A stretch of DNA of 64,000 nt, from NCBI GenBank assembly GCA_035535315.1, contig DATLQD010000133.1, positions 6,272 to 70,271 of the forward strand, read 5' to 3'. Made by a program: the position numbers and the translations under genes. How positions within the stretch are numbered: position 1 is the first letter of the stretch; the number at the start of each line of letters is the position of its first letter. Source of the stretch: Gaiellaceae bacterium (lineage in GTDB: Bacteria; Actinomycetota; Thermoleophilia; Gaiellales; Gaiellaceae). The notes under the pieces are model-generated. The model saw nothing but the letters and a program-made list of their open reading frames with translations, did no database searches and was not told the DNA's origin. Of this stretch, positions 1 through 64,000 are shown in pieces.

Positions 1-383
1 ACGGCTCCGGTGCGCATCGCCGAGACGACCGTTCCGTCCATGAAAGCGACGGGCAGCCCGGTCTCCGGGTCGGAGAGGAGGATGACCCCGATGCCGCGCG
101 GTAGCCCGCGCGCGGGGTTCTGCGGCACGCTCGGAATCCACTTGAGGCCCGCCATGCGGGTGTTGCCGCCGACGTACGCAGGCATCGCCATGATCCGGCC
201 GAGCTTCTCGTCGCTATCGAGATCGTCGCCCCAGTGAATGACCGCCTTCTTGGGAGAGACGGTCTCTCCGCGATGGTGCAGGACGAGCGTCGCCCCGATC
301 ACCTCGAGGCAGGCGTCCATGTCGAGACCTCCCGCCTCGACGACGTCTTCTTGGGACAGGCAGCGGTAGGAGACCGGAGTCAA
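1..383 (-). CDS. Ornithine cyclodeaminase/mu-crystallin family protein, SbnB-like (N-terminal ~127 codons; 3' end outside the window)
   Basis: Not in the ORF track. Reverse-strand translation from TTG (383..381) gives MTPVSYRCLSQEDVVEAGGLDMDACLEVIGATLVLHHRGETVSPKKAVIHW..RIMAMPAYVGGNTRMAGLKWIPSVPQNPARGLPRGIGVILLSDPETGLPVAFMDGTVVSAMRTGA. This fits the N-terminal pattern I recall for SbnB/OCD enzymes (MP...GG...G.KW..S...N......G.I.L.D..TG.P.A......S..RT.A). TTGA start/stop overlap with the upstream amidotransferase. Confidence 0.65.
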   Translation of the reverse strand, partial: MTPVSYRCLSQEDVVEAGGLDMDACLEVIGATLVLHHRGETVSPKKAVIHWGDDLDSDEKLGRIMAMPAYVGGNTRMAGLKWIPSVPQNPARGLPRGIGVILLSDPETGLPVAFMDGTVVSAMRTGA

Positions 384-1108
384 GCGCCGGCAGGAGCGGC
401 GGCGCGCTCCTCGACGTACGTCACGAAGGCGCTGGACAGCCGGCGGCCGAGCACCTTCCACTCGTCGATCCGCTCTGCAAGCTCTCTCCGTGTCCTGTCG
501 GGGTCGAGTCCGAGCTCGACCGCGCCGGGATCCGACCCGGAGTGGCTGATCCACGTCTCGACGATCGGTCGAGTCACCTCGCAATGGAACTGCGCGCCCC
601 AGACCGACTCACCGACGCGATAGCCCTGGAGGCAGCTGGAGTTGCGCGCCAGCTCGACGGCACCGGGTGGGAGCGTCGACTGGTAGCTGTGCCACTGGAA
701 GGCGGTGAAGCGCTCGGGCAGCGGGCCGAAGACGGGGTCCCGGGCAGCGTCGGGTGCGAGCTCGACCTCGAACCAGCCGATCTCGGGCACCGTGACCCGG
801 CTCACCATGCCGCCCGCCACCTCGGCGACCAGCTGGCTGCCGAGGCAGACGCCGAACGTCGGCACACCCGCCTCGAGGAGCTCTCCGATCGCCTCCTTCT
901 CGGGCCGGAGCCAGGGGTGCGTCTCCTCCTCGTGCGCGTTCATCGAGCCGCCGAAGATCATGGCCGCGTCGTACTCGGCGACCGGGTGCGAGGGCGGCTG
1001 CTCGCCCGCGTAGTTCGCCTGGTGGAGCTCGTGGCCCGCGTCCCGCACGGTCTCGCCGAAGACGCCCGCCTTGGAGTCAGGCCCGTGGACGATGGAGAGA
1101 ACCCGCAT
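380..1108 (-). CDS. Class I glutamine amidotransferase (GMP-synthase-like GATase1 domain protein)
   Basis: C-terminal 243 codons of ORF 380..1543, starting at MRVLSIVHGPDS (ATG 1108..1106). Has the FGVCLGSQL nucleophile-elbow Cys and QFHCEV His/Glu motifs. The upstream 144 codons of the ORF are Arg/Gly/Pro-rich and look like a high-GC artefact. Confidence 0.8.
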   Translation of the reverse strand: MRVLSIVHGPDSKAGVFGETVRDAGHELHQANYAGEQPPSHPVAEYDAAMIFGGSMNAHEEETHPWLRPEKEAIGELLEAGVPTFGVCLGSQLVAEVAGGMVSRVTVPEIGWFEVELAPDAARDPVFGPLPERFTAFQWHSYQSTLPPGAVELARNSSCLQGYRVGESVWGAQFHCEVTRPIVETWISHSGSDPGAVELGLDPDRTRRELAERIDEWKVLGRRLSSAFVTYVEERAAAPAGA

Positions 1109-1113
1109 CGCGT

Positions 1114-1971
1114 CTAGCCTAACGATGCCTCGCGACGCAGTGCCTCCTGGAGTTCCTTGGCGGCCGGGCCTGGAATGCCTGACCCGAGGGACGAGCCGTC
1201 CAGCTCGACGACAGGCATGACCTCCCGGATCGACGAGGAGGTGAACGCCTCCTCGGAGCCCGCCAGGAGCTCGAGGGGAAAGGCACCTTCCCGGACCTCG
1301 TAGCCGAGCTTGCCCGCTCCCGCGATCAGCGTCGCCCGTGTCACGCCCGCGAGGATGCCGAGCTCGAGGGCGGGGGTATAGAGGGCGCGCTCCCGCCGCC
1401 ACCAGACGTTGGTCACAGGACCTTCGAGGACGACGTCGCCGCTCGCCAGGAAGACCGCGTCGTCGGCTCCCCTGCGGCGTGCCTCGGCCTCTGCGGCCAT
1501 ATTGACGGCGTAGCTCGTCGACTTCACTCCGCCGAGGAGCCACGGGGCGACGGCACGCAGGTCGGCCTCGAGCCCGAGAGGCAGCGAGATCATCCTGATG
1601 CCCTCCCGCCGGCGCTGCTCGAGGTCCTCTGGAAGCGAGCTCACGAGCGCGAGCGCCGTAGGCTCACCGACGCCCTCCCGCCCGGCCGTCCAGTAGAGCC
1701 GCAGGGCGCAATCGGGGACGTCGGCCGTTTCCAGGGCGGTGACGGCAAGCGAGTGGCACTCGTCGCGGTCGACCTCGGGCAGTCCGATGCGAGCCGCCGA
1801 GCCGGCCAGGCGGTCGAGATGCTCGTCCAGCTTGAAAGGGCGGCCGTTGTAGACCCGCGTTGTCTCGAAGGCCGCGCGGCCCCGGATCAAGCCCTCGTCG
1901 TCGGCATGGAGGACGGGCTCCTCCGGATCGACAACGCCGCGGCCTCGGACCGCGAGTGCGAGAAGCGTCAT
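1114..1971 (-). CDS. pabC: Aminodeoxychorismate lyase / class IV aminotransferase
   Basis: C-terminal 285 aa of the artefactual 1033-aa ORF 1114..4215, starting MTLLALAVRGRGVVDPEEPVLHADDEGLIRGRAAFETTRVYNGRPFKLDEHLDRL (fold-type IV PLP enzyme pattern). ATGA overlap with pabB (1968..1971). Confidence 0.8.
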   Translation of the reverse strand: MTLLALAVRGRGVVDPEEPVLHADDEGLIRGRAAFETTRVYNGRPFKLDEHLDRLAGSAARIGLPEVDRDECHSLAVTALETADVPDCALRLYWTAGREGVGEPTALALVSSLPEDLEQRRREGIRMISLPLGLEADLRAVAPWLLGGVKSTSYAVNMAAEAEARRRGADDAVFLASGDVVLEGPVTNVWWRRERALYTPALELGILAGVTRATLIAGAGKLGYEVREGAFPLELLAGSEEAFTSSSIREVMPVVELDGSSLGSGIPGPAAKELQEALRREASLG

Positions 1972-3020
1972 GCGAGCGCCGGCTCGGGCAACGGCGCGCC
2001 GATCGCCGCGAGGAGGGGGCGTGCCTTCACCCAGGACTCCTCGATCTCGGCCTCGGTCTCCGAGTCCCAGACGATGCCGCCGCCGACCCAGAGATGGATG
2101 CGGCCCTCCGCGACTGCGAACGTCCGGATCGTCAGCGCCAGGTCGAAGTCGCCGTTCGGATAAATCCGGCCGATTGCTCCCATCGACGCCCCGCGCCCGA
2201 CGGGCTCGAGTCGCGCGATGTGGTCGACGGCCGCGATCTTCGGTGCACCCGTGATCGAGCCGCCCGGAAAGGTCGCCGCGAGTATCTCCGCCAGGCCGAC
2301 GCCCTCTCGCAGACGGCCCTTGACCGTCGACACGAGGTGCGAGACCCCCGCGAGTCGATGCTCTTCGAGCAGCTCCGGCCAGCGAATGCTCCCGGGCTCG
2401 CAGACCCGCGAGAGGTCGTTCCGCTCCAGGTCGACAATCATGACGTGCTCGGCGGTGTCTTTCTCGGATGCCGCAAGCTCGCCCGTGGAGCCGAGCGGGC
2501 GCGTTCCCTTGATCGGCTTCGTCCAGAGGTGGCGGCCGCGCCGGGCGAGGAAGAGCTCGGGGGAGGCCGACACGATCGCCCACCCGCTGCCGAGTAGTGG
2601 CTCGCCGTGGAGCGGTGCCAGCGGCGCCAGCCGGGCGGCCAGGCTTGCTGGATCCCCCTCGAAGGGCGCAGACAGGTGCTGGACGAGATTCACCTGGTAG
2701 ACGTCCCCGCGTGCGATCGCATCCTGCACCGCCTCGATCGCAGCTGCGTAGCCGGCGTCGGTCCACGAGCGGCGCCAGGCGCCGATGCGAAAACCTCCGG
2801 TCCCATCGCTCCGCTCGGTCGAAGGACGGATCCTGCACGCGGCGAGCGGCAGCCGGCACGGCTCGTCCGGCAGGGGCGGGGTCGCATCGCGACGGAGGAT
2901 CTGCGAGAGGCCGTAGCCGAGGAATACGTCGGCGAGCTGGTCCCCGCCGAAGAACTCGCTCTGACGAAGATAATCCTCCACCCGCGCGAAGGCGTCCTGC
3001 GCGTCCCAGAGCTCGAGCAC
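1968..3020 (-). CDS. pabB: Aminodeoxychorismate synthase component I (chorismate-binding enzyme family), short form
   Basis: ORF 350 aa. Has chorismate-utilising motifs VYQVNL, SASPELF, TKPIKGTRP, EHVMIVDLERNDL, FPGGSITGAPK, GGGIVWDS. Coupled to a class IV aminotransferase gene. Confidence 0.8.
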   Translation of the reverse strand: MLELWDAQDAFARVEDYLRQSEFFGGDQLADVFLGYGLSQILRRDATPPLPDEPCRLPLAACRIRPSTERSDGTGGFRIGAWRRSWTDAGYAAAIEAVQDAIARGDVYQVNLVQHLSAPFEGDPASLAARLAPLAPLHGEPLLGSGWAIVSASPELFLARRGRHLWTKPIKGTRPLGSTGELAASEKDTAEHVMIVDLERNDLSRVCEPGSIRWPELLEEHRLAGVSHLVSTVKGRLREGVGLAEILAATFPGGSITGAPKIAAVDHIARLEPVGRGASMGAIGRIYPNGDFDLALTIRTFAVAEGRIHLWVGGGIVWDSETEAEIEESWVKARPLLAAIGAPLPEPALA

Positions 3021-3081
3021 GGGCCCTAAGGTAGTAGAAGAGCGCCACGGCGCGGTCCACGGGCACTCGTAGAATCATTCT

Positions 3082-3900
3082 GTGGACGGGCGGCCGATCG
3101 GCATCTTCGACTCCGGGGCGGGCGGACTCACAGTCCTGCACGAGTGCCTCGTCACCATGCCCCACGAGGACTTCGTCTATCTCGGCGACGGTGCGCGGTG
3201 CCCGTACGGCCCGCGTCCGGCTGACGAGATCCGCCGCTTCGCACTCGAGATCGCCTCCTACCTCGATCGCTCCAACGTCAAGCTGATCGTGGACGCCTGC
3301 AACACCGCCACGGCTGCCGCGCTTCCGCTTCTCCAGGAGCAGCTCTCCGTCCCGGTTGTCGGCGTCCTCGCCCCGGAGGCGCATGCGGCCGTCCAGGCGA
3401 CCCGGAACCGGAGGATCGGCGTTCTCGCGACTGCCGCGACGGTGGAGAGCGGGCGCTACGCGGCCACGATCCGGGCGCTCGATGCAGGCACATCGGTCGT
3501 CTCGGTCGCCTGCCCGAAGCTTGTCCCGATGATCGAGGCTGGCGCCGTCGACGAGGGCCTGCACGCAGCCGTCCGCGAGTACGCGGCCCCGCTCAGAGAT
3601 GCCGGGGTCGACACGGTGATCCTCGGCTGCACTCACTTTCCGCTGATCCGGCCCGTGTTCGAGCGCGTCTTCGGGCGTGGCACGGCGCTCATCTTCTCGG
3701 CGGACGAAACTGCGCGAGAGGTCGCCGAGACGCTGGCCCGGCGCGGCGTCGCAAACGACGTCTCGCGCGAGGGAGGGTGTCGGTTCCTGACGACGGGCTC
3801 GCCGGAGGAGTTCCGTGCGCTCGGCGAGCGCTTCCTGCAGCTTCCGGTCGGGGCCGTCGAGCAGATCGCGGTCAGCGAGCTCGAGCTCGCAGCGGCATGA
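3082..3900 (+). CDS. murI: Glutamate racemase
   Basis: IGIFDSGAGGLTVL, VDACNTATA and LGCTHFP motifs (the two catalytic Cys contexts). Confidence 0.9.
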   Translation: MDGRPIGIFDSGAGGLTVLHECLVTMPHEDFVYLGDGARCPYGPRPADEIRRFALEIASYLDRSNVKLIVDACNTATAAALPLLQEQLSVPVVGVLAPEAHAAVQATRNRRIGVLATAATVESGRYAATIRALDAGTSVVSVACPKLVPMIEAGAVDEGLHAAVREYAAPLRDAGVDTVILGCTHFPLIRPVFERVFGRGTALIFSADETAREVAETLARRGVANDVSREGGCRFLTTGSPEEFRALGERFLQLPVGAVEQIAVSELELAAA

Positions 3901-3925
3901 CCGTCCCGCGCCTCCGGCTCGCTCC

Positions 3926-3952
3926 CGCGGGGGAAACCATGTTTCCCCCGCG
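3926..3952 (+). terminator. Strong GC hairpin after murI (12-bp perfect stem CGCGGGGGAAAC/GTTTCCCCCGCG, 3-nt loop), no T-tract
   Basis: Read directly from the sequence. A second 6-bp hairpin GGAACC-TTCC-GGTTCC lies at 3980..3995 in the same 136-nt murI-rph spacer. Confidence 0.4.
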
Positions 3953-4036
3953 AGCCCCCTGCTTACTGTCCAACGTAGAGGAACCTTCCGGTTCCCCCAC
4001 ACCCCGTCCACGCGCTCATAGGCCAAAGGTCGGCCC

Positions 4037-4732
4037 ATGAGCCGCGAGGGTCGCCGCCCCGACGAGCTTCGCCCCGTCTCGATCGACACGGGCTTCCTCG
4101 AGCAGGCCGATGGCTCGGCCCTCATCTCGTTCGGCCGCACGCGCGTCCTCTGCACGGCCTCGATCGAGGACAGCGTGCCGCGTTGGCTCGCCGGCAGCGG
4201 GCGGGGCTGGCTCACCGCCGAGTACGGGATGCTCCCGGCCTCGACCGGCCAGCGGATCCGCCGCGAGGCCAGCGAGGGAAAGCAAAAAGGCCGGACGGTC
4301 GAGATCCAGCGGCTGATCGGGCGCTCGCTCCGGGCTGCTTACGACATGCAGACGCTCGGGGAGCGGACGGTCTGGCTCGACTGCGACGTGATCGAGGCCG
4401 ACGGCGGGACCCGGACCGCGGCGATCAGCGGCGCCTGGGTCGCGCTCGCATGCGCGGCGGCGAAGCGCGGGTTGCCGGCTCCGGCCGACGTTGTCAGCGC
4501 CGTCTCGGTCGGGATCGTGGAGGGCCAGCCCTTGCTCGACCTCGATTACGGGGAAGATTCGACCGCGGAGGTCGACATGAACGTGGTCATGACCGGCGAC
4601 GGTCGGCTGATCGAGGTGCAGGCGACGGCGGAGCAGGTGCCCTTCAAGCGCGCGCAGCTCGACGAGCTGCTCGGCCTCGCCGCTACCGGAATCGACGAGA
4701 TCGCCGTCGTGCAGCGAGAAGCGGCGGCGTGA
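4037..4732 (+). CDS. rph: Ribonuclease PH
   Basis: [38 protein letters not shown]... matches the RNase PH family over its full length (231 aa). Confidence 0.9.
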
Positions 4733-4775
4733 ACTGATTCCGGAGATCTCGGACTGGGAGATCGCGCTCCGACTC

Positions 4776-5417
4776 GTGCTCGCCGCGGGTCTCTCCGGCC
4801 TTGTCGGCCTCGAGCGCGAGCTGCGCGAGCGCGCAGCCGGCCTGCGGACGCACATGCTGGTCGGACTCGGCTCGGCGCTCTTCACGGTCGTCTCCGCCTA
4901 CGCCTGGGGAGACTTCACCTTCGACCGCTCACAGGGGACCGTGCTCGACCCGACGCGAATCGCAGCCCAGATCGTGACCGGGATCGGATTTCTCGGCGCA
5001 GGCGCCATCATCCGCCAGGGACTCTCGGTCCGCGGGCTCACGACCGCGGCCGGACTCTGGGTCGTGGCCGCGATCGGAATGGCAGTCGGTGCCGGCTTCT
5101 ATCTGCCGGCACTGATTACGACCGGCCTCGTGCTGGTGGGGCTCGGGCCCTTCCGCTGGTTCGAGGGCTCGCTCGGGCGGTTCCGCCGATCGGGGCGCGT
5201 CCTGGAGGTCGACCTTCGCCCGGAGCAGCCCATCTCGGGCGTGCTCGCGGTGCTCGAAGGGCGGCGCAGCCGTGTCGACAACGTCGAGCTCGAGGACGAG
5301 GAGGACAGCCGAAAGCTCCGGATCGAGCTCGACCTCCCCTTCGGCGGGAGCGGCCGGGACGTCATCGAGCAGCTTTCGGCGCTCGACGAGGTGATCGGCG
5401 TCCGCTGGAGACAGTAA
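4776..5417 (+). CDS. MgtC/SapB family membrane protein
   Basis: GLVGLERELRERAAGLRTHMLVGLGSALF, several TM segments, and a C-terminal ACT-like domain. The family-typical N-terminus (..DWEIALRLVLAAGLSG) lies upstream of the first GTG. The true start may be a near-cognate codon (CTG 4734 or ATT 4737), 2-5 nt after the rph stop. Confidence 0.8.
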   Translation: MLAAGLSGLVGLERELRERAAGLRTHMLVGLGSALFTVVSAYAWGDFTFDRSQGTVLDPTRIAAQIVTGIGFLGAGAIIRQGLSVRGLTTAAGLWVVAAIGMAVGAGFYLPALITTGLVLVGLGPFRWFEGSLGRFRRSGRVLEVDLRPEQPISGVLAVLEGRRSRVDNVELEDEEDSRKLRIELDLPFGGSGRDVIEQLSALDEVIGVRWRQ

Positions 5418-6007
5418 GGCTCGTCCTCGCCTCCCGGAACCCGCACAAGGCGCGGGAGCTCCGCGCGACCCTTCCCGGCTGGGAGATCGAGCTGCTCGAG
5501 ACCGACCGAGATCCTCCTTCCGAGACGGGCTCTACCTTCGCCGAGAACGCGCAAGGGAAGGCCCGGTTCGGCCGGGAGGTTCTCGCCCGGGACGACGTCT
5601 GGGTGCTGGGCGAAGACTCGGGGCTCGAGGTGGACGCCCTTTTCGGCGCGCCGGGCATTCTCTCGGCTCGCTACGACGGTGAGGGAGCGACTGACGAAGC
5701 AAACCTGGGAAAGCTCCTCGACGAGCTCGCGGGGCAGACCATGGGCAGGCAGGCGCGCTACGTCTCCGAGCTCGTGGGGCTCGGTCCGGGCGGCGCCGAG
5801 ATCCGGGCGACCGGCGAGCTCAGAGGGCGAATCGCCGAGGCGCCCTCGGGCTCGGAAGGCTTCGGCTACGACCCAGTCTTCGTGCCGGAAGGAGAAGAAC
5901 GCACGGTGGCTGAGCTCGGCGACGCTTGGAAGGCGGAGCACAGCCATCGCACGCACGCCGTCCGAGCCTTCGCACGGGCCTTGGAAGCGACCTCCCCGGT
6001 CGAGTAA
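5405..6007 (+). CDS. rdgB: dITP/XTP pyrophosphatase (RdgB/HAM1 family)
   Basis: The ORF track starts at 5603, but the same frame is open from before 5405 and reads ..VRLVLASRNPHKARELRATLPGWEIELLE...GSTFAENAQGKA.., the canonical RdgB N-terminus. The C-terminus has FGYDPVF and SHR. No ATG/GTG/TTG lies in frame between 5342 and 5603, so CTG at 5405 is used here as a provisional start. Confidence 0.8.
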   Translation: METVRLVLASRNPHKARELRATLPGWEIELLETDRDPPSETGSTFAENAQGKARFGREVLARDDVWVLGEDSGLEVDALFGAPGILSARYDGEGATDEANLGKLLDELAGQTMGRQARYVSELVGLGPGGAEIRATGELRGRIAEAPSGSEGFGYDPVFVPEGEERTVAELGDAWKAEHSHRTHAVRAFARALEATSPVE

Positions 6008-6016
6008 GGTGCGCCG

Positions 6017-6439
6017 GTGTCGCTCTTCTCACACGACACGAAGGCCGAGGCGCTCGGACGCGTCCCGCTCTTTTCGGGCCTGTCGAAGAAGGAGCTGACC
6101 GAGCTCGCGAAGATCACCGAGGACCTCGAGGTCCCTGCCGGCAAGGTGCTCTGCCGCGAGGGCGAGACCGCGCGCGAGTTCTTCGTCATCGTCGAGGGCG
6201 AGGTCGAGGTCACCCGTGGCGGCGAGATGATTGCAACGCTCGGGCCGGGCGACTTCTTCGGTGAGATCGGGCTCTTCGAGCACATCCCACGAACTGCGAC
6301 CGTGACGGCGAAGACTCCGCTCCGGTTCTTCGTGCTCCACAGCCAGGCCTTCTGGACCCTGCTCGATCACGAGCCGGAAGTGCAGGGCAGCATCCTCCGC
6401 GCGCTCGCGAAGCGCGTCCTCGCCGACTCTACGATCTAA
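6017..6439 (+). CDS. Stand-alone cyclic-nucleotide-binding domain protein
   Basis: PLFSGLSKKELTELAK...GETAREFFVIVEGEVEV...GPGDFFGEIGL...PRTATVTA fits the cNMP-binding beta-barrel with phosphate-binding cassette. No effector domain (140 aa). Confidence 0.8.
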   Translation: MSLFSHDTKAEALGRVPLFSGLSKKELTELAKITEDLEVPAGKVLCREGETAREFFVIVEGEVEVTRGGEMIATLGPGDFFGEIGLFEHIPRTATVTAKTPLRFFVLHSQAFWTLLDHEPEVQGSILRALAKRVLADSTI

Positions 6440-7248
6440 GCGAGGCCGACCGGCGGCTCCTCGGCCGGCTTGCGGGCGCGTGCGACCCACCAGTTGATCT
6501 CGGCGCCCAGGACCAGGATGTTCGCCATCACGTAGAGCCAGAAGAGGAGCAGGACGAGCCCTCCGAAGGCCTGGAGGGTCACGAGTCCCTCCGTTGCCCG
6601 CACGAACAGGGGCAGAACCTGGAAGCTGGCCTGGAGGAGGAGGGCCGCGAAGGTGGCTCCTGGGAGGGTCTCCCGCCAGGTGAGGGGCTCGTTGGTGAGG
6701 ATCCGGTAGACGCTCCACGCGAACCCCAGCACGAGCAGCGTGGAGACGGCGATGCCGTAGACGTACGCGAGAACCGGTCCGATGTACGTCGTGTCCTTGG
6801 CGAGCTCAACGCCGAACGAGCTGACGATGAGGGCCACGAAGAGCACCACCAGTGCCGTGGCAGTCAGGAGCAGGACGAGGAGCTTCTGGTGGACGAAGGA
6901 GCGGTTCGGGAGCCCGTAGACGATGTTGAACGCCGACTCCAGCACGCTGAAGAATCCGAGCGCGCTCCAGAGAAGGCCGACGGCGCCGATGATGCCCACG
7001 GTGCCGGCGCTCTCGCGGATCGAGTCGACGACGGAGAGGAGACGGTCGACTGAGGTTTGGGGGAACGCACGCTGGAGCTGCTCGATCAGGTAGCTCGACT
7101 CGTTCTGCTCGCCGGTCAGCGCGACGAGTGAAAGCGCGAGGAAGAGGAGGGGGACGAACGAGAGGAGTGCGAAGTACGCCACCATCGCGGCGAGGTGGGT
7201 TCCACGGTCGCGCAGGAACTTCCCCAGGATGGCCGAGACGCCGCGCAT
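6436..7248 (-). CDS. YihY/BrkB (virulence factor BrkB / RNase BN-like) family membrane protein
   Basis: FLRDRGTHLAAMVAYFALLSFVPLLFLALS N-terminus and about 6 TM segments, typical of the YihY family. Confidence 0.8.
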   Translation of the reverse strand: MRGVSAILGKFLRDRGTHLAAMVAYFALLSFVPLLFLALSLVALTGEQNESSYLIEQLQRAFPQTSVDRLLSVVDSIRESAGTVGIIGAVGLLWSALGFFSVLESAFNIVYGLPNRSFVHQKLLVLLLTATALVVLFVALIVSSFGVELAKDTTYIGPVLAYVYGIAVSTLLVLGFAWSVYRILTNEPLTWRETLPGATFAALLLQASFQVLPLFVRATEGLVTLQAFGGLVLLLFWLYVMANILVLGAEINWWVARARKPAEEPPVGLA

Positions 7249-7291
7249 CGCGCGAGTCTAGGAGGGATAGAGGCTGTGGTAGGTTGGCCGC

Positions 7292-7693
7292 ATGGACGCC
7301 GCACAGGCGCTCGCCGACCTGACAGAGATCTCGACCCAGATCCAGGCGGCGCTGATTGCGGACGAGAAGGGGGCGGTGCTTGCGTCCACGTTCGCCGACG
7401 ACGCGACCGCCGGCCAGGCCGCGCGGTCTGCGCTCGACCTCCTTGCCGCGGCCGAGGACGCCGGTCGAAACGGCACCGTGCGCCTGACGCAGCTTCTGGC
7501 GGCAACGCGCGACGGTTCAGTCTTCGTGGTGCGGGGAGAAGAGCGGATCGCCACCGCGATCACGGGCCCTGAGCCGACGGTCGGGCTCGTCTTCTATGAC
7601 CTGAAGACCTGCCTGCGGTTGTCTGCCGAGCAGCCCGAGAAACCCATGCCGTCCCGGAGTAAGAAAGACGAGGGGGAGAGCGTCGATGCGTAG
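7292..7693 (+). CDS. Putative roadblock/LC7 (MglB-like) domain protein
   Basis: 133 aa. The pattern ..IQAALIADEKGAVLAS......RLTQLLAATRDGSVFVVRGEERIATAITGPEPTVGLVFYDLK resembles the Robl/LC7 fold signature. Recognition by eye only. Confidence 0.45.
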   Translation: MDAAQALADLTEISTQIQAALIADEKGAVLASTFADDATAGQAARSALDLLAAAEDAGRNGTVRLTQLLAATRDGSVFVVRGEERIATAITGPEPTVGLVFYDLKTCLRLSAEQPEKPMPSRSKKDEGESVDA

Positions 7694-7889
7694 TGCCCTC
7701 CGATGGGGCGTCGTCGCTCTTGGGTCGGCTGCCGGCCTCGCGCTTTGGCGCCGGTCGTCCGGCAAGGACCGCGAACGGGTCGAGCTCTATTTCTCGGACG
7801 GCTCGATGGTGTCATTCCCGGAGGACTCGACCGAGGCGGCGAGGCTCATACCGCTCGCGCGCCAGGTCCTCACCAACGCACGCGGGTGA
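7686..7889 (+). CDS. Small hypothetical protein with an N-terminal TM/signal-like segment
   Basis: 67-aa ORF with GC-rich third positions. Overlaps the upstream ORF by 8 nt and pyrE by GTGA. Confidence 0.4.
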   Translation: MRSALRWGVVALGSAAGLALWRRSSGKDRERVELYFSDGSMVSFPEDSTEAARLIPLARQVLTNARG

Positions 7890-8428
7890 CGGACGCGGAG
7901 CTCGCGAAGCGAATCCGCGAGCGCGCGTACCTCGAGGGCGACTTCGTTCTGCGCTCGGGCCGCCGCTCCCGCTACTACCTGGACAAGTATCGGTTCGAGA
8001 CCGACCCGGAGCTCTTGCGCGAGCTCGGCGAGCGGATCGCAGCCTTTGTCGGCGAGAGTTCCGAGCGGCCCGACCGGTTGGCGGGCCCCGAGCTCGGCGC
8101 CGTCGCGCTCGCCGCTTCCGCCTCGCTTGCATCCGGGCTGCCCTTCCTAATCGTTCGAAACGGGGCGAAGGGTTACGGAACCAACCGTGTGCTCGAGGGT
8201 GTCTTCGAGCCCGGCGAGCGCGTCTGTCTCGTCGAGGATGTCGTGACCACCGGGGGCGCCGCGGTCAAGGCCGTGGAGGAGCTCCGGGCGGCCGGCCTCG
8301 AGTGCCGGACGGCGGTCTGCGTGGTGGATCGGGAGGAGGGCGGAGTGGACGCCCTCGCCCGTCAGGCCGTCCGGTTGACGCCGCTCTTTCGCGCCAGTGA
8401 GATCGCTGCGGCCGAAAAAGACCCGTAA
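7886..8428 (+). CDS. pyrE: Orotate phosphoribosyltransferase
   Basis: Internal GTG start (7886) in ORF 7703..8428. Has ERAYLEGDFVLRSGRRSRYYLDKY and the PRPP-binding loop VCLVEDVVTTGG. Confidence 0.9.
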   Translation: MTDAELAKRIRERAYLEGDFVLRSGRRSRYYLDKYRFETDPELLRELGERIAAFVGESSERPDRLAGPELGAVALAASASLASGLPFLIVRNGAKGYGTNRVLEGVFEPGERVCLVEDVVTTGGAAVKAVEELRAAGLECRTAVCVVDREEGGVDALARQAVRLTPLFRASEIAAAEKDP

Positions 8429-8438
8429 ACCCGCATCA

Positions 8439-8467
8439 TTGCGTGGAATCGCGCCCCCTGTTAGTCT
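8439..8467 (+). promoter_or_regulatory. Candidate sigma-70-type promoter for hup (TTGCGT - 17 nt - TAGTCT)
   Basis: Hexamers and spacing read directly. Lies 44 nt upstream of the hup GTG, which is preceded by GGAGGAGGAG. Confidence 0.4.
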
Positions 8468-8510
8468 GGTGCCGCTTCACCACGGACCCAAGACGGAGGA
8501 GGAGAGCGCA

Positions 8511-8789
8511 GTGACGAAATCCGAGTTTGTCGAGAAGGTGGCCTCCAAGGCTGACCTTTCGAAGCGCGATGCCGCCAAGGCGGTGGATGCCTTCCTCGAC
8601 TCGGTGCAGGAGACCCTCGTGAGCGGTGAGGCAGTGTCGTTCACCGGTTTCGGCAAGTTCTCGCCGCAGCGGCGGAACGAGCGCCAGGGCGTGAATCCCC
8701 GCACCGGCGAGAAGGTCACGATCCAGGCAGCAACGGTCCCGAAGTTCTCGGCAGGCAGTGGGCTGAAGAGCGCCCTTCGCAACACCTAG
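8511..8789 (+). CDS. hup: HU family DNA-binding protein
   Basis: VTKSEFVEKVASKADLSKRDAAKAVDAFLDSVQETLVSGEAVSFTGFGKFSPQRRNERQGVNPRTGEKVTIQA is a classic HU/IHF sequence. GTG 8511 has a strong SD upstream. Confidence 0.9.
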   Translation: MTKSEFVEKVASKADLSKRDAAKAVDAFLDSVQETLVSGEAVSFTGFGKFSPQRRNERQGVNPRTGEKVTIQAATVPKFSAGSGLKSALRNT

Positions 8790-8815
8790 CCAGCTCCGCC
8801 CTCCAACGTTCCGAC

Positions 8816-8846
8816 GAGGGCCGCCGCGAGGCGGCCCTCTGCCTTT
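8816..8846. terminator. Bidirectional intrinsic-terminator-like hairpin between convergent hup and VOC genes
   Basis: 10-bp perfect stem GAGGGCCGCC / GGCGGCCCTC with a GCGA loop, followed by TGCCTTTGG. Confidence 0.55.
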
Positions 8847-8851
8847 GGTCC

Positions 8852-9274
8852 TTAGGGGGTGAGGTGCACGGCACCGGTCTCGTCGAGTGCCCACCGCGGG
8901 TTATGCGCGATTTCCCACGGGTGGCCGTCGGGATCGGTGAAGGCGCCCGAGTAGCCGCCCCAGAACGTCGCCCCGGGTCTTCGAGTCACGGCCGCCCCTG
9001 CATCCTCGGCCTCGGCGACGACCGCATCGACCTCGGAAGGGGAGCGCACGTTGTGGGCTAGCGTGATCCCGCCGTAGCCACCCAGGTCGTCCACGCCGGA
9101 GTCGGCTGCAAGGGCCTCGCGGTCCCAGAGAGAAACCACGAGGCCCCCGGTCTGGAAGAACACCACGTCGTCGTCGGCCGCCGCCCGGGTTGACCATCCG
9201 AGCGCCTCGTAGAACGCCCGGGCGCGGGCCAGGTCACGCACACCTAGCGTCACCACGCTGACTCGCTGCTCCAC
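8852..9274 (-). CDS. VOC (glyoxalase/bleomycin-resistance/dioxygenase) family protein
   Basis: VSVVTLGVRDLARARAFYEALGW... and ...DPDGHPWEIAHNP are typical VOC termini. Confidence 0.8.
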   Translation of the reverse strand: MEQRVSVVTLGVRDLARARAFYEALGWSTRAAADDDVVFFQTGGLVVSLWDREALAADSGVDDLGGYGGITLAHNVRSPSEVDAVVAEAEDAGAAVTRRPGATFWGGYSGAFTDPDGHPWEIAHNPRWALDETGAVHLTP

Positions 9275-9311
9275 GTAGGAAGCCTGTCATGGAAAAGCCC
9301 GCAGTTGAAGG

Positions 9312-9325
9312 CGAACATATGTTCG
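9312..9325. promoter_or_regulatory. Candidate LexA operator (SOS box) CGAACATATGTTCG
   Basis: Perfect 14-bp palindrome matching the Gram-positive/actinobacterial CGAAC-N4-GTTCG consensus. Lies 16 nt upstream of the ATG (9341) of the exonuclease/GIY-YIG gene, in a divergent promoter region. Confidence 0.6.
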
Positions 9326-9340
9326 TCTAGCATCTGGTCC

Positions 9341-11041
9341 ATGCAGCTCAGGCTGGACGCGGCCGACCGGCTCGTGGAGCTGGTCGAGGAACAAGGCGGC
9401 GTCCTGCCGGTCGAGGAGGCGGCCCGGTCGCTCTTCGCCCTCTCGCGGGCACCAGCGGGGCTCGCACGCGATCTCCTTGCAGACATCGTCGCCGCGGACT
9501 CGCGCCTCGACTGGAGTGGCCGCTCGGTCGGCCTTGCCGGCTCGCAGCTTGCCGCGCTCCCGCTCGAGGCGGCCACGTACGTGGTCGTCGACCTCGAGAC
9601 GACGGGTCTCGCCCCGGGTCGCGCCCGCATCTGCGAGATAGGCGCCGTTCGTGTCCGCGGCCTCGAGCTCGCGGCGGCATTCGAGACCCTCGTCGATCCG
9701 GCCATGGTCTTGCCCGCGAGCATTACGGCGTTGACGGGCCTCTCGGACACTGACCTCCAGGGAGCGCCGTCATCCGGGGTCGCTGTCGCCCGCCTCCTCG
9801 ATTTCGCGGGCGACTGCGTGCTCGTGGCCCACAATGCGCGGTTCGACCTCGGCTTTCTGAACCATGAGGTCGAGCGGCTGCATGGACGGCGGCTCGGCTT
9901 GCCCGTCCTGGACACGGTCTGGCTGGCGCGGCGGCTTCTCGCCGGCCGCGCCTCGCGCGTGGGCCTTGCGTCGCTGGCGCACTTCTTCGGCACCTCGACG
10001 GAGCCCTGCCACCGGGCGCTGCCTGACGCCCGGGCGACGGGCGAGATCCTCGTCCACCTGCTGGGGCTCGCCCAGGAGCGAGGAGCGCGCTCGGTCGCAG
10101 ACGTCCTCGAGCTTGCGGCGCCCCGGGCGCGCCGCGTGCACGCCAAGCGCGGGCTCGCTTTCGGCGCCCCCGAGCGCCCAGGCGTCTACGTCTTCCGCGA
10201 TGTGCACGGACAGGCGCTCTACGTGGGGCGCGCCCGGAACCTTCGGACTCGGCTTCGTTCCTACTTCCGGTCGGAGAGGCAGCGTTCTGCGGTCGAGGCC
10301 GCCCTCGCCGTGCTCGATCGGATCGAATGGACCATCCTCGGCTCGGAGCTCGAGGCCGGCCTCGAGGAGCTGCGGCTGATCCGCGAGCTCCGGCCACCGG
10401 CGAACGCCCGGAGCGCTCGGCCGGACCGCTACGTCTACCTTCGCAAGCGGGGAGACGCGATGGTTGTCACGAGCCGACCGAGCGAGCTCGGGCCGATCCG
10501 GAGCCGGCGCCGGGCCGAGCGGGCCGCGCGAGCGCTGGCGGGAAGCTCGGAGGAGGAGCTCGCGGTTCTCCGGTCGGGGGGCGCGTTGCCACGTCTCCGG
10601 GCTCGTCTGCGCGACCTGTCCGAATCGCTTCGCTACGAGGAGGCGGCGAAGCTGCGCGACCGCATCAGGGCGCTCGAAGAGGTCGTGCGCGACCTGCGGA
10701 CGCTCGATCGGCTCCGGTCCCTGGGCGCGTGCCTGGTTGTCCCCGGGGAGGAGCAGGGCTCTCTGCGCGGCGTCTTCGTCGCCGGCGGGAGGGTCGCCTG
10801 CGTGCGGACGCTCCCGGCGGCGGGGACCGGGGCGGTCCTCGAGGTGCGCGCGGGGCTCGCCATCGCCCGGGCGGCGCAGGCGGAGGGGCCTACGTTTGAC
10901 GCCGAGGCTGCCGACGAGCTTCTCCTCGTCGGCACCTTCCTGCGCCGGCCGCCGCCCGAGCTCGCGGTTTCCCCTCTCGACGAGGAACGGATCCTCGCCG
11001 TCTGTATAGGTAAGGGTCGTCTTTGGGCAGGTGTAGCCTAA
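9341..11041 (+). CDS. DEDD 3'-5' exonuclease (DnaQ-like) / GIY-YIG nuclease / UVR-domain fusion protein
   Basis: Has YVVVDLETTGL (ExoI), VAHNARFDLGFL (ExoII), GVYVFRD..GQALYVGRARNLRTRLRSY (GIY-YIG) and LRYEEAAKLRDRIRALE (UVR motif). ATG 9341 is preferred over TTG 9305 because the SOS box would otherwise lie inside the CDS. Confidence 0.85.
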   Translation: MQLRLDAADRLVELVEEQGGVLPVEEAARSLFALSRAPAGLARDLLADIVAADSRLDWSGRSVGLAGSQLAALPLEAATYVVVDLETTGLAPGRARICEIGAVRVRGLELAAAFETLVDPAMVLPASITALTGLSDTDLQGAPSSGVAVARLLDFAGDCVLVAHNARFDLGFLNHEVERLHGRRLGLPVLDTVWLARRLLAGRASRVGLASLAHFFGTSTEPCHRALPDARATGEILVHLLGLAQERGARSVADVLELAAPRARRVHAKRGLAFGAPERPGVYVFRDVHGQALYVGRARNLRTRLRSYFRSERQRSAVEAALAVLDRIEWTILGSELEAGLEELRLIRELRPPANARSARPDRYVYLRKRGDAMVVTSRPSELGPIRSRRRAERAARALAGSSEEELAVLRSGGALPRLRARLRDLSESLRYEEAAKLRDRIRALEEVVRDLRTLDRLRSLGACLVVPGEEQGSLRGVFVAGGRVACVRTLPAAGTGAVLEVRAGLAIARAAQAEGPTFDAEAADELLLVGTFLRRPPPELAVSPLDEERILAVCIGKGRLWAGVA

Positions 11042-11050
11042 GCTCCGTTC

Positions 11051-11983
11051 ATGAGGCAGGAGCTCGAGGCCGCCGCCACGATCTCGGCGGGAGCATTCGC
11101 TGACCGGGTGGCCGAGGCGGTGGAGCGGAAGCGGAGCCAGCTCCTCGTGGGACTCGACCCGCGTGCAGAGCTGCTGCCGGTCGAGCTTCGGGCCGGCGCC
11201 CATGCCGGCCGCGCAGCGGCGGCCGATGCCTGTGCGCGCTTCTGTACGGGACTCGTGGACGCGGTGTGCCCGTACGTCATCGGGGTGAAGGTCCAGCTGG
11301 CGTTTTTCGAGGCGCTCGGCGCCGACGGGGCACGTGCCTTCGAGGACGTGTGCGCCTACGCCCGCACCGCCGGCCTCGTGGTCATCGCCGACGGGAAGCG
11401 GGGCGACATCGGCTCGACAGCGCGGGCGTACGCGGATGCGTACCTCGAGGGACGTGAGGACGGTTCTCCTCCGGCGGTCGATGCGCTCACCGTGAACCCG
11501 TACCTCGGGAGCGACTCCGTCGAGCCGCTAATCGCGGCGTGCCGGCGTTCCGGCACCGGCATCTTCTGCCTCGTCCACACGTCGAACTCCGGGAGCGTCG
11601 ACGTCCAGGACCTCGCAACCTCCGACGGGCGCCGAGTCTGGCACCACGTCGCCGAACTCGTCGATCAATGGGGCGCGGAGCTCGTTGGGGACAGAGGCAT
11701 CTCGAGCGTCGGCGCGGTGGTCGGCGCCACGTATCCCCGAGCGGTCGGGGAGGCGAGACGGCTGATGCCGAAGGCCATACTGCTCCTGCCCGGGATCGGC
11801 GCCCAGGGCGCGACACCCGCGGACGTGGCCCGGGCGTTCACCAGCGGGCCTTCGAGTGCGCTCGTGCCGGTTTCACGCTCGATCATCTACGCGTTTCGGG
11901 TCGACGGCGCCGACTGGCGCAAGGCTGCGGCGGCTGAGGCCGCCCGCCTGCGGCGGGAGGTCTGGGGGGTGGCCGGGTGGTAG
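11051..11983 (+). CDS. pyrF: Orotidine-5'-phosphate decarboxylase, type 2
   Basis: LLVGLDPR, KVQLAFFEA, VIADGKRGDIGSTA, LTVNPYLG fit the long (type 2) PyrF form. Confidence 0.9.
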   Translation: MRQELEAAATISAGAFADRVAEAVERKRSQLLVGLDPRAELLPVELRAGAHAGRAAAADACARFCTGLVDAVCPYVIGVKVQLAFFEALGADGARAFEDVCAYARTAGLVVIADGKRGDIGSTARAYADAYLEGREDGSPPAVDALTVNPYLGSDSVEPLIAACRRSGTGIFCLVHTSNSGSVDVQDLATSDGRRVWHHVAELVDQWGAELVGDRGISSVGAVVGATYPRAVGEARRLMPKAILLLPGIGAQGATPADVARAFTSGPSSALVPVSRSIIYAFRVDGADWRKAAAAEAARLRREVWGVAGW

Positions 11984-12330
11984 ACCCCGAGCAGATCCGC
12001 GATTGGGGCCCGCGCCTGCTCGCGCCGCTCGCCTTCTTCGTGGCGGCAACGGTGCTCGTGCTCGTCGTCCACCGCGCTCTGAACGCGGACAGTGGCGCCA
12101 CCCCGACGCCGGCGCCCAGGGTCACCGGGCCGGGGACGAGCGCGACCCAACCGTCGACGAGCACCAAGGACGAGGCGCCGGCCAAGAAGAAGTTCTACCG
12201 TGTGCAACCCGGCGACACCCTCGATGCAATCGCGGCGCGCTTCAAGACCACGACGGACGAGCTGATCAGACTGAACCAGAGCATCGACCCGCTGTCGCTG
12301 ACCGTCGGCCAGCGAATCCGCATCCGCTAA
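11977..12330 (+). CDS. LysM domain protein with an N-terminal membrane anchor
   Basis: TM segment LLAPLAFFVAATVLVLVV, a low-complexity linker, and a C-terminal LysM (YRVQPGDTLDAIAARFKTTTDELIRLNQ...LTVGQRIRI). Confidence 0.75.
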   Translation: MVDPEQIRDWGPRLLAPLAFFVAATVLVLVVHRALNADSGATPTPAPRVTGPGTSATQPSTSTKDEAPAKKKFYRVQPGDTLDAIAARFKTTTDELIRLNQSIDPLSLTVGQRIRIR

Positions 12331-12351
12331 ATCTTCGGCGTAATCAGGTCC

Positions 12352-12708
12352 TTATGGCAGTGGTGGTTCCTCGCGCGCGGAGCGCTCGAGCTCGCGCCGT
12401 TGCCGCTCGGAACTGACCTTCTTGGCCGCGTAAACACCTGCGAGTGCGATCGTCATGAGCGGGTTCCCAAGCGTGCGGGCACGCACCACACCGACCTCGA
12501 CGCGCCGCTCCCGGCGAGAGATTCTGAGGTTGCGCGGAGGGCTGTCGAGGGGAATAACACGCTCCCGGCCCTTCCGCTCCTCGCCGGCCCAGACGAAGAA
12601 TCGGGTCGGACGCAGGTCGAAACCACCCAACGACCCGATCTGCACCTCGAGTGAGCGCTCGACCCCGCGGATGCGCGCCGGCTTCGTCTCCCGCTCCTCG
12701 GACCCCAT
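12352..12708 (-). CDS. Hypothetical protein (118 aa), family not recognised
   Basis: The only protein-like frame in the 415-nt gap between the LysM gene and dacB. Mostly G/C third positions and a TAA stop. No obvious SD. The overlapping frames are Arg/Gly/Pro junk. Confidence 0.3.
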   Translation of the reverse strand: MGSEERETKPARIRGVERSLEVQIGSLGGFDLRPTRFFVWAGEERKGRERVIPLDSPPRNLRISRRERRVEVGVVRARTLGNPLMTIALAGVYAAKKVSSERQRRELERSAREEPPLP

Positions 12709-12745
12709 CGCGGGTCATTCTAAGGAACTAGCTAGATTGGCCACC

Positions 12746-13885
12746 GTGCGCCGCCGGCTCCTGTTCGTCCTCGTCGTTCTGGCGGCTGCGACACCGGCCG
12801 AGGCGGCCGTCGACCCCCCACCCTCGAGCGCCCGGGCGGTGCTCGTCGCGACGGGAGCGGGAGCGGTTCTCTACGAGCGGAACGCGGAACGCGAGCTGCC
12901 CATGGCGAGTATCACGAAGCTGATGACCGCCATCGTCGTGCTCGAGCGCAAGCGGCCCGGTGACGTGATGACCGTCCGTGAGACGGCAGCGGCGGTGGGC
13001 GAGTCGAGCGTCCACCTTCGGGTCGGCGAGAAGCTGAGGGTCCGCGACCTTCTCGCCGCGGCGCTGATCCAGAGCGCGAACGATGCCGCCGTCGCGCTGG
13101 CGGCCGGCACTACAGGCGACGTCTCGGAGTTCGTCCGGCTCATGAACGTGAAGGCACAACGACTCGGTCTGACGCACACGCACTTCGTTCGCCCTGACGG
13201 CCTCGATGTCCCCGGCCACTATTCCTCCGCGCGCGACGTCCTGAAGCTCGCGCGTGTGGCGATGAAGAAGCCGTTGGTCCGGCGCCTCGTTGCCATGCAG
13301 AGCGCGACGATCGCCGGCGGCCGCTCGCTGTTCTCCTGGAACGACTTGCTCGGTCGCTACCCCGGGCTGATCGGAGTCAAGACGGGCCACACCGACGCGG
13401 CCGGGTGGTGCGAGGTCGCAGCGGCACGACACGACGGCGTCACGATCTACACCGTCGTCCTCGGGAGCCCGAGCCGTGCCCAAAGGAACGCCGACCTGGC
13501 ACGCCTGCTCGCATGGGGCCAGGACTTTTTCGGCCGCCTTCAGCTGATCTCCACCGGTCACACGTACGCGACGTCGGCGATCACGCTCGGGGAGGACCGC
13601 CTGCCGCTCGTCGCGGTCAGACCGGTGAGTGCGGTGGTTCGAGTCGACAAGCCCCTCGTCGAGACCGTGGTCGCTCCTGCGCTCGTGTCCGGGCCCGTGG
13701 AGGCCGGCGCGAGCCTCGGCGAGGTTCGGGTCGCGCAGCGAGGCCGGGTCGTGGCGAGGGCGCCGCTCGTAGCGGCCCGCTCAGTCGAGGAGCCGGGATT
13801 CGGTCACAAGCTGTCCTGGTACTCTGGGCGGACGCTCGACGAGGCCAGTGATCTGCTCGAGCGAGTCTTCGGAAGCATCTTATGA
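12746..13885 (+). CDS. D-alanyl-D-alanine carboxypeptidase (S11 penicillin-binding protein)
   Basis: Signal peptide RRRLLFVLVVLAAATPAEAA, then SITKLMT (SxxK), SANDAA (SxN) and KTGHT (KTG). GTG 12746 (or TTG 12737) is chosen; the ORF-track 5' extension is junk. Confidence 0.85.
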   Translation: MRRRLLFVLVVLAAATPAEAAVDPPPSSARAVLVATGAGAVLYERNAERELPMASITKLMTAIVVLERKRPGDVMTVRETAAAVGESSVHLRVGEKLRVRDLLAAALIQSANDAAVALAAGTTGDVSEFVRLMNVKAQRLGLTHTHFVRPDGLDVPGHYSSARDVLKLARVAMKKPLVRRLVAMQSATIAGGRSLFSWNDLLGRYPGLIGVKTGHTDAAGWCEVAAARHDGVTIYTVVLGSPSRAQRNADLARLLAWGQDFFGRLQLISTGHTYATSAITLGEDRLPLVAVRPVSAVVRVDKPLVETVVAPALVSGPVEAGASLGEVRVAQRGRVVARAPLVAARSVEEPGFGHKLSWYSGRTLDEASDLLERVFGSIL

Positions 13886-14841
13886 TCGTCACCGTCACGC
13901 TCAATGCGGCCATGGACCGAACGCTGTCCGTGCCGAACCTGCAGCTCGGCCAGCGCCACCGCGCCAGCCTCAGCTTCGCGAGCGCCGGCGGCAAGGGAAT
14001 CAACGTTGCCAGAGCGCTCAAGCGGCTCGGGGTCCCGGTCGTGGCGACCGGCCTCGCCGGCGGGCGGAACGGCACGCTGATCGTCGAGGACTTGACGAGC
14101 GAGGGCATCCTGAACGACTTCGTGCGGATCCGTGGTGACTCGCGGACGTCTCTCGCAGTGCTCGACCCGATCTCGAATGCCCACACCGAGATCAACGAGT
14201 GGGGACCGGAGGTCGACGAGAGCGAGCTGGAGATCCTGCGCGAGAAGCTCGACTACCTGACGAGCGGGGCCGAGTTCGTCGTGCTCGCGGGCTCGCTTCC
14301 TCGCGGCGTCGACCCGGGGTTCTACGGCGAACTGATCCGGGACCTGAATCGTAAGCACGTTCTCTCCGTTCTCGACTGCGATGGCGAGCCCCTGCGCCTC
14401 GGAGTCGAGGCCGAGCCCTACCTCGTCTCACCCAACATGACCGAGGCAGAGCCGCTCGTCGGTCACGAGTTCACGGATCCAGAGGATCTCGTGACGGGAC
14501 TCGACGAGATCGCAGAGCTCGGGGCGCGAAACGTCGTCCTGACGGTGCCGGACGGCTGTTACGCCCTTCTGCGGGAGGATCGCAGCGAGCACCGGCTGCG
14601 TGGCCGAGCACCGATCCTGGAAGCTGTCTCCGCTGTCGGCGCGGGGGACGCTCTGCTCGCAGCCTTCATCGCAGCCCGTGCGGCCGGCCGTCCGCTCGAG
14701 GATGCCGTGCGGAGCGCCGTCGCGACCGGCGCGGCCTCGGTCCTCGAAGCAGGAGCCGGACGGTTTGACCCGAGGGAGGCGAGCCGCCTCACGGGCCTCG
14801 TCGAGGTCGACCAGCTCGACCCCGTCGGCCAGGACGTCTAG
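13882..14841 (+). CDS. PfkB-family sugar kinase, 1-phosphofructokinase/tagatose-6-phosphate kinase-like
   Basis: MIVTVTLNAAMDRT..., GGKGINVA and the C-terminal GAGDALLAAF anion-hole motif. ATGA overlap with the preceding gene. Confidence 0.8.
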   Translation: MIVTVTLNAAMDRTLSVPNLQLGQRHRASLSFASAGGKGINVARALKRLGVPVVATGLAGGRNGTLIVEDLTSEGILNDFVRIRGDSRTSLAVLDPISNAHTEINEWGPEVDESELEILREKLDYLTSGAEFVVLAGSLPRGVDPGFYGELIRDLNRKHVLSVLDCDGEPLRLGVEAEPYLVSPNMTEAEPLVGHEFTDPEDLVTGLDEIAELGARNVVLTVPDGCYALLREDRSEHRLRGRAPILEAVSAVGAGDALLAAFIAARAAGRPLEDAVRSAVATGAASVLEAGAGRFDPREASRLTGLVEVDQLDPVGQDV

Positions 14842-14902
14842 ATCACAAGCCGCCGAGCCGTCTGGCCCGGCTGGTACGATCCTGTCACTTGAGAGGCTGT
14901 AG

Positions 14903-16486
<1,584 letters not shown>

Positions 16487-16487
16487 A

Positions 16488-16650
16488 GATGGCCGATCGC
16501 CAATTACCACACACGCGGATGGCGGCCCAGACACGGCGCCAGACCGCACCCTCGCCCTTGTCAAGGCTTCTAGCCTTGCCTGCGGACGACGGCGCACCCT
16601 GGCTTGGCCTGACCCGTCCCCGCGGGCGTGCCAATTACCGATCGGCCATC
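16488..16650. repeat. 163-nt inverted-repeat-bracketed element filling the guaB-guaA spacer
   Basis: GATGGCCGATCG-CCAATTACC at 16488..16508 and CCAATTACC-GATCGGCCATC at 16631..16650. That gives 12-bp perfect terminal inverted repeats plus a 9-nt direct repeat. An internal hairpin CAAGGCT-TCT-AGCCTTG lies at 16562..16578. Confidence 0.45.
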
Positions 16651-16655
16651 GTCTG

Positions 16656-18230
16656 ATGGGGCAGGTGCTTCCGATCCCGGAGCCGCCCGTCGAGGAGCGG
16701 CCCGTGCTGGTCGTCGACATGGGCGGCCAGTATTCGCAGCTGATCGCTCGCAGGGTCCGCGAATGCCGTGTCTACTCGGAGCTCGTTCCGCACACGATGT
16801 CTGTGGACGCGATGCGCGCCCGCCGCCCCCTCGGACTGATCCTCTCCGGCGGGCCTGCCTCGGTGTACGCGGACGAGGCGCCGCAGCTCGATCCGGGAAT
16901 CTACGACCTCGGAGTGCCCATGCTTGGCATCTGCTACGGCATGCAGCTGATCGCACACCAGTTGGACGGTGAGGTCGATCACACCGACCGCGCGGAGTTC
17001 GGGCGCTCGGAGCTCAAGGCGGAAGCAGGGAGCGCTCTCTTCGAAGGGCTCCCGGCCGAGCAGGCCTGCTGGATGAGCCACCGGGACTCGGTGGTCGCGC
17101 CCCCGTCGGGCTCACGTGTCACGGCGTCCTCGCCTTCGGCTCCCATCGCGGCATTCGAGGCGCCCGACCGCGGCCTTTACGGCGTCCAGTTTCACCCCGA
17201 GGTCGTGCACACGCCCCACGGCATGGACATCCTCAAGAACTTCCTCTTCCACGTTGCAGACGCTCCGCCGGTCTGGACCCCCACGGCCGTGATCGAGGAG
17301 GAGACAGCGCGCATCCGCTCCCAGGTGGGAAGCGATCGCGTGCTCTGCGCGCTCTCCGGGGGAGTGGACTCGGCGGTGGCGGCGCTCCTCGTTCATCGCG
17401 CGGTCGGAGAGCAGTTGACCTGCGTCTTCGTCGATCACGGGCTGCTCCGAAAGGACGAGGCAATCCAGGTCGTCGAGACCTTCGAGCGCCACTTCCAGGT
17501 GCCGCTGGTGCACGTCGATGCCCGCGAGCGGTTCCTCGCCCGGCTCGAAGGCGTCACCGATCCGGAGGAGAAGCGAAAGCGGATCGGCGAGGAGTTCATC
17601 CGCGTCTTCGAGGAGGAGTCGCGCCGGCTCGGCACGATCCGCCACCTCGTCCAGGGAACGCTCTACTCCGACGTGATCGAGTCGGGCGGGTCTGGGGACG
17701 GCGTTGCCGCAACGATCAAGTCGCACCACAACGTCGGTGGGCTCCCGGAGGAGATGGATTTCGACCTCGTCGAGCCCCTGCGCATGCTCTTCAAGGACGA
17801 GGTGCGCCGGGTCGGTGAAGAGCTGGGCCTCCCCGAGGGAATGGTCTGGCGCCAACCGTTTCCCGGCCCGGGGCTCGCGATCCGAATCATCGGCGAGGTG
17901 ACGGAGGAGCGGCTCGAGCTCGTGCGGGAGGCCGACGCCGTCCTCCAGGAGGAGATCCGCCGCGCGGGGCTGTACAAGGACCTGTGGCAGAGCTTCTGCG
18001 TCCTTCCCGCCGTCCGCTCCGTGGGCGTGCAGGGCGACGGTCGCACGTACGCCTATCCGATCGTGATCCGGGCCGTCACGTCGGACGACGCTATGACCGC
18101 CGACTGGGCCAGGCTCCCGTACGACCTGCTCGAGACGATCTCGAGCCGGATCATCAACGAGATCCCCGGGATCAACCGCGTGGCGCTCGACCTGTCGTCA
18201 AAACCGCCGGCGACGATCGAGTGGGAATAG
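16656..18230 (+). CDS. guaA: GMP synthase (glutamine-hydrolysing)
   Basis: ATG 16656, then [36 protein letters not shown] (P-loop) and the C-terminal ...KPPATIEWE. The ORF-track start at 16443 adds junk. Confidence 0.95.
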
Positions 18231-18243
18231 CCCGCTTCTTCGA

Positions 18244-18567
18244 CTAGTCGACGGCGGTTTCAGCCTCTTCGGCATCCTCGCCGTGCTCGACGATGTCTCC
18301 GGGTTTGAAAAGGACCTTCTCAAGGGCGACGTGCCACTTCTCCTTGCGGCGGATGAGGAACTCCAGATCCATCGCGAAGTGCTTGAACTCCTCCTGTTGC
18401 GCGTTCTCCATGATCGCGCGCGCCTCGGCGTCCTGCTCGAGTGCGAGGCGCTGCTCGTACCAGCCGATTGCCTCCGCCTCCTCGATGAGCGAGGTGCACA
18501 TGCGCGCAAACGTCCTGGTCTCATCCGGCAGCTCGGCCGCCGGTTCGTGGTACTGCTCGAATCCCAC
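18244..18567 (-). CDS. Encapsulated-ferritin (EncFtn)-like mini-ferritin
   Basis: HEPAAELPDETRTFARMCTSLIEEAEAIGWYEQRL....ENAQQEEFKHFAMDLEFLIRRKEKW parallels the EncFtn pattern I recall (HEP..L.EET....EE.EA..WY.QR.....EE.(K/E)H.AM.LEWL.R...KW). ExxH and EE ligand positions are present. Confidence 0.7.
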   Translation of the reverse strand: MGFEQYHEPAAELPDETRTFARMCTSLIEEAEAIGWYEQRLALEQDAEARAIMENAQQEEFKHFAMDLEFLIRRKEKWHVALEKVLFKPGDIVEHGEDAEEAETAVD

Positions 18568-18579
18568 CTGATCCTCCTT

Positions 18580-18846
18580 CTAGTCGGCGTGAAACCCGCG
18601 GAGCCCCTCGGGCTCCTCCTCGACGGTATCGACCCGGTCGACGCGGGCGCCCGGCGGCCCCTCGCCCGCGACGGCGAGGAGCCGGTCGACGGCGTCCGGC
18701 TCTCCCTCGAAGACGGCCTCCACCGTTCCATCGGGCTTGTTCTCGGCCCACCCGGCGACGCCCTCCTGCTCGGCGTGGTGGGCGAGCGTCGAGCGGAAGA
18801 AGACTCCCTGGACGCGCCCGTGGATGACGAGTCGGCGGCGGATCAC
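18580..18846 (-). CDS. acyP: Acylphosphatase
   Basis: VIHGRVQGVFFRS...GWAENKPDGTVE.VFEG is the acylphosphatase signature. GTG 18846..18844; the rest of ORF 18580..19515 is junk. GTGA overlap with the MFS gene. Confidence 0.85.
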   Translation of the reverse strand: MIRRRLVIHGRVQGVFFRSTLAHHAEQEGVAGWAENKPDGTVEAVFEGEPDAVDRLLAVAGEGPPGARVDRVDTVEEEPEGLRGFHAD

Positions 18847-19973
18847 GCCTTGCGCTCCGCGTACCGTGGGAACCAGGGCAGGAGGAGCACGGCGACCAGG
18901 AGCGAGAAGCCCGCGGCGAGGTAGAACGGCGCGCGGGTGTCGAGGTCGAAGAGCGGGACGTAGATGAGCGGTGCGATCGCGACCCCGGCGAACTTGAAAG
19001 CGCTGTAGACGGAGGTCGCCCCGGCCCGGTTGTCGGGGAACGACTCGACCGTGATCGTGTTCAGTCCGGCCCATGTGAACGCCGAGGCACATCCGACGGC
19101 GAGGTAGACGAGGGCGAGACTCCACGCCGTAGGAGCGAAGGCCATCCCGAGGACTCCGGCGGCGCAGGCGAGCGCTCCCGCGAGAGCTGTTCGGGGCCGC
19201 CCGAGCCGGTCGACTGCGGATCCTGCGTACCGGCCCAGGGCGATCGCCCCGACGCCGTACCCCGCGACAACGAGGCCCCGTGTTCCCGAGCCGAGCCCGA
19301 ACTCCCGATCGGCGACGAGGACGACCACGAACCCAATCGCTGTGAACCCGAGGTAGCCGAGCATCGCTTTGGCTCCGAGGAGCGCGATCCAGCGGTTTGC
19401 GAGGGAACGGAAGCCGCCCTCGCCGCGGGCGTTTTCCTCGATCGCCCCGAGGGACCGCCGCGGGAGCGCCAGCACGGTCGAGACGACCGCGACGAGGACG
19501 AAGGCGAGCCGCCACGACACCTCGCCCAGGGCGCCGCCGATCGCGGGAGCGAACGTCATTCCTGCAGCCTGCCAGGCGGCGAACGTTCCGACGCTTCGCC
19601 CGAGCACTTCGGGCGCCACGACCTCCGAGAGTGCCGCCAGAAGAATGGGGGAGAGGAACGCGTTGGCCGCTCCCATGAGGGCACGGCCTGCGAGGAAGAC
19701 CCAGATCGACGGGGAGAACGCGCAGACAAGGGCCGCGCCGCCGTAGACGAGGTAGCCCGCCCGCACGATCCGTCGCGGCCCCAGCCGGCTCGCGAGCGTC
19801 CCCGACACGAGCTGAAGGGCGGCGAACGGCACCATGTAGGCGGTGATCCCGCCGGCGACGAGTGCGAGCGACGTGTCCAGGCCCTCGGCCACGTTCGGGA
19901 TCAACGCGATCAGCATCGCGCCCCCGAACGGACCGAGGAAGCCGCCTGTGTAGAGGGGGAAGGTCAGTCGCAC
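18843..19973 (-). CDS. MFS transporter
   Basis: About 12 hydrophobic segments and an MFS loop 2-3 motif (SGTLASRLGPRR). Confidence 0.8.
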   Translation of the reverse strand: MRLTFPLYTGGFLGPFGGAMLIALIPNVAEGLDTSLALVAGGITAYMVPFAALQLVSGTLASRLGPRRIVRAGYLVYGGAALVCAFSPSIWVFLAGRALMGAANAFLSPILLAALSEVVAPEVLGRSVGTFAAWQAAGMTFAPAIGGALGEVSWRLAFVLVAVVSTVLALPRRSLGAIEENARGEGGFRSLANRWIALLGAKAMLGYLGFTAIGFVVVLVADREFGLGSGTRGLVVAGYGVGAIALGRYAGSAVDRLGRPRTALAGALACAAGVLGMAFAPTAWSLALVYLAVGCASAFTWAGLNTITVESFPDNRAGATSVYSAFKFAGVAIAPLIYVPLFDLDTRAPFYLAAGFSLLVAVLLLPWFPRYAERKA

Positions 19974-19994
19974 GCGCCTAGGCTACGCAGGGCT

Positions 19995-20531
19995 GTGGTG
20001 GATGCCCTCGCACAGGCGCACATCGGCGAGACGTTCAACTTCTACCGTCGCGGTCGCGGGGCGGGCCTTCGCCGGGCGCGGCTCGCGGCCTATCTCGAGC
20101 TCCATGCCGACGCACCTCTTCTCCTGGTCGCCGAGGCGCCGGGCTTTCGCGGTACCCGAATCAGCGGCGTCCCGCTCACCTCGGAGCGCCAGCTCTCCGG
20201 GTCGGGTCCCTCCGAGGCGACCGCGACGATCGTCCACCGCGTCCTCGCAGAGCTCGGGCTCGGGCAGCTCGTCCTCCTGTGGAACGCCGTACCCACGCAC
20301 CCACACCTGCCCGGGAACCCGGCCTCGAACCGCCGCCCGACGCAGACGGAGGTCGAGGCCTCCCGCCCCTTCCTCGACGCACTGGCACGTGGTCGCAGCG
20401 TTATCGCGGTCGGGAGGGTCGCCGAGTCAGCCCTCGGCATACCCGGCATCAGGCACCCCTCGCACGGTGGCGCGATCGCCTTCCGTGCGGGGCTGATGGA
20501 ATACGCCTGTGAGCTCGGTCTCGGCCGGTAG
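19995..20531 (+). CDS. Uracil-DNA glycosylase superfamily protein (family 4-like)
   Basis: LLLVAEAPGFRG (GE-x-PG-type motif A) and a C-terminal HPSHGG (motif B). Confidence 0.65.
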   Translation: MVDALAQAHIGETFNFYRRGRGAGLRRARLAAYLELHADAPLLLVAEAPGFRGTRISGVPLTSERQLSGSGPSEATATIVHRVLAELGLGQLVLLWNAVPTHPHLPGNPASNRRPTQTEVEASRPFLDALARGRSVIAVGRVAESALGIPGIRHPSHGGAIAFRAGLMEYACELGLGR

Positions 20532-21765
20532 CCCGGCCCCTCCCGTTACCAGGAACACGATCCTCCTCGCCGCGTCGCTCGCGACCGTCTCGGCGATGCT
20601 CCAGCTGGGGGCGGCAATCGCGACGATCACCTTCGTCCTCGTCACAGGGGTCGACGCCCTGCTGGGTCTCGGTCCGGCGATCCTCCTGTCCAGCGGGGCG
20701 CTCGCAGCTCTCTTCGCCGGGCGGGCCATGGACAGGCTCGGCCGGATCCCGGTGCTTGCGGCGGGCTACGTCGCAGGGATGGCCGGCTCCGGCCTGATCG
20801 CCCTCGCCGCACACGCGGAGTCGTCGTTCGCGCTGATTCCCGGCCTGGCTCTGGTCGGAGCGTTCGCCGGGGTCGCGAACCTGACGCGCACCGCGGCCGG
20901 AGACATGTATCCGCCGGAGCGCCGCGCGCGCGGAATCTCGTTCGTCCTCTTCGGCTCGGTGTTCGGAGCGATCCTCGGGCCGGCGGTGTTCGCACCGCTC
21001 TTCGCGGGTCGTGACCTCGAGGCGGAGTCCCTCGTCGTGCCCTGGCTCGCGGGCGGCGGCTTCCTGATTGTCGGGCTCGCGCTCGTCCTCGCCGTCCGCC
21101 CGGATCCAAAGCGGATCGCCGAGCTGCTGGGGACGTCGCGCGGTGCCCCGGCCCCCGCCGCTGCCGCGCCGCTCTCCGAGATCCTCCGGCGCCCGGGCGC
21201 GATTCCCGCCCTTCTGGCCGCACTCGCGAGCTTCGGCGTCATGGTCAGCGTCATGAACCTGACCGGCTACGTCGTCGTGACCGAGCACGGGCACCAGCAG
21301 AACGACGTCTTCCCGATCATCGGCGCGCACGTGCTCGGGATGTACGCGCTCGTCCTCTTCGTGGGGCCGGTGATCGACCGGATCGGCCGCACCCAGGCGC
21401 TCGTGGGTGGGCTCGCGATCATGGCCCTTTCCTGCGTGCCGCTCGCCTGGGTGGGAAGCGTCGGCGTCACGGGTGTGCTTCTCTTCGGGCTCGGGCTTGG
21501 TTGGAACCTCTCCTTCGTGGCTGCCACAGCACAGCTCGCCGATCTCACGTCCCCCGCCGAGCGCGGGAAGCTACTGGGCTTCAGCGACCTCCTGTCCGGG
21601 ATCCTCGGTGCGTCGCTGGCCCTGCTCGGAGGCTTCGCGCTCGAGGCGGTCGGGGTCGTCGCACTCGCAGCCGGAGCGACCGCGATCGCGCTTGCTCCGG
21701 TCACGCTCATCGTGCGCCGCCGGAAGCGGCAAGACCCCGCTCTTGCTACCATCTCCGACCGCTGA
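20509..21765 (+). CDS. MFS transporter
   Basis: 12-TM-type hydrophobicity; [11 protein letters not shown] loop motif. Start uncertain because the ORF overlaps the previous gene by 23 nt. Confidence 0.8.
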
Positions 21766-21793
21766 GGCGGACCCGCGTCCGCCCTTTTCTGCG

Positions 21794-22225
21794 ATGAAGA
21801 CCTGGAACGCGAAAGCGCATGAGATCGAGCGACGCTGGTACGTCGTCGACGCCGAGGGCGAGACCCTTGGCAGGCTGGCGACCCGTATTGCCGACACCCT
21901 CCGCGGCAAGCGGAAGCCCGAATTCACGCCGCACGTCGACACGGGGGACTTCGTCGTTGTCGTCAACGCCGAAAAGATCTCCGTGACCGGAAACAAGCTC
22001 CAGCAGAAGCGCTACTACCGCCACTCCGGGTACCCGGGCGGTTTGCGGTCGCGAACGCTCGCGGAGCAGCTCGACCGGCGTCCCACCGAGGTCATCCGCA
22101 AGGCCGTGAAGGGGATGCTCCCGCGTAACCGGCTCGCGAACCGCCAGATCACCAAGCTGAAGGTCTACGCGGGGCCCGACCATCCGCACGAGGCCCAGGA
22201 CCCCCAACCCCTGCCCGAGTCATGA
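21794..22225 (+). CDS. rplM: 50S ribosomal protein L13
   Basis: [61 protein letters not shown]... ATG 21794 inside ORF 21407..22225. Confidence 0.95.
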
Positions 22226-22617
22226 GCCAGCTCGCGCAGTACCAGGGCACGGGCAAGCGCAAGACCTCGGTCGCTCGCGTCATCCTTCGTCCAGGCGACG
22301 GCCAGACTTGGATCAACGGCCGGACACTCGAGGAGTACTTCCCACGCCAGGTGCTTCGCACCGTGGCCACCATGCCGCTCCGGACCGCCGGCGTCGAGGG
22401 CACATTCGACATCAGAGCGCGACTTCACGGGGGCGGGCCCGCAGGACAGGCGGGCGCACTTAGGCACGGGATCGCCCGAGCGCTCATCGAGGCCGACCCC
22501 GAGCTTCGCACCGTGCTGAAGCGCGAGGGATTCTTGACGCGCGACGCTCGCATCGTCGAGCGCAAGAAGGCCGGCCTTCGCAAGGCCCGCAAGCGCCCGC
22601 AGTTCTCCAAGCGCTAG
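22222..22617 (+). CDS. rpsI: 30S ribosomal protein S9
   Basis: [19 protein letters not shown]...[19 protein letters not shown]...[22 protein letters not shown] overlap with rplM. Confidence 0.95.
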
Positions 22618-23270
22618 AGCCGGTCGCGGATCGAGTCCAGGTCCGGGTCCCCCGCGGCGTGCTCGCGTAGCTCCGGGTTGAGCTCGAGCGCCCGCTGGAC
22701 GTGCGCGGTTGCGGCATCGAGGTGCCCGGCAAGCGCCTCGTAGCAGCCGAGGTTGTAGAGCAGGCTCGGATTGTCGGGGTGGTCAGGCATTCCGGCCGCG
22801 ACCAGCTGGGCGGCCTTGTCGTACTCGCCGGCTTCGACATGAGGCCGCGCCGCGAACCACAGCTCCCAGGCCGAGGGGTGGAAAGCCTCGCCGCGCGGAC
22901 CACCGACCGCGAGGACCGTGGACTTTGGCTCCTTCGCCACGGCGTGCCGCCTCACGGCCGCGTCGCGAATGAAGACCAGGGTGCCCTCGGGAGCGTCCAC
23001 CTCTTCGCCGCCGACCGAGAAGGTCGCGTGGCCCGAGGCTACGTAGTAGAGCTCCTCGTGTTCGCCGCCGCCGCTCCCGAGCTCGTCGTGGTCCTCGACC
23101 AACTCATCACCGACGTTCGCCGCCGTGTAAGCGTTGACACCGAAAGCGCCGATGTCGAATCGCCGGCGGATCGGTCTCCAGACGAGCGTGCCCGAGACCG
23201 GGATGGCATCCAGCTCCGAGAGATGAGCGGTATCGAACGATTTCGCGTCCATGCGCGGAAAGTCTCCCAC
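22614..23270 (-). CDS. Cupin domain protein with a C-terminal TPR-like region
   Basis: Cupin beta-barrel motif region ([24 protein letters not shown]...GTLVFI). The C-terminus ([29 protein letters not shown]) is TPR-like. Start may be MDAKS (23252). Confidence 0.6.
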
Positions 23271-23290
23271 ACGGCTACCGTTCCGCGGTC

Positions 23291-24553
23291 GTGCGCCGCT
23301 ATTTCGGAACGGACGGGGTCCGAGGGGTCGTCGGCGACGACCTCACGGAGGCCCTGGTCGAGCGACTCGGTCTTGCCTTCGCCGTCTGGTCCGAGGGCAA
23401 GGCGGTGCTGATCGGCCGCGACACCCGAGGCTCCGGGCCGGCGCTCGAAGGTGCCCTCGCACGAGGGCTCGTTGCGGGCGGCTCGGATGCGATCCTCGGC
23501 GGCATTCTCCCGACGCCCGCGGTCGCCTTGCTCGCGGAGAGCCGCGGCGTGGTCGTCTCGGCATCCCACAATCCGGCCGAGTACAACGGCCTCAAGTTCT
23601 TCGGCGCCGAGGGGTCGAAACTCGGCGACGACGAGGAGGAGGCGATCGAGGCGCTGCTGACGGCAGACCCCCCGCACGGCGGGGAGATCCGCCAGGCTGA
23701 AGGTCTCGAAGGGCGTTACGTGGATCTCGTCTGCGAGCGCTTCGGGGCGCCGCTCGACGGGCTTCGGCTCTGTGTCGACTGCGCGAACGGCGCCATGTAT
23801 CGAGTAGCCCCCGCCGCGCTGGGGCGACTCGGCGCGGACGTGACGACGATCGCCGCCGCTCCGGATGGAACGAACATCAACGCCGGTTGCGGCGCAACCG
23901 ACCTTCGCTTGCTCTCGGAGACGGTGAGGGCCGGTGTCTTTGATCTAGGGGTCGCCTTCGACGGCGACGGCGACCGGCTGCTGGCCGTCGATGCGGAGGG
24001 AAAGCCAGTAGACGGCGACGGAGTGCTCGCCGTGCTTGCGCTCAACCTGGGCGTGGACCTCGTAGCGGTGACCTCGATGACGAACCTCGGCTTTCACCGC
24101 CTCATGTCCTCCCACGGAATCCGGGTGGTCACGACAGACGTCGGCGACCGATACGTGCTCGAGGCCCTTCGTGCCGAGGGCGGTGTCCTCGGAGGCGAAC
24201 AGTCGGGACACGTCCTCTACCTGGACGGACACGTGGCGGGCGACGGCCTCGTGGCCGCGATCCTCTTATCGCGCGCACTCGGCGAGACCGGCAAGCCGCT
24301 GGCCGAGCTCGTCGCGCCGCTGGTTCGCTTCCCCCAGGCAAAGCGCGACGTCAACGTGACCCGGAAGGAGATCTCGCCGGCCCTGCAAGGCGAGGTGAGG
24401 CGTGCGAACGCAGATCTCAAGCATGGCCGAGTGCTCGTCCGCCCTTCGGGAACCGAGCCGGTCGTCCGCGTGCTCGTGGAGGCGGAAAACCAGGCCGATG
24501 CGGAAAAGCTCTGTGATACCATCGCGGCCCTCGTAAATCAGGAGCTCGGCTGA
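23291..24553 (+). CDS. glmM: Phosphoglucosamine mutase
   Basis: YFGTDGVRG, active-site SASHNPAEYNGLKFF, GVAFDGDGDR, GGEQSGH. Confidence 0.95.
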   Translation: MRRYFGTDGVRGVVGDDLTEALVERLGLAFAVWSEGKAVLIGRDTRGSGPALEGALARGLVAGGSDAILGGILPTPAVALLAESRGVVVSASHNPAEYNGLKFFGAEGSKLGDDEEEAIEALLTADPPHGGEIRQAEGLEGRYVDLVCERFGAPLDGLRLCVDCANGAMYRVAPAALGRLGADVTTIAAAPDGTNINAGCGATDLRLLSETVRAGVFDLGVAFDGDGDRLLAVDAEGKPVDGDGVLAVLALNLGVDLVAVTSMTNLGFHRLMSSHGIRVVTTDVGDRYVLEALRAEGGVLGGEQSGHVLYLDGHVAGDGLVAAILLSRALGETGKPLAELVAPLVRFPQAKRDVNVTRKEISPALQGEVRRANADLKHGRVLVRPSGTEPVVRVLVEAENQADAEKLCDTIAALVNQELG

Positions 24554-24640
24554 CGCCGGGCTTCAGTTTTCAGGCGGTATTTGCAGGGAGAAGAGCGGCA
24601 CCAACGTGGCGACCCGACGACGGGAGAGGAGGCGGCTTCA

Positions 24641-26464
24641 GTGTGCGGAATCATTGGATACGTGGGCTCGAGAGCCGCCAAGGAGCTCCTTCTCAGTGGT
24701 CTGGAGCGCCTCGAGTACCGAGGCTATGACTCCGCCGGGCTCTGCCTCATCGAGGACGAAGGTCTCGACTTCGTTCGGGCGGTTGGCAACCTCGACCAGC
24801 TGAAGGCGGCCGCGGGGCCGAACGGCTCGGTCTCGACGACCGGCGTCGGGCACACGCGCTGGGCGACGCATGGCCGGGTCTCCGAGGAGAACGCCCACCC
24901 GCTCGAGGGCTGTGTGCCAGGCGAGCTCGCGCTCGTCCTGAACGGGATCGTCGAGAACTTCGTCGAGCTTCGCGCGTCGCTCGTCGCCGACGACCACACG
25001 TTCACGTCGGAGACCGACGCCGAGGTCGTTGCCCACCTCGTCGAACGGCACTACCAGGGCGACCTCGTCGAGGCTGTGCGAGCAGCGTACGCCGACATGG
25101 AGGGGCACTTTGCCTTCGTCGTCATCCACAGCGGGCATCCGGGCTTGCTCGTGGGCGCGAGGCTCCAGTGCCCGCTGGTCGTCGGTGTCTCCGACGGCGA
25201 GACCTTCCTCGCATCGTCGATCGCGGCCTTCCAGCGCGAGACCCACCGCGTCCAGCTGATCGAGGACGGGGAGGTCGTCGCGATCACGCCCGAGGGCGCC
25301 ACCTTCTTCTCGCCTGACGAGGGCATTCGAAGCCGCGACGAGCTTTTGGTCGACTGGGACGACGAGTCGGCGGAGAAGCTGGGCTACGAGAGCTATATGT
25401 TGAAAGAGATCTACGAGCAGCCTTGCGCCGTGGAGCGCACGATCGAGGAGTACTTACGGAACGGTTCCCTCGATCTCGACCTCGGGCTCACCGACCTCGA
25501 GCTCCAGAACCTCCGCCGTGTCGTCGTCCTCGCCTGCGGCACCGCCTACCACGCAGGCGTCGTCGGGCGCTATGTGATCGAGGAGTGGGCTCGACTCCCC
25601 TGCGAACCCGACATCGCGAGCGAGTGGCGCTACCGGCATCCGGTCCTCACGAAGGACACGCTCGTGATCGGTATTTCCCAGTCAGGCGAGACCGCGGACA
25701 CGATCGCAGCTATGGCCCGTGCTCACGAGTCGGGTGCGCGAACGGTCGCCGTCACGAACCTTCAGGGGACCCAGATCACCCGCGAGGTCGAGAAGGTCCT
25801 CTACACGAGGGCGGGGATGGAGATGGGCGTCGCTGCCTCGAAGACGTTCACTGCCCAGCTTGCGGTCATGTTCCTGGTGGCGCTGAAGCTCGCCCAGGTT
25901 CGGCGCACGCTTCCCGACGACGAGATCGCCGGCCTCCTCGAGGAGGTCTGTGCGTTGCCGGACAAGATGCGCGCCTACCTGAACGCCGACCATCCGATCG
26001 AGGAGATCGCGCAGCGTCACCACGAGAAGCCCTTCTTCCTGTACCTGGGTCGCCACATCGGCTTGCCTGTCGCCCTCGAGGGGGCGCTGAAGCTGAAGGA
26101 GATCTCCTACATCCCGACGGAGGCGTACTCCGCGGGCGAGATGAAGCACGGCCCGATCGCGCTTCTCGATGCGTCGACGCCGGTCGTCTGCATCGCGACC
26201 GACTCGCACGTCTACGACAAGGTCGTCTCGAACATCCAGGAGGTGCGGGCGCGGGCGGCACAGGTGATCGCGATCGCGACGGACGGGAACGAGGACATCC
26301 AGCACCACGCCGACGACGTCATCTACGTGCCACGTTCCCACCCGTTCCTGCAGGCTGCCCTGGCCGTCATCCCCCTCCAACTGCTCGCGTACCGGATCGC
26401 CCGCATCCGCGGCATGAACGTCGATCAGCCGCGGAACCTGGCGAAGACCGTCACCGTCGAGTAG
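24641..26464 (+). CDS. glmS: Glutamine--fructose-6-phosphate aminotransferase (isomerising)
   Basis: GTG 24641 gives (M)CGIIGYVG with the N-terminal nucleophile Cys. Two SIS domains; C-terminal NLAKTVTVE. GGGAGAGGAGG SD upstream. Confidence 0.95.
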   Translation: MCGIIGYVGSRAAKELLLSGLERLEYRGYDSAGLCLIEDEGLDFVRAVGNLDQLKAAAGPNGSVSTTGVGHTRWATHGRVSEENAHPLEGCVPGELALVLNGIVENFVELRASLVADDHTFTSETDAEVVAHLVERHYQGDLVEAVRAAYADMEGHFAFVVIHSGHPGLLVGARLQCPLVVGVSDGETFLASSIAAFQRETHRVQLIEDGEVVAITPEGATFFSPDEGIRSRDELLVDWDDESAEKLGYESYMLKEIYEQPCAVERTIEEYLRNGSLDLDLGLTDLELQNLRRVVVLACGTAYHAGVVGRYVIEEWARLPCEPDIASEWRYRHPVLTKDTLVIGISQSGETADTIAAMARAHESGARTVAVTNLQGTQITREVEKVLYTRAGMEMGVAASKTFTAQLAVMFLVALKLAQVRRTLPDDEIAGLLEEVCALPDKMRAYLNADHPIEEIAQRHHEKPFFLYLGRHIGLPVALEGALKLKEISYIPTEAYSAGEMKHGPIALLDASTPVVCIATDSHVYDKVVSNIQEVRARAAQVIAIATDGNEDIQHHADDVIYVPRSHPFLQAALAVIPLQLLAYRIARIRGMNVDQPRNLAKTVTVE

Positions 26465-26530
26465 GGGACGCTTGCCTTCGGGGCGGCATCGGTCTTAGGA
26501 TCGTGCGTTCCGAACGAGGGAGGGCTCGCT

Positions 26531-26782
26531 TTGCCGCTTTACATGGACGTGCACACCATGGACGGAGGGGTCTCGGCAGAGGACGTCGCCGGGGCGCACG
26601 CAAAAGACCTCGAGCATCAGCAAGACCACGGCGTGGACTTCAAGCAGTACTGGGTGGACGAGAAGCAGGGGAAGATCTTCTGCCTTGTCGAGGCGCCGAG
26701 CCCCGACGCTGCGGTGACAGTGCATCGCGAGGCGCACGGTCTCGTCCCGGACGAGATCTACGAGGTCAAGGAAGGCAGCTAG
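26531..26782 (+). CDS. DUF4242 (SCO4226-like) small protein
   Basis: MPLYMDVH...AHAKDLEHQQDHGVDFKQYWVDEKQGKIFCLVEAPSPDAAVTVHREAHGLVPDEIYEV fits my recollection of the DUF4242 pattern. TTG start with GGGAGGG 7 nt upstream. Confidence 0.65.
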   Translation: MPLYMDVHTMDGGVSAEDVAGAHAKDLEHQQDHGVDFKQYWVDEKQGKIFCLVEAPSPDAAVTVHREAHGLVPDEIYEVKEGS

Positions 26783-26787
26783 GCCCC

Positions 26788-27210
26788 CTACTCGTCAGGG
26801 GGCGGCCGCCGCAACCGCTTCCGCGAGGCCTGCTGCCGCTTCTCCTCCAGGCGTCGCTCCCGGGCAGCCTTACCCGGCCTGGTCGGGCGGCGCTTCCGCT
26901 CGACCCTGAGACCGTCTCGAATCGCGTCAGCCAGCCGGCCGAGCGCCAGCTCGCGGTTTCGCCACTGGCTGCGCTCGTCCTGGGCGACCGCGCGGACGAC
27001 CGGCCCGCGCTTGCCGAGGAGCCGAAGCTTCTGGGCCGGGGTGAGGGTCTGAGAGGCCTCGACGTCGAAGATGGCCTCCACGCGCGTCTCGGTCTTCTGT
27101 GCGTGCTGGCCGCCAGGCCCGCTCGAGCGGGAGGTGCGCAGCTCGACCTCCGCGAGCGGGATCTCGAGTCGTGGCGTCACCTGAATAGACTCGCCTGCGA
27201 TGGCGGCCAT
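26788..27210 (-). CDS. arfB: Alternative ribosome-rescue factor ArfB (peptidyl-tRNA hydrolase, GGQ domain)
   Basis: RSSGPGGQHAQKTETRVE GGQ motif plus a basic C-terminal tail (RKRRPTRPGKAARERRLEEKRQQASRKRLRR). ATG 27210 is preferred over 27222. Confidence 0.85.
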   Translation of the reverse strand: MAAIAGESIQVTPRLEIPLAEVELRTSRSSGPGGQHAQKTETRVEAIFDVEASQTLTPAQKLRLLGKRGPVVRAVAQDERSQWRNRELALGRLADAIRDGLRVERKRRPTRPGKAARERRLEEKRQQASRKRLRRPPPDE

Positions 27211-27979
27211 TCTCGTCGACATCGATGGCGTCCTGCACGTCTCCGGCGAGCCGATTCCCGGCGCGGCCGAGGGCGTCGAGCGACTGCGCGCCGGCGGTCA
27301 TGCTTTGCGCTTCGTCACGAACAACACGACGAGGGCGCGGGCGCGCTTGGCGGAGGAGCTCCGCGCGATCGGCGTCCCGATCGAGGAGAACGAGATCGAG
27401 ACGACCCCGCTCGCTGCGGGCAAGCTGCTGGCCGGGCAGCGGGTCCTGGCGCTGGTCATGGCTGCGATCCGGCCCGACCTGGAGCGGAGCGCCGCGCTGG
27501 TCGACTCGGGCGCCGACGCGGTGCTGCTCGGCGGTGCCGACGAGACCGAAGAGACCGAGCGCATCTTCGCCTATTCGAATCTGAGCCGGGCGTTCGCCGA
27601 GCTCGAAAACGGCGCTCGCCTCGTTTGCCTGCACCGGAACCGCTGGTGGCAGACCTCGCGCGGCCCGCTCCTCGATGCGGGCGCGTTCGTCGCCGGTCTC
27701 GAGTACGCGGCCGGGGTCGAAGCCGAGGTGGTGGGGAAGCCGACGCGCGCCTACTTCGAGGCCGCCCTCGGCGAGCTGGACGTGAAACCTGGGGACGCGG
27801 TCATGGTCGGCGACGACATCGAAGCCGACATTGGCGGCGCGAAGGCCATCGGCATGCGGGCGGTGCTCGTCCGGACGGGCAAGTTCCGGGAGGACACGCT
27901 CGCGGCTTCAGAGCAGAGTCCGGACGCCGTCCTCGACTCGATCGCCGACCTTCCGGCCTGGCTGGCAGGGGCAGCATGA
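27200..27979 (+). CDS. HAD-IIA family hydrolase (NagD/TIGR01458-like)
   Basis: ILVDIDGVL (DxDG), FVTNNT, and a C-terminal VGDD..DIGGA motif. Confidence 0.8.
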   Translation: MAAILVDIDGVLHVSGEPIPGAAEGVERLRAGGHALRFVTNNTTRARARLAEELRAIGVPIEENEIETTPLAAGKLLAGQRVLALVMAAIRPDLERSAALVDSGADAVLLGGADETEETERIFAYSNLSRAFAELENGARLVCLHRNRWWQTSRGPLLDAGAFVAGLEYAAGVEAEVVGKPTRAYFEAALGELDVKPGDAVMVGDDIEADIGGAKAIGMRAVLVRTGKFREDTLAASEQSPDAVLDSIADLPAWLAGAA

Positions 27980-28338
27980 GGATCGGCATCGACCTGATCG
28001 AGATCGCCCGCGTCGAGCGCTCGCTCGCCCGCTACCAGGCGTTCCGGGAGCGCGTCTTCACGGAGGAGGAGCGTCGCTACTGCGACTCGCGGTCGAACCC
28101 GGCGCAGCACTATGCCGCCCGGTTCGCCGGCAAGGAGGCTGTCGGCAAGGCCCTCGGCTGCGGCGTCCGCTTCACGTGGCGGGAGATCGAAATCGCGGGC
28201 CGGCCCAAGCCCGGTGTCCATCTCTCGGGCTGGACGAAGGGCTGGGCCGAACGTGTGCAAGCGGGTGAGATCGACCTCTCGATGACCCACTCGAGGGACC
28301 TTGCTGCAGCGATCTGCGTCGTCGGCGATGTGGACTGA
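27976..28338 (+). CDS. acpS: Holo-[acyl-carrier-protein] synthase
   Basis: MRIGIDLIEIARV...RFAGKEAVGKAL...SMTHSRDLAAA. ATGA overlap with the HAD gene. This is the tail of the artefactual ORF 25423..28338. Confidence 0.9.
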   Translation: MRIGIDLIEIARVERSLARYQAFRERVFTEEERRYCDSRSNPAQHYAARFAGKEAVGKALGCGVRFTWREIEIAGRPKPGVHLSGWTKGWAERVQAGEIDLSMTHSRDLAAAICVVGDVD

Positions 28339-29833
28339 GCCGCTCTACACGGCCGCCGAGATGCGAGCCGCCGAGGAGGCCTTCGAGGGCACCACGCTCG
28401 AGTTGATGGAGCGGGCGGGAGCTGCCGCCGCTGCGGCGGCGCTACGGCGGTTCGCCGACGCGGAGCGCTTTACCGTCTGGTGCGGGACCGGTGCGAACGG
28501 AGGGGACGGCTTCGTGGTCACCCGGATCCTCCACGAGGCCGGGCGCTCGGTCGAGGTTGTTCTTGCGGGGGCCGAGGAGAAGGTGAAGGGAGATGCAGCG
28601 GAGAACCTGGCGCGCGTCAAGGCGCTCGGGATCAGGTTCGCCGAGACAGGGAGGAGCGCCGACGTGGTCGTCGACGCGCTCTTCGGGACGGGCTTTCGCG
28701 GCGCCCCACGGGCGGACTCGGCGCGCCACATCGAAGAGATCAACTCTCTCGGGGCGCCGGTTCTCTCGCTGGACGTTCCGTCGGGCATCGACGCCTCGAC
28801 CGGGGAGGTGGCCGGCCCCGCGGTGGAGGCTGAGGTCACGGTCACGTTCCACGGGCTGAAAGTAGGCCTTGCGGTCGCGCCTGGGCGATTCCGCGCCGGA
28901 GAGGTCGAGGTGGCGGACATCGGTCTCGCCGCTGGCGCAACCCGACACCAGCGGGTCACGGAGGAGATCCTGGCGGCCGTTCCCCGCCGGAAGCAGACGG
29001 ACAACAAGTACACCGCCGGCTCGGTCCTCGTCGTCGGCGGCTCGACCGGCTTCACGGGGGCGCCCTCCCTCACCGCCGAGGCCACCCTGCGGGCGGGAGC
29101 CGGGATCGTCACCGTCTGCGTGCCCGCGCCCAGCAACCTGGTATTCGAGGTCCGGCTCCTGGAGGCGATGTCGCGCCCCTGTCCCGCCGACAGCGAAGGC
29201 CGGATGACCGCGGAGGCTGCGGACACGATCATCGAAGCGGCCAGGCGTGCCGGTGCGGTTGCGATCGGTCCCGGCCTGGGGCGGAGCGATGGTACTCGCG
29301 AGCTCGTCCGGATCCTCCTCGACCGGCTCGAGGTGCCCGTCGTGCTCGACGCAGACGGGCTCTGGGCGCTGGCCGGGCACCTCGACTGGGTTTTTTCGCG
29401 CGACGCGGGAACGGTGCTGACGCCCCACGCGGGCGAGCTGGGTCGCCTCCTAGGCCGGACCTCGGACTGGGTTTCCGCACACCGCCTGGACGCCGTCCAA
29501 GGTGGCGCGGACGACGTCGGCGCGACCGTGCTCCTGAAGGGCGCCGATACCCTCGTTGCCGCGCCGGGCCGGGGCGTCCTCGTCTGCGACCTCGGGAACC
29601 CGGGCTTGGCGACGGCAGGGAGCGGCGACGTCCTCACCGGCATCGTGGCCGCCTTCCTGGCCAAGGGGATGAAGCCGACGGAGGCGGCGGCGGCCGCCGC
29701 CGCCGCAGGAGGCGTCGCCGCCGGCCTGGCCGCGCAGAGCCACGGAACCACCGGCATGCTCGCCCGCGACGTCGTGGAGGCGCTTTCGCCGGCGCTCTCG
29801 TCCTCGGTTGAACCGAACCTGTCCGCCGACTAG
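28328..29833 (+). CDS. nnr: Bifunctional NAD(P)H-hydrate repair enzyme Nnr (epimerase + ADP-dependent dehydratase)
   Basis: N-terminal YjeF domain (GTGANGGDGFV), C-terminal carbohydrate-kinase domain (VLVVGGSTGFTGAP ... GSGDVLTGI). Confidence 0.9.
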   Translation: MWTEPLYTAAEMRAAEEAFEGTTLELMERAGAAAAAAALRRFADAERFTVWCGTGANGGDGFVVTRILHEAGRSVEVVLAGAEEKVKGDAAENLARVKALGIRFAETGRSADVVVDALFGTGFRGAPRADSARHIEEINSLGAPVLSLDVPSGIDASTGEVAGPAVEAEVTVTFHGLKVGLAVAPGRFRAGEVEVADIGLAAGATRHQRVTEEILAAVPRRKQTDNKYTAGSVLVVGGSTGFTGAPSLTAEATLRAGAGIVTVCVPAPSNLVFEVRLLEAMSRPCPADSEGRMTAEAADTIIEAARRAGAVAIGPGLGRSDGTRELVRILLDRLEVPVVLDADGLWALAGHLDWVFSRDAGTVLTPHAGELGRLLGRTSDWVSAHRLDAVQGGADDVGATVLLKGADTLVAAPGRGVLVCDLGNPGLATAGSGDVLTGIVAAFLAKGMKPTEAAAAAAAAGGVAAGLAAQSHGTTGMLARDVVEALSPALSSSVEPNLSAD

Positions 29834-29834
29834 T

Positions 29835-30743
29835 TTGACGCTCGTGCTCCCTCGGGCACTCGTCCTCGCAGTCGTAGTTGCGCTCGTGGCAGCCGGTGCA
29901 GCTTCGGCCGCCTTTCCCGGCCGGAACGGGAAGATCGCGTTCAGTCGCAGCACAGATGTCGCACTCCACTACGACGTCTTCACGATGCGCTCCGACGGAA
30001 CGGTCAAGAGGAACATCACGTCGAGTGCAACGGACGAATTCGACCCCGCCTGGTCGGCTGACGGAAAACGGTTTGCATACGTGCGCGGGGCAGGCGGGAA
30101 CTTCGACGTCTTCACGATGGAGGCCGACGGCAGCAACCGAATCCGGGTCGCCGGTGGCCAGGGCGTTCAGTGGGAGCCCGCGTGGGCCCCGGACGGCACG
30201 AAGCTCGTCTTCTCGAGCGATGCTGACGGCGATTTCGAGATCTGCGTCGTCGACCTGGCCACCGGCGTGATCACGCAGCTGACCTCGAACGCCGTCTCCG
30301 ATGGCCAGCCGGTCTGGTCGAAGCAGGGCCGGATAGCGTTTGCAAGCGACTCGGACGGCGACCTCGAGCTCTACACCATGAAGCCCGACGGGAGCGATCT
30401 TCGCCAGGTCACTCACAACCTCGTTCCGGATGCGGCGCCCAACTGGGCGCCGGGCGGCGTGCGGCTCGCGTTCGTCCGCGGAGTGGGCGCGAAGAGCGAG
30501 ATCTACGTCATCAGAGCGGATGGCATGCGAGCGGCGCGTCGCCTGACGAGGAACCAGAAGACGGATTCCGCCCCGGCCTGGTCGCCGAACGGGAGGAAGC
30601 TCGCTTTCCAGCGCCAGTGGGACGAAACGGATCTGAGTGGCCGAATCTGGACGATGCTGAGGGATGGGACAATCCAGCGCGTTCGGACGCCTCGCTCCTC
30701 TGACGCGAAGCAGCCCGACTGGCAGCCACTCCCGCTTCTGTAG
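29835..30743 (+). CDS. Secreted PD40/WD40-like beta-propeller repeat protein (TolB-like)
   Basis: Signal peptide LTLVLPRALVLAVVVALVAAGAASA, then about 6-7 repeats of the type G.IAF.S.....D..V...DG......T. TTG 29835 lies just after the nnr stop. Confidence 0.75.
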   Translation: MTLVLPRALVLAVVVALVAAGAASAAFPGRNGKIAFSRSTDVALHYDVFTMRSDGTVKRNITSSATDEFDPAWSADGKRFAYVRGAGGNFDVFTMEADGSNRIRVAGGQGVQWEPAWAPDGTKLVFSSDADGDFEICVVDLATGVITQLTSNAVSDGQPVWSKQGRIAFASDSDGDLELYTMKPDGSDLRQVTHNLVPDAAPNWAPGGVRLAFVRGVGAKSEIYVIRADGMRAARRLTRNQKTDSAPAWSPNGRKLAFQRQWDETDLSGRIWTMLRDGTIQRVRTPRSSDAKQPDWQPLPLL

Positions 30744-30778
30744 GAACGCGCCCGGCCTCGCCACTATCGTTCGGCGCG

Positions 30779-31807
30779 ATGCGCCGGTCGGAGATCACCA
30801 TCGACCTCGCGGCGCTGCGGCGGAACGTCCGGCGGCTCCGCGAAGCGGCCGGGGAAGCTGAGCTCTGGGCCGTGGTCAAGGCAGATGCATACGGGCACGG
30901 GGCTGAGGATGTGGCCGCAGCGGCGCTCGACGCCGGTGCGGCCGCTCTTTGCGTTGCGACCGTGAGCGAGGGCGAGGCTCTACGCCGGCTAGACCCCGAG
31001 GTGCGGATCCTCGTCATGGGGCCCCTCGAAGTTGGGGAGGAGGACGCGGCCCGGCGAAGCCGTCTGGAGGTGACCGCGCATCGCCGCGACATTCCTCGTG
31101 GGCTTCCGGTGCATCTCAAGGTGGACACGGGCATGGGCCGCTGGGGCATGTCGCCCGAGGAGGCGCTGAAAGCTCGCCGAGAGGGTGTCGTCGGCCTCAT
31201 GAGCCACCTTGCGACCGCGGATGAGGAAGACGAGGGCTTCGCTCGCGAGCAACTCGAGCGCTTTCGCGAGCTGGCGGAGCAGTTCGACGGAGTCGTGCGT
31301 CACGTCGCAAATAGCGCCGCGACGCTGCGCTTCCCGGAGGCGCGCTACGACGCCGTTCGCTGCGGTGTGGCGCTCTACGGCCTCTCGCCCTTCGGCGACG
31401 ACCCTGCGACTCACGGCCTCGAGCCCGTGCTCTCCTGGCGGAGCCAGGTGGCTCTCACGAAGACCCTGGCGCCGGGGGAGAGCACGGGCTATGGGCGTCG
31501 ATTCGTCGCCGAGCGAGCGGCTCGGATCGGGCTCGTTCCGGTGGGCTACGGAGACGGCTTTCGGCGCGGGCTGACCGGGACCGAAGTTCTCGTGGGCGGC
31601 TCGCGCCGCCGGATCGTCGGGACGATCTCGATGGACGCCCTGGCAGTCGAGCTGGGCGACGAGCCGGAAGGGACGGAGGTGACGTTGATCGGGAACGGCG
31701 TCCTTGTCGAAGAGCATGCCAGGCGGCTAGGGACGATCAACTACGAGGTCACCTGCGGCATCCGCTCGGCGCCCGAGCGGGCGAAGAGGCAGATCGTCGA
31801 TGGATGA
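30779..31807 (+). CDS. alr: Alanine racemase
   Basis: AVVKADAYGHG (PLP-Lys motif), HLKVDTGMGRWG, and the C-terminal YE..C pattern. Confidence 0.9.
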   Translation: MRRSEITIDLAALRRNVRRLREAAGEAELWAVVKADAYGHGAEDVAAAALDAGAAALCVATVSEGEALRRLDPEVRILVMGPLEVGEEDAARRSRLEVTAHRRDIPRGLPVHLKVDTGMGRWGMSPEEALKARREGVVGLMSHLATADEEDEGFAREQLERFRELAEQFDGVVRHVANSAATLRFPEARYDAVRCGVALYGLSPFGDDPATHGLEPVLSWRSQVALTKTLAPGESTGYGRRFVAERAARIGLVPVGYGDGFRRGLTGTEVLVGGSRRRIVGTISMDALAVELGDEPEGTEVTLIGNGVLVEEHARRLGTINYEVTCGIRSAPERAKRQIVDG

Positions 31808-32825
31808 GCGGCTCCGCCAGGCGGTCGGAGGTGAGGAGGCCTACGTCGTCGGTGGCGCCGTGCGGGACGAGCTGCTCGAGCGGCCGGTCATCGACCTCGA
31901 CATCGCATGCCCGGCGCCGGCGGAAGCCGCGCGCTCGTATGCGGGCCTCGCCGGAGGCGCCGTGTTCCCCCTCTCCGACCGTCACGGCGCCTGGCGGGTG
32001 GCCTTTCGGGACGGCCGGACAGTCGACTTCACGCCGCTCCCGGACGGGATCGAGGCAGATCTCGGCACGCGCGATTTCACGATCAACGCGATCGCGATCC
32101 CCCTCGCCGGAGGAGAGCCGGTCGATCCCTTCGGCGGCCGCGACGACCTCGAGGCCGGGGTTCTCCGGGCGGTTTCGCCACAGATCTTCGCGGACGACCC
32201 GATTCGCCTCCTGCGCGCCGCCAGACTCGAAGACGAGCTCGGAGCGCGCCTCGATGAGGAGACTGAGCGTCTGGCGCGCGCTCATACGGAGCTCGTAACG
32301 AGCCCTGCCGGGGAGCGCATCCTGGGCGAGCTCATCCGTCTCTCGCTTCCAGGCTTCAGGCGGCTGGACGGTTTGGGTCTCCTCGCGCCGCTCGGAGGCT
32401 CGCTGGAAAAGCTCGATCGGGCCGAGGGCGTCGAAACCCCCGGGTTTTCTCTCATCTGTGTCTTCGGCCCTGCCCTCGACGGCTATCCCGTCTCCAACCG
32501 CCTCCGGCGCCAGGCCCGCACCGTGCTCCGGGCCGAGCGTCCGCCGGACGCATCGGCTCGCTCGCTCCACCGCTTCCGACGGGCGACGGAGCCCTGGAGC
32601 CGTGAGGCACTTGCATACCTGGGTGCGAACGACCTGTTGGCCGCGCTCGAAGAGTCGCGCGCCTCGGATCCCCCGGAGCCCCTTCTTCGGGGGGACGAGC
32701 TCGGGTTGGCGCCCGGCCCCGAGATCGGCCGGCTGCTCGAGCTGATCGCCGAGGAGCGCGCCGCCGGAACGATCTCGACGCGCGAGGACGCACTCGACCT
32801 CGTCCATCGAGATCGCAGCACGTGA
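31800..32825 (+). CDS. CCA-adding enzyme / poly(A) polymerase-family tRNA nucleotidyltransferase (short form)
   Basis: VVGGAVRDELL..PVIDLDIA head-domain motif, TINAIA, ADDPIRLLRAARL. Confidence 0.75.
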   Translation: MDERLRQAVGGEEAYVVGGAVRDELLERPVIDLDIACPAPAEAARSYAGLAGGAVFPLSDRHGAWRVAFRDGRTVDFTPLPDGIEADLGTRDFTINAIAIPLAGGEPVDPFGGRDDLEAGVLRAVSPQIFADDPIRLLRAARLEDELGARLDEETERLARAHTELVTSPAGERILGELIRLSLPGFRRLDGLGLLAPLGGSLEKLDRAEGVETPGFSLICVFGPALDGYPVSNRLRRQARTVLRAERPPDASARSLHRFRRATEPWSREALAYLGANDLLAALEESRASDPPEPLLRGDELGLAPGPEIGRLLELIAEERAAGTISTREDALDLVHRDRST

Positions 32826-33592
32826 GCGGCGACGATCCACTCCGGCGCCGGTTTGCGGCGAGCGCCCCACTCATGGCCGAGCAGACCGCCAGCAATGCGG
32901 CCGAGCTCGGCGATCGCGTCGCGCGGTTCGCCGGCCTGGCCGGCACTGAGCGTGTCCTGGACGCCGGCACCGGAACCGGCACGCTGGCGGTCGGGATCGC
33001 ACCGCATGCGCACGAGATCGTCGGGGTCGATCTTGTACCGGAGCTCCTCTCGGCGGCGCGACGGCTCGCGAGTGGCCAGGGGAACGTCTCCTTCGTCCAG
33101 GCCGACGTCCTCGCGTTGCCGTTCGAGCCGGAGACCTTCGACCTTGCGGCCAGCTCTCGGACGCTCCACCACGTCGCTCGGCCCGAGCTTCTGGTCTCGG
33201 AGCTCGCTCGCGTCACACGGCCGGCCGGTCGGGTCCTCCTGATCGACCAGCTGGCCTCGCCCGACCCCCTCGAGGGCATGGCGCACGACCGGATCGAGCG
33301 TCTCCGGGATCCCTCGCACACGCGGACGCTCTCGGATCAAGACGTCCGTGGCCTGCTCGAGGCGAACTCCCTCGTTCTCAGCCGGTTCGAGACCTTTCGG
33401 GAGGAGCGTGACCTGGACCGCTTCCTTGACCTCGGCGCCTGCCACGGCGCCCCTCGGAAGGCGGTTTTCCAGGAGGTCGAGCGCCTGGTCGAGCAGGGAG
33501 ACCGGGCAGGCATCGACCTGCGCCGCACGGCGGAGGGCTACGGGCTGACGGTCACCGTGGGCTTCTACCTGGCGGCGAAGCCCACCCGCTGA
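32822..33592 (+). CDS. Class I SAM-dependent methyltransferase
   Basis: VLDAGTGTGTLA (motif I) and a Methyltransf_11-like core. GTGA overlap upstream. Confidence 0.8.
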   Translation: MSGDDPLRRRFAASAPLMAEQTASNAAELGDRVARFAGLAGTERVLDAGTGTGTLAVGIAPHAHEIVGVDLVPELLSAARRLASGQGNVSFVQADVLALPFEPETFDLAASSRTLHHVARPELLVSELARVTRPAGRVLLIDQLASPDPLEGMAHDRIERLRDPSHTRTLSDQDVRGLLEANSLVLSRFETFREERDLDRFLDLGACHGAPRKAVFQEVERLVEQGDRAGIDLRRTAEGYGLTVTVGFYLAAKPTR

Positions 33593-34719
33593 TGCCCTTA
33601 CTGTACGACGCCGTCGGGTTCGGGATGTGGGCGTACTCGCGCTCGGCGTTCCGGGTTCGAACGCTCGGGCGGGAGCGCCTCAATCTAGAGCCGGGCACCT
33701 TGATCGTCTGTACGCATCGCCGCGAGACGGACGTGCCGCTCGTCTGCGCCTCGATCTACTTTGGGCCGGGCGGGCTTCTGGCAGACCGCTCACGGCGGAT
33801 GAGCTTTGCCGCACGGGAGGACCTGTTCGCGCAGGGATTCTTCGCGGGGTTTCCATCCGGGCTCCCGCTCTGGCTCCGGCGTCTTCTCTTCCCGGTCGGA
33901 ATCGACCCTTACTTGCGGGGCCTGACGCTCTTTCCAATTCGGAGTGCGACGGTGGTTCGGCTCGAGGAGGTCTTCCGCCGGCTGCCCGAGCTTGAGCTCG
34001 CGGACGCGTTGCCGCCCGAAGACCTCGAAGCCCTGCGAAATCGTGCTCGCGAAGTGGGCCTGCCGGAGCCGCGACTCGCGAGCGAGGCCCTTCGAGGCGA
34101 GTACGCCGACCTCCTGTGGAGGTCGCACACCCGGGCCCAGCTCGACGCTCCGGCTCTCGAGCCGGTCTGGTCGCGGCGGGCCTCGGACGCCGTGCGGGAC
34201 TTCCGCGAGCTCGTTGACGTCGTCTCGCGGGGGGCAGTCCTCCTGATCTTCCCCGAGGGGCGCCCTTCGCCCGACGGCGAGATCGGCCCGCTTCAGCGCG
34301 GGCTCGCGTCCCTCGTCCGGCGGGCAAGGCCGAAGGCCCTGCAACCGGTCGGCCTTGCCTACGATCCGCTCGTTCCCGGCCGGACGCGCGCACTCGTCTC
34401 CTTCGGCGAGCCGCTCGGGCCGCCCGCAGAGGAGCTCGAGGAAGCCGTGCTCTCGGCTCTCCGCCTTGCGATGCCGCTCACCTGCGGCCCCGTGGTCGCC
34501 GCGTGGATCCGCTCGGGACGGCACGGATCGGCCGGTGCTGCGCTCGAGGCGGCGTTCGAGCGCGCGGTCGCCGAGGGTAGGAACGTCGATCCGGAGCTGC
34601 TCGATGCGGAAACGCGCAGCCGGAGGCTCCGCCTCGCGCTCGGGTACGCGGACACCTTGTCCGACGACGACCCGGCACTCGCCTTCCTCGCGAGGGAGCT
34701 CGAGAGCGCCCGCTCCTAA
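33592..34719 (+). CDS. Lysophospholipid (1-acyl-sn-glycerol-3-phosphate-type) acyltransferase with a C-terminal extension
   Basis: HX4D motif VCTHRRETD and the FPEGRPS block. 1-nt TGATG junction with the methyltransferase gene. Confidence 0.7.
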   Translation: MPLLYDAVGFGMWAYSRSAFRVRTLGRERLNLEPGTLIVCTHRRETDVPLVCASIYFGPGGLLADRSRRMSFAAREDLFAQGFFAGFPSGLPLWLRRLLFPVGIDPYLRGLTLFPIRSATVVRLEEVFRRLPELELADALPPEDLEALRNRAREVGLPEPRLASEALRGEYADLLWRSHTRAQLDAPALEPVWSRRASDAVRDFRELVDVVSRGAVLLIFPEGRPSPDGEIGPLQRGLASLVRRARPKALQPVGLAYDPLVPGRTRALVSFGEPLGPPAEELEEAVLSALRLAMPLTCGPVVAAWIRSGRHGSAGAALEAAFERAVAEGRNVDPELLDAETRSRRLRLALGYADTLSDDDPALAFLARELESARS

Positions 34720-35702
34720 GCAGCCTCGGCGCCGCGTCCGCGGAAGAGGCGCGGAAGGGCGGGGCGAACGAGCAGCGCGCCGAGCACCGTGACGGGAAGA
34801 ACGGTGAGCGCGTGCATGGTCAGGACGTAAGCGGTCGCGGTGTTCTCCGGCACGTCGATGCCCCGCGCCGCCACTAGCGTCAGGTAGTCGAAGCTGCCGA
34901 TTCCCGCCGCAGTTGCGGGCACCGCCAGCGCCAGGTTTCCGATCCCCTCGAGGAGAAAATAACCGCCCGTCTCGAGTTCGAGATGAAAGGCGTGTCCGAC
35001 GATCGCATACATCGCGACGTCCGCCAGCCACATCGCCACCGAGGCGCCGAACACGGCAAGCACGCGTCGCGGGTGCGTAAAGCTCCCGAGACCCTCGACG
35101 AAGTTCGATGCCGATCGCGCTACGCGCGTGTGCCACCTAGGGGGCAGACGCTTGGTTGCTCGCCAGACCACGCGTTCGGCCCGGTTCGGGTCCCGTGCGG
35201 CGAGTGCGACGAGCACGACGCCAAGCGCCGTTCCGGCCGAGAGGGCGATCCCCGTAAGTAGCAATGCCCCTCCCTGGCCGAGGAGAATGGCCCCGAAGAC
35301 GATCCAGGCTGCGAGCACGACGCCGTCGAGGAGACGCTCGGCGAACAGCGTTCCCGCGGTCACGAACGCCGGAATGCGCGCCAGCTCGCGCATCGACTCG
35401 ATTCGGATCAGGTCGCCGCCCCGTGCCGGCAGGATGTTGTTGGCGCCGCGCCCCACGGACACGGAGGAGAAGAGCGCGCGCAGAGAAACGCGGTAACCGG
35501 CGCCGTCCAGAAGGATGCGCCAGCGCAAGGCCATGAAGACGACGTTCACGAGGACGAGCCCGAGCGCTCCGAGGATCGTCAGGCCGGGAAGCTCGCGGAT
35601 CTGGCGCCACGCCTGCCCCAGATCCACCTCGCGGAGGAAAAGAAAGAGGAAGGCCGCGGTCGCGGCAGATCCGACCACGAGACGTATGAGCTTTCGCTTC
35701 AC
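34716..35702 (-). CDS. Flippase-like membrane protein (UPF0104 / lysyl-phosphatidylglycerol-synthase TM-region family)
   Basis: GTG 35702..35700 gives VKRKLIRLVVGSAATAAFLFLFL...ALRWRILL...ANNILPARGGDLIR, characteristic of the family. The upstream 227 codons of ORF 34716..36383 are junk. Confidence 0.75.
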   Translation of the reverse strand: MKRKLIRLVVGSAATAAFLFLFLREVDLGQAWRQIRELPGLTILGALGLVLVNVVFMALRWRILLDGAGYRVSLRALFSSVSVGRGANNILPARGGDLIRIESMRELARIPAFVTAGTLFAERLLDGVVLAAWIVFGAILLGQGGALLLTGIALSAGTALGVVLVALAARDPNRAERVVWRATKRLPPRWHTRVARSASNFVEGLGSFTHPRRVLAVFGASVAMWLADVAMYAIVGHAFHLELETGGYFLLEGIGNLALAVPATAAGIGSFDYLTLVAARGIDVPENTATAYVLTMHALTVLPVTVLGALLVRPALPRLFRGRGAEAA

Positions 35703-35753
35703 GACTTCAAGGTATCGCCTGCGTCGCCGGATAGGTGGGAGAATCCGGCGTCC

Positions 35754-36452
35754 ATGGGCGGACGGGACAGTCGGGCTCGCAGCTTCTCCGGTCGGCGCGA
35801 GGCCACGATCGGACTGGGCATGTACGCCATCTACCTGCTCGTACGGGCCGCGGTCGTGAACGACAGCGGCCGGGCGCAGGCCCGCCGAAACGCAGAACGG
35901 ATCGTGGCGGCCGAGCGAAGCCTTCGGATTCATGTCGAGCCAAAGCTCCAGCAGGTGCTGCTGCCGCGGACGCGCCTGATCGCAGTCCTGAACGTGACCT
36001 ATGCAGTCGCGAACGTTGGGCTCAGCGTCGGGTGGCTCGCGCGGCTCTTCTTCCGACGCCGTCCCGAGTTCCATCGCCTGCGGCGCGCGGCCGTCTTGAC
36101 GACTCTCGGTGCTCAGCCGGTCTTTCTGCTCTTCCCAACCGCCCCTCCGCGGACGCTCGACCATTTCGTCGACACGATCGCAGAGGTGAGCGGCTTCGAC
36201 CTCGACTCCGGCCTGATCGCGAAGCTCTACGACCCCATTGCCGCCATGCCATCGATCCACGTGGCTTACGCCGTGGTCACTGCGACCGGGATCGTCGAGA
36301 CGAGTCGCAGCCCTCTCGCGCGGCGCCTCGCGCCCGCCTATCCGCCGCTTGTGGCGCTCACGGTGCTCGCGACCGCGAACCACTACGTCCTGGATGCAGT
36401 TGCGGGCGCGGCGCTCGGGTTCACGGGCCTGCGGCTCGCTCGCGAGCTCTAG
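35754..36452 (+). CDS. PAP2-superfamily membrane protein (PAP2_3 / inositol-phosphorylceramide-synthase-like)
   Basis: Multi-TM, with AAMPSIHVAY and ATANHYVLDAVAGA (SxH ... HxxxD-type PAP2 motifs). Confidence 0.7.
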   Translation: MGGRDSRARSFSGRREATIGLGMYAIYLLVRAAVVNDSGRAQARRNAERIVAAERSLRIHVEPKLQQVLLPRTRLIAVLNVTYAVANVGLSVGWLARLFFRRRPEFHRLRRAAVLTTLGAQPVFLLFPTAPPRTLDHFVDTIAEVSGFDLDSGLIAKLYDPIAAMPSIHVAYAVVTATGIVETSRSPLARRLAPAYPPLVALTVLATANHYVLDAVAGAALGFTGLRLAREL

Positions 36453-37531
36453 GCGACGTTTTCGATTGCGGCCGAGTCTTCCTCCTCGAGCAGATCGAGA
36501 ACGGCCTCCTCGATCGCGCCCTGTGTCGAGGGCTCCCCGAACCGGCTCTCGTCGCCCAGGCGATCGAGGGCGCCGCCGATCGTGACCCCGTCCTCGAACC
36601 GGTCGAAAACGCGAGGGTCGATGTACGAGGCCCGGCAGACCGCGGGCGTGTTGCCGAGGTAGTGCGAGACCTCCTTGATTGCTCTCGTGACCGCGCGCTT
36701 GCGGGCCGTCGGCGTGCCGGCGGCCCGGCCGGAAACGGCGAGCCCGACGGCGGCGAGCACAGTGGCGCTCCAGGTCCGGAAGTCCTTGGCGGAGAAGTCC
36801 GCCCCCGTGACCTCCTTGATATAGGAGTTGATGTCCGCGGAGCGGACGTCGACCCAGCGGCCGTTCGGCTTGTAGGCGAGGAGCTCACGTCCGCTCCGCC
36901 TGCGCTTCAGCTCGCTGATGACTTCGCAGACGTCCGGGTCGACGAGCGACTGGACCTGCTGCTTCCCGCCTTTGGCTTCATAGTCGAATGTGATCAGCCC
37001 ACCTTCGCCGACAGTCACATGGCGCTTCTGCATCGTCGCAAGGCCGTAGGTCTGATTCTGCTCGGCGTAGTCCTCGCCGCCGATCCTGAAGAAGCCCCGA
37101 TCGAGGAGCCGGACGGCACAGGCGAGCACGCGCTCACGCGGCATCCCGCGGAGCTTGACGTGCTTCGCCGCGACTGTGCGCACGTGCGGGAGCGCCCGGG
37201 CGAATGCGAGCATCTCGTCGAACTTCTCCTGGTCTCGCCGCTGGCGCCACTTGTCGTGGTAGCGGTATTGCCTCCGGCCGGCGACGTCCGTACCGATCGC
37301 CTGGATGTGGCCGGTCGGGTAGGGACAGATCCAGACGTCAGCCCACGCGGGAGGAATCACGAGCTCGCGGATCCGCCGGAGCACCTCCGGGTCCTCGACG
37401 CGCCCGCCGAACTCGTCGAGGTACTCAAAGCCGCGGCCACGCCGGCGCCGGGTGATACCCGGGCCGGAGCAATTGGCTCGTCGCAGTCTCGACATCGGCA
37501 GCGAAATGTTCCCCGCTATCGCGTGCCTCAA
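36449..37531 (-). CDS. DNA topoisomerase IB (poxvirus-like bacterial type)
   Basis: GPGITRRRRGRGFEYLDEFG, IRELVIPPAWADVWICP, GRRQYRYHDKW, and the catalytic-Tyr context CRASYIDPRVF near the C-terminus. Start is TTG 37531 or ATG 37495. Confidence 0.85.
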   Translation of the reverse strand: MRHAIAGNISLPMSRLRRANCSGPGITRRRRGRGFEYLDEFGGRVEDPEVLRRIRELVIPPAWADVWICPYPTGHIQAIGTDVAGRRQYRYHDKWRQRRDQEKFDEMLAFARALPHVRTVAAKHVKLRGMPRERVLACAVRLLDRGFFRIGGEDYAEQNQTYGLATMQKRHVTVGEGGLITFDYEAKGGKQQVQSLVDPDVCEVISELKRRRSGRELLAYKPNGRWVDVRSADINSYIKEVTGADFSAKDFRTWSATVLAAVGLAVSGRAAGTPTARKRAVTRAIKEVSHYLGNTPAVCRASYIDPRVFDRFEDGVTIGGALDRLGDESRFGEPSTQGAIEEAVLDLLEEEDSAAIENVA

Positions 37532-37537
37532 CCCAGC

Positions 37538-38302
37538 TCATCGCTCCCGGGACCGCTTGCCCCACCGGCCGGGCCCCCGGCGGATGCCGAGCTTGGTGAC
37601 GAGCCCGGGGACGAGCCCCTCCGCGGCGGCCGCGAACCGCAAGAATCCCGGCACGAAGATCTCTACGCGACCCCGATCCAGGGCCTCGAGGGTCGCGTCG
37701 GCCACCCGCTCGGGAGAGATCACGAGCCGGCGAGAGAGCCGTCCGGCGAGCAGCCGACCCTGCGGGAACCCCTCGGTCTCGACCGGGCCGGGATTCACGC
37801 TCAGCACGCGAATCCCGTGGGGGGCGAGTTCGGCGGCGACATTCCGTGAGAACGCGAGCTGCGCGTGCTTGGCGGCCGTATACGGCCCGTACGAGCCGAC
37901 CGGAATCGCCCCAGCGATTGAGGCGACATTCACGACCGCGGCCGGGCGACCCCGCTCGAGGAGCGGTAGGAACGCCCTCACGCACCAGACACCCGCCAGG
38001 TAGTTCGTCTGGGTCACAGCTTCGATCCGCACGGCGTCGAGCTCCAGGAAGGTGCCTCCGGCGGGAATCCCGGCGCTGTTGACCAGGAGCCGGATTGCCT
38101 CGTGTCGCTCGCCGACCCGCCCGGCGAGCTCGTCGACCTGCGTCCGATCCGTGACGTCGCACGTCTCGAACTCGCCCTCGATCTCTGCCGCAACGGCCTC
38201 TAGCCGCTTCCGCCTCCGAGCGACGAGAATGCAGCGCCATCCCCGATCGGCCAGGCGCCGCCCGAGGGCGGCGCCGATACCGCTCGATCCACCCGTGATC
38301 AC
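37538..38302 (-). CDS. SDR-family oxidoreductase
   Basis: ITGGSSGIGAA (TGxxxGIG), NSAG, YTAAKHA (YxxxK). Confidence 0.85.
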   Translation of the reverse strand: MITGGSSGIGAALGRRLADRGWRCILVARRRKRLEAVAAEIEGEFETCDVTDRTQVDELAGRVGERHEAIRLLVNSAGIPAGGTFLELDAVRIEAVTQTNYLAGVWCVRAFLPLLERGRPAAVVNVASIAGAIPVGSYGPYTAAKHAQLAFSRNVAAELAPHGIRVLSVNPGPVETEGFPQGRLLAGRLSRRLVISPERVADATLEALDRGRVEIFVPGFLRFAAAAEGLVPGLVTKLGIRRGPGRWGKRSRER

Positions 38303-38338
38303 CGCGACCGGAATGCGCGAAGCGTAGACTGCGGCGCC

Positions 38339-39118
38339 GTGACTCAGGACTTCCAGGGGAAGCGGGGACTCGTCCTCGGCGTCGCGAACCGCCGCTCGAT
38401 TGCGTGGGCAATCGCCCAGCGACTGGCGGCCGGCGGCGCGCAGCTCGCCTTCACCTTTCAGGGTGAGCGCATCGAGAAAGGCGTGCGCGAGCTCGCCGAT
38501 TCAGTCGGGAGCCCGCTCGTGACGGAGTGCGACGTTCGCTCGGACGATGAGGTCGCACGCGTCCTCGGCGAGGTCGGCGACACCTTCGGCGGGGAGCTCG
38601 ATCTCCTCGTCCACTCGGTGGCCTTCGCCGACGCGCGCGATCTCGAGGGACGCTTCACCGACACCCCGCGCGACCGCTTTTGGCTTGCGCTCGACGTCTC
38701 GGCCTACTCGCTCGTGGCTGCCGCCCGCGCCGCTGAGCCGCTCATGGAGGCGGCGGGAGGCGGGTCGATCCTGACCATGACGTACCTCGGCGGCGAGCGG
38801 GCCGTGCCGCACTACAACGTCATGGGCGTCGCGAAGGCTGCTCTGAACGCCTCGGTTCGCTACCTGGCCTGGGAGCTCGGCGAGAAGCAGATCCGCGTGA
38901 ATGCCGTCTCGGCGGGCCCGGTACGGACCCTGTCTGCGCGGTCGATCGCAGGCTTCCCGACCATGGAGGCGATCGTCGAGGAGCGCTCTCCGCTCCGCCG
39001 GAACATCGAGGCGGACGACGTGGGCTCCGCGGCGGCCTACCTCCTCTCAGACGAGGCCAAGAACGTCAGCGGGACGACGCTCTATGTCGACGGCGGCTAC
39101 CACGCCATGGGCATGTAG
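38339..39118 (+). CDS. fabI: Enoyl-[acyl-carrier-protein] reductase (NADH), FabI type
   Basis: GKRGLVLGVANRRSIAWAIA, YNVMGVAKAAL (Y-x6-K), NAVSAGPVRT. Confidence 0.9.
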   Translation: MTQDFQGKRGLVLGVANRRSIAWAIAQRLAAGGAQLAFTFQGERIEKGVRELADSVGSPLVTECDVRSDDEVARVLGEVGDTFGGELDLLVHSVAFADARDLEGRFTDTPRDRFWLALDVSAYSLVAAARAAEPLMEAAGGGSILTMTYLGGERAVPHYNVMGVAKAALNASVRYLAWELGEKQIRVNAVSAGPVRTLSARSIAGFPTMEAIVEERSPLRRNIEADDVGSAAAYLLSDEAKNVSGTTLYVDGGYHAMGM

Positions 39119-39138
39119 CCGAGCGCAAGCGCGGGCCG

Positions 39139-40095
39139 TTACTCCCAGCCGTCGCCGGAGTCCGCGAGGAGCGGCGAAGCCGGCATGCTCTGCTCGCGGC
39201 TCCGCAGCATCCCTTGTACCTGACCCACGTAGGTGGACAGCTCCGACTCCTTCTGGGTGAGCCTCTCGTCGAGGACACGTAGGCGGGACTCCTCGTTTGC
39301 GAGCCTGTCTTCGCGAGCCTGCGTGTCGGCTTCGAGTCGCGCGAACCGTTCATCCAACTCGGCCTCGCGTGTGTCGAGATCCGTCAGCCGGTCACGGACT
39401 GTCTCCTCGGCGTGGGAGAGACGCCGCTCCTGATTTTCCGCGTGCGACCGGGCCGACTCGGCAAATGTCTCCGCGTTCGCCGCCTCTGCCTCGCGCTCCC
39501 GCAGCGCCGACTCGCGCCGCTCCAGCAGGGCGGCCAGCGCTTCGACGTCCTCGCGCCGAGCCTTGAAGTCTTCGATCTGTTGAGCTGCGGCCTCGCGCGC
39601 TCGCACGTCTTCCTCCCGGCGAGCCACCGCTTCCTCGCGCTCGGAGAGCTCCCGCGTCCTCGCGTCGAGCTCGGAGGTGAGCCGCGATCGCTCGTCTTCG
39701 CGTTCTCTGAGTAACTCGAGCTCTCGGACGAACCGGTCGAGCTCGTAGCGGTCAGCCTCCTGCGTCGCGACTTGCTCGCGGAGGAGCGCGATCTCTTGCC
39801 CCTGCTCCCGGACCTCGCGCTGCGTGTCGGCGATCTGGTCGTCACTCCGGGCCAGCTCTGCGAGCAGCCTGTCGATCTCGTCCGGATCAGAACGGTCGGA
39901 ATCGGCTCCGAGCGCACCGAGGCGTATTTCCAGCTGCTGGGCGCGCGCTTCTGCAGCTTCGACCTGCTCCGTGCGCGCATCGAGGGTCGAAAGTAGCTCG
40001 GCGAGCTGCTCGTGGCGCTGATCCGCCATGTCGTCGACGATCTCGCTCGCATTTCGGAGGAAGAAATCCTCCATCCGATCCCAGAACTTGAGCAT
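39139..40095 (-). CDS. Glu/Arg-rich long coiled-coil protein, function unknown
   Basis: 318 aa, almost entirely heptad-like E/R/A/L sequence (..REREDERSRLTSELDARTRELSEREEAVARREEDVRAREAAAQQIED..). Short globular N-terminus MLKFWDRMEDFFLRNASEIV. Confidence 0.6.
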   Translation of the reverse strand: MLKFWDRMEDFFLRNASEIVDDMADQRHEQLAELLSTLDARTEQVEAAEARAQQLEIRLGALGADSDRSDPDEIDRLLAELARSDDQIADTQREVREQGQEIALLREQVATQEADRYELDRFVRELELLREREDERSRLTSELDARTRELSEREEAVARREEDVRAREAAAQQIEDFKARREDVEALAALLERRESALREREAEAANAETFAESARSHAENQERRLSHAEETVRDRLTDLDTREAELDERFARLEADTQAREDRLANEESRLRVLDERLTQKESELSTYVGQVQGMLRSREQSMPASPLLADSGDGWE

Positions 40096-40165
40096 GTCCG
40101 GCGCTCATCGGCACCTGCCGAGCCAGGCTGAACCTCAATGCAAGGGAAATACAGACAAAGGCATG

Positions 40166-42148
40166 TCAGTGCCACGGAAAGCTAATGCGTGTGAGCCTCA
40201 GTCCGTACGGAGGGTCCGTTTCGTAGATACCCGGAATCTCGACCAGCAACGGATGCCAGTGCTCGCCTGTGAGAGGAACCCGAATCGTGTCGGTTTTCGC
40301 GATCGCGAAGCGCCGCTCGCGGTGCCCGTCCAGCCAGAGTGTCGCCGTCGTCGGGCGGGGAGCAACGAAGTCGAGCGTCAGGACGCCCTGTCCCCACACC
40401 CAGAACGGTGCCTGGGGCTCGCTGGTCCGCCGGTCGATCCAGCCCCGGCAAAAGTAGGGCTCCTCGCGTGCCGGCTCGCCGAAAGGGTTCGACAGGTCGG
40501 CGCGGCCATTCGGGCCGAGGAGCGTGACGGCGCCGTCCCGGGCCACCGGGCGATATCCAGCCGCGAGCACTCCGCGCCACGCGAACCATCCGCCCGGAAC
40601 ACCGCTCCGGAAAAGCCCGCGGTGGAACAGGAGCTGCTCCACGCCGAGAGCATCGAGCCGGTTGCGGTCACCGTCGAGCCAGACGCCGCATGACACGCGC
40701 CCGAAGCGGTAATAGAAGTCGAAGGCCGCCTCCGGCGCCAGTGTCGAGTAGCCGGTTGGTTTCTCGCGCCCTGCTTGCAGCGTGTAGAGGTCGTACACCG
40801 ACCCCTCCTGCCGGCCCGGGTCGAACGTCGGCACCTCAAGAATCCGGCCGGGGGGAGAGCGGCGCGCCGCGGCGTAGGCTTCGTTGGATCGGTCGGCGGG
40901 GGTTGGCGCGAACGGCATTACCGTGAGATCGGCCGCCACGAGCAGAAAGGCGGCTACGCCGACCAAAGCTCGTCGCCTCGGCACGCGCTCGAGGAGCGCT
41001 GCGAGCGCGAAGGCCGCGAGGGCCGCGAGCGCCAGGTCCGCAATGGGCATGAACCGCCCAGGGACGCGAGCGCTTTGGAGCGGCGGCACGACCGATCGAA
41101 GCGGAGCGTAGAGCGGCAGGTTCGTTCCGAAGGCGATGAGGACGGGAACCAGCAGGGCGAGCCCGAGCAGGATTCCGAGGCCGCGGCGAGCTTGCAGGAG
41201 CACAGCCAGCCCGGCGACCGCGAGGATGAGCGTGAGCCACCCCAGATAGACGAGCTCCTCGCTCGGGGCGGTGTGGAAGCGGTTCAGGAAGTCGAGCGCC
41301 TCCGCCGAGTAGGCATCCACACTCGAGAGGGATCGCCGATCCGCGAGCCTCGAGCCTTCCACGACGGTGTAGCGGAGGGCGAGTCCGGCGGCGGCCGAGG
41401 CCACGACGCCCCCCGCTATCCACATGGCGGGCAGCGGCCGGTAGCGCACGGCAGCGTAGGCCGCGACGAAGGGGAGGACCCCGAGCGCGAGGTGGAGCTG
41501 GCCTGAGAGCGGGAACGAGACGAGCGCAACGGCCGCGAGGGCTCCCCACGCATGCGCACTCCTCCGTGTCGGTGCCGCGCGTGCCCGCTCGACGGCCAGG
41601 AGGCTGAGCGGGAGGAAGATCGCGATCCAGCCGAGGAGGTGGTCAGCACTCTGGGCGAGCCGGTAGGGGGCGATTGCGAACGCGAGCCCGCCCACGAGTG
41701 CCGGCACGAAGCCGAGATCGAGCGCGCGGAGCCAGGCGTACGCCAGAAGGCCTCCGGCGACCACCGTGGCCAGGAGCAACAGGTTCCACGCGAGCACGGG
41801 TCCGAAGACGGCTTCGAGTGGCCAGAAGGGGAGACCGAAGGGCCAGCCTCCCAGCGCGGCCTGAGGCTCCACCAGTGGCTGGAAGCTGTATGGATCGCGC
41901 CACGGAGCGTGCGAGGCCGCGAGCTGGTGGCCGAGGAGCCAGAAGCGGTAGACGACCTGACCGTGATCTCCCGGTGCCGTCTCCCCGTATCCCTCCGCCC
42001 CGCCGGCGAGGTAGGCCGATCCGAACGATGCGAGGCCGGGCCAGGCGGAGACAAGTGCCGCTGCCGAATAGAGGAGCGCTACGAGGCCGAGCGGGCCGAA
42101 GCCAGGAGCTCGTCGAAATCGGGGAGCTCGCCGACCTCGTATCGCCAT
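40166..42148 (-). CDS. Large polytopic membrane protein (660 aa) with a C-terminal soluble domain; possibly a glycosyltransferase-C-fold/YfhO-like enzyme
   Basis: About 12 hydrophobic segments over residues 20-450, then a roughly 200-aa non-membrane tail. Family assignment is a guess. The annotated start overlaps the peroxiredoxin gene by 70 nt. Confidence 0.55.
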   Translation of the reverse strand: MAIRGRRAPRFRRAPGFGPLGLVALLYSAAALVSAWPGLASFGSAYLAGGAEGYGETAPGDHGQVVYRFWLLGHQLAASHAPWRDPYSFQPLVEPQAALGGWPFGLPFWPLEAVFGPVLAWNLLLLATVVAGGLLAYAWLRALDLGFVPALVGGLAFAIAPYRLAQSADHLLGWIAIFLPLSLLAVERARAAPTRRSAHAWGALAAVALVSFPLSGQLHLALGVLPFVAAYAAVRYRPLPAMWIAGGVVASAAAGLALRYTVVEGSRLADRRSLSSVDAYSAEALDFLNRFHTAPSEELVYLGWLTLILAVAGLAVLLQARRGLGILLGLALLVPVLIAFGTNLPLYAPLRSVVPPLQSARVPGRFMPIADLALAALAAFALAALLERVPRRRALVGVAAFLLVAADLTVMPFAPTPADRSNEAYAAARRSPPGRILEVPTFDPGRQEGSVYDLYTLQAGREKPTGYSTLAPEAAFDFYYRFGRVSCGVWLDGDRNRLDALGVEQLLFHRGLFRSGVPGGWFAWRGVLAAGYRPVARDGAVTLLGPNGRADLSNPFGEPAREEPYFCRGWIDRRTSEPQAPFWVWGQGVLTLDFVAPRPTTATLWLDGHRERRFAIAKTDTIRVPLTGEHWHPLLVEIPGIYETDPPYGLRLTRISFPWH

Positions 42149-42543
42149 GCAGCGATGATCATGCCGTCTCCGTCGAGCAGGAAGGCGGATCGCTGGGCTA
42201 CGCGTTCGAGGCCTCGGTAGTTGAAGGCGTTGTCGAATGCGTCGACAGCGTGCCCGTTCCAGTCTGAGAGCAAGGGCACGTTGATGTCGAGCGCCTCGCG
42301 CCAGGCGCGGTGCGACCAGGGGCTGTCCCGCGAGATCCCGAAGACCGACGTGCCCGCCGCTTCGAATTCGGCCCGCCTGTCACGCAGGAGGACGAGCTCG
42401 TCAGTTCAGGTACTCGACCAGTCGAACAGATAGAAGAGGAGCAGCACGCGCTCCCCTTCGGCCGGAAGCTCGCGGAGCCGCACGCGCTCGTTCGGAGCGA
42501 GCCACACTTCCACGTCACGTGGGTGCTCTCCGGGGGAGATCAC
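42079..42543 (-). CDS. Selenocysteine-containing peroxiredoxin (Bcp/AhpC-TSA family), TGA = Sec at codon 46
   Basis: Single frame from GTG 42543..42541 to the stop at 42081..42079: MISPGEHPRDVEVWLAPNERVRLRELPAEGERVLLLFYLFDWSST-[TGA 42408..42406]-TDELVLLRDRRAEFEAAGTSVFGISRDSPWSHRAWREALDINVPLLSDWNGHAVDAF..RSAFLLDGDGMIIAAW. The TGA sits where the peroxidatic Cys of (T/S)xxC is expected. The protein has no Cys at all. GTGA overlap with the upstream GCS2 gene. The ORF track shows only the C-terminal 66 aa. Confidence 0.75.
42376..42402 (-). promoter_or_regulatory. Candidate SECIS region downstream of the peroxiredoxin UGA
   Basis: Two small hairpins 6-32 nt 3' of the UGA: GACGAGCUCGUC (42402..42391) and CCUG-CGUGA-CAGG (42388..42376). 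Not folded computationally. Confidence 0.3.
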
Positions 42544-43742
42544 GCGGTCACCGGTGGGCCGACCTGCTCCGTGACGTCGGCGATCTCGCTCACCACCTCG
42601 GCCAGATCGCGATTCGCATTCCAGACGCGGAGCTGACGGTCGGCGCCGTTCCCGCGCGCCAGGATCTGGCGTATCCCTTCAAGCTCGCGCTCGGATCCGA
42701 GCTCACGTGCGTGTGGCTCGATGTCGCGGAGGGTGCGGCGTACGAGCTGCGCGACCGGGACGCGGTTCCTGCGTCCGGTCGTGAGGTCCATGACGGGCGC
42801 TTCGAGACCGTAGCGCGCGGCCAGCCACTTGTTCTCGGTCACAAGGATTCGATGGTAGGACGGAAGCTCGTGGCCGGCGTCGTAGCGCTCGGAGTAGAGC
42901 TTGACGATCGCCTGGATGTAGGCGGCTAGGGCGACCGCCTCCTCGACGCGGGTGACTGCGTCCATGATCCGGACCTCGACGGTGCCGAAGCGCGGGTGGA
43001 GCCTCACGTCCCACCAGATGTGGGTGTAGTCGGCGATGCATCCCGTCTTTTCGAGCTGGCCCACCACCTCGGCGAAGTCCGCATAGTCCCGGAAGCGGGG
43101 CGGGGGCCCGGAACGGGGGAACGCGGCGAAGATCATCTGGCGGCTCGACGAGAGGCCCGTCGGCTCGCCGCGCCAGAACGGCGAGTTGCCCGAAAGAGCG
43201 AGGAGATCCGTCAAGTGAACGAGGAGTGCGCTCTGGATCTTGATCGCCTTCTCCGGGTCGTCGATCCCGACGTGAACGTGCATCCCGAAGATCAGCTCCC
43301 GCCGTGCCACGTACTGGAGCTGGTCGACGAGGTTCCGGTAGCGGTCGCGGGCGGTGATCCGCTGGCGCTCGAAGAGGCTGAAAGGATGGGTGCCGGCTGA
43401 GCCGACTCGGAGGGCTCGCGTGCGGGCGATCTCCGTCACGTGTGCCCGCAGCTTGCGGAGCTCCGCGTCGACCTCCGGGACGGTCCTGCACACGGGCGTC
43501 GCGATCTCGAGGACGGACTGCATGAGTTCGGGCGCGATCTGTGTCTCGAACTCGCTGCCTGCGGTGGCGCTCAGGATCGTGTCGACGTGCTGAACGAGAT
43601 CGAACGACTCCGTGTCGAGCAGCATGTACTCCTCCTCGACACCGAGCGTGTAGGGGTCGCTCTTGCCGAAGTTGTGGTCGAGCACGCTGCCGCCCTCGGC
43701 GAAGCTCTTACCTGTGATAGTCGCGGGATAGATCTGCTTCAC
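42540..43742 (-). CDS. Carboxylate-amine ligase, glutamate--cysteine ligase family 2 (YbdK-like)
   Basis: DPYTLGVEEEYMLLD, GMHVHVGI, FPRSGPP..., typical GCS2 blocks. Confidence 0.85.
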   Translation of the reverse strand: MKQIYPATITGKSFAEGGSVLDHNFGKSDPYTLGVEEEYMLLDTESFDLVQHVDTILSATAGSEFETQIAPELMQSVLEIATPVCRTVPEVDAELRKLRAHVTEIARTRALRVGSAGTHPFSLFERQRITARDRYRNLVDQLQYVARRELIFGMHVHVGIDDPEKAIKIQSALLVHLTDLLALSGNSPFWRGEPTGLSSSRQMIFAAFPRSGPPPRFRDYADFAEVVGQLEKTGCIADYTHIWWDVRLHPRFGTVEVRIMDAVTRVEEAVALAAYIQAIVKLYSERYDAGHELPSYHRILVTENKWLAARYGLEAPVMDLTTGRRNRVPVAQLVRRTLRDIEPHARELGSERELEGIRQILARGNGADRQLRVWNANRDLAEVVSEIADVTEQVGPPVTA

Positions 43743-43782
43743 GGCTTGACTGTATCCCGGGTCGGGCTGGCGAATCGACGGT

Positions 43783-44175
43783 TCAGGTCTCGTGCGAGAG
43801 AACCGCGTCGGCTTCGATCTCCACGAGCCAGCGTGGATCCACGAGCTCTTTGACGGTCAGCGTCGTGTTGGCGGGGCGGATCTCGGAGAACGCCTCGCCG
43901 TGTGCGCGCCCGACGCCCTCGAAGTCCTCGGTGTGGACGAGGTACACGCGCGTTCGAACGACGTCGGCCAGCGAGCCGCCTGCCTCCTGGAGCGCTCGCT
44001 GGACGATCTCGAGACAACGCTTTGCCTGCGAGTACGCATCGGGAGGCGGATCGCTACCGTCAGCCATGATGGGGGCACAGCCGGCGATCCAGACCTGGCT
44101 CCCGACCTGGACCGCACGCGAGTAGCCGACAACGGGCTCGTAGGGCGATCCGGAGGAGATCAGACGCCTGTTCAA
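43783..44175 (-). CDS. RidA/YjgF/TdcF family protein
   Basis: 130 aa. Has SSGSPYEPVVGYSRAVQVG..VWIAG and the C-terminal LVEIEADAV pattern. Confidence 0.85.
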   Translation of the reverse strand: MNRRLISSGSPYEPVVGYSRAVQVGSQVWIAGCAPIMADGSDPPPDAYSQAKRCLEIVQRALQEAGGSLADVVRTRVYLVHTEDFEGVGRAHGEAFSEIRPANTTLTVKELVDPRWLVEIEADAVLSHET

Positions 44176-44196
44176 CCGCGTCTAGTATCGCTGTCC

Positions 44197-45006
44197 GTGC
44201 CGGCCCTTGCCGCTATCGAGGAGTGGGGCGCCGACCACGCGGCGGCCGGAGTCGTCCAGGGCGGGCGAGTGGTTGAGACGCACGGTGAGCGAGAACACGT
44301 CTTCCACTGGGCTTCGATCACGAAGCTCCTGACAGCAAGCGTTGTCCTGGTGGCGGCCGAAGAAGGGATCGTCGACCTCGAAGAACCGGCCGGCCCGGAG
44401 GGCTCCACGATTCGACATCTCCTCGCGCATGCGTCGGGCTTGCCGTTCGATGGTCTCGATCCGATCGCCCGGCCGGGTGAGAGGCGGATCTACTCCAACA
44501 CGGGCTTCGAGGTGCTCGGCCTGTTTGTCGCAGAGCGTGCCGAGATGGCCTTCGCGGACTATCTCCGGGAGGCGATCCTGCAACCGCTCGGGATGGACGC
44601 GACGCACCTGCGAGGGTCACCCGCATCGGAATGCCATGGACCGCTCGACGACCTGCTTCTCTTCGCACGAGAGCTCCAGGCCCCGTCGTTCGTCGCTCCG
44701 GAGACGTTCCAGGAGGCGACGCAGACGGTCTTCCCCGGGCTCGTCGGGGTGCTGCCGGGTCTCGGTCGGCAGGACCCGATGGACTGGGGCCTCGGGTTCG
44801 AGTTGAAGGACGCCAAGAGCCCGCATTGGACCGGGACTCGGAACTCGCCACGGACATTCGGCCACTTCGGCGGCTCGGGCACTTTTCTCTGGGTTGATCC
44901 GGAGCGCAGCCTTGCGACTGCATGCCTCACGGACCGGGAGTTCGACGGGTGGGCGCTCGAAGCATGGCCCGCCCTTTCGGACGCAGTGCTGTCCGAATTC
45001 TCCTAG
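44197..45006 (+). CDS. Serine hydrolase (beta-lactamase/transpeptidase-like, class C family)
   Basis: GTG 44197. Has FHWASITKLLTA (SxxK), YSNTGF (YxN) and HFGGSGTF. The upstream part of ORF 43792..45006 is antisense to ridA and junk. Confidence 0.8.
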   Translation: MPALAAIEEWGADHAAAGVVQGGRVVETHGEREHVFHWASITKLLTASVVLVAAEEGIVDLEEPAGPEGSTIRHLLAHASGLPFDGLDPIARPGERRIYSNTGFEVLGLFVAERAEMAFADYLREAILQPLGMDATHLRGSPASECHGPLDDLLLFARELQAPSFVAPETFQEATQTVFPGLVGVLPGLGRQDPMDWGLGFELKDAKSPHWTGTRNSPRTFGHFGGSGTFLWVDPERSLATACLTDREFDGWALEAWPALSDAVLSEFS

Positions 45007-45368
45007 GCCGTGAAGAGCGGGCGGACGATTTCGTCGAAGGTGTCGCGGTCGCAGCTCGCGACGACGGCGGGCGTCATGCTCTTGACGGTCGCGGTCCGCG
45101 GCACGTCCATGACCAGCCCGACCTCGCCGAAGTAATCGCCCGGCCGGAGGAGGTTCCGCTGGCCTCGCTCGGCCTGTGAGACGCTCAGGAGACCGGAGAG
45201 GACGACGAAGAAGCGATCACCCGGCTCCCCCTCGGCGACGACCTGCTCGCCCGGGGTGACGGTGTGACGTTCCATCCGCTCGCCGAGCTTTGCGAGCGTC
45301 TCGCCCGGAAGTCCCGCCAGAAGCTCGACCCGCGCAAGCTCGTGCGCCGTTGCGGACTGGTGCCTCAC
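45003..45368 (-). CDS. Stand-alone cyclic-nucleotide-binding domain protein
   Basis: ELLAGLPGETLAKLGE...GEPGDRFFVVLSG...RPGDYFGEVGL...PRTATVKS; 121 aa with no effector domain. Confidence 0.8.
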   Translation of the reverse strand: MRHQSATAHELARVELLAGLPGETLAKLGERMERHTVTPGEQVVAEGEPGDRFFVVLSGLLSVSQAERGQRNLLRPGDYFGEVGLVMDVPRTATVKSMTPAVVASCDRDTFDEIVRPLFTA

Positions 45369-45520
45369 TCGTCGGGCTGGGAGCCGGCCGACGCGACGCT
45401 ATCGGGGTCTTCGTGTCCCGGCCCGCGTTGCGCGTCCTCTTCCCGGCGTCGCTCGAGGGAGGAGTCCTCTTCCTCCTCGCTCGGGTCCGGACCCTCGGCG
45501 TTCGGCTCGATCTCGCTCAT
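45365..45520 (-). CDS. Possible 51-aa highly acidic micro-protein coupled (GTGA) to the cNMP-binding gene
   Basis: Below the ORF-track size cut-off. MSEIEPNAEGPDPSEEEEDSSLERRREEDAQRGPGHEDPDSVASAGSQPDE; almost all third positions are G/C. No SD seen. Confidence 0.25.
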   Translation of the reverse strand: MSEIEPNAEGPDPSEEEEDSSLERRREEDAQRGPGHEDPDSVASAGSQPDE

Positions 45521-45714
45521 GGATTCATTCTAGGGACGGAGCCCAGCCAAGAGGCCTGATGCGAACGTTCCGCCGGGCCGGATGACGCGGCGCTGGATCA
45601 GCACAACCTGTCACGACACGTAGGGCTGCTACGCGCCGCAAGCGGCCGCGGTCTGGAGCGCCCCGACCGCTCCTGAATTTCGTATCAGCCCGCTCGCCGG
45701 GGTACCGTGCGCGC

Positions 45715-46218
45715 GTGGGCGAGCTCGAAGGCTGGAAGCATTGTCCGCGCTGCGGGTCGGACCTGCGGACCGAGGCTGGCTCGGTGCGCTGCGACTCGTG
45801 CGGGCTCGTGGTCTACGCGAAGCCCGCGCCAGCCATCTGCGGCCTCGTCGTCGATGACGGAGGGCGGGTCCTGCTCGGCCGGCGGGCGCACGAGCCTGCG
45901 GCGGGGCGCTGGGACATCCTCGGCGGCTTCATGAACGAGGACGAGCAACCGTTCGACACCCTCAAGCGCGAGCTGCGTGAGGAAACGGGCCTCGATGTCG
46001 AGCCCGGGGCGTTCGTCGGCGTCGTCACCGATACCTACGGGGAGGGGGGCAACGCCACGCTCAACCTGTGCTGGACGGCCAGGATCGTTTCCGGAAAAGC
46101 GGCACCCTCCGACGACGTCTCCGAGCTCCGCTGGTTCGAGCCAGACGAGCTTCCCGGCAAAGAGGAGCTCGCGTTCTCGAACACGGTGGAGCTGCTGCGC
46201 GCCTGGCGAGCGAGCTAG
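45715..46218 (+). CDS. NUDIX hydrolase with an N-terminal zinc ribbon (NudC-like architecture)
   Basis: CPRCGS...CDSCG ribbon, then the Nudix box GGFMNEDEQPFDTLKRELREETGL. Confidence 0.85.
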   Translation: MGELEGWKHCPRCGSDLRTEAGSVRCDSCGLVVYAKPAPAICGLVVDDGGRVLLGRRAHEPAAGRWDILGGFMNEDEQPFDTLKRELREETGLDVEPGAFVGVVTDTYGEGGNATLNLCWTARIVSGKAAPSDDVSELRWFEPDELPGKEELAFSNTVELLRAWRAS

Positions 46219-46291
46219 GCCAGGAGGAGCCGGCAAATGGGCCAGACGGCCCATTGTCGCTTCTGGCTCCGCTGCCGATGATCAGGTCATC

Positions 46292-46453
46292 GTGAGCGAT
46301 TCGAACGTGCACCGCATCGACGATTTCCTCCATGAGGAGTGGATCGACGAGTGGGCGAGCGAGGTCGTCGTTCAGGTCGAGGACTACCTCGCGAAGCACG
46401 CGGCGTTCCACGCATTTCTTGAAGACGGCTCCAGCACCGCCGGCGCGGTCTAG
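46292..46453 (+). CDS. Possible small protein (53 aa), unknown family
   Basis: GTG 46292 gives MSDSNVHRIDDFLHEEWIDEWASEVVVQVEDYLAKHAAFHAFLEDGSSTAGAV, a protein-like composition. Its stop shares a CTAG with the convergent trxA stop. Confidence 0.3.
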   Translation: MSDSNVHRIDDFLHEEWIDEWASEVVVQVEDYLAKHAAFHAFLEDGSSTAGAV

Positions 46454-46770
46454 GCCTCGACGAGACCTAGGTTCCGCTCGAGCATGCCCTTCGGCTGGGC
46501 GCCCACGGCCGCCGCGGCCGGCTTGCCCTCGCGGAAGAGGATGATCGTAGGAATGCTCATGACGCCGTAGCGCTGCGCGAGCGCAGGCTCCTCATCGATG
46601 TTCACCTTTGCGATCCGAAGCTCACCGGATCGCTCCTCGGCGATCTGATCCAAGACCGGAGCGACGGCATGGCACGGGCCACACCACTCCGCCCAAAAGT
46701 CCACCACGACCGCCTGCTCGCTCTCAAGCACCTCGGCTTCGAATGTCGTCTCTGTCACTTCAGTTGTCAT
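46450..46770 (-). CDS. trxA: Thioredoxin
   Basis: VVVDFWAEWCGPCHAVAP canonical WCGPC site; 106 aa. Confidence 0.95.
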   Translation of the reverse strand: MTTEVTETTFEAEVLESEQAVVVDFWAEWCGPCHAVAPVLDQIAEERSGELRIAKVNIDEEPALAQRYGVMSIPTIILFREGKPAAAAVGAQPKGMLERNLGLVEA

Positions 46771-46925
46771 TGTTCTCCTTCTGGATTTGGGGCCGGCCGC
46801 GAGCCACCCTCCGGCTTCAGCCTATTTTCGTGTTGCGCACCGATGCCGCACAATTGTGTCTAAAGCGTTAAACGACGAGACGGATCGGGAAAATCCCGCG
46901 CCGGACCGGCAACTAGACTGGCCTC

Positions 46926-49900
46926 ATGGCGCCTGAGCCTGTCTTCACGCCCCTTCCCGCTGTCCCTGATCACCCCGCCCTAGAGCGGGAGCTCCTTGCC
47001 TGGTGGGACGACGCGGACATCTTCCAGAAGCTCAGGGCGCAAAATGCGGGCAGCCCCACCTGGAGCTTCATCGACGGCCCCGTCACAGCCAACGGCCCGA
47101 TGGGCGTCCACCATGCGTGGGGCCGAACCCTCAAGGACGTCTTTCAGCGTTACAAGGCGCTGAACGGATTCGATCAGCGCTACCAGAACGGCTTCGACTG
47201 TCAGGGGCTCTGGGTCGAGGTCGAAGTCGAGAAGGCCCTCGGCCTGAACTCGAAGCGTGAGATCGAGGAATACGGCCTTGCCGAGTTCTCCCGTCGTTGT
47301 CGCGAGCGGGTCGCCGAGTTCTCGGCGGTGCAGACCAGTCAGTCGATCAGGCTCGGCCAATGGATGGACTGGGACAACGACTACTACACCTTCTCGGACA
47401 CGAACATCAGCTACATCTGGGGTTTTCTGAAGGACGTCTACGAGCGCGGCTGGCTCTACCAGGGCCACCGTTCGATGGTCTGGTGCCCCCGCTGCGGTAC
47501 GTCCCTTTCCCAGCATGAGCTGATCGACTCGTATCGCGACATCACCCACCCGTCGCTCTACGTTCGGTTTCCGCTCAAGGATCGCGAGGACGAGGCGCTC
47601 GTCGTCTGGACGACCACACCCTGGACCCTTCCGGCGAACGTCGCCGCAGCGGTGCACCCCGACGCGCGCTACGCGAGGGTCGAGACCTCGGCCGGGATCG
47701 AGATCGTCGCCGAGGAGCTCGTTGAAGCGGTCCCGCTGGCCGGCGAGGTTCGCGACACGGTGGTCGGGTCCGAGCTCGTCGGGCTCGAGTACGAGGGACC
47801 GTTTGACGACCTCGAGCCCCAGCAGGGAATCGTCCACCGGGTGATTCCGTGGGAGGAGGTCTCCCTGGAGGAGGGGACGGGAATCGTCCACATCGCGCCG
47901 GGCGCCGGAACAGAGGACTTCGAGCTCGCGCGGATTCACGACCTGTCGGTGCTTGCTCCGCTCGACGAGTCTGGGCGGTTCTACCCCGAGTACGGCTGGC
48001 TGCACGGGCGCTCCACGGACGAAACCGTCGGCCAGATCATCGGCGACCTAGGCGAGCGCGGCCGGCTGCTGGATGCGGGCGAGATCACCCACCGCTACCC
48101 CGTTTGCTGGCGCTGCTCTACGCCACTCGTCTTCCGGATCGTCGACGAATGGTTCATCTCCGCGGACGAGATCCGGCCCAAGATGATGGCCGCGAATGCT
48201 TCCGTTCGCTGGACGCCCGAGTTCTACTCGAGGCGGATGGACGACTGGCTTCGCAACATGGGCGATTGGTGCATCTCGCGAAAGCGGTACTTCGGGCTGC
48301 CGCTTCCCTTCTACCGCTGCGAGGAATGCGATATCCTGAACGTCATCGGCTCCGAGCAGGAGCTGCGGCAGCGCGCTGTGAGCGGAGTGGAGCAGCTCGA
48401 GGAGCTGCACCGGCCCTGGGTGGACGAAGTGACGATTGCTTGCGAAGGGTGCGGCGCAGAGCTTCGGCGGCTCCCGGAGGTCGGGGACGCTTGGCTCGAC
48501 GCCGGCATCGTCCCGTTCTCGACACTCGGTTGGCAGAACCCGGAGTACATCGAAGGCGGGTACGCCACGGGCGCGGCCCGCGGACTAACCGGGGCCGACC
48601 TTCCAGACCACGCGTATTGGGAGAAGTGGTTCCCGGCAGACTGGGTCTCCGAGTCCAGAGAGCAGATCCGGCTCTGGTTCTATTCGCAGCTCTTCATGTC
48701 GGTCGCGCTAGTGGGCGAGGCGCCGTACCGACAGGTTCTTGCGTACGAGCGGGTCACCGATGAGACGGGTCGTGCCATGCACAAGTCCTGGGGGAACGCC
48801 ATCGAGCTGAACGAGGCGCTCGAGCGGATGGGCGCCGACGTGATGCGCTGGCTCTACTGCTCCCAGGTGCCGAGCCAGAACCTCAATTTCGGCTTTGGAC
48901 TAGCCAGGGAAGTGAAGCGCGAGCTCCTGACCTTCTGGAACTCGGTCAGCTTCCTGATCCTCTACGCGAACGTCGAGAGGTGGCGTCCCGAGGCCCAGCT
49001 CATCGAGTCCGGGCCGGCCAGGGACGATTTGGCTCAGCTCGATCGGTGGCTTCTCGCCCGCGTCCAGAAGCTGGTCGCCGAGGCGAACGAGGGCTTCGAG
49101 CGCTTCTGGACGCCGGCCATCACGAAGGCGTTCACGTCCTTCATGGGTGACCTCTCCGACTGGTACGTCCGGCGTAGTCGTCCGCGTTTCTGGCGTGGCG
49201 AGGAGGCTGCCCTCGAAACCCTGTGGTATGCGGTCGTGCAGGCGCTCCGCACGATCGCTCCGCTCATGCCGTTTCTGTCCGACCACCTCTGGCGAAATCT
49301 CGTCGCGGGCCCCTGCGACGACGCCCCCGAGAGCATCTTTCTCGCCGGCTGGCCCGAGGTCGCTCGAGACTTCGAAGACGAGGAGCTTCTCGTCGAGGTC
49401 GAGGAGGTTCGGCGGATCGTCGGCCTCGGCCATTCCGCCCGTCAGCAAGCGGGCCGGAAGGTGCGCCAGCCGCTCCGCCGGATGGTCGTCGAGGGGGCGA
49501 GCGCGTCCTCGCCTCATTCCGAGGAGATCAAGGCCGAGCTCCGTGTGAAGGAGCTCGAGTTCGGACCGGTAGAAGGCACGTATCTGCGTGTGAAGCCCAA
49601 CCTCCCGGTCCTCGGGCCCCGGCTCGGGAAGGAGCTCGCGACGATCCGCGCGGAGCTTCAGGAAGGGCGGTTCGAAGACCTCGGAGGAGGACGATTTCTC
49701 GTTGCGGGTCACGAGCTCGGGCCGGACGATGTCTTCGTGGAGAGGCTGGCACCGGACGGCTGGGCGTTTGCCTCGGAGGACGGCCTCGCGGTTGCGCTCG
49801 ATACGCGCCTCGATCCGGAGCTCGAGCTCGAGGGACGCGTGCTCGACCTCATCCACGCGATCCAGCTGATGCGAAAAGAGGCGGGGCTCGACGTGACCGA

Positions 49901-50024
49901 CAGGATCGTCTTGACCCTTCCAGGGAATGGGGACGATGTGCTCCAGCATGCCGACTGGATCAAGCAGGAGACCCTCGCCACCCGGATCGAGCAGGGCGAG
50001 GAACTCGGAATCTCCAAGGCCTAG
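46926..50024 (+). CDS. ileS: Isoleucine--tRNA ligase (type 2-like, long C-terminus)
   Basis: Class I HIGH-type motif (GPMGVHHAWGRTLKD), a CP1 editing domain, and a KMSKS-equivalent AMHKSWGNAI; 1032 aa. Confidence 0.95.
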   Translation: MAPEPVFTPLPAVPDHPALERELLAWWDDADIFQKLRAQNAGSPTWSFIDGPVTANGPMGVHHAWGRTLKDVFQRYKALNGFDQRYQNGFDCQGLWVEVEVEKALGLNSKREIEEYGLAEFSRRCRERVAEFSAVQTSQSIRLGQWMDWDNDYYTFSDTNISYIWGFLKDVYERGWLYQGHRSMVWCPRCGTSLSQHELIDSYRDITHPSLYVRFPLKDREDEALVVWTTTPWTLPANVAAAVHPDARYARVETSAGIEIVAEELVEAVPLAGEVRDTVVGSELVGLEYEGPFDDLEPQQGIVHRVIPWEEVSLEEGTGIVHIAPGAGTEDFELARIHDLSVLAPLDESGRFYPEYGWLHGRSTDETVGQIIGDLGERGRLLDAGEITHRYPVCWRCSTPLVFRIVDEWFISADEIRPKMMAANASVRWTPEFYSRRMDDWLRNMGDWCISRKRYFGLPLPFYRCEECDILNVIGSEQELRQRAVSGVEQLEELHRPWVDEVTIACEGCGAELRRLPEVGDAWLDAGIVPFSTLGWQNPEYIEGGYATGAARGLTGADLPDHAYWEKWFPADWVSESREQIRLWFYSQLFMSVALVGEAPYRQVLAYERVTDETGRAMHKSWGNAIELNEALERMGADVMRWLYCSQVPSQNLNFGFGLAREVKRELLTFWNSVSFLILYANVERWRPEAQLIESGPARDDLAQLDRWLLARVQKLVAEANEGFERFWTPAITKAFTSFMGDLSDWYVRRSRPRFWRGEEAALETLWYAVVQALRTIAPLMPFLSDHLWRNLVAGPCDDAPESIFLAGWPEVARDFEDEELLVEVEEVRRIVGLGHSARQQAGRKVRQPLRRMVVEGASASSPHSEEIKAELRVKELEFGPVEGTYLRVKPNLPVLGPRLGKELATIRAELQEGRFEDLGGGRFLVAGHELGPDDVFVERLAPDGWAFASEDGLAVALDTRLDPELELEGRVLDLIHAIQLMRKEAGLDVTDRIVLTLPGNGDDVLQHADWIKQETLATRIEQGEELGISKA

Positions 50025-50971
50025 GCCTCCAAGGCCGCCGCTCTTGGACTGAGCTCGGCCGGGAGCTTGAAAGCGAGGTTCTCCTCTTCGCCGGCCAGTG
50101 TCTCGACTTCGACGTCGCCGCGTTCTCGAAACCAGGTGACGACGCGGCGGACAAGTGCTTCGGGCGCAGAGGCGCCGCACGTGATTCCGACGGTCTCGAC
50201 ACCGGAGAGCCAGTGCTCCTCGATCGCGGCCTCGTCTTCGATCAGATACGCGGCCACGGCTCCGCCACGGGCGACCTCGACCAGGCGGTTCGAGTTCGAG
50301 CTGTCTTCCGACCCGATCACGAGCAGAAGGTCGATCCGTTCGAGAATCCGCTTGACTGCACGCTGGCGGTTCGTCGTTGCGTAGCAGATGTCCTTGTGCT
50401 CCGGAGCTTCAATGCCGGGGAAGCGAGCCCGTAGGACGCCGACGATCGCCTCTGTCTCGTCGACAGACAGCGTCGTCTGCGTGATGTACGCGAGTGGCCG
50501 GCCGCAGGCCGGTTCGAGCCGATGAGCCTGGTCGACGTTCTCGACGAGGACGATTGCCTCCGGCGCCTCCCCGATCGTTCCCTCGACCTCCTCGTGGCCG
50601 GCATGGCCGATCAGGACGACGGTGTAGCCACGGGCAGCGAAGTGTCGTGCCTCCGCATGCACCTTCATGACCAGAGGGCACGTGGCGTCGATCGTTCTGA
50701 GGCCGAGCCTCCTGGCGTTCGCGCGGACGGCGGGGGAGACGCCGTGGGCGGAGAAGATGACCTCGGCTCCGGTCGGGACGTCCTCTTCGCTGTCGACGAA
50801 GATCGCGCCGCGCCCCTCGAGTTCACGAACGACATGCGTGTTGTGGACGATCCGCTTGCGAACGTAGACGGGGGCTCCCCGGAGGCGAAGCGCTTGCTCG
50901 ACCGTCTCGATCGCCCGATCGACCCCGGCGCAGTACCCGCGCGGAGTTGCAAGAAGAATCCGCTTGACCAC
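50021..50971 (-). CDS. ispH: 4-hydroxy-3-methylbut-2-enyl diphosphate reductase
   Basis: PRGYCAGVDRAIE, TCPLVMKVH, ICYATTNRQ contain the three Fe-S Cys contexts of IspH/LytB. Confidence 0.95.
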   Translation of the reverse strand: MVKRILLATPRGYCAGVDRAIETVEQALRLRGAPVYVRKRIVHNTHVVRELEGRGAIFVDSEEDVPTGAEVIFSAHGVSPAVRANARRLGLRTIDATCPLVMKVHAEARHFAARGYTVVLIGHAGHEEVEGTIGEAPEAIVLVENVDQAHRLEPACGRPLAYITQTTLSVDETEAIVGVLRARFPGIEAPEHKDICYATTNRQRAVKRILERIDLLLVIGSEDSSNSNRLVEVARGGAVAAYLIEDEAAIEEHWLSGVETVGITCGASAPEALVRRVVTWFRERGDVEVETLAGEEENLAFKLPAELSPRAAALEA

Positions 50972-51012
50972 CGGTGGCCACTGTAATCAGGGGCCTGTTC
51001 AGCTCGGGTTAA

Positions 51013-51053
51013 GGAAGGCCCGCCACTCGGGGGGGTTGTGCGGCGGGCCTTCC
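51013..51053. other. 12-bp perfect GC-rich inverted repeat in the divergent ispH / histidine-kinase intergenic region
   Basis: GGAAGGCCCGCC (51013..51024), a 17-nt loop, then GGCGGGCCTTCC (51042..51053). Confidence 0.5.
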
Positions 51054-51173
51054 AGAAATGCGCCGTGGCCCTTTATCGCCAGGACACCAGCCACGGTCGC
51101 ATCGCCCAGTAACGGCACCGTATCCAGCGGGCTTCTGGCTGCCAATAGGCCTATCGGCCCATCTTCGTAAGGC

Positions 51174-54100
51174 ATGCGACCCGGGCTTGTCGGGAGGGAA
51201 ATCGTAGACGGAGGTTCGTCGTCCTACCTATCATCAGGGTGCCCAGTGACGAACGAGACGACGACGTTGCTCCTCAATACGGTGCCGCTTCTTGTTGCCG
51301 CGGCGCTCTATCTCGCTCTGTCCGCGCTCCTGTTCCGCTCTTTGCTTGGAGCTGGCCGGCGGCCGACAACGACCGGTTTCGCGCTGTGGCTGCTCTTCAC
51401 GGTCGCCGGCGTGACGACTGCCATTCTCGGGGTGGCGAAGCTCGGCGACTCTGAGCCGCTCGCGTCCTCCAGTCCCTGGCCCGCATTTGCCTTGACTCTC
51501 CTGGCCCTGGTGCCCGCGATCCTCCTGCTGGCCAGGCGCGACCGCAAGCTGCTCGTCGATCCGGCGGGGCGGGTACGGGAGGCTGAAGAGGTTGCAAGCG
51601 AGCGGGAGCGCGAGGCGGGGGCGATGTCGCGCCTCTCGAGCGCACTTTCGCGCTCGCTGAGTGCAAGAGACGCATCCGAGAACCTGTTCGACGAGCTGGA
51701 GCAATCGCTCGGGATCGAAGCGGCGCTGCTCGCGGTCGTGGACGACACAGAGCGCCGTGCGACGGGGTTTGCGGCCAGGGGCGCCGATGAGGATTGGTGG
51801 AAAGGGATCGAGATCGATCTCGTCGAGGATCCCGGTGGGATCGCGGCCGTTGCGCGTGAGCGGGCCGCGTTTGCCGTGTACGACGTCGAGGCCGCGCCGC
51901 ACGTGAGCCGTGCTCTCGACACGGTGCCGGCGAAGAGCGCTGCCTTCCTGCCGCTGGTGTCCGAGGGCAGGCTCACCGGCGTTCTCGTCGTGGCCGTCTT
52001 CTCGGAGCGCCGTTTCTTCTCGGCGGGCGAGCTCGAGCTCTTCCAGCGGCTCGCGAACGAGACGGCGCTGGCCCTCGGCCACAGCCGGTCCTCCGAGGCG
52101 CTCGAGGCCGCGCTCGAGCGCGAGCGCCTTGTTGCCGCGATCTCGCGCAAGGTCCGATCCGAGCTCAACCTCGACGACGTGCTGGCAGTCGCAGTGAGAG
52201 AAACCGCGCGGGCGCTCAAGGTCTCACGGTGCTTCATTAGCTTCGCCGAGCCGGGCGGAGCAATGCAGATCCACTCCGAATGGACGGCCCCCGGTCACGA
52301 TCCCGTCGGGGGTGCGGCGCCGCGCCTGCCGGCGTCCAACCTCGCGGCGCGAGAACGGCGCACGGTCTCGATTGGCGACGTCGAGTCGTCGCCCGAGCTT
52401 GACGACCCCGGCCTTGGCGGCCGGGAGACACTGGCCGAGCTCGGAGCAAAGGCCGTCCTCGCAACGCCAATTCTCGTCTTCGACGACGTGATCGGCGTCT
52501 TCGCACTCCACCGCTCCGAGGTCGGCCGCTGGACCGAGGGCGAGGTCGCGCTTGCCGAATCCGTTGCCGGGGAGGCCGGGCTCGCGATCCACTCGGCCCG
52601 CCTGCTCAGAGAGGAAGGACAGCGGGTCGACCGCCAGAGCGCGCTTCTGAAAGCGGCGCAAGTGGTGACGAGCGATCTTCGCTTCACGTCGGTGGTGAAG
52701 CGCCTAGTGGAGGAGGTCGCCGAGCTGCTAGGGGCCGATGCAGCCGATTGCTGGATTCTCGAGCCCCACCGCGACTCCCTCCGCTGTCGGGCCGTCTTCG
52801 GGCTGCCGGAGGCGGCCGTTGGCCGAAGGATCGCGGCGGCCGGGACACACGCGGCGGCGATCCAGGGTGGAAAACCCGTGCTGAAGCGCAACTTCCGCGA
52901 GACCGAGGATCCTCCGCCCAGCACCTACTACGCGCAGTTCGAGGACGTCATGGTCGCTCCCATCACGTGGCTCGGCGAGGTGCGGGGCCTGCTGGGTGTC
53001 TGCTCCGCGGAGGCCGGGAGTTTCGGAGAGACGGATCTCGAGCTCCTCGATGCCTATGCCCGCTTCGCTTCGCTCGCCTTCCACAATGCGGAGAGCTTCG
53101 AGGATCGTGAGCGGCAGGCACAGATCCAGCAGGGCTTCTACCGGATCGCCGAGGCGCTGGGGTCGCCCCTCTCGCTCCACGAGACGGTCACCGCGCTGGC
53201 CCAGGCGGCTACAGAAGCTCTGGGCGGCATCGCGGCATTCGTCCTGCGGCCTGCGGGCGACAAGCTCGTCCTGATGGGCTCTTATGACGTCCACGACGAG
53301 GTCGAGGCAGCGCTTCGCGACGGCATCAAGGATGACGAAGCCCCGCTCGCTGCGGCCACCCGGGAAGGGCGGCTCGTCACCGCGAGCAGCCTCACCGAGG
53401 ACGAGCGCTTCGATAGCCGGTGGAGGGAGCTTCTGGCGGCCAACAACGCTTGTGCGCTCCTCGCAGCCTCGGTGGAGGGCACGAGCGGCGAGCCGGGCTC
53501 CGTGGTCGTCCTCTTCGGAGAGGAGCGGGCTTTCACGGACGATGACCTCGCCCTGGCGCGGCACCTCAGCCGCGCGGCCCGAGGAGCCCTGGAGCGTAGC
53601 GAGCTGTTCGAGACCGAGCGTCATGGGCGCAGGCTCTCGCAGCGACTTGCAGCGATTGGCGCCCGCGTCGTCACAGTGCTCGATCCTTCGGTCGTCCTCG
53701 AGGAGATCGTGCGCGAGGCGCCCGTCCTCCTCGATGCGGACGCGGCAACCGTCAGGCTTCTCGCCGGCGAAGAGCTCGTCATCCGGGCGGCCTTCGGTGT
53801 GGAAGGGGACACGGCGCACGATCTGGTCGGAACGCGCGCGGCCGTCGGGACCGGCCTCCTTGGCGATGCCGTCCAGTCGCGCTCCCCCGCGACCCTCGAC
53901 GACGTGGGCGCGCGGCCGGATCTCGGACAGGAAGACCCCCTCCTCGCGCGTGGGATGACGGGGTGCATCGCGGTGCCGATGATCGCCCATGGGGGCGGCC
54001 TCCACGGCGTGCTCTCCGTGTACACGGAGAGGCCAAGAGCGTGGCGCGAGGAGGAGGCGCAGGCGCTCTCCGCGCTCGCCGCCGTCGCGTCCGCCGGTCT

Positions 54101-55199
54101 TTCGAACGCCGAGCTCTACCAGCGCGTCGCAGAGGAAAAGGAGCGTTCGAACGCTATCCTCCTCAACATCGCCGACGGAATTGTGGCCGTCGATCGCGAA
54201 GAGCGAGTCGTCCTCTGGAACGCTATGGCCGAGCGGATTACCGGCGTCCCCGCGGCTGAAGCTCTCGGCAGGCGGATCGTCGAGGTCATCCAACGCGACC
54301 TCGCTGGGGCAGGGCGCGGGCAAGGGAGGGAAGAGCCGGTCACGATCAGCAGGGGAGGCAAGGACGTCTTCCTCTCGCTGACAGAGGCCGTGATGCTCGA
54401 CCCAAGCGGGGATGTCGGGGGCCGCATCTTCGCTTTCCGGGACGTCTCGGGGGAGCGCGTAGTCGACCAGATGAAGTCGGACTTCGTCGCGACCGTGTCT
54501 CATGAGCTCCGGACCCCGCTCACCTCGATCTACGGGTTTGCCGAGACGCTTCTCAGGAGTGATGTTGCATTCGGGGACGAGGAGCGCGCGACATTCCTCG
54601 GCTACATCGCCTCGGAGTCGGAGCGCCTGATCGGAATCGTCGACGACCTGCTGAGCGTCGCGCGGCTCGAGGCCGGCACCCTGCGGTTGGATCTGGCGCC
54701 TGTCGACGTGGCCGAGGTTCTGGAGTCGGTGGGCGGACGCGCCCAGGGCTACATCGACGGCTCTCACCGGCTGGAGATCGATGCTGCCGAAAGCGGTCTC
54801 TACGCAGAGGCAGACGGGGAGAAGCTCGCCCAGATCCTCCTGCACCTGGTCGACAACGCCATCAAGTACTCGCCCGAAGGAGGCACGATCTCGCTTGCTG
54901 GCCGCAGGAAGACGGATGCCATCGAGGTCAGGGTCAGCGACGAGGGCATCGGCATCCCCATCGACGACCAGAGCCGGATCTTCACGAAGTTCTATCGGGC
55001 GGGCACAGCTCCGCTGACCGGTGCCCACGGCACAGGGCTCGGCCTCTTCCTCGTGCGCGGGCTTCTGGCGGCGATGGACGGGCGCATCGCCGTCGAGTCA
55101 GTCGAGGGCGAGGGGTCGACGTTCGTCTTCGAGCTCCCTGTCTCGAAGAGCGCGCTACAGGGTAGAGAAGCCCAAGTGGAACCGGCGGGACGCTCATGA
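51174..55199 (+). CDS. Membrane-anchored multi-GAF / PAS sensor histidine kinase
   Basis: 3-4 N-terminal TM segments, about five successive GAF-like modules, one PAS (NIADGIVAVDREERVVLWNAMAERITG), HisKA (SHELRTPLTSI) and HATPase_c (N, G1 DEGIGIP, G2 GTGLGL). Start is ATG 51174 or GTG 51246. Confidence 0.85.
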   Translation: MRPGLVGREIVDGGSSSYLSSGCPVTNETTTLLLNTVPLLVAAALYLALSALLFRSLLGAGRRPTTTGFALWLLFTVAGVTTAILGVAKLGDSEPLASSSPWPAFALTLLALVPAILLLARRDRKLLVDPAGRVREAEEVASEREREAGAMSRLSSALSRSLSARDASENLFDELEQSLGIEAALLAVVDDTERRATGFAARGADEDWWKGIEIDLVEDPGGIAAVARERAAFAVYDVEAAPHVSRALDTVPAKSAAFLPLVSEGRLTGVLVVAVFSERRFFSAGELELFQRLANETALALGHSRSSEALEAALERERLVAAISRKVRSELNLDDVLAVAVRETARALKVSRCFISFAEPGGAMQIHSEWTAPGHDPVGGAAPRLPASNLAARERRTVSIGDVESSPELDDPGLGGRETLAELGAKAVLATPILVFDDVIGVFALHRSEVGRWTEGEVALAESVAGEAGLAIHSARLLREEGQRVDRQSALLKAAQVVTSDLRFTSVVKRLVEEVAELLGADAADCWILEPHRDSLRCRAVFGLPEAAVGRRIAAAGTHAAAIQGGKPVLKRNFRETEDPPPSTYYAQFEDVMVAPITWLGEVRGLLGVCSAEAGSFGETDLELLDAYARFASLAFHNAESFEDRERQAQIQQGFYRIAEALGSPLSLHETVTALAQAATEALGGIAAFVLRPAGDKLVLMGSYDVHDEVEAALRDGIKDDEAPLAAATREGRLVTASSLTEDERFDSRWRELLAANNACALLAASVEGTSGEPGSVVVLFGEERAFTDDDLALARHLSRAARGALERSELFETERHGRRLSQRLAAIGARVVTVLDPSVVLEEIVREAPVLLDADAATVRLLAGEELVIRAAFGVEGDTAHDLVGTRAAVGTGLLGDAVQSRSPATLDDVGARPDLGQEDPLLARGMTGCIAVPMIAHGGGLHGVLSVYTERPRAWREEEAQALSALAAVASAGLSNAELYQRVAEEKERSNAILLNIADGIVAVDREERVVLWNAMAERITGVPAAEALGRRIVEVIQRDLAGAGRGQGREEPVTISRGGKDVFLSLTEAVMLDPSGDVGGRIFAFRDVSGERVVDQMKSDFVATVSHELRTPLTSIYGFAETLLRSDVAFGDEERATFLGYIASESERLIGIVDDLLSVARLEAGTLRLDLAPVDVAEVLESVGGRAQGYIDGSHRLEIDAAESGLYAEADGEKLAQILLHLVDNAIKYSPEGGTISLAGRRKTDAIEVRVSDEGIGIPIDDQSRIFTKFYRAGTAPLTGAHGTGLGLFLVRGLLAAMDGRIAVESVEGEGSTFVFELPVSKSALQGREAQVEPAGRS

Positions 55200-55630
55200 C
55201 GAAGGTTCTGATCATCGACGACGAGGCGCCGATTCGCCTGCTGTGCAGGGTGAATCTCGAGGCGGAAGGCATGGAAGTGGTCGAGGCACCCGATGGTCCG
55301 ACCGGGCTGGTAGTCGTCGAGAGCGAGCGGCCGGATGCCATCCTCCTCGATGTGATGATGCCGGGCCTGGACGGGTGGTCGGTGGCCGAGCGGCTGCTCG
55401 AAATGGAGGACACGCGGGAGATCCCGATCGTCTTCCTGACCGCGCGGGCGGACCTCCGCGACCGCGCACGCGGCATGGATCTCGGCGGCCTCGACTACAT
55501 CACGAAGCCGTTCAATCCGGTCGATCTCGCCTCCCTCGTCGAGGAAGTGGTCTCAGCGGTCGCGCGCGGAGAGCGCGAGCAGCTTCGTGCCGACAAGATC
55601 GCAGAGCTCCGCGTCCTCTTCGAGGTCTAG
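55196..55630 (+). CDS. Single-domain response regulator (CheY-like receiver)
   Basis: VLIIDDE, phospho-acceptor context AILLDVMMPGLDG, LTA, KPF. ATGA overlap with the kinase gene. Confidence 0.9.
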   Translation: MTKVLIIDDEAPIRLLCRVNLEAEGMEVVEAPDGPTGLVVVESERPDAILLDVMMPGLDGWSVAERLLEMEDTREIPIVFLTARADLRDRARGMDLGGLDYITKPFNPVDLASLVEEVVSAVARGEREQLRADKIAELRVLFEV

Positions 55631-55637
55631 CTCGTCC

Positions 55638-56603
55638 TTAACGAGGGCCACTCTCGGCTTCTGCCCCGGTCGGCTCGACTTCGCGGGCCGTCTGGGCAAG
55701 GACGATGCCCCCGAGCACGAGGAGCGCGCCGCCGATCTGCTGTCCTGTGAGCTCCTCTCCGAGCCAGGCGTAGGCGACCGTGGCGGCGAGAACGGGCTCG
55801 AGCATTGCGACGATGACCGTGCGGGTCGGCGAGATGTGGTGGAGCGCGTTCACGATCAGGACGAAAGGCACGACGGTGCCTATGACGACGACATATGCGA
55901 GCAGGAGCCAAACGGGCGCCGAGAACTGGTCGAGACGGCCGAGGAGCGAGGCGCTCTCCCCGACGCTTGCGACGGGGAAGCTCCACCACGGTTGCACGAC
56001 CGCCCAGAAGATGCTCGCAAAGAGGAACCCGTAGGCAAGCAGCGAGGCCGCGTCGCGTCCGCCGCTGAGGCTCCGGTCGGCCATGACGATGTAGAGCGCA
56101 TAGGCGACCGCGGCCGCGAGGCACGCGAGGACGCCCGTCGTGCTGAGAGTCACTCCGCTCCAGAGGTCGACCACGAGCGAGAGCCCAGCCAGGCTGAGCG
56201 CGATCGCGGCCCAGAGCCGGCGCCGCACCGGCTCGTGGACGAAGAAGCGTGCGTACAGCGCCACGAGGACCGGCGCGACGTACTCGATCACGAGGGCGAT
56301 GCCGATGTTGAGCCGGCTCAGCGCCACGAAGTAGAAGAACTGGACAAGGGCGAGGCCGAAGATCCCGAAGACAACGAGGAAGGCGAGCTCCCGCCAATTA
56401 GTTCTCAGGGAGGCGGGACGGAGGATGGCGACCGCGACGAGGAGAATGACGGCGGAGCCGCTCGCCCTGACCTCGGAGAGGCGAAGCGCCGAGAGACCGG
56501 CCGAGTCGAGGACGATCTTCGAGACGGTCGCGTTGACTGACCAGAGCAGGACGGCTGTCCAGACGAGGACGTACCCGACAAGTGGGCGGCGAGTTCGGGT
56601 CAG
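55638..56603 (-). CDS. EamA/DMT-family transporter (10-TM type)
   Basis: The ORF track gives only 229 aa (start 56327). The same frame is open up to 56612 and encodes a typical first EamA repeat (GYVLVWTAVLLWSVNATVSKIVLDSAGLSALRLSEVRASGSAVILLVAVAIL...). No ATG/GTG/TTG occurs in that 95-codon stretch, so CTG 56603..56601 is proposed as the start. Confidence 0.75.
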   Translation of the reverse strand: MTRTRRPLVGYVLVWTAVLLWSVNATVSKIVLDSAGLSALRLSEVRASGSAVILLVAVAILRPASLRTNWRELAFLVVFGIFGLALVQFFYFVALSRLNIGIALVIEYVAPVLVALYARFFVHEPVRRRLWAAIALSLAGLSLVVDLWSGVTLSTTGVLACLAAAVAYALYIVMADRSLSGGRDAASLLAYGFLFASIFWAVVQPWWSFPVASVGESASLLGRLDQFSAPVWLLLAYVVVIGTVVPFVLIVNALHHISPTRTVIVAMLEPVLAATVAYAWLGEELTGQQIGGALLVLGGIVLAQTAREVEPTGAEAESGPR

Positions 56604-56660
56604 CTCGCGAGGCTAACCGAGGAACTGTCGAGTCGTGGCGCGGTCTACACTTCGCGCCAG

Positions 56661-56734
56661 CGGGACGTGGCGCAGCCTGGTAGCGCACCTGCTTTGGGAG
56701 CAGGGGGTCGCGAGTTCAAATCTCGCCGTCCCGA
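56661..56734 (+). tRNA. tRNA-Pro (anticodon UGG)
   Basis: Hand-folded cloverleaf: acceptor CGGGACG/CGTCCCG, D-stem GCGC/GCGC, anticodon stem CCTGC/GCAGG with loop TTTGGGA, 5-nt variable loop, T-arm GCGAG-TTCAAAT-CTCGC, discriminator A. CCA is not encoded. Confidence 0.9.
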
Positions 56735-56737
56735 TAG

Positions 56738-56763
56738 AAAAGGCCCTGGAAGCAGGGCCTTTT
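56738..56763. terminator. Bidirectional intrinsic terminator (A-tract / hairpin / T-tract) after tRNA-Pro and the convergent VOC gene
   Basis: AAAAGGCCCTG-GAAG-CAGGGCCTTTT. Confidence 0.6.
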
Positions 56764-56769
56764 CGTTCG

Positions 56770-57132
56770 TCAATTACGGGCGAGATCTATCCGAGAAGGC
56801 GCGCCGCCGAAGCCGATCTCGTTCCCCTCGGCATCACGGTAGATGGCCTTGCGTACTCCGTTGGAGTAGGTCTCGCGCTCGGCGGGGCTGATGCCACGGG
56901 AGGCGATCTCCGACACGAGCGAATCGAGGTCGTCCACGAAGATCGTATGGAGAGCATGTCCGGCGCGCTCAGCGTGTTCCAAGACGAAGATCGAGCGACC
57001 CTCGGCCAGATCCCAAACGGCCTCAGTCTCGTGCGCGAGGAAGGTCGGCTCGGAGCCGAGCAAGCGCTCGTACCATGGTCTCGCCGCCGCGTAGTCGCTG
57101 ACGCAGATCCCGGCGTAGAGGTCGAGTGCCAC
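56770..57132 (-). CDS. VOC (glyoxalase-like) family protein
   Basis: GTG 57132..57130 gives VALDLYAGICVSDYAAARPWYERLLG...IYRDAEGNEIGFGG, typical of a roughly 120-aa VOC protein. The upstream 47 codons of the ORF look non-coding. Confidence 0.75.
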   Translation of the reverse strand: MALDLYAGICVSDYAAARPWYERLLGSEPTFLAHETEAVWDLAEGRSIFVLEHAERAGHALHTIFVDDLDSLVSEIASRGISPAERETYSNGVRKAIYRDAEGNEIGFGGAPSRIDLARN

Positions 57133-57296
57133 GGGCCGATCGTAGCCCTGTGCGGGGCATGCTGCTGTGGAATCTCGTGGAGAGAAGCTGGAAAGCCGCG
57201 GCGGCGAGCAGGGCGCGACTTCTACTTCACCCTGGAAGGGATTTACGGCTTTTGGGCTGCCGTCTGCTACCACAGGTGACCAGGGGCGAAGGGCAA

Positions 57297-57384
57297 CTGC
57301 GACTTGGGAGCAGGGGTCGCGGGTTCAAATCTCTCGCCGTCCCGATCGCAGGAGGGGCCTGGAAGCGGGGCCTTTCCCGTCGTA
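57297..57384 (+). pseudogene. Degenerate duplicate of the 3' half of tRNA-Pro plus its downstream hairpin (att-like scar / tRNA pseudogene)
   Basis: CTGCGACTTGGGAGCAGGGGTCGCGGGTTCAAATCTCTCGCCGTCCCGA...GGCCTGGAAGCGGGGCCTTTCCCGTCGT aligns by hand with 56689..56772 (CTGCTTTGGGAGCAGGGGGTCGCGAGTTCAAATCTCGCCGTCCCGA...GGCCCTGGAAGCAGGGCCTTTTCGTTCGT), with a few substitutions and indels. No matching 5' acceptor or D-arm, and the T-stem is disrupted. Confidence 0.65.
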
Positions 57385-57501
57385 GCGGAAGCGGCGGGGA
57401 CCTCAACACCTTCTTCGGTGTCGACGGTAGGCTGTCGCGTCGGTCGCGCGCCGGCACGACATGCACGAGAAGCGGGCTCGCCGGCAAGTAGTCTCTCGCG
57501 G

Positions 57502-58260
57502 GTGAACGAGCCCTGTGCCGACGTCGTCGAGGAGGGCCGGCGGCTCATAACCCTCGCCGAGCAGGAGAACCTGCCGCTTCGCCTCCTGGGGGGTGTGGCC
57601 ATCAGGCTCCGCAGCCCCGGGACGGGCCACCCGGCGTTCGAGCGCACGTACGCGGATCTCGACTTCGCAGCCGCCAAGGGCTCGTCCGCGAGAACCGCGT
57701 CCTTCTTCGAGTCAGCCGGCTACGTCCCGCATGTCGCCTTCAACGCTCTGCAGGGAAGCGAGCGCCTGCTCTTCTTCGACGACGCCAACAGGCGGCAGGT
57801 GGACGTGTTCGTGGGTGCGTTTTCCATGTCGCACAAGATCCCGCTTGCGGAGCGCCTCGAGCTCGAGCCGGTGTCGGTCCCGCTCGCCGAGCTTCTCCTG
57901 ACGAAGCTCCAAATCGCCGAGCTGAACGAGAAGGACGTGCGAGACGCGCTGGCGCTTCTCTACGAGCACCCGGTCGGAGAGGAGGACGGCGACACCGTCA
58001 ACGCCGCCCGAGTCGCCGTGCTCTGCGCCGCGGACTGGGGACTCTGGCGCACTATCACCGGGAATCTCGAGGCAACGCTCGCCCGTCTGGACGACTATGC
58101 CCTTTCGGCGGACGAGAAGCGCACCGTCGCGGCGCGGGCGCAGGCGCTTCTCGACCGCATCGAGGCCGAGCCGAAGTCTCGCGCCTGGCGCCTTCGCGCC
58201 CGCATCGGAGAGCGAAAGCGGTGGTACGAGCTACCGGAAGAGGTTGCCGGAGGCCCCTAG
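57502..58260 (+). CDS. Hypothetical protein (252 aa), possibly nucleotidyltransferase-fold
   Basis: GTG 57502; the ORF-track start at 57304 would run through the tRNA pseudogene. Protein-like sequence (..LRLLGGVAIRL...YADLDFAA...RQVDVFVG..). Family not recognised with confidence. Confidence 0.5.
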   Translation: MNEPCADVVEEGRRLITLAEQENLPLRLLGGVAIRLRSPGTGHPAFERTYADLDFAAAKGSSARTASFFESAGYVPHVAFNALQGSERLLFFDDANRRQVDVFVGAFSMSHKIPLAERLELEPVSVPLAELLLTKLQIAELNEKDVRDALALLYEHPVGEEDGDTVNAARVAVLCAADWGLWRTITGNLEATLARLDDYALSADEKRTVAARAQALLDRIEAEPKSRAWRLRARIGERKRWYELPEEVAGGP

Positions 58261-58275
58261 AACCTTGAAGGAGTG

Positions 58276-58319
58276 TTGCAAGCGCGGCTACGTCGTTGCA
58301 ATACTTGCGTCGGTGCAAT
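58276..58319 (+). promoter_or_regulatory. Repeated (G)TTGCAA / GTGCAAT palindromic hexamers upstream of, and at the start of, the IclR gene (candidate operator)
   Basis: TTGCAA at 58276..58281 and 58296..58301 (20-bp spacing), a TTGC half-site at 58304, and GTGCAAT at 58313..58319. Confidence 0.35.
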
Positions 58320-58990
58320 CCGCAGACAAGGCACTCGCGATCCTCGCCGCCTTCACCGAGGCTCGACCGGAACTCGGTGCAACCGAGCTTGCCGGGGAGC
58401 TCGGGATGCACAAGAGCACCGTCTCGCGGCTTCTTGCAACGCTCGAAAAACGAGGTCTCGTGCGCCGAGCCGGCGACCGCTTCCTTCCGGGACCGGAGCT
58501 GGCTCGGCTCGGCTCGCTCGCCGCGCGCGGCCTCGCACTCCTCCCAACGGCCCGTGATCCGCTCGCGCGCCTTGCGGACGAGACCGGCGAGACCGTGAAC
58601 CTCGCGATCCGGGAGGGCGATCGCGTTTTGAACGTGTACCAGGTCGAGACCTCCCACTTCGTCGGAGTGAAGAACTGGACCGGCCGCACGACGCCGCTCG
58701 ACACGACCGCGAACGGCAAGGTTCTGCTCGCCTTCGGTGACGGCGGCGCCTCCGCGGAGCTCGAACGCATTCGTGGGTGCGGATATGCGACGGCCGTTGA
58801 GGAACTCGAGCCGGGCCTGAACTCAGCGGCAGCGCCGGTCTTCGATTGCACGGGCGCTTGCGTGGCCGCAGTCTCGGTTGCAGGGCCCTCCTATCGCGTC
58901 ACCGAAGGGCGGCTCGCAGATCTCGGCCTTGCGTGCGCCGCGGCCGGAAACGAGATATCTGCCGGCCTCGGACACCGGAAAGCTGCCTGA
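58313..58990 (+). CDS. IclR-family transcriptional regulator
   Basis: SADKALAILAAFTEARPELGATELAGELGMHKSTVSRLLATLEKRGLV (wHTH) plus an IclR effector domain. Start is GTG 58313 or TTG 58265; the ORF-track start at 58097 is junk. Confidence 0.85.
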   Translation: MQSADKALAILAAFTEARPELGATELAGELGMHKSTVSRLLATLEKRGLVRRAGDRFLPGPELARLGSLAARGLALLPTARDPLARLADETGETVNLAIREGDRVLNVYQVETSHFVGVKNWTGRTTPLDTTANGKVLLAFGDGGASAELERIRGCGYATAVEELEPGLNSAAAPVFDCTGACVAAVSVAGPSYRVTEGRLADLGLACAAAGNEISAGLGHRKAA

Positions 58991-60204
58991 TGGCCTGGGA
59001 GGTGCGCACGTTCGCTCCTGACGTGCTTGCGCCCGACGTGGGGCGCATCGAAGACCTGACGCGCGCCGAGCCCGCTCTCGCTGGCGTCGACGTCGCGGTC
59101 GTCGAGCCCGGGGAGCCGGTGCGGGTCACGCACGTCCTCGATGCGGTCGAGCCACGAATCCGCTCCGACGGTCGAATGGCATTTCCAAGCGAGGAGCGAG
59201 CGGGCGAGGGCGTAACGAATCGGATCAGCGACGTCGTCGTACTCTCCTGCCTCGATTTTCCCGGCGAGGAGCGTCCGCTGCACGAACAGGAGTCGATCGT
59301 CGACCTCTCGGGCCCGGCCGCCGACCTGACGCCTTTCGGCTCGATGCGAAACGTCGTCCTGACGTTCCGCCCCGGCGAGGGTGCGGGACACCAGGCCATC
59401 GACAGCGCAGTCCGGCGCGTGACACTCCGCGTGGCCGAGATCCTGGCCGAGCCGACCCTAAGCGCCGAACCGGTGCACACGCACACGTTCGCGCTCGGGC
59501 CGGCCGACGATGCGCTTCCGGCCGTCGCGGCACTCATACAGCTCTCCGACCTTGGCCAGCTTTACCAGCTCTACCTCTATGGAACCCCGGTTGGCGAGAG
59601 CGGCCTGCCCAAGCTCGTCGATCCAGCGGAGGTAATGGACGGAGCTGTCACTGCAGGGGAGTATCACTGGGCGGCAATGCGGAATCCGACGCTCTTCTTC
59701 CAGCTCAACTCGCTGGTACGAACCCTCTATCGCGAGCATGGCAAGCGCCTGCGCTTCGCGGGCGTCGTTCTCATGCGGGGGTACGAGCAGTCGGCGGACG
59801 ACAAGCAGCGCGCTGCCGATGCGGCCGCGCGAGTCGCGGTCGGGCTCGGCGTTGACGGAGTGGTGATCACGACTGACGCCGGCGGGAACAGTCACACCGA
59901 CACGATGCTCACCTGCAGAGCCTGCGAGAACGCTGGCGTGAAGACAGCGGTGATCGTCTGCGAAGAGACCGATCTGGACGCGACTGAGCCGATCCTGACC
60001 GACTGGGTCTCCGAGGCCGACTGCATCGTCTCGACCGGGAACGTCGAGCAGTTCGCACCGGCCTGGAAGCCAGAGCGCGTGCTGGGCGGCGATCACTTTC
60101 TCGACGGCACGCCGGCCGCCGAGGCGGGCCCGATCCCGGTCCGCAACTATCTGGGCGCAGCCAACCAGATGGGCCAGCTCGACCTCGGAGCGACGTCATG
60201 GTGA
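58990..60204 (+). CDS. Glycine/sarcosine/betaine reductase component B, alpha/beta-proprotein family (GrdE/GrdG/GrdI-like), lacking the central Cys
   Basis: ATG 58990 (TGATG junction with iclR). 404 aa with the family blocks as I recall them (..DPAEVMDGAV..., YREHGKRLRFAGVV, GVDGVVITTDAGGNSHTD, C.NAGVKTV.., N.LGAANQMG). No Cys between residues 88 and 308. Confidence 0.75.
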   Translation: MAWEVRTFAPDVLAPDVGRIEDLTRAEPALAGVDVAVVEPGEPVRVTHVLDAVEPRIRSDGRMAFPSEERAGEGVTNRISDVVVLSCLDFPGEERPLHEQESIVDLSGPAADLTPFGSMRNVVLTFRPGEGAGHQAIDSAVRRVTLRVAEILAEPTLSAEPVHTHTFALGPADDALPAVAALIQLSDLGQLYQLYLYGTPVGESGLPKLVDPAEVMDGAVTAGEYHWAAMRNPTLFFQLNSLVRTLYREHGKRLRFAGVVLMRGYEQSADDKQRAADAAARVAVGLGVDGVVITTDAGGNSHTDTMLTCRACENAGVKTAVIVCEETDLDATEPILTDWVSEADCIVSTGNVEQFAPAWKPERVLGGDHFLDGTPAAEAGPIPVRNYLGAANQMGQLDLGATSW

Positions 60205-61475
60205 GGGCCGTCCACTACCTGAATCAGTTCTTCGCGGGGCTCGGCGGCGAGGAGGCGGCGGGTACCGAGCCGACTCGTATCGACGGCCCGGTCGGCCCGG
60301 GCAAGGGACTTGCCGCTGCCCTCGAGGGAATCGAGATCGTCGCGACCATCGCCTGCGGCGACGATTACTTCAGCGAGCACGAGGAAGCTGCGCTCGGGCG
60401 ACTCTTCGAACTGATCGAGCGCGACCAGCCCGACCTGCTGGTCGCCGGCCCGGCGTTCGGGTCCGGGCGCTACGGCTACGCCTGCGCTCGTGTCGCGGCC
60501 GAGGCGAGCAAACGTGGGATTCCCGGGCTTGCGGCGATGCACGAAGAGAACCCAGGTGTTGCAGCAGCAGCGGGCAAGGTGCTGATCGTCCCAACGGCAG
60601 TGAATGTGGCCGGCATGCGTGACGCGCTGCCGCGGCTTGCGTCTCTCGCTAGCGCACTTGTGAGTGGCCGTGAGCTGGGTCCGCCGGAGGAAGAGGGGTA
60701 TCTCCCGCGTGGACTGCGGCGGAACAGACACCACGGAGCGACGGGAGCCGAGCGGGCTGTGGATCTCCTCCTTGCGAAGCTCGCCGGCGAGAAGCGCTCC
60801 GAGGTCGGAGGGTCGTTCGACCGGGTCGAGCCTCCGGCGCGCGTGGAAGATCTCTCGCACGCCCTCATCGCGCTCGTGACCGAAGCTGGGTGCGTTCCGC
60901 AGGGAAATCCCGATCGGCTGCCGAGTGTGCGCGCCCAGGCATGGCTTCGATATTCCCTCGCGGGCGAGAAGCGGCTCGATGCTGGTGACTACGAAAGCGT
61001 GCACGGCGGCTTCGATGTCTCCCGAGCGAACGAGGATCCGAACCGGCTCGTTCCGCTGGACACCGTGAGCGGCCTGATCGATGAAGGCCGGATCGGCCGC
61101 CTGCACGAGTTCTTCTATACGACAACCGGGAACGGCACGCCTGTTGCAACCTCGACCGAGTTCGGCCGCGAGATCGCGGGAGAGCTGCGGGATGCCGGCG
61201 TCGAAGCCGTTCTCCTCTCGGGAACTTGAGGGACGGGGACGCGCTGCGGGGCAGTGCTCGCGAAGGAGATCGAGCGGGAAGGGATACCGACGGTGTTCGT
61301 GACCTCCCTGCCGACGATCTCGACCATGATCGGCGTCAACCGAACGCTTCGCGGCCCGGCGATCACGCATCCCTTCGGTCTCGACGAGGAGGAGCGTCGC
61401 CAGATCGTCGAGCGGGCACTCGAGATGCTCGAGACAGACGTCGAGCCGACGACCGTCTGGGAGGTGGCTTCTTGA
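60198..61475 (+). CDS. grdB: Glycine/sarcosine/betaine reductase selenoprotein B family (GrdB/GrdF/GrdH-like), TGA = Sec at codon 344
   Basis: ORFs 60198..61229 and 61254..61475 are one frame, interrupted only by TGA 61227..61229. MVRAVHYLNQFFAGLGGEE..., AGPAFGSGRYGYAC, PEEEGYLPRGLR, VTEAGCVPQGNPDR, FYTTTGNGT, ..VLLSGT-U-GTGTRCGAVLAKEIEREGIP closely follows my recollection of clostridial GrdB. The symbol denotes the family; substrate type is unresolved. Confidence 0.85.
61241..61257 (+). promoter_or_regulatory. Candidate SECIS hairpin 12 nt downstream of the grdB-like UGA
   Basis: GCGCUGC-GGG-GCAGUGC: 7 bp including one G-U pair, with a G-rich apical loop. Hand-folded only. Confidence 0.35.
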
Positions 61476-61626
61476 CGACCATGGGGCTGAATTGCGTTGT
61501 TCTTGACGCGCGTGTATCTCGGGTCCCGACCCGCCCCCCTGCTCACGCGCGAGCGTACCGCTCGAAAACGCTCGAGTGGGACGCTGAATGTGCCACTGGC
61601 GTTACGAAAGTGGAGCTGCGGATCAC

Positions 61627-62958
61627 GTGAGCGGGGCCGCAATTCACGGGTGCTCGCTCGTGCTTGCGCACGCGCCCGACCTCGTGCAGCACGGGTCGAA
61701 GCCGGCGCGCGAGATCGCGGCGACGCGGGACGGCCTGCTGGACCGAATCAGCGGCGCCCTCCGCACATACGACGACGCCCTCGCCTACGCGCCCAACCAG
61801 GCCTTCGTCGGAAACCTCCGCCCCGAGGAGCTCTGGGACGTGGAGCGGCCTCGCTGGCGCCACCCGGTGAGGTCGAGCCGGGAAGGTCCATACGGCGTGA
61901 TCGTCGACGAGGATGAGCTCTACCGCCGCATGGCCGAAGCGGACGCGTTCCAGCTCTTTCGTCTGAACGGCGAGGAGGCGGGAGACGGCGCCCTGCCGCT
62001 CGCCTTGCGCGGCCGGCTCGCCGGTTCGATGCTTCGCGCCCACGAGCTCGACGAGAGTCTCTCGGCCAGCGTGCTCCTCGAGAATCTCGCCTGCAAGACG
62101 ACCGGGGCTCTCGCCCTTGAGCACCTCCTGCGCCAGATCGACTTCCCTGCCGGAGAGGTCGACTATGCGCTCGGCTGCGGTGAGGAGGCCGTCGGCGATC
62201 GCTATCAGCGGGGCGGCGGAAACCTCGGGAAGGCGATCGCGGAGCAGGCCGGATGCTCAAATGCGTCTGGCGCAGACGTCAAGGCGTTCTGCGCCGGGCC
62301 GGTCCATGCAATCGTGGTTGCCGCAGCTCTCGTCGCGGCGGGAGTCTTCAGCCACGTCGCGGTGGTGGCAGGCGGATCGCTGGCGAAGCTGGGGATGAAG
62401 TTCTCGGGCGCGTTGAAGAACGACGTCCCGGTTCTCGAGGACGTTCTAGCGGGACTCGCAATCCTGGTCGGGCCGCCGGGAGGCGGCGCGCCCGTCGTTC
62501 GACTCGACGCCGTCGGCCGCCACAGGATCGGCTCCGGCTCGGCTCAGCAAGCCGTCCTCGAGGATCTCGTCGTCGAGCCACTGAGTCGGCTCGGCCGCGG
62601 CATTCTCGATGTCGACCGCTACGCAACTGAGCTCCACGACCCGGAGATCACGGAGCCGGCCGGGGCTGGGAACGTCCCGAACCGGAACTACAAGCTGATC
62701 GGAGCGCTCGCGGTCAAACGCGGGGAGCTTCCGCGGGACGAGCTCGAGAGCTTCGAGCGCACACGCGGGCTGCCCGGATACTCTCCGACGCAGGGGCACG
62801 TCGCCTCAGCTGTCCCGTACCTCCCGCACGCGCTCACGGCGCTGCGAGCGGGTGACATCGGCTCTGCGATGCTGGTCGCGAAGGGCTCGCTGTTCCTCGG
62901 CCGCATGACCGGGCTGGCTGACGGGATGTCAATTCTGCTCGAACCCGGAAAGGAGTGA
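61627..62958 (+). CDS. grdC: Glycine reductase complex component C, beta subunit-like (GrdC), short form (443 aa)
   Basis: LVLAHAPDLVQHGS, YAPNQAFVGNLRPEEL, LLENLACKTTGALAL, YQRGGGNLGKAIAEQAGCSNASGADVKAFCAGPVHAIVVAAALVAAGVF..VVAGGSLAKLGMK, PAGAGNVPNRNYKLIGALAVKRGE, PTQGHVASAVPY, KGSLFLGRMT match GrdC as I remember it. GTG 61627 (GGAG 12 nt upstream) is preferred over ATG 61588. Confidence 0.8.
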   Translation: MSGAAIHGCSLVLAHAPDLVQHGSKPAREIAATRDGLLDRISGALRTYDDALAYAPNQAFVGNLRPEELWDVERPRWRHPVRSSREGPYGVIVDEDELYRRMAEADAFQLFRLNGEEAGDGALPLALRGRLAGSMLRAHELDESLSASVLLENLACKTTGALALEHLLRQIDFPAGEVDYALGCGEEAVGDRYQRGGGNLGKAIAEQAGCSNASGADVKAFCAGPVHAIVVAAALVAAGVFSHVAVVAGGSLAKLGMKFSGALKNDVPVLEDVLAGLAILVGPPGGGAPVVRLDAVGRHRIGSGSAQQAVLEDLVVEPLSRLGRGILDVDRYATELHDPEITEPAGAGNVPNRNYKLIGALAVKRGELPRDELESFERTRGLPGYSPTQGHVASAVPYLPHALTALRAGDIGSAMLVAKGSLFLGRMTGLADGMSILLEPGKE

Positions 62959-62961
62959 CAG

Positions 62962-63288
62962 ATGGTCGAAGCAACCCCGGAAACATTCAAGGAACTGACG
63001 CGCGAGGGAAGCGTCCTCGTTGACTTCTGGGGGCCGCGTTGCCAGCCGTGCCTGCAGATGATGCCGACCGTGGAGAAGCTCGAGGAGGACTCGGCCGGCG
63101 CCGTCAAGGTTGTGAAGGTGAACGCGAGCGAGAATCGAGATGTGTGTCGCGAGCTCCGCGTCTTCGGTCTGCCCACGTATCTTCTTCTCCGCGACGGCGA
63201 GGAGCTCGAGCGCCTGTCGGGCGAGGTGTCAAAGGAAGACATCGAGAAGGCATTTGCGACGCTTGGAAACGGAGGTGAGGCAGCATGA
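62962..63288 (+). CDS. Thioredoxin-family protein with an atypical CQPC active site (Grd-associated)
   Basis: [18 protein letters not shown] instead of WCGPC; 108 aa. GGAAAGGAG SD. ATGA overlap with grdA. Confidence 0.85.
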
Positions 63289-63749
63289 AGCTCGAGGGAA
63301 AGAAGGTGATCGCGCTGGGCGAGCGGGATGGTGTCCCGGGCCCAGCCATCGCCGACGCAGTCAGGTCGGCGGGCGCGGAGGTTGTCTTCGTCGAGACGGA
63401 GTGCTTCGTCTGAACGGCGGCAGGCGCCATGGACCCCGAGAACCAGGACCGCATCAAGAGCCTGGTCGACGAGCACGGGGCCGACGACCTGGTGGTGGTG
63501 CTCGGAGCCGCTGACCTCGAGTCCCTCGAAGTCACGGCCGAGACGGTCACCGTCGGGGACCCGGCCTACGTGGGTCCGCTGGCAGGAGTTCAGTTGGGAC
63601 TCCCCGTTGTTCACATCCTCGAAGAGGACATCAAGGAGCAGGTTGACCCTCAGGTCTACGAGGATCAGGTAGGGCTGCTCGAGATGACGCTCGACATCGA
63701 GCAGGTGCGAGTGGCCGTGAAGGGCTTCCCGGGCCGGGACCGGACTTGA
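63285..63749 (+). CDS. grdA: Glycine/sarcosine/betaine reductase complex selenoprotein A, TGA = Sec at codon 43
   Basis: Frame from ATG 63285: [42 protein letters not shown]-[TGA 63411..63413][34 protein letters not shown]...[23 protein letters not shown]. This is the hallmark GrdA sequence with the CxxU motif. The ORF track shows only the part after the TGA (63429..63749). Confidence 0.9.
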
Positions 63750-63764
63750 CCGAGCCTGAGGCGT

Positions 63765-64000
63765 TCAGCCGCGCTCCTCTTCCGCCAGGAACCGAAGCAC
63801 GTACACCGCGAAGATCCCGAAGAAGACGATCGCCTCGCTCCCGGCCATGATCACCCCCGCGATCTGCTGGTCGGTGAGCGGGTCGAGCCCCCAAAGGCGC
63901 GGAGCCGACTCGTAGAACCCGTAGATCGCGCTGGGAAGCAGCGCCAGCAGCAACCCGACCGGACTGTTCAGTAGAAACGCAGCGAAAAGATATGCAGCTT
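63765..64000 (-). CDS. Cytochrome c oxidase assembly factor CtaG-like membrane protein (C-terminal part; 5' end outside the window)
   Basis: The frame is open to the window edge: ..AAYLFAAFLLNSPVGLLLALLPSAIYGFYESAPRLWGLDPLTDQQIAGVIMAGSEAIVFFGIFAVYVLRFL. The DQQ.AG.IM block resembles the caa3-type CtaG family (recollection). Confidence 0.5.
   Translation of the reverse strand, partial: AAYLFAAFLLNSPVGLLLALLPSAIYGFYESAPRLWGLDPLTDQQIAGVIMAGSEAIVFFGIFAVYVLRFLAEEERG

Follow-up and report, generated by a model that had tools for sequence, protein, structure and literature searches.

The founding selenocysteine (Sec) peroxiredoxin (Prx) is PrxU of Eubacterium acidaminophilum, reportedly described by Sohling and co-workers in 2001. 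Sec-Prx is listed as an experimentally verified selenoprotein family (PMC13188914), for which 12 genes were counted in 2006 (PMC1794560) and 91 in 2016, spread over 78 organisms (PMC5029168). For Prx, a Sec/Cys change in the direction opposite to Sec-to-Cys was reported in 2006 (PMC1794560), and by the 2016 revision Sec use is not limited to anaerobes (PMC5029168). Literature searches combining Gaiellales or Thermoleophilia with selenocysteine retrieved no selenoprotein report, and a search combining AhpE with selenocysteine retrieved nothing relevant. Sec-Prx is an established family, and the lineage and subfamily treated here are not described in the literature searched. In the window (the whole 64-kb stretch of Gaiellaceae DNA that was analysed), a gene was found that very probably encodes a real, cysteine-free "1-Sec" peroxiredoxin of the Bcp/PrxQ-AhpE kind, with a predicted Sec as the peroxidatic residue.

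The Gaiellales Prx and the Sec-Prx/PrxU family (PF00578, motif TxxU) both have the AhpC/TSA fold with Sec (here predicted) at (T/S)xxU, both have a bacterial SECIS (here putative) directly 3' of the UGA within the coding region, and both co-occur with glycine reductase selenoproteins. Unlike PrxU, the Gaiellales protein is of the Bcp/AhpE type with 154 aa, and its motif is LxxxSxxU versus PxxxTxxU in the Sec-Prx family; its host belongs to the Thermoleophilia (Actinomycetota). Similar in length is AhpE of M. tuberculosis (Rv2238c; PDB 1xxu, 1xvw, 4x0x), a 1-Cys Prx of Actinomycetota with about 153 aa, which is reduced by mycoredoxin-1/mycothiol. Both proteins have one catalytic chalcogen residue, no resolving Cys and an actinobacterial host. 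In AhpE, the catalytic residue is Cys and the Pro of PxxxTxxC is present, whereas the Gaiellales Prx has the predicted Sec and Leu39. The archaeal Bcp/PrxQ proteins (S. solfataricus Bcp4, 3hjp; Aeropyrum pernix Bcp, 2cx3) are equal to it in size and active-site register but, unlike it, are all Cys enzymes. In A. pernix Bcp, a resolving Cys follows five residues after the peroxidatic Cys; the corresponding position in the Gaiellales Prx is Leu51. Sec-containing glutathione peroxidase (Sec-GPx) belongs to an unrelated family within the thioredoxin-fold superfamily and is a mechanistic analogue only. Its single Sec cycles from selenol through selenenic acid and selenenylsulfide back to selenol; the thiol for this comes from outside the protein, and no resolving residue takes part.

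Table 1. Features of the window at and around the peroxiredoxin gene and the other predicted Sec genes.
Feature	Position	Strand	Remarks
Prx coding sequence	42079..42543	-	154 codons + TAG; GTG start 42543; predicted Sec codon 46; Cys codons 0
In-frame UGA, read as Sec (predicted U46)	42406..42408	-	peroxidatic (T/S)xxC position; homologues have Cys there
SECIS-like stem-loop	42363..42400	-	core 42391..42373, +18..+36 from U of UGA
YbdK-family carboxylate-amine ligase (GCS2), upstream of Prx	42540..43742	-	Pfam GCS2 4.9e-58; NCBIfam NF010039 408 bits vs cut-off 371
660-aa ORF downstream of Prx	40166..42148	-	no family match; start uncertain
Thioredoxin (WCGPC), TrxA	46450..46770	-	about 4 kb from Prx; Pfam Thioredoxin 9.4e-31
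GrdB	60198..61475	+	in-frame TGA 61227..61229; Pfam GRDB 3.8e-119
GrdA	63279..63749	+	in-frame TGA 63411..63413; ETECFV-U-TAAGAMD, CxxU; Pfam GRDA 8.6e-41

Translation of 42079-42543 (minus strand) gave 155 codons; the last is TAG (42081..42079), and the frame is interrupted once, by a TGA at codon 46 (42408..42406). The mechanical ORFs of 45 aa (42406..42543) and 66 aa (42079..42279) share this one frame. The joined product of 154 residues is free of Cys and has U at residue 46, S43 at -3 from it, and R118. In alignments with full-length homologues, the GTG start falls at their N-termini (MIxVGxRxPDVxVW). Within the sequence GTGA, this start overlaps the TGA with which the GCS2/YbdK gene upstream ends; because of this overlap, the ligase and Prx genes are probably translationally coupled. 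In the initial annotation, the interval from GTG 42543 to 42079 had been taken as one 154-aa frame with a single TGA and no Cys, GTGA-coupled at its start to a GCS2 ligase gene; translation confirmed the frame and the overlap, and the ligase was identified by its Pfam match (Table 1). A YbdK/GCS2 gene is found upstream of Prx in 53 of 84 loci. On the other side, the 660-aa ORF had no match in Pfam or NCBIfam, and its homologue is a conserved neighbour, located directly downstream of Prx in 68 of 84 loci. If ATG 42148 is its start, this ORF overlaps the 3' end of Prx by 70 nt.

For profile searches, U was replaced by C. The query scored 79.5 bits against Pfam AhpC-TSA (PF00578; cut-off 26, 2.6e-22), with residues 18-130 aligned to profile positions 15-122 of 124, and 38.2 bits against the Redoxin HMM; the GPx HMM gave no match. 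The AlphaFold model of the U-to-C protein (pLDDT 90.7, pTM 0.88) was compared with the PDB by Foldseek, which returned 687 matches at E <= 0.001; the best 50 listed were all peroxiredoxins. Sulfolobus Bcp4 (3hjp) was the best structural match (TM 0.90, rmsd 1.7 Å), and AhpE (1xxu) was matched at a TM of about 0.84 and 30% identity, a likeness that is pairwise only. Bcp was also the best hit of the sequence search against the PDB (1.3e-17; AhpE 7e-11). The active site S43-x-x-U46 with R118 is retained and is conserved among homologues. Position -7, which is Pro in the canonical PxxxTxxC, is occupied by Leu (Leu39) in almost every member of the subfamily, Cys forms included; one member (P0103) has Pro. 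Since Bcp/PrxQ and AhpE are the nearest solved structures, the label "Bcp-type" given in the initial annotation is fair, and its placement of the TGA at the peroxidatic (T/S)xxC position agrees with S43-x-x-U46 and with the Cys of homologues in that column. The NCBIfam equivalogs for Bcp/PrxQ were not reached (NF006960, 40.7 bits vs 140; NF053650, 51.4 bits vs 260). Orthology to PrxU was ruled out by a score of 36 bits against the PrxU equivalog NF040737 (cut-off 270), with a match spanning 64-170 of its 233 positions. The Gaiellales Prx is a member of a different, small subfamily of 1-Cys type, which no NCBIfam equivalog covers.

Orthologous loci (n = 163) were collected from Gaiellales genomes (about 80 species-level) and from many soil metagenomes. 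The codon at the U46 column was TGA in 154 and TGC in 9, with no other codon. Hits in genomes numbered 554, and carriers of the TGA form include the complete Gaiellales chromosomes OY970250.1 and OY970337.1, the MAG JBBQXP01 and contigs of the ENA samples ERZ25039588 and ERZ27257265. Among genome loci, 77 of the 79 that were motif-matched, out of 80 fetched, carried TGA, and the 80th (L063) also proved to have TGA on inspection. The metagenome loci had TGA in 72 of 79 cases, although the scan was seeded with Cys forms. Full-length database homologues have Cys at this column. The loci span 55-95% protein identity, and such fixation of TGA at one column is far beyond chance. The frame after the TGA stays open for 106-112 codons in 154/154 TGA forms; no frameshift or second stop was found among the orthologous loci, and the end of the ORF is at a homologous position in every case. 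The window and L005, which form the closest pair, gave pN 0.014 and pS 0.144 (pN/pS 0.10); the median pN/pS was 0.47 over saturated pairs. By these substitution patterns, the part of Prx 3' of the TGA is under purifying selection. Whether orthologues carry Cys or TGA had been proposed as a check at the outset, and the distribution is that of a Sec/Cys column and not that of a pseudogene.

A hairpin begins 14 nt past the UGA, with the general form N-CUCCUG-CGUGA-CAGGAG-N', a 7-bp stem, a CGUGA loop and 21 nt from UGA to loop. The copy in the window (C-CUCCUG / CGUGA / CAGGCG-G; MFE -15.8 kcal/mol) contains a single U-C mismatch inside its stem, and its lower stem is longer. The bSECIS criteria of Zhang and Gladyshev from 2005 reportedly call for 16-37 nt between UGA and loop; the Prx hairpin falls within them, being a stem-loop located directly 3' of the UGA whose small apical loop contains a G (GU). 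It is also located inside 42340..42410 (minus strand), the interval originally proposed for a SECIS. Its support is comparative. In a set of 143 distinct TGA forms, the bases at codon third positions +21, +24, +27, +30 and +33 are fixed at 98-100% (Leu CTC, Leu CTG, Arg CGT, Asp GAC, Arg AGG), and third positions beyond +36 vary, with a majority base of 48-94%. The seventh pair covaries (GC, CG, UA or GU), and L063 shows one compensatory change from C-G to U-A. The hairpin is absent from 9/9 Cys forms, which encode LLR(D/E)R with varied codons; near-invariance at synonymous sites is confined to TGA forms. Single-sequence folding was dropped as SECIS evidence, since folding energies were insignificant against shuffles (z = -1.75 for 91 nt, -1.19 for 43 nt) in this sequence of 68% G+C. 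Rfam searches matched only a tRNA in the whole window at gathering thresholds and nothing in 42300..42450 at E <= 10; no Rfam model fits this bacterial SECIS.

The initial annotation had counted Prx as the third Sec gene of the window, and the in-frame TGAs of GrdA and GrdB, which are classical obligate selenoproteins, proved to be real. The hairpin alignment varies so little that a covariance model built from it would amount to a fixed pattern, and other SECIS elements were therefore sought by pattern. The pattern CTGCGKGRCAG, searched on both strands (128 kb), occurred twice versus 0.25 expected, and the second occurrence starts 15 nt after the GrdB TGA. There, the hairpin 3' of the TGA contains CTGCGGGGCAG (61244..61254) and has the same top as that of Prx; within the window, the RNA motif CUG-CG[G/U]G[A/G]-CAG is found besides Prx only at the GrdB TGA. 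Judged by these signals, GrdB points to Sec decoding in the host genome of Prx. Genes of the Sec machinery were looked for in the DNA at hand. The only tRNA genes that ARAGORN detected in the window were those for Cys and Pro; tRNA-Sec was found neither there nor in 52 related loci. SelA, SelB and SelD were found neither among about 30 window ORFs (Pfam) nor among the ORFs at 29.6-37.5 kb, which were read, and selA, selB, selC and selD were found neither within the window nor in the 10 kb past either end. This absence is uninformative and not negative, because the genome measures about 3 Mb and the scanned DNA makes up little of it.

No sign of a dead gene is more common than a lone in-frame TGA, and gene callers split or truncate Prx as they would a gene killed by a nonsense mutation. 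That Prx is such a pseudogene is nevertheless next to impossible: the TGA keeps its column in 154/163 loci that have diverged to 55-95% protein identity, further stops and frameshifts are missing, the ORF end is homologous throughout, the part past the TGA is under purifying selection, and the catalytic S43 and R118 are kept. Column conservation and the downstream frame effectively refute this reading. Two separate products are hardly credible either. In that case, a 45-residue peptide would end at the UGA, the remainder would either start internally or stay untranslated, and the hairpin would have a regulatory role, for instance as an attenuator. A hairpin could in principle affect ribosome progression, and the 66-aa ORF downstream does have a GTG start, but no internal start is conserved and the first one in the window lies 43 codons past the TGA. 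Starting internally would drop helix alpha-2 and part of the fold, neither fragment holds the complete S43/U46/R118 active site, and the halves stand in one frame in 154/154 loci.

Read-through of the UGA without selenium would likewise yield a full-length protein, with Trp or Cys inserted by a near-cognate or suppressor tRNA aided by the hairpin, or under genetic code 4 or 25. The sel genes were not seen in the DNA scanned (window and 10 kb flanks; tRNA-Sec in 52 related loci), and JGI pipelines put W at the U46 column in three orthologues; a fourth JGI call starts just past the column, and all four DNAs have TGA. This reading is very improbable. TGA is otherwise a normal stop in the window, where it closes about 16 frames that look like genes by third-position G+C; YbdK and GrdC-beta, which stop at TGA, have their profiles matched to the end. 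Trp as peroxidatic residue would give a dead enzyme, and the column alternates with Cys only. In addition, GrdA and GrdB carry TGA at Sec positions in the same window, and GrdB has the common hairpin top.

For the preferred reading of Prx as a 1-Sec peroxiredoxin, the UGA at codon 46 would be decoded by Sec-tRNA(Sec) brought by SelB, which the hairpin starting 14 nt downstream would recruit. By analogy with known enzymes, the selenolate, placed by S43 and R118, may attack the peroxide O-O bond and become selenenic acid. Because Prx is without a resolving Cys, an external thiol would be needed to regenerate the selenol via a selenenylsulfide, a cycle that we infer from Prx and GPx chemistry. 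Candidate reductants are thioredoxin (TrxA is encoded at a distance of 4 kb), a redoxin or a thiol of low molecular weight; the last is hinted at by the putative translational coupling of Prx to a YbdK-type ligase. The likely gain from Sec would be resistance against irreversible over-oxidation. This natural set of near relatives, with predicted Sec or with Cys in a 1-Cys Prx otherwise devoid of Cys, offers a clean system for studying the benefit of selenium in a class of enzymes that already works near the diffusion limit with Cys.

A more far-reaching proposal, which we consider rather unlikely, is that the Sec state is ancestral in the subfamily, with several independent Sec-to-Cys reversions, and that Prx and the coupled YbdK ligase form a dedicated module in which the ligase makes the physiological reductant, gamma-Glu-Cys or a small thiol related to it. 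If true, an abundant soil lineage would have a bacterial functional analogue of glutathione peroxidase with a Prx fold. On the direction of the Sec/Cys changes, the NJ tree (one outgroup, no support values) gives a hint only.

By the counts above (154/163 loci), this Prx would normally be a selenoprotein in Gaiellales, a widespread order of soil actinobacteria. The lineage is probably aerobic, and the clade is likely to respire oxygen, since a caa3-type oxidase assembly factor is encoded. The organisms that employ Sec against peroxides would thereby gain a soil clade, and this fits the 2016 revision (PMC5029168). The strongly conserved hairpin, common to Prx and GrdB, can be tested as the motif that SelB recognises in this lineage. 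In public gene calls, Prx appears as a 45-residue stub, as a C-terminal fragment or with a wrong W under code 4, and a dedicated HMM combined with the hairpin motif would mend hundreds of annotations. JGI labels some of the homologues "mycoredoxin-dependent peroxiredoxin".

The peroxiredoxin gene was translated as one frame of 154 sense codons with a single internal stop, the TGA of codon 46 (U46). This agrees with the initial annotation, which had joined an N-terminal part of 45 codons to a 66-aa ORF; a mechanical ORF list splits the gene into these two same-frame ORFs. As also claimed there, the product contains no Cys (0 residues), and the GTG start and the TGA stop of the preceding GCS2 ligase gene overlap (GTGA). 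The start is in register with the N-termini of full-length homologues in the alignment. Judged from sequence, this is predicted to be a genuine selenoprotein gene, added to the established Sec peroxiredoxin family.

Coordinates of features in the window
Feature	Position	Strand	Remark
660-aa ORF	40166..42148	-	no Pfam or NCBIfam match
Peroxiredoxin gene	42543..42079	-	GTG 42543 to TAG 42081..42079
45-aa ORF	42406..42543	-	listed part of peroxiredoxin
66-aa ORF	42079..42279	-	listed part of peroxiredoxin
Leu39 codon	42429..42427	-
Peroxiredoxin TGA	42408..42406	-	codon 46
Peroxiredoxin hairpin	42400..42363	-	-15.8 kcal/mol
YbdK-family carboxylate-amine ligase (GCS2)	upstream of peroxiredoxin	-	NF010039, 408 bits
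grd cluster	58990..63749	+	glycine/sarcosine/betaine-reductase-like
GrdE-like	58990..60204	+
GrdB	60198..61475	+	in-frame TGA 61227..61229
GrdB UGA with hairpin after it	61227..61260	+	GCGCUG-CGGGG-CAGUGC
GrdC-beta	61588..62958	+	NF040746, 551 bits
GrdC-beta/thioredoxin junction	62956..62964	+	…EPGKE * Q MVEAT…
Thioredoxin	62962..63288	+
GrdA	63279..63749	+	in-frame TGA 63411..63413 in ECFV-U

When U was exchanged for C, the protein matched Pfam AhpC-TSA (2.6e-22, 79.5 bits, cut-off 26) and Redoxin, the two families that had been named for this check. Scores against NCBIfam equivalogs lay below their cut-offs (PrxQ 51 vs 260, Bcp 41 vs 140, PrxU 36 vs 270 bits). The closest sequences of solved structure were archaeal Bcp/PrxQ proteins (2cx3, 1.3e-17; 2ywn; 3hjp), and M. 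tuberculosis AhpE was also among the nearest (7e-11). An AlphaFold model from 27 sequences (pLDDT 90.7, pTM 0.88) was superposed on Sulfolobus Bcp4 with TM 0.90 and rmsd 1.7 Å, and on AhpE with TM of about 0.84. In the alignment, the TGA column coincides with the peroxidatic Cys of homologues, with S43 at -3 and R118 as the conserved Arg, which bears out the proposed (T/S)xxC position. The canonical Pro of PxxxTxxC is replaced by Leu39 in nearly all subfamily members, Sec and Cys forms alike, and is retained in a more distant homologue (P0103). Having no resolving Cys, the protein is a 1-Cys-type enzyme, assigned to a small subfamily of 1-Cys Bcp/AhpE-like peroxiredoxins whose motif is LxxxSxxU.

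Among 3010 homologues returned by a protein search, the top full-length matches, at up to 66% identity, carry Cys at the U46 column without exception. Three JGI entries (P0018, P0019, P0028) have 'W' there, and in one ENA entry (P0091) the start is called just past it; the DNAs behind them (L001-L004) carry an in-frame TGA at this column in 4/4 cases. The 'W' of the JGI metagenome calls apparently stems from the choice of genetic code 4 for short contigs, under which the Sec TGA is translated as Trp, and public protein sets thereby contain erroneous 'W' peroxiredoxins. Scanning one genome per species gave 80 loci; apart from a single bin labelled Binatia, they come from MAGs of Gaiellales, Gaiellaceae or Thermoleophilia. 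The codon was tallied by regex as TGA in 77 and TGC in 2; a further locus missed by regex (L063) was found by inspection to have TGA too. A metagenome scan, seeded on purpose with an alignment of Cys forms, nevertheless gave 72 TGA vs 7 TGC.

A pseudogene or a reassigned UGA codon could also place a TGA within this frame. The column check that had been proposed yielded 154 TGA and 9 TGC in both scans together and no other codon, as expected of a Sec/Cys column. Past the TGA, the frame is open for 106-112 codons and ends at a homologous position in 154/154 TGA forms, and pN (0.014) is far below pS (0.144) in the closest pair (the window and locus L005). Elsewhere in the window TGA is an ordinary stop: it terminates about 16 frames that are gene-like by third-position G+C, and the YbdK ligase and GrdC-beta genes end in TGA with profiles matched to their ends. 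The conserved column and open frame, together with TGA as the usual stop, therefore exclude both alternatives for practical purposes.

A SECIS prediction had been proposed for 42340..42410, and a hairpin is present there; its support is comparative, folding energy by itself not being significant. Counted from the U of UGA, nt +18..+36 read N-CUCCUG-CGUGA-CAGGAG-N' in 143 distinct TGA-form sequences, and RNAalifold predicted the hairpin. Five third-codon positions within it hardly vary (98-100% identical; Leu CTC, Leu CTG, Arg CGT, Asp GAC, Arg AGG), and those beyond +36 are variable (majority base 48-94%). At 68% G+C, CGT and AGG are not codons expected to be favoured. The seventh, closing pair was GC in 50, CG in 12, GU in 2, UA in 2 and unpaired in 15 sequences of an 81-sequence set; its covariation score was higher than that of any of 500 shuffles or any slid control, and L063 shows a compensatory C-G to U-A change. 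In the 9 Cys forms the same LLR(D/E)R peptide is encoded by varied codons, and the hairpin cannot form. The window's own hairpin has one U-C mismatch in the stem and a longer lower stem. The geometry (21 nt between the UGA and a 5-nt loop whose second nucleotide is G, followed by U) fits the bacterial SECIS criteria reportedly given by Zhang and Gladyshev in 2005. Rfam gave no match to the hairpin. Comparative evidence supports a SECIS-like element.

GrdB and GrdA each carry an in-frame TGA (predicted Sec), which agrees with the claim that the peroxiredoxin is the third Sec gene of the window. The pattern CTGCGKGRCAG, derived from loop variants of the peroxiredoxin family, had exactly 2 matches in total over both window strands vs 0.25 expected: the peroxiredoxin hairpin and a site on the right strand that starts 15 nt past the TGA of GrdB. 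Both hairpins have the top CUG / CG[G/U]G[A/G] / CAG, that of GrdB being 4 nt nearer the UGA. The top, to which SelB would be expected to bind, is therefore common to two predicted selenoprotein genes of one genome and is a candidate motif for lineage-specific recognition by SelB. It was not seen downstream of the GrdA TGA. A search of the window and of 10 kb beyond each end found no selA, selB, selC or selD.

The grd cluster is compact, with an IclR regulator in front; GrdD and GrdC-alpha were not seen in the stretch examined. The TGA that ends GrdC-beta shares a frame with the thioredoxin gene beginning one codon further on; this TGA looks like a true stop, the GrdC-beta profile having been matched to its end. 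The reductase is known as a 'Stickland' enzyme of anaerobes. In related contigs (L165-L167) the cluster is directly followed by a caa3-oxidase assembly gene (CtaG), and the enzyme therefore occurs in a lineage for which oxygen respiration is probable.

The YbdK ligase gene precedes the peroxiredoxin gene in 53/84 loci, and the two are predicted to be translationally coupled. The 660-aa ORF lies directly downstream in 68/84 loci; translation from ATG 42148, the sole start in its frame, would give a 70-nt overlap with the peroxiredoxin 3' end. A RidA-like gene is found farther upstream and TrxA 4 kb away, and these neighbours hint at a thiol reductant. Family, fold, active-site register, recoding signals and conservation are shown for the peroxiredoxin. 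In the proposed mechanism, SelB and Sec-tRNA(Sec) would decode the UGA, and the selenolate would reduce peroxide, yielding a selenenic acid. A thiol from another molecule, either thioredoxin or a small thiol, would reduce this through a selenenylsulfide, and Sec may keep the enzyme from being irreversibly over-oxidised.

Peroxiredoxins with Sec (PF00578, TxxU) form a well-known selenoprotein family that is listed as experimentally verified (PMC13188914), PrxU of E. acidaminophilum being the verified member; 12 genes were counted in 2006 (PMC1794560), and by 2016 the count was 91, from 78 organisms (PMC5029168). The window protein is not an orthologue of PrxU, as judged from its PrxU score, and has LxxxSxxU instead of PxxxTxxU. 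In the literature, which was incompletely covered, no paper tied Gaiellales, Thermoleophilia or AhpE-type peroxiredoxins to Sec. The value of the finding is moderate, mainly for annotation, soil-microbe selenium biology and a natural Sec/Cys pair for peroxiredoxin enzymology. A neighbour-joining tree of 168 sequences, rough and without support values, grouped the Cys forms into about 4 small clades lying within the Sec forms. After the column, every Cys form for which DNA was retrieved reads T-C-T-N-E, and in Sec forms position +2 is D, N, S or H. This hints at repeated Sec to Cys replacement or reversion.

The Candidatus Binatia contig (L029, JBEVNX010000215.1) carries a Gaiellales-type YbdK / Sec-peroxiredoxin / 660-aa ORF cluster whose proteins are about 80% identical to those of the window, and is probably mis-binned rather than a case of gene transfer. 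One MAG (MFD03975.bin.2.148) has two TGA-form copies on different contigs (L040, CAVVAB010000006.1; L049, CAVVAB010000001.1), and paralogous Sec-peroxiredoxin genes therefore exist within a genome.

Follow-up and report, generated by a model that had tools for sequence, protein, structure and literature searches.

A selenium-dependent, glycine/betaine-reductase-type operon with a non-pyruvoyl alpha subunit and no linked grdD in a soil Gaiellaceae bacterium

The glycine and betaine reductases of anaerobes have an intact, selenium-dependent relative in a soil actinobacterium of the family Gaiellaceae, whose locus lacks several parts of the classical machinery. The genes lie on the forward strand, at positions 58265–63749 of the window, i.e., the whole 64,000-nt stretch of DNA that was analysed. 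An IclR-family transcriptional regulator (58265..58990, or from an alternative GTG start at 58313; 241 aa according to gene callers; PF09339 and PF01614) is followed by a protein B alpha subunit of the GrdE/GrdG/GrdI family (58990..60204; 404 aa; PF09338, 259 bits), a protein B selenoprotein subunit of the GrdB/F/H family (60198..61475; 425 aa; PF07355, 398 bits), a short GrdC, the beta subunit of protein C (61627..62958; 443 aa, GTG start), a dedicated thioredoxin (62962..63288; PF00085) and the selenoprotein GrdA (63285..63749; 154 aa). Pfam and NCBIfam searches assigned all five reductase proteins to Grd families.

A sequence-only reading, which began iclR at GTG 58313, had described these as six co-oriented, tightly coupled genes, and that observation held in every detail. 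The junctions are CTGATGG between iclR and the alpha gene (a TGATG overlap), ATGGTGA between alpha and B (a 7-nt overlap), TGA-CAG-ATG between grdC and the thioredoxin gene (3 nt apart) and an ATGA overlap between the latter and grdA; the CQPC active site of the thioredoxin is likewise read from the sequence, and the sole gap, before grdC, measures 151 nt. The convergent CtaG-like gene reported after grdA is a Caa3_CtaG gene (PF09678) on the reverse strand, running off the window (63765..64000) and seen on the same contig in metagenomes. It is the downstream neighbour in 38 related loci. The operon stops short of this gene, which is no part of the system. With this caa3-oxidase assembly gene adjoining and an aerobe-type lineage as host, the placement of the operon in a high-GC background outside the classical Firmicutes context was borne out.

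The B and GrdA genes both require UGA to be read as Sec; the alternative is a decaying remnant in which the TGAs are true stops. No selA, selB, selC or selD was found in the 64-kb window, and automatic gene callers break both genes at the TGA. Both codons are in frame (61227–61229 in B, context LLSGT-U-GTGTRCG; 63411–63413 in GrdA, context ECFV-U-TAAGAMD). Against a remnant, selection remains strongly purifying downstream of both, with dN/dS values of 0–0.13 past the TGA of B and 0.07–0.20 past that of GrdA, compared with 0.4–1.1 in the spacer before grdC (0.06–0.10 across all six genes; 0.065–0.087 for iclR). We compared 80 related loci, from GTDB genomes of Gaiellaceae, other Thermoleophilia and other Actinomycetota. 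The TGA and its flanking motif are kept in every B or A gene recovered, about 70 genomes in all: for B in 74 of the 80 loci, which are all those where its Sec region was recovered, while every A gene has TGA and none Cys (68 related loci; 73 of the sequences in the hairpin scan). A SECIS hairpin begins 14 nt past the UGA of the B gene (61241..61257, forward strand; 6-bp stem 61241–46/61252–57, CGGGG loop). Its stem is 100% paired across 70 distinct sequences, with compensatory changes at two pairs, and Firmicute grdB and grdH carry the same hairpin; for grdA no covariation-supported SECIS was found. In one clade member (L089), tRNA-Sec, selB and selD adjoin the module, and NCBI's annotation of the MAG GCA_036279015.1 carries both genes through the TGAs at full length (B, 423 aa; A, 154 aa). 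We consider the remnant reading effectively refuted.

The alpha subunit lacks the residue from which a pyruvoyl group is made. Its only cysteines are at positions 87, 309, 312, 324 and 345, in agreement with the reported stretch without Cys from residue 88 to 308, and alignment to GrdE and GrdI, too, revealed no cleavable Cys at the processing site. Where GrdE of Acetoanaerobium noterae reads DGAILSGN|CVSAC, the motif DGAVTAGEYHW begins at residue 217, so that the Asn-Cys pair of the canonical SGN|CVSAC is replaced by Glu-Tyr (AGEYHWAA, about residues 224–225). Judged by its sequence, this subunit cannot form a Cys-derived pyruvoyl group. Asn-Cys is also missing in every clade member aligned, and the cleavage Cys is often missing in the uncharacterised PF09338 clusters nearest to this protein.

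The B subunit departs from its relatives at the Sec motif, which reads GT-U-GTG-TRC instead of the ST-U-GTCTRCG of canonical GrdB and GrdH. The Cys at U+3 is thus Gly here, as the sequence-only reading had supposed by comparison with UxxCxxC, and the second Cys is kept (UxxGxxC). The protein reaches 422 bits on the subfamily model TIGR01918, yet it stays under the GrdB, GrdF and GrdH cut-offs, scoring lower on the GrdH model (357 bits, cut-off 775) than on those for GrdB or GrdF. Similarly, the alpha subunit matches four NCBIfam families only, including GrdG (176 bits, cut-off 780) and FarE (77 bits, cut-off 675). Neither subunit reaches the curated cut-offs set for the enzymes acting on glycine, sarcosine, betaine or fluoroacetate, and both lie outside the ordinary glycine-reductase clades; GrdA (NF040748, 218 bits, cut-off 130) and GrdC (NF040746, 551 bits, cut-off 450) pass their NCBIfam equivalog cut-offs.

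Protein C had been called non-canonical, with a short GrdC and neither grdD nor trxB in reach, and both points were confirmed. At 443 aa, as compared with 511–514 aa in canonical GrdC, the protein lacks in alignments an insert of ~36 aa and a C-terminal tail of ~35 aa. Both segments are present in 10 of 10 GrdCs compared that adjoin GrdD, a set including contigs of 68–71% GC and one natural GrdC–GrdD fusion, in which the tail serves as linker; the GrdD-less GrdCs compared from actinobacterial loci all lack both. The KAS-III-type cysteine is kept (FCAGP) and aligns to the AACAGF motif of the beta-ketoacyl-ACP synthase III 1mzj, whose Cys is the active-site nucleophile. By tblastn with two GrdD queries and one TrxB query, neither gene was found in the window or 6 kb beyond it; for GrdD, relaxing the threshold to E<1 still brought no match, here or at any of the 80 loci. 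Neither gene occurs within 10 kb at any of these loci, 69 of which hold complete modules. When metagenomes were scanned for high-GC-coded GrdD, demanding the exact conserved motif, 40 matches were obtained, 0 of them in a Gaiellales-type context, and a canonical-type (long-form) GrdC adjoined wherever the flank was long enough. In Eubacterium acidaminophilum the acetyl thioester reportedly forms on Cys359 of GrdD, and GrdC alone is said to be inactive with acetyl phosphate (Kohlstock et al. 2001); hence we know of no biochemical precedent for a GrdD-less protein C. GrdD is nonetheless probably dispensable for this reductase. We infer that it is missing genome-wide, although an unlinked or divergent GrdD may exist.

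What looks atypical beside the Firmicute paradigm is the standard form within the actinobacterial clade, and only in the former sense does the earlier description of the operon stand. All five reductase genes occur in 69 of the 80 loci, and in the same order in 68, down to 40% alpha identity; the remaining 11 are mostly truncated. The module (alpha, B[Sec], short C, Trx, A[Sec]) represents a large uncharacterised clade in soil Actinomycetota, a stripped-down form common to dozens of uncultured members. In modules of the Gaiellaceae type the CQPC thioredoxin always sits between C and A. An iclR homologue lies directly upstream in 32 of the 80 loci, and the operon is probably controlled by its IclR regulator. 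Remote subclades have other neighbours (a PotABCD-like transporter, a class-III aminotransferase), so a single substrate should not be assumed for the whole clade.

Taken together, we think it reasonably probable that the operon encodes a functional, thioredoxin-dependent reductase of the glycine/sarcosine/betaine type, which has two selenoproteins and works without pyruvoyl and probably without GrdD. In the chemistry we infer, the alpha/B pair would bind a substrate X-CH2-COO– that calls for no Schiff base, there being no pyruvoyl precursor in the alpha subunit. The B selenol would displace X and the carboxymethyl group would be handed to the GrdA selenol, with the CQPC thioredoxin donating two electrons and being re-reduced by an unlinked housekeeping TrxB. 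The acetyl unit might then pass to the KAS-III-type cysteine of the short GrdC, which would release it without a GrdD subunit, as acetyl-CoA or acetate and not as the acetyl phosphate that GrdD makes.

Our best single guess for the substrate, a tentative one, is glycine betaine, with X being trimethylamine. The betaine reductase of, e.g., E. acidaminophilum (GrdH/GrdI with GrdA, GrdC, GrdD, Trx and TrxB) shares with the Gaiellaceae operon the A and B selenoproteins, an unprocessed alpha subunit lacking the Cys that would form pyruvoyl, a thioredoxin of its own whose active site is not CGPC, and GrdA and GrdC in one cluster. In one relative, L017, which has the same module led by iclR and an alpha subunit 71% identical, a choline-to-betaine pathway is joined on: BetA choline dehydrogenase (TIGR01810, 808 bits, cut-off 732) directly follows grdA on the same strand and is itself followed by an aldehyde dehydrogenase gene and by choV and choW, for a choline/betaine ABC transporter. 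This neighbourhood, a betaine-related context seen in 1 of the 80 loci, hints at betaine; no betaine, choline or trimethylamine genes were found in the window. Of the earlier proposal, a betaine-type reductase or one for a different N-substituted substrate, the betaine-type label stands by analogy (no pyruvoyl) and by this context but not by homology: B is weakest on GrdH, and alpha shares only ~30% identity with GrdI of Enterococcus gilvus pCR1A, our betaine reductase reference (L011), and lies in a separate clade. The operon also differs from betaine reductase in its UxxGxxC motif, in a GrdC ~70 aa shorter, in lacking GrdD and TrxB, in the absence of a BCCT transporter from the window and the annotated flanks, and in its aerobe-type host.

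A canonical mechanism, with GrdD and TrxB encoded elsewhere in the genome, acetyl phosphate as product and ATP made by substrate-level phosphorylation in anoxic soil spells, is an alternative that we regard as unlikely. Firmicutes do share one A/C/D set among several protein B pairs, and the present system is modular as well, with satellite alpha–B pairs lacking C, Trx or A (L061, L083) and two alpha–B pairs in one MAG; moreover, GrdC exceeds its equivalog cut-off, TrxB is a universal housekeeping gene that needs no linkage, and our GrdD searches covered loci and flanks rather than whole genomes. But C and A are linked, and D never, in the 69 complete modules and 11 further loci, whereas D directly follows C in all canonical loci examined. 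The short GrdC, in addition, has lost just those two segments that every D-partnered GrdC in the comparison has, and the metagenomic GrdD motifs, none of them in a Gaiellales-type context, adjoin a long-form GrdC where the flank allows.

Reduction of a non-amine alpha-substituted acetate, such as a haloacetate, would recall FarBE, the fluoroacetate reductase of the synergistote Cloacibacillus porcorum, whose FarE lacks processing cysteines and whose FarB lacks the CxxC (PMC10838667). FarE is among the few families matched by our alpha subunit, and the B motif is degenerate here too, its first Cys being lost. The FarE score is, though, very low (the NJ tree of alpha subunits included no FarE reference), the second Cys is kept, and neither a FarA-type antiporter nor a FarC-type radical-SAM gene lies near the module or among the annotated neighbours of its relatives. 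Far operons carry both and use the host's separate GrdA/C/D, whereas this one has A, C and Trx built in; we hold such a non-amine substrate to be rather improbable. Still less credible, indeed very improbable, is the idea that phylogenetic distance merely makes an ordinary glycine or sarcosine reductase look divergent. The top NCBIfam scores do come from sarcosine models (GrdF for B, GrdG for alpha), and B is 47–49% identical to glycine-type GrdBs of metagenome contigs. Those top scores are far under the cut-offs, however (B 422 versus 800 bits, alpha 176 versus 780), and the Asn-Cys site for the pyruvoyl that binds primary or secondary amines is absent. Set beside glycine reductase (GrdA–E with TrxA/TrxB; Acetoanaerobium (Clostridium) sticklandii and A. 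noterae, our reference, L010), the operon has all protein families save GrdD, the same grdB SECIS hairpin, and a GrdA of ~60% identity in which the CFVUTAAGAMD site is unchanged. It differs in having no GrdD, in its gene order, alpha-B-C-Trx-A, not trxB-trx-grdE-grdA-grdB-grdC-grdD, and in the absent autoprocessing site, which implies that neither a pyruvoyl group nor a Schiff base with glycine can form.

The family does not conserve the 151-nt spacer between B and grdC (61476..61626, forward strand). This stretch gave no match to Rfam and none to promoters or terminators, its fold is no better than that of shuffled sequences, and its dN/dS-like ratio is 0.4–1.1. In relatives, between 35 and 358 nt separate the stop codon of B from the conserved H[AVT]PD[LM]V motif close to the N-terminus of GrdC, the lower value amounting to virtually no spacer.

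Six co-oriented genes on the forward strand of the window were verified by ORF listing and translation. The operon opens with iclR (58265..58990, TTG start; the sequence-only reading had used a GTG at 58313), followed by the alpha subunit, a PF09338 protein of 404 aa (58990..60204), and the B subunit, a PF07355 protein with an in-frame TGA at 61227-61229 (60198..61475). Then come GrdC (61627..62958, 443 aa), whose GTG start is also the gene callers' choice on identical metagenome contigs, a thioredoxin with the active site CQPC (62962..63288) and GrdA (63285..63749), again with an in-frame TGA (63411-63413). The successive junctions are TGATG, a 7-nt overlap (ATGGTGA) shared by the alpha and B genes, a B–C spacer of 151 nt, TGA-CAG-ATG and ATGA. 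Translation and the junction sequences showed that the gene order, the junctions and the two TGAs had all been read correctly from the sequence alone, as had the CQPC motif and the convergent CtaG-like gene (Caa3_CtaG) downstream. Elsewhere the window carries ordinary chromosomal genes (guaB, guaA, glmS, glmM, alr, ileS, ispH etc.), and no sel genes, GrdD, TrxB or betaine genes were found in its 64 kb.

Both selenoprotein genes are split at the TGA by automatic gene callers, a point that matters for annotation; in the NCBI annotation of one Gaiellaceae MAG, B and A are both full-length. The possibility that the TGAs are real stops, and the genes pseudogenes, was effectively excluded by purifying selection past the TGAs, by the universal presence of TGA and by a covarying SECIS element. 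Compared with ~91%-identical relatives, all six genes gave dN/dS values of 0.06–0.10; the portions past the TGA gave 0–0.13 (B) and 0.07–0.20 (A), and the B–C spacer, when read in frame, 0.4–1.1. Every B gene recovered from the related loci has TGA, in the context GT-U-GT(G)(T)RC, and so does every recovered A gene, in the context CFV-U-TA[AS]GAMD; Cys occupies the Sec site in none of them. Starting 14 nt past the UGA of B is a 6-bp hairpin with a CGGGG/CGGGU loop, paired in 70/70 distinct sequences, with compensatory changes at two pairs (G-C/A-U/U-A and C-G/U-A) and a third pair that is G-U or G-C. Sliding the partner strand dropped the pairing from 96% to 24–63%, and the hairpin is also found in Firmicute grdB and grdH. 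For a SECIS in grdA, single-sequence folds were no better than shuffles and a systematic search for conserved, covarying helices was blank. The operon is real, intact and under selection.

Its products belong to the Grd families. GrdA scored 218 bits against NF040748 (cut-off 130) and carries the CxxU redox site as ECFV-U; GrdC scored 551 bits against NF040746 (cut-off 450), the B subunit 422 bits against the subfamily model TIGR01918 (cut-off 65), and alpha 259 bits against PF09338, so that a GrdB-family selenoprotein is paired with a PF09338 subunit, as in Grd complexes generally. The scores of the named subfamilies were another matter. The B subunit fell below the cut-offs of the GrdB equivalog TIGR01917 of glycine reductase (387.8 bits, cut-off 602.2), of GrdF of sarcosine reductase (422 vs 800) and of the betaine-reductase model GrdH (357 vs 775), and alpha below those of GrdG (176 vs 780) and of FarE of fluoroacetate reductase (76.7 vs 675); no farA antiporter or farC radical-SAM neighbours were seen near the module. 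D-Proline reductase scores were below the cut-offs too (PrdA, 25 bits vs 700; PrdB, 78 bits vs 300). The alpha subunit is 30.5% identical to GrdI of Enterococcus gilvus, and in a neighbor-joining tree GrdI joins the GrdE clade, from which the window protein stays apart. By these tests, comparison of the sequences places the operon outside every named Grd subfamily; the Grd families expected from the sequence-only reading were found, and a named subfamily was not. PDB sequence searches for solved structures of alpha and B were blank.

The alpha subunit lacks the cleavage site that gives the pyruvoyl group. Where the reference GrdE reads DGAILSGN/CVSAC and cleaves itself between Asn and Cys, the aligned residues of the window protein are Glu-Tyr; its cysteines lie only at positions 87, 309, 312, 324 and 345, and the absence of Cys from residues 88-308, noticed earlier, is thereby confirmed. 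The cleavage Cys is likewise missing from E. gilvus GrdI (SGSFMPCS at the site), and alpha would thus be of the non-pyruvoyl kind. Two processing cysteines are regarded as canonical, and GrdI and FarE are described as unprocessed (PMC10838667, PMC13188914). Some relatives have a Cys three positions before the cleavage point (TCGEYHW); it was considered as a processing site and rejected, since it is not conserved and is Ala in the window.

An exhaustive search of 50%-identity cluster representatives returned 714 clusters at E ≤ 0.001, the closest full-length outgroups being only 37–45% identical to the window alpha. In the tree, the Gaiellaceae proteins form a long branch of their own, whose sister is a set of metagenomic clusters (bearing only generic metagenome labels) in which an 'AY-DYAG'-type sequence occupies the cleavage position; neither is close to the GrdE/GrdI clade. 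The cleavage Cys is missing in all but 6 of the ~120 nearest full-length representatives (37–45% identical or less), those six belonging to the GrdE clade, implying that non-pyruvoyl forms are common but uncharacterised. In the NCBI source names examined, the alpha subunit is called only 'glycine/sarcosine/betaine reductase component B subunit', a generic label that hides a distinct subfamily.

The Sec motif of the B subunit differs as well. It reads U-GT-G-TR-C, with Gly three residues after Sec (U+3) instead of the middle Cys of U-GT-C-TR-C, just as had been suspected from the sequence; UxxCxxC is regarded as canonical in this selenoprotein (PMC13188914), and GrdB and GrdH of the reference loci read ST-U-GTCTRCG. 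The Gly-containing motif recurs in the 74 related loci in which the region was recovered, the exceptions being a Ser at U+3 in one (L044) and a Ser at U+4 in another (L031).

For reference, a tblastn search of PLSDB with GrdC retrieved two canonical loci: the glycine reductase cluster of Acetoanaerobium noterae (L010; trxB-trx-grdE-grdA-grdB-grdC-grdD) and the annotated betaine-type cluster on E. gilvus pCR1A (L011; trxB-trx-grdA-grdC-grdD-alpha(GrdI)-grdH-BCCT). In these, GrdC has 511–514 aa, GrdD carries YAESGMGCTGP and the thioredoxin site is CEPC. The 443 aa of the window GrdC are indeed short by comparison, in line with the roughly 510 aa against which the sequence-only reading had set them. 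We also searched for GrdD and TrxB by tblastn, with two GrdDs and one TrxB as queries, in the window and in 80 related loci with 10 kb on each side, and found neither, even at E < 1, which bears out the earlier impression that no grdD or trxB is in reach. Protein C, canonically GrdC plus GrdD, is here represented by GrdC, with no GrdD in the window or the flanks searched.

In alignments, two segments are missing from GrdCs of the GrdD-less clade: an insert of ~36 aa within the N-terminal half, and a C-terminal tail of ~35 aa. Both segments are present in 10/10 GrdD-adjacent GrdCs aligned (8 from metagenome contigs and 2 from the reference loci), so the short GrdC is a clade trait that co-varies with the absence of GrdD. 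The invariant GrdD motif YAExGMGCTGP, first checked on 120 GrdDs, was back-translated for high GC and used to scan metagenomes; this gave 40 matches of 43–71% GC, none of them in a Gaiellales-type context; GrdC adjoins wherever the flank is long enough, and the full-length ones align over 488–510 residues. The best 120 GrdD matches in a set of 5.8 billion proteins were 64–99% identical, the few named ones being from Firmicutes, and are uninformative on Actinomycetota. Judging from the loci and their 10-kb flanks, we consider it fairly probable that the GrdD-less modules really work without GrdD.

Two unusual arrangements were met along the way. On one metagenome contig (L109, Ga0209467_1001289, 71% GC), GrdC and GrdD are apparently fused into an 877-aa ORF (~6760-9400), with the GrdC tail as linker. 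In a Spirochaetaceae MAG (L085, CP070696.1, 10001-16700), the module is rearranged (alpha, B, a 2-kb gap, Trx, C, A). GrdC here retains the internal insert and lacks the C-terminal tail, the thioredoxin motif is CARC, and no GrdD is in reach.

Could GrdC act by itself? A PDB sequence search with GrdC retrieved only β-ketoacyl-ACP synthase III (KAS III), as a weak match; a conserved GrdC Cys (FCAGP) aligns with the AACAGF motif of that enzyme (1mzj), whose Cys is the active-site nucleophile. Because of this match, GrdC could plausibly carry the acetyl thioester itself. On the other side, work by Kohlstock and co-workers in 2001 reportedly mapped the acetyl thioester of Eubacterium acidaminophilum to Cys359 of GrdD, so a protein C made of GrdC only is, to our knowledge, without precedent. 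We know of no characterised Grd-type version that does not use GrdD to make acetyl phosphate, nor of any biochemical clarification of the role of GrdC. No acetate kinase matched in any locus, which is uninformative because canonical clusters also lack one.

Four linked differences, then, set the operon apart from the glycine, sarcosine, betaine and fluoroacetate reductases that have been characterised: the alpha subunit is not a pyruvoyl precursor, the Sec motif is UxxGxxC where UxxCxxC is canonical, GrdC is short, and the unit contains neither GrdD nor TrxB. The tests on the subunits, GrdC and GrdD leave standing the cautious original interpretation, i.e., a reductase of the betaine type or for another substrate, with a non-canonical protein C.

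The exact alpha protein was read on 23 soil-metagenome contigs (28 collection blocks in the index), and its NCBI entries come from Gaiellaceae MAGs. The 80 loci were found by scanning a single genome for each GTDB species; they belong to Gaiellaceae, Gaiellales, other Thermoleophilia, an Acidimicrobiales MAG, other Actinomycetota, one Spirochaetaceae and one Chloroflexi. All five structural genes occur in 69/80 loci, in the order alpha-B-C-Trx-A in 68, with alpha identity ranging from 92% down to 40%; an IclR gene lies upstream in 32/80. The thioredoxin motif of the Gaiellaceae type is CQPC; in more distant members it is CVPC, CGPC, CAPC or CARC. Far from being peculiar to this genome, the operon has the layout that is standard in a large, unstudied clade of actinobacterial Grd-type selenoenzymes, and the norm of this clade of uncultured soil Actinomycetota is a compact Grd version with an altered Sec motif and without GrdD or the pyruvoyl cofactor. 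We found no published account describing this operon, and nothing relevant on Gaiellales or Thermoleophilia with glycine reductase or selenoproteins.

Sec machinery was seen beside the module in only one clade member, a remote one: in L089, an Actinomycetota MAG, tRNA-Sec (6390-6486), selB (17901-18977; product 37% identical to E. coli SelB) and selD (19699-20691; 39%) lie within 10 kb of the Grd-type module, linking the Sec machinery to its main client.

The presence of GrdA and GrdC within the operon predicts an X-CH2-COO- compound as substrate, and since no pyruvoyl group can form, this substrate should need no Schiff base; we file the operon as a predicted betaine-type (non-Schiff-base) Grd reductase. 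The neighbours in the subclade of the window give no clue to it (IclR, CtaG, EamA, an APC-family permease in 9 loci and a 659-aa GMC oxidoreductase in 13). One locus is an exception: in L017 (alpha 71% identical, with an iclR-led module as in the window), four same-strand genes come immediately after grdA, within 14652-20822, encoding a choline dehydrogenase BetA (TIGR01810, 808 bits, cut-off 732), an aldehyde dehydrogenase, a ProV/ChoV-type ATPase (TIGR01186, 337 bits, cut-off 327) and a ChoW-type permease from a duplicated or fused choW (TIGR03416, 376 bits, cut-off 363). Together they make up the choline-to-betaine route, and on this ground glycine betaine, which a betaine reductase would convert to trimethylamine plus an acetyl unit, is the best single guess for the substrate, but homology favours neither GrdH nor GrdI; the true ChoV/ChoW/BetA set is confined to this locus (1/80).

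Two other candidates for betaine evidence were discarded. An ORF cluster labelled ProV-ABC (29 loci) mixes ProV-, PotA- and ABC-2-type ATPases, and the 659-aa GMC oxidoreductase (L008, L009, L019 and others, ~15300-17280, minus strand) is only faintly BetA-like (45–52 bits). The latter has a ~130-aa N-terminal extension and lies convergent to the module, beside a Tag-type glycosylase and CtaG.

Remote subclades (40–47% alpha identity) probably act on other compounds, as predicted from their flanks (L064-L091), which contain PotABCD-like transporters, class-III aminotransferases and GntR regulators, as well as CrtI-like flavoproteins (FAD oxidoreductases), NHL-repeat and SDR proteins. These neighbours hint at a different substrate, perhaps a polyamine- or aminophosphonate-like one. 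Two loci (L061 and L083, 10001-12500) hold satellite alpha-B[Sec] pairs whose 10-kb surroundings contain no GrdC, Trx or GrdA, meaning that the system is modular, as in Firmicutes; one MAG (MFD09212.bin.2.71) has a full module (L016) alongside the L061 pair (49% alpha identity), which suggests that a single A/C set serves several substrate specificities.

Textbooks present the Grd-type reductases as Stickland enzymes of strict anaerobes, and soil Thermoleophilia (Gaiellales and relatives), among the commonest soil Actinomycetota, are generally regarded as aerobes. That these organisms run a streamlined, GrdD-independent selenoenzyme for the reductive cleavage of glycine betaine or a related X-CH2-COO- compound, with GrdC alone freeing acetyl-CoA or acetate, is a tentative proposal that we regard as rather unlikely in its entirety. 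If true, it would provide a second mechanistic type of protein C, a KAS-III-like GrdC without acetyl phosphate, and would mean that a selenium-dependent trimethylamine source and osmolyte sink has been overlooked in ordinary soils. GrdD independence would by itself represent a second solution to the last step of the mechanism and make the role of GrdC directly testable, and betaine as the substrate would imply an unrecognised selenium-dependent route from choline/betaine to trimethylamine in soils.

The B–C spacer (61476-61626) is well conserved in relatives with 80–92% alpha identity (e.g., TTCTTGACGCGCGTGTATCTCGGGTCCCGACCC…) and is missing or very short in many other family members. It gave no promoter, terminator, Rfam or stable-fold signal, its fold being no better than shuffles; a promoter/terminator scan of 57200-64000 was also blank, and an Rfam scan of the window found only a tRNA. 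A tRNA-Pro(UGG) gene (56661-56734, plus strand) lies ~1.5 kb upstream of the operon, and ARAGORN found 34 tRNA-Pro and 46 tRNA-Gly genes in the related loci, so the tRNA-flanked surroundings of the module are conserved. Just upstream of iclR, a gene for a 252-aa protein (57502-58260, plus strand; weak PF14907 nucleotidyltransferase match in a homologue) has counterparts upstream of the module in 13 related loci. A second, free-standing thioredoxin gene (46486-46800, minus strand; PF00085, 103 bits), ~16 kb upstream of the dedicated CQPC one, presumably encodes the housekeeping protein. Finally, the window encodes a bacterial type IB DNA topoisomerase (36452-37537, minus strand; PF01028 and PF21338), an enzyme of patchy distribution and unrelated to the operon.
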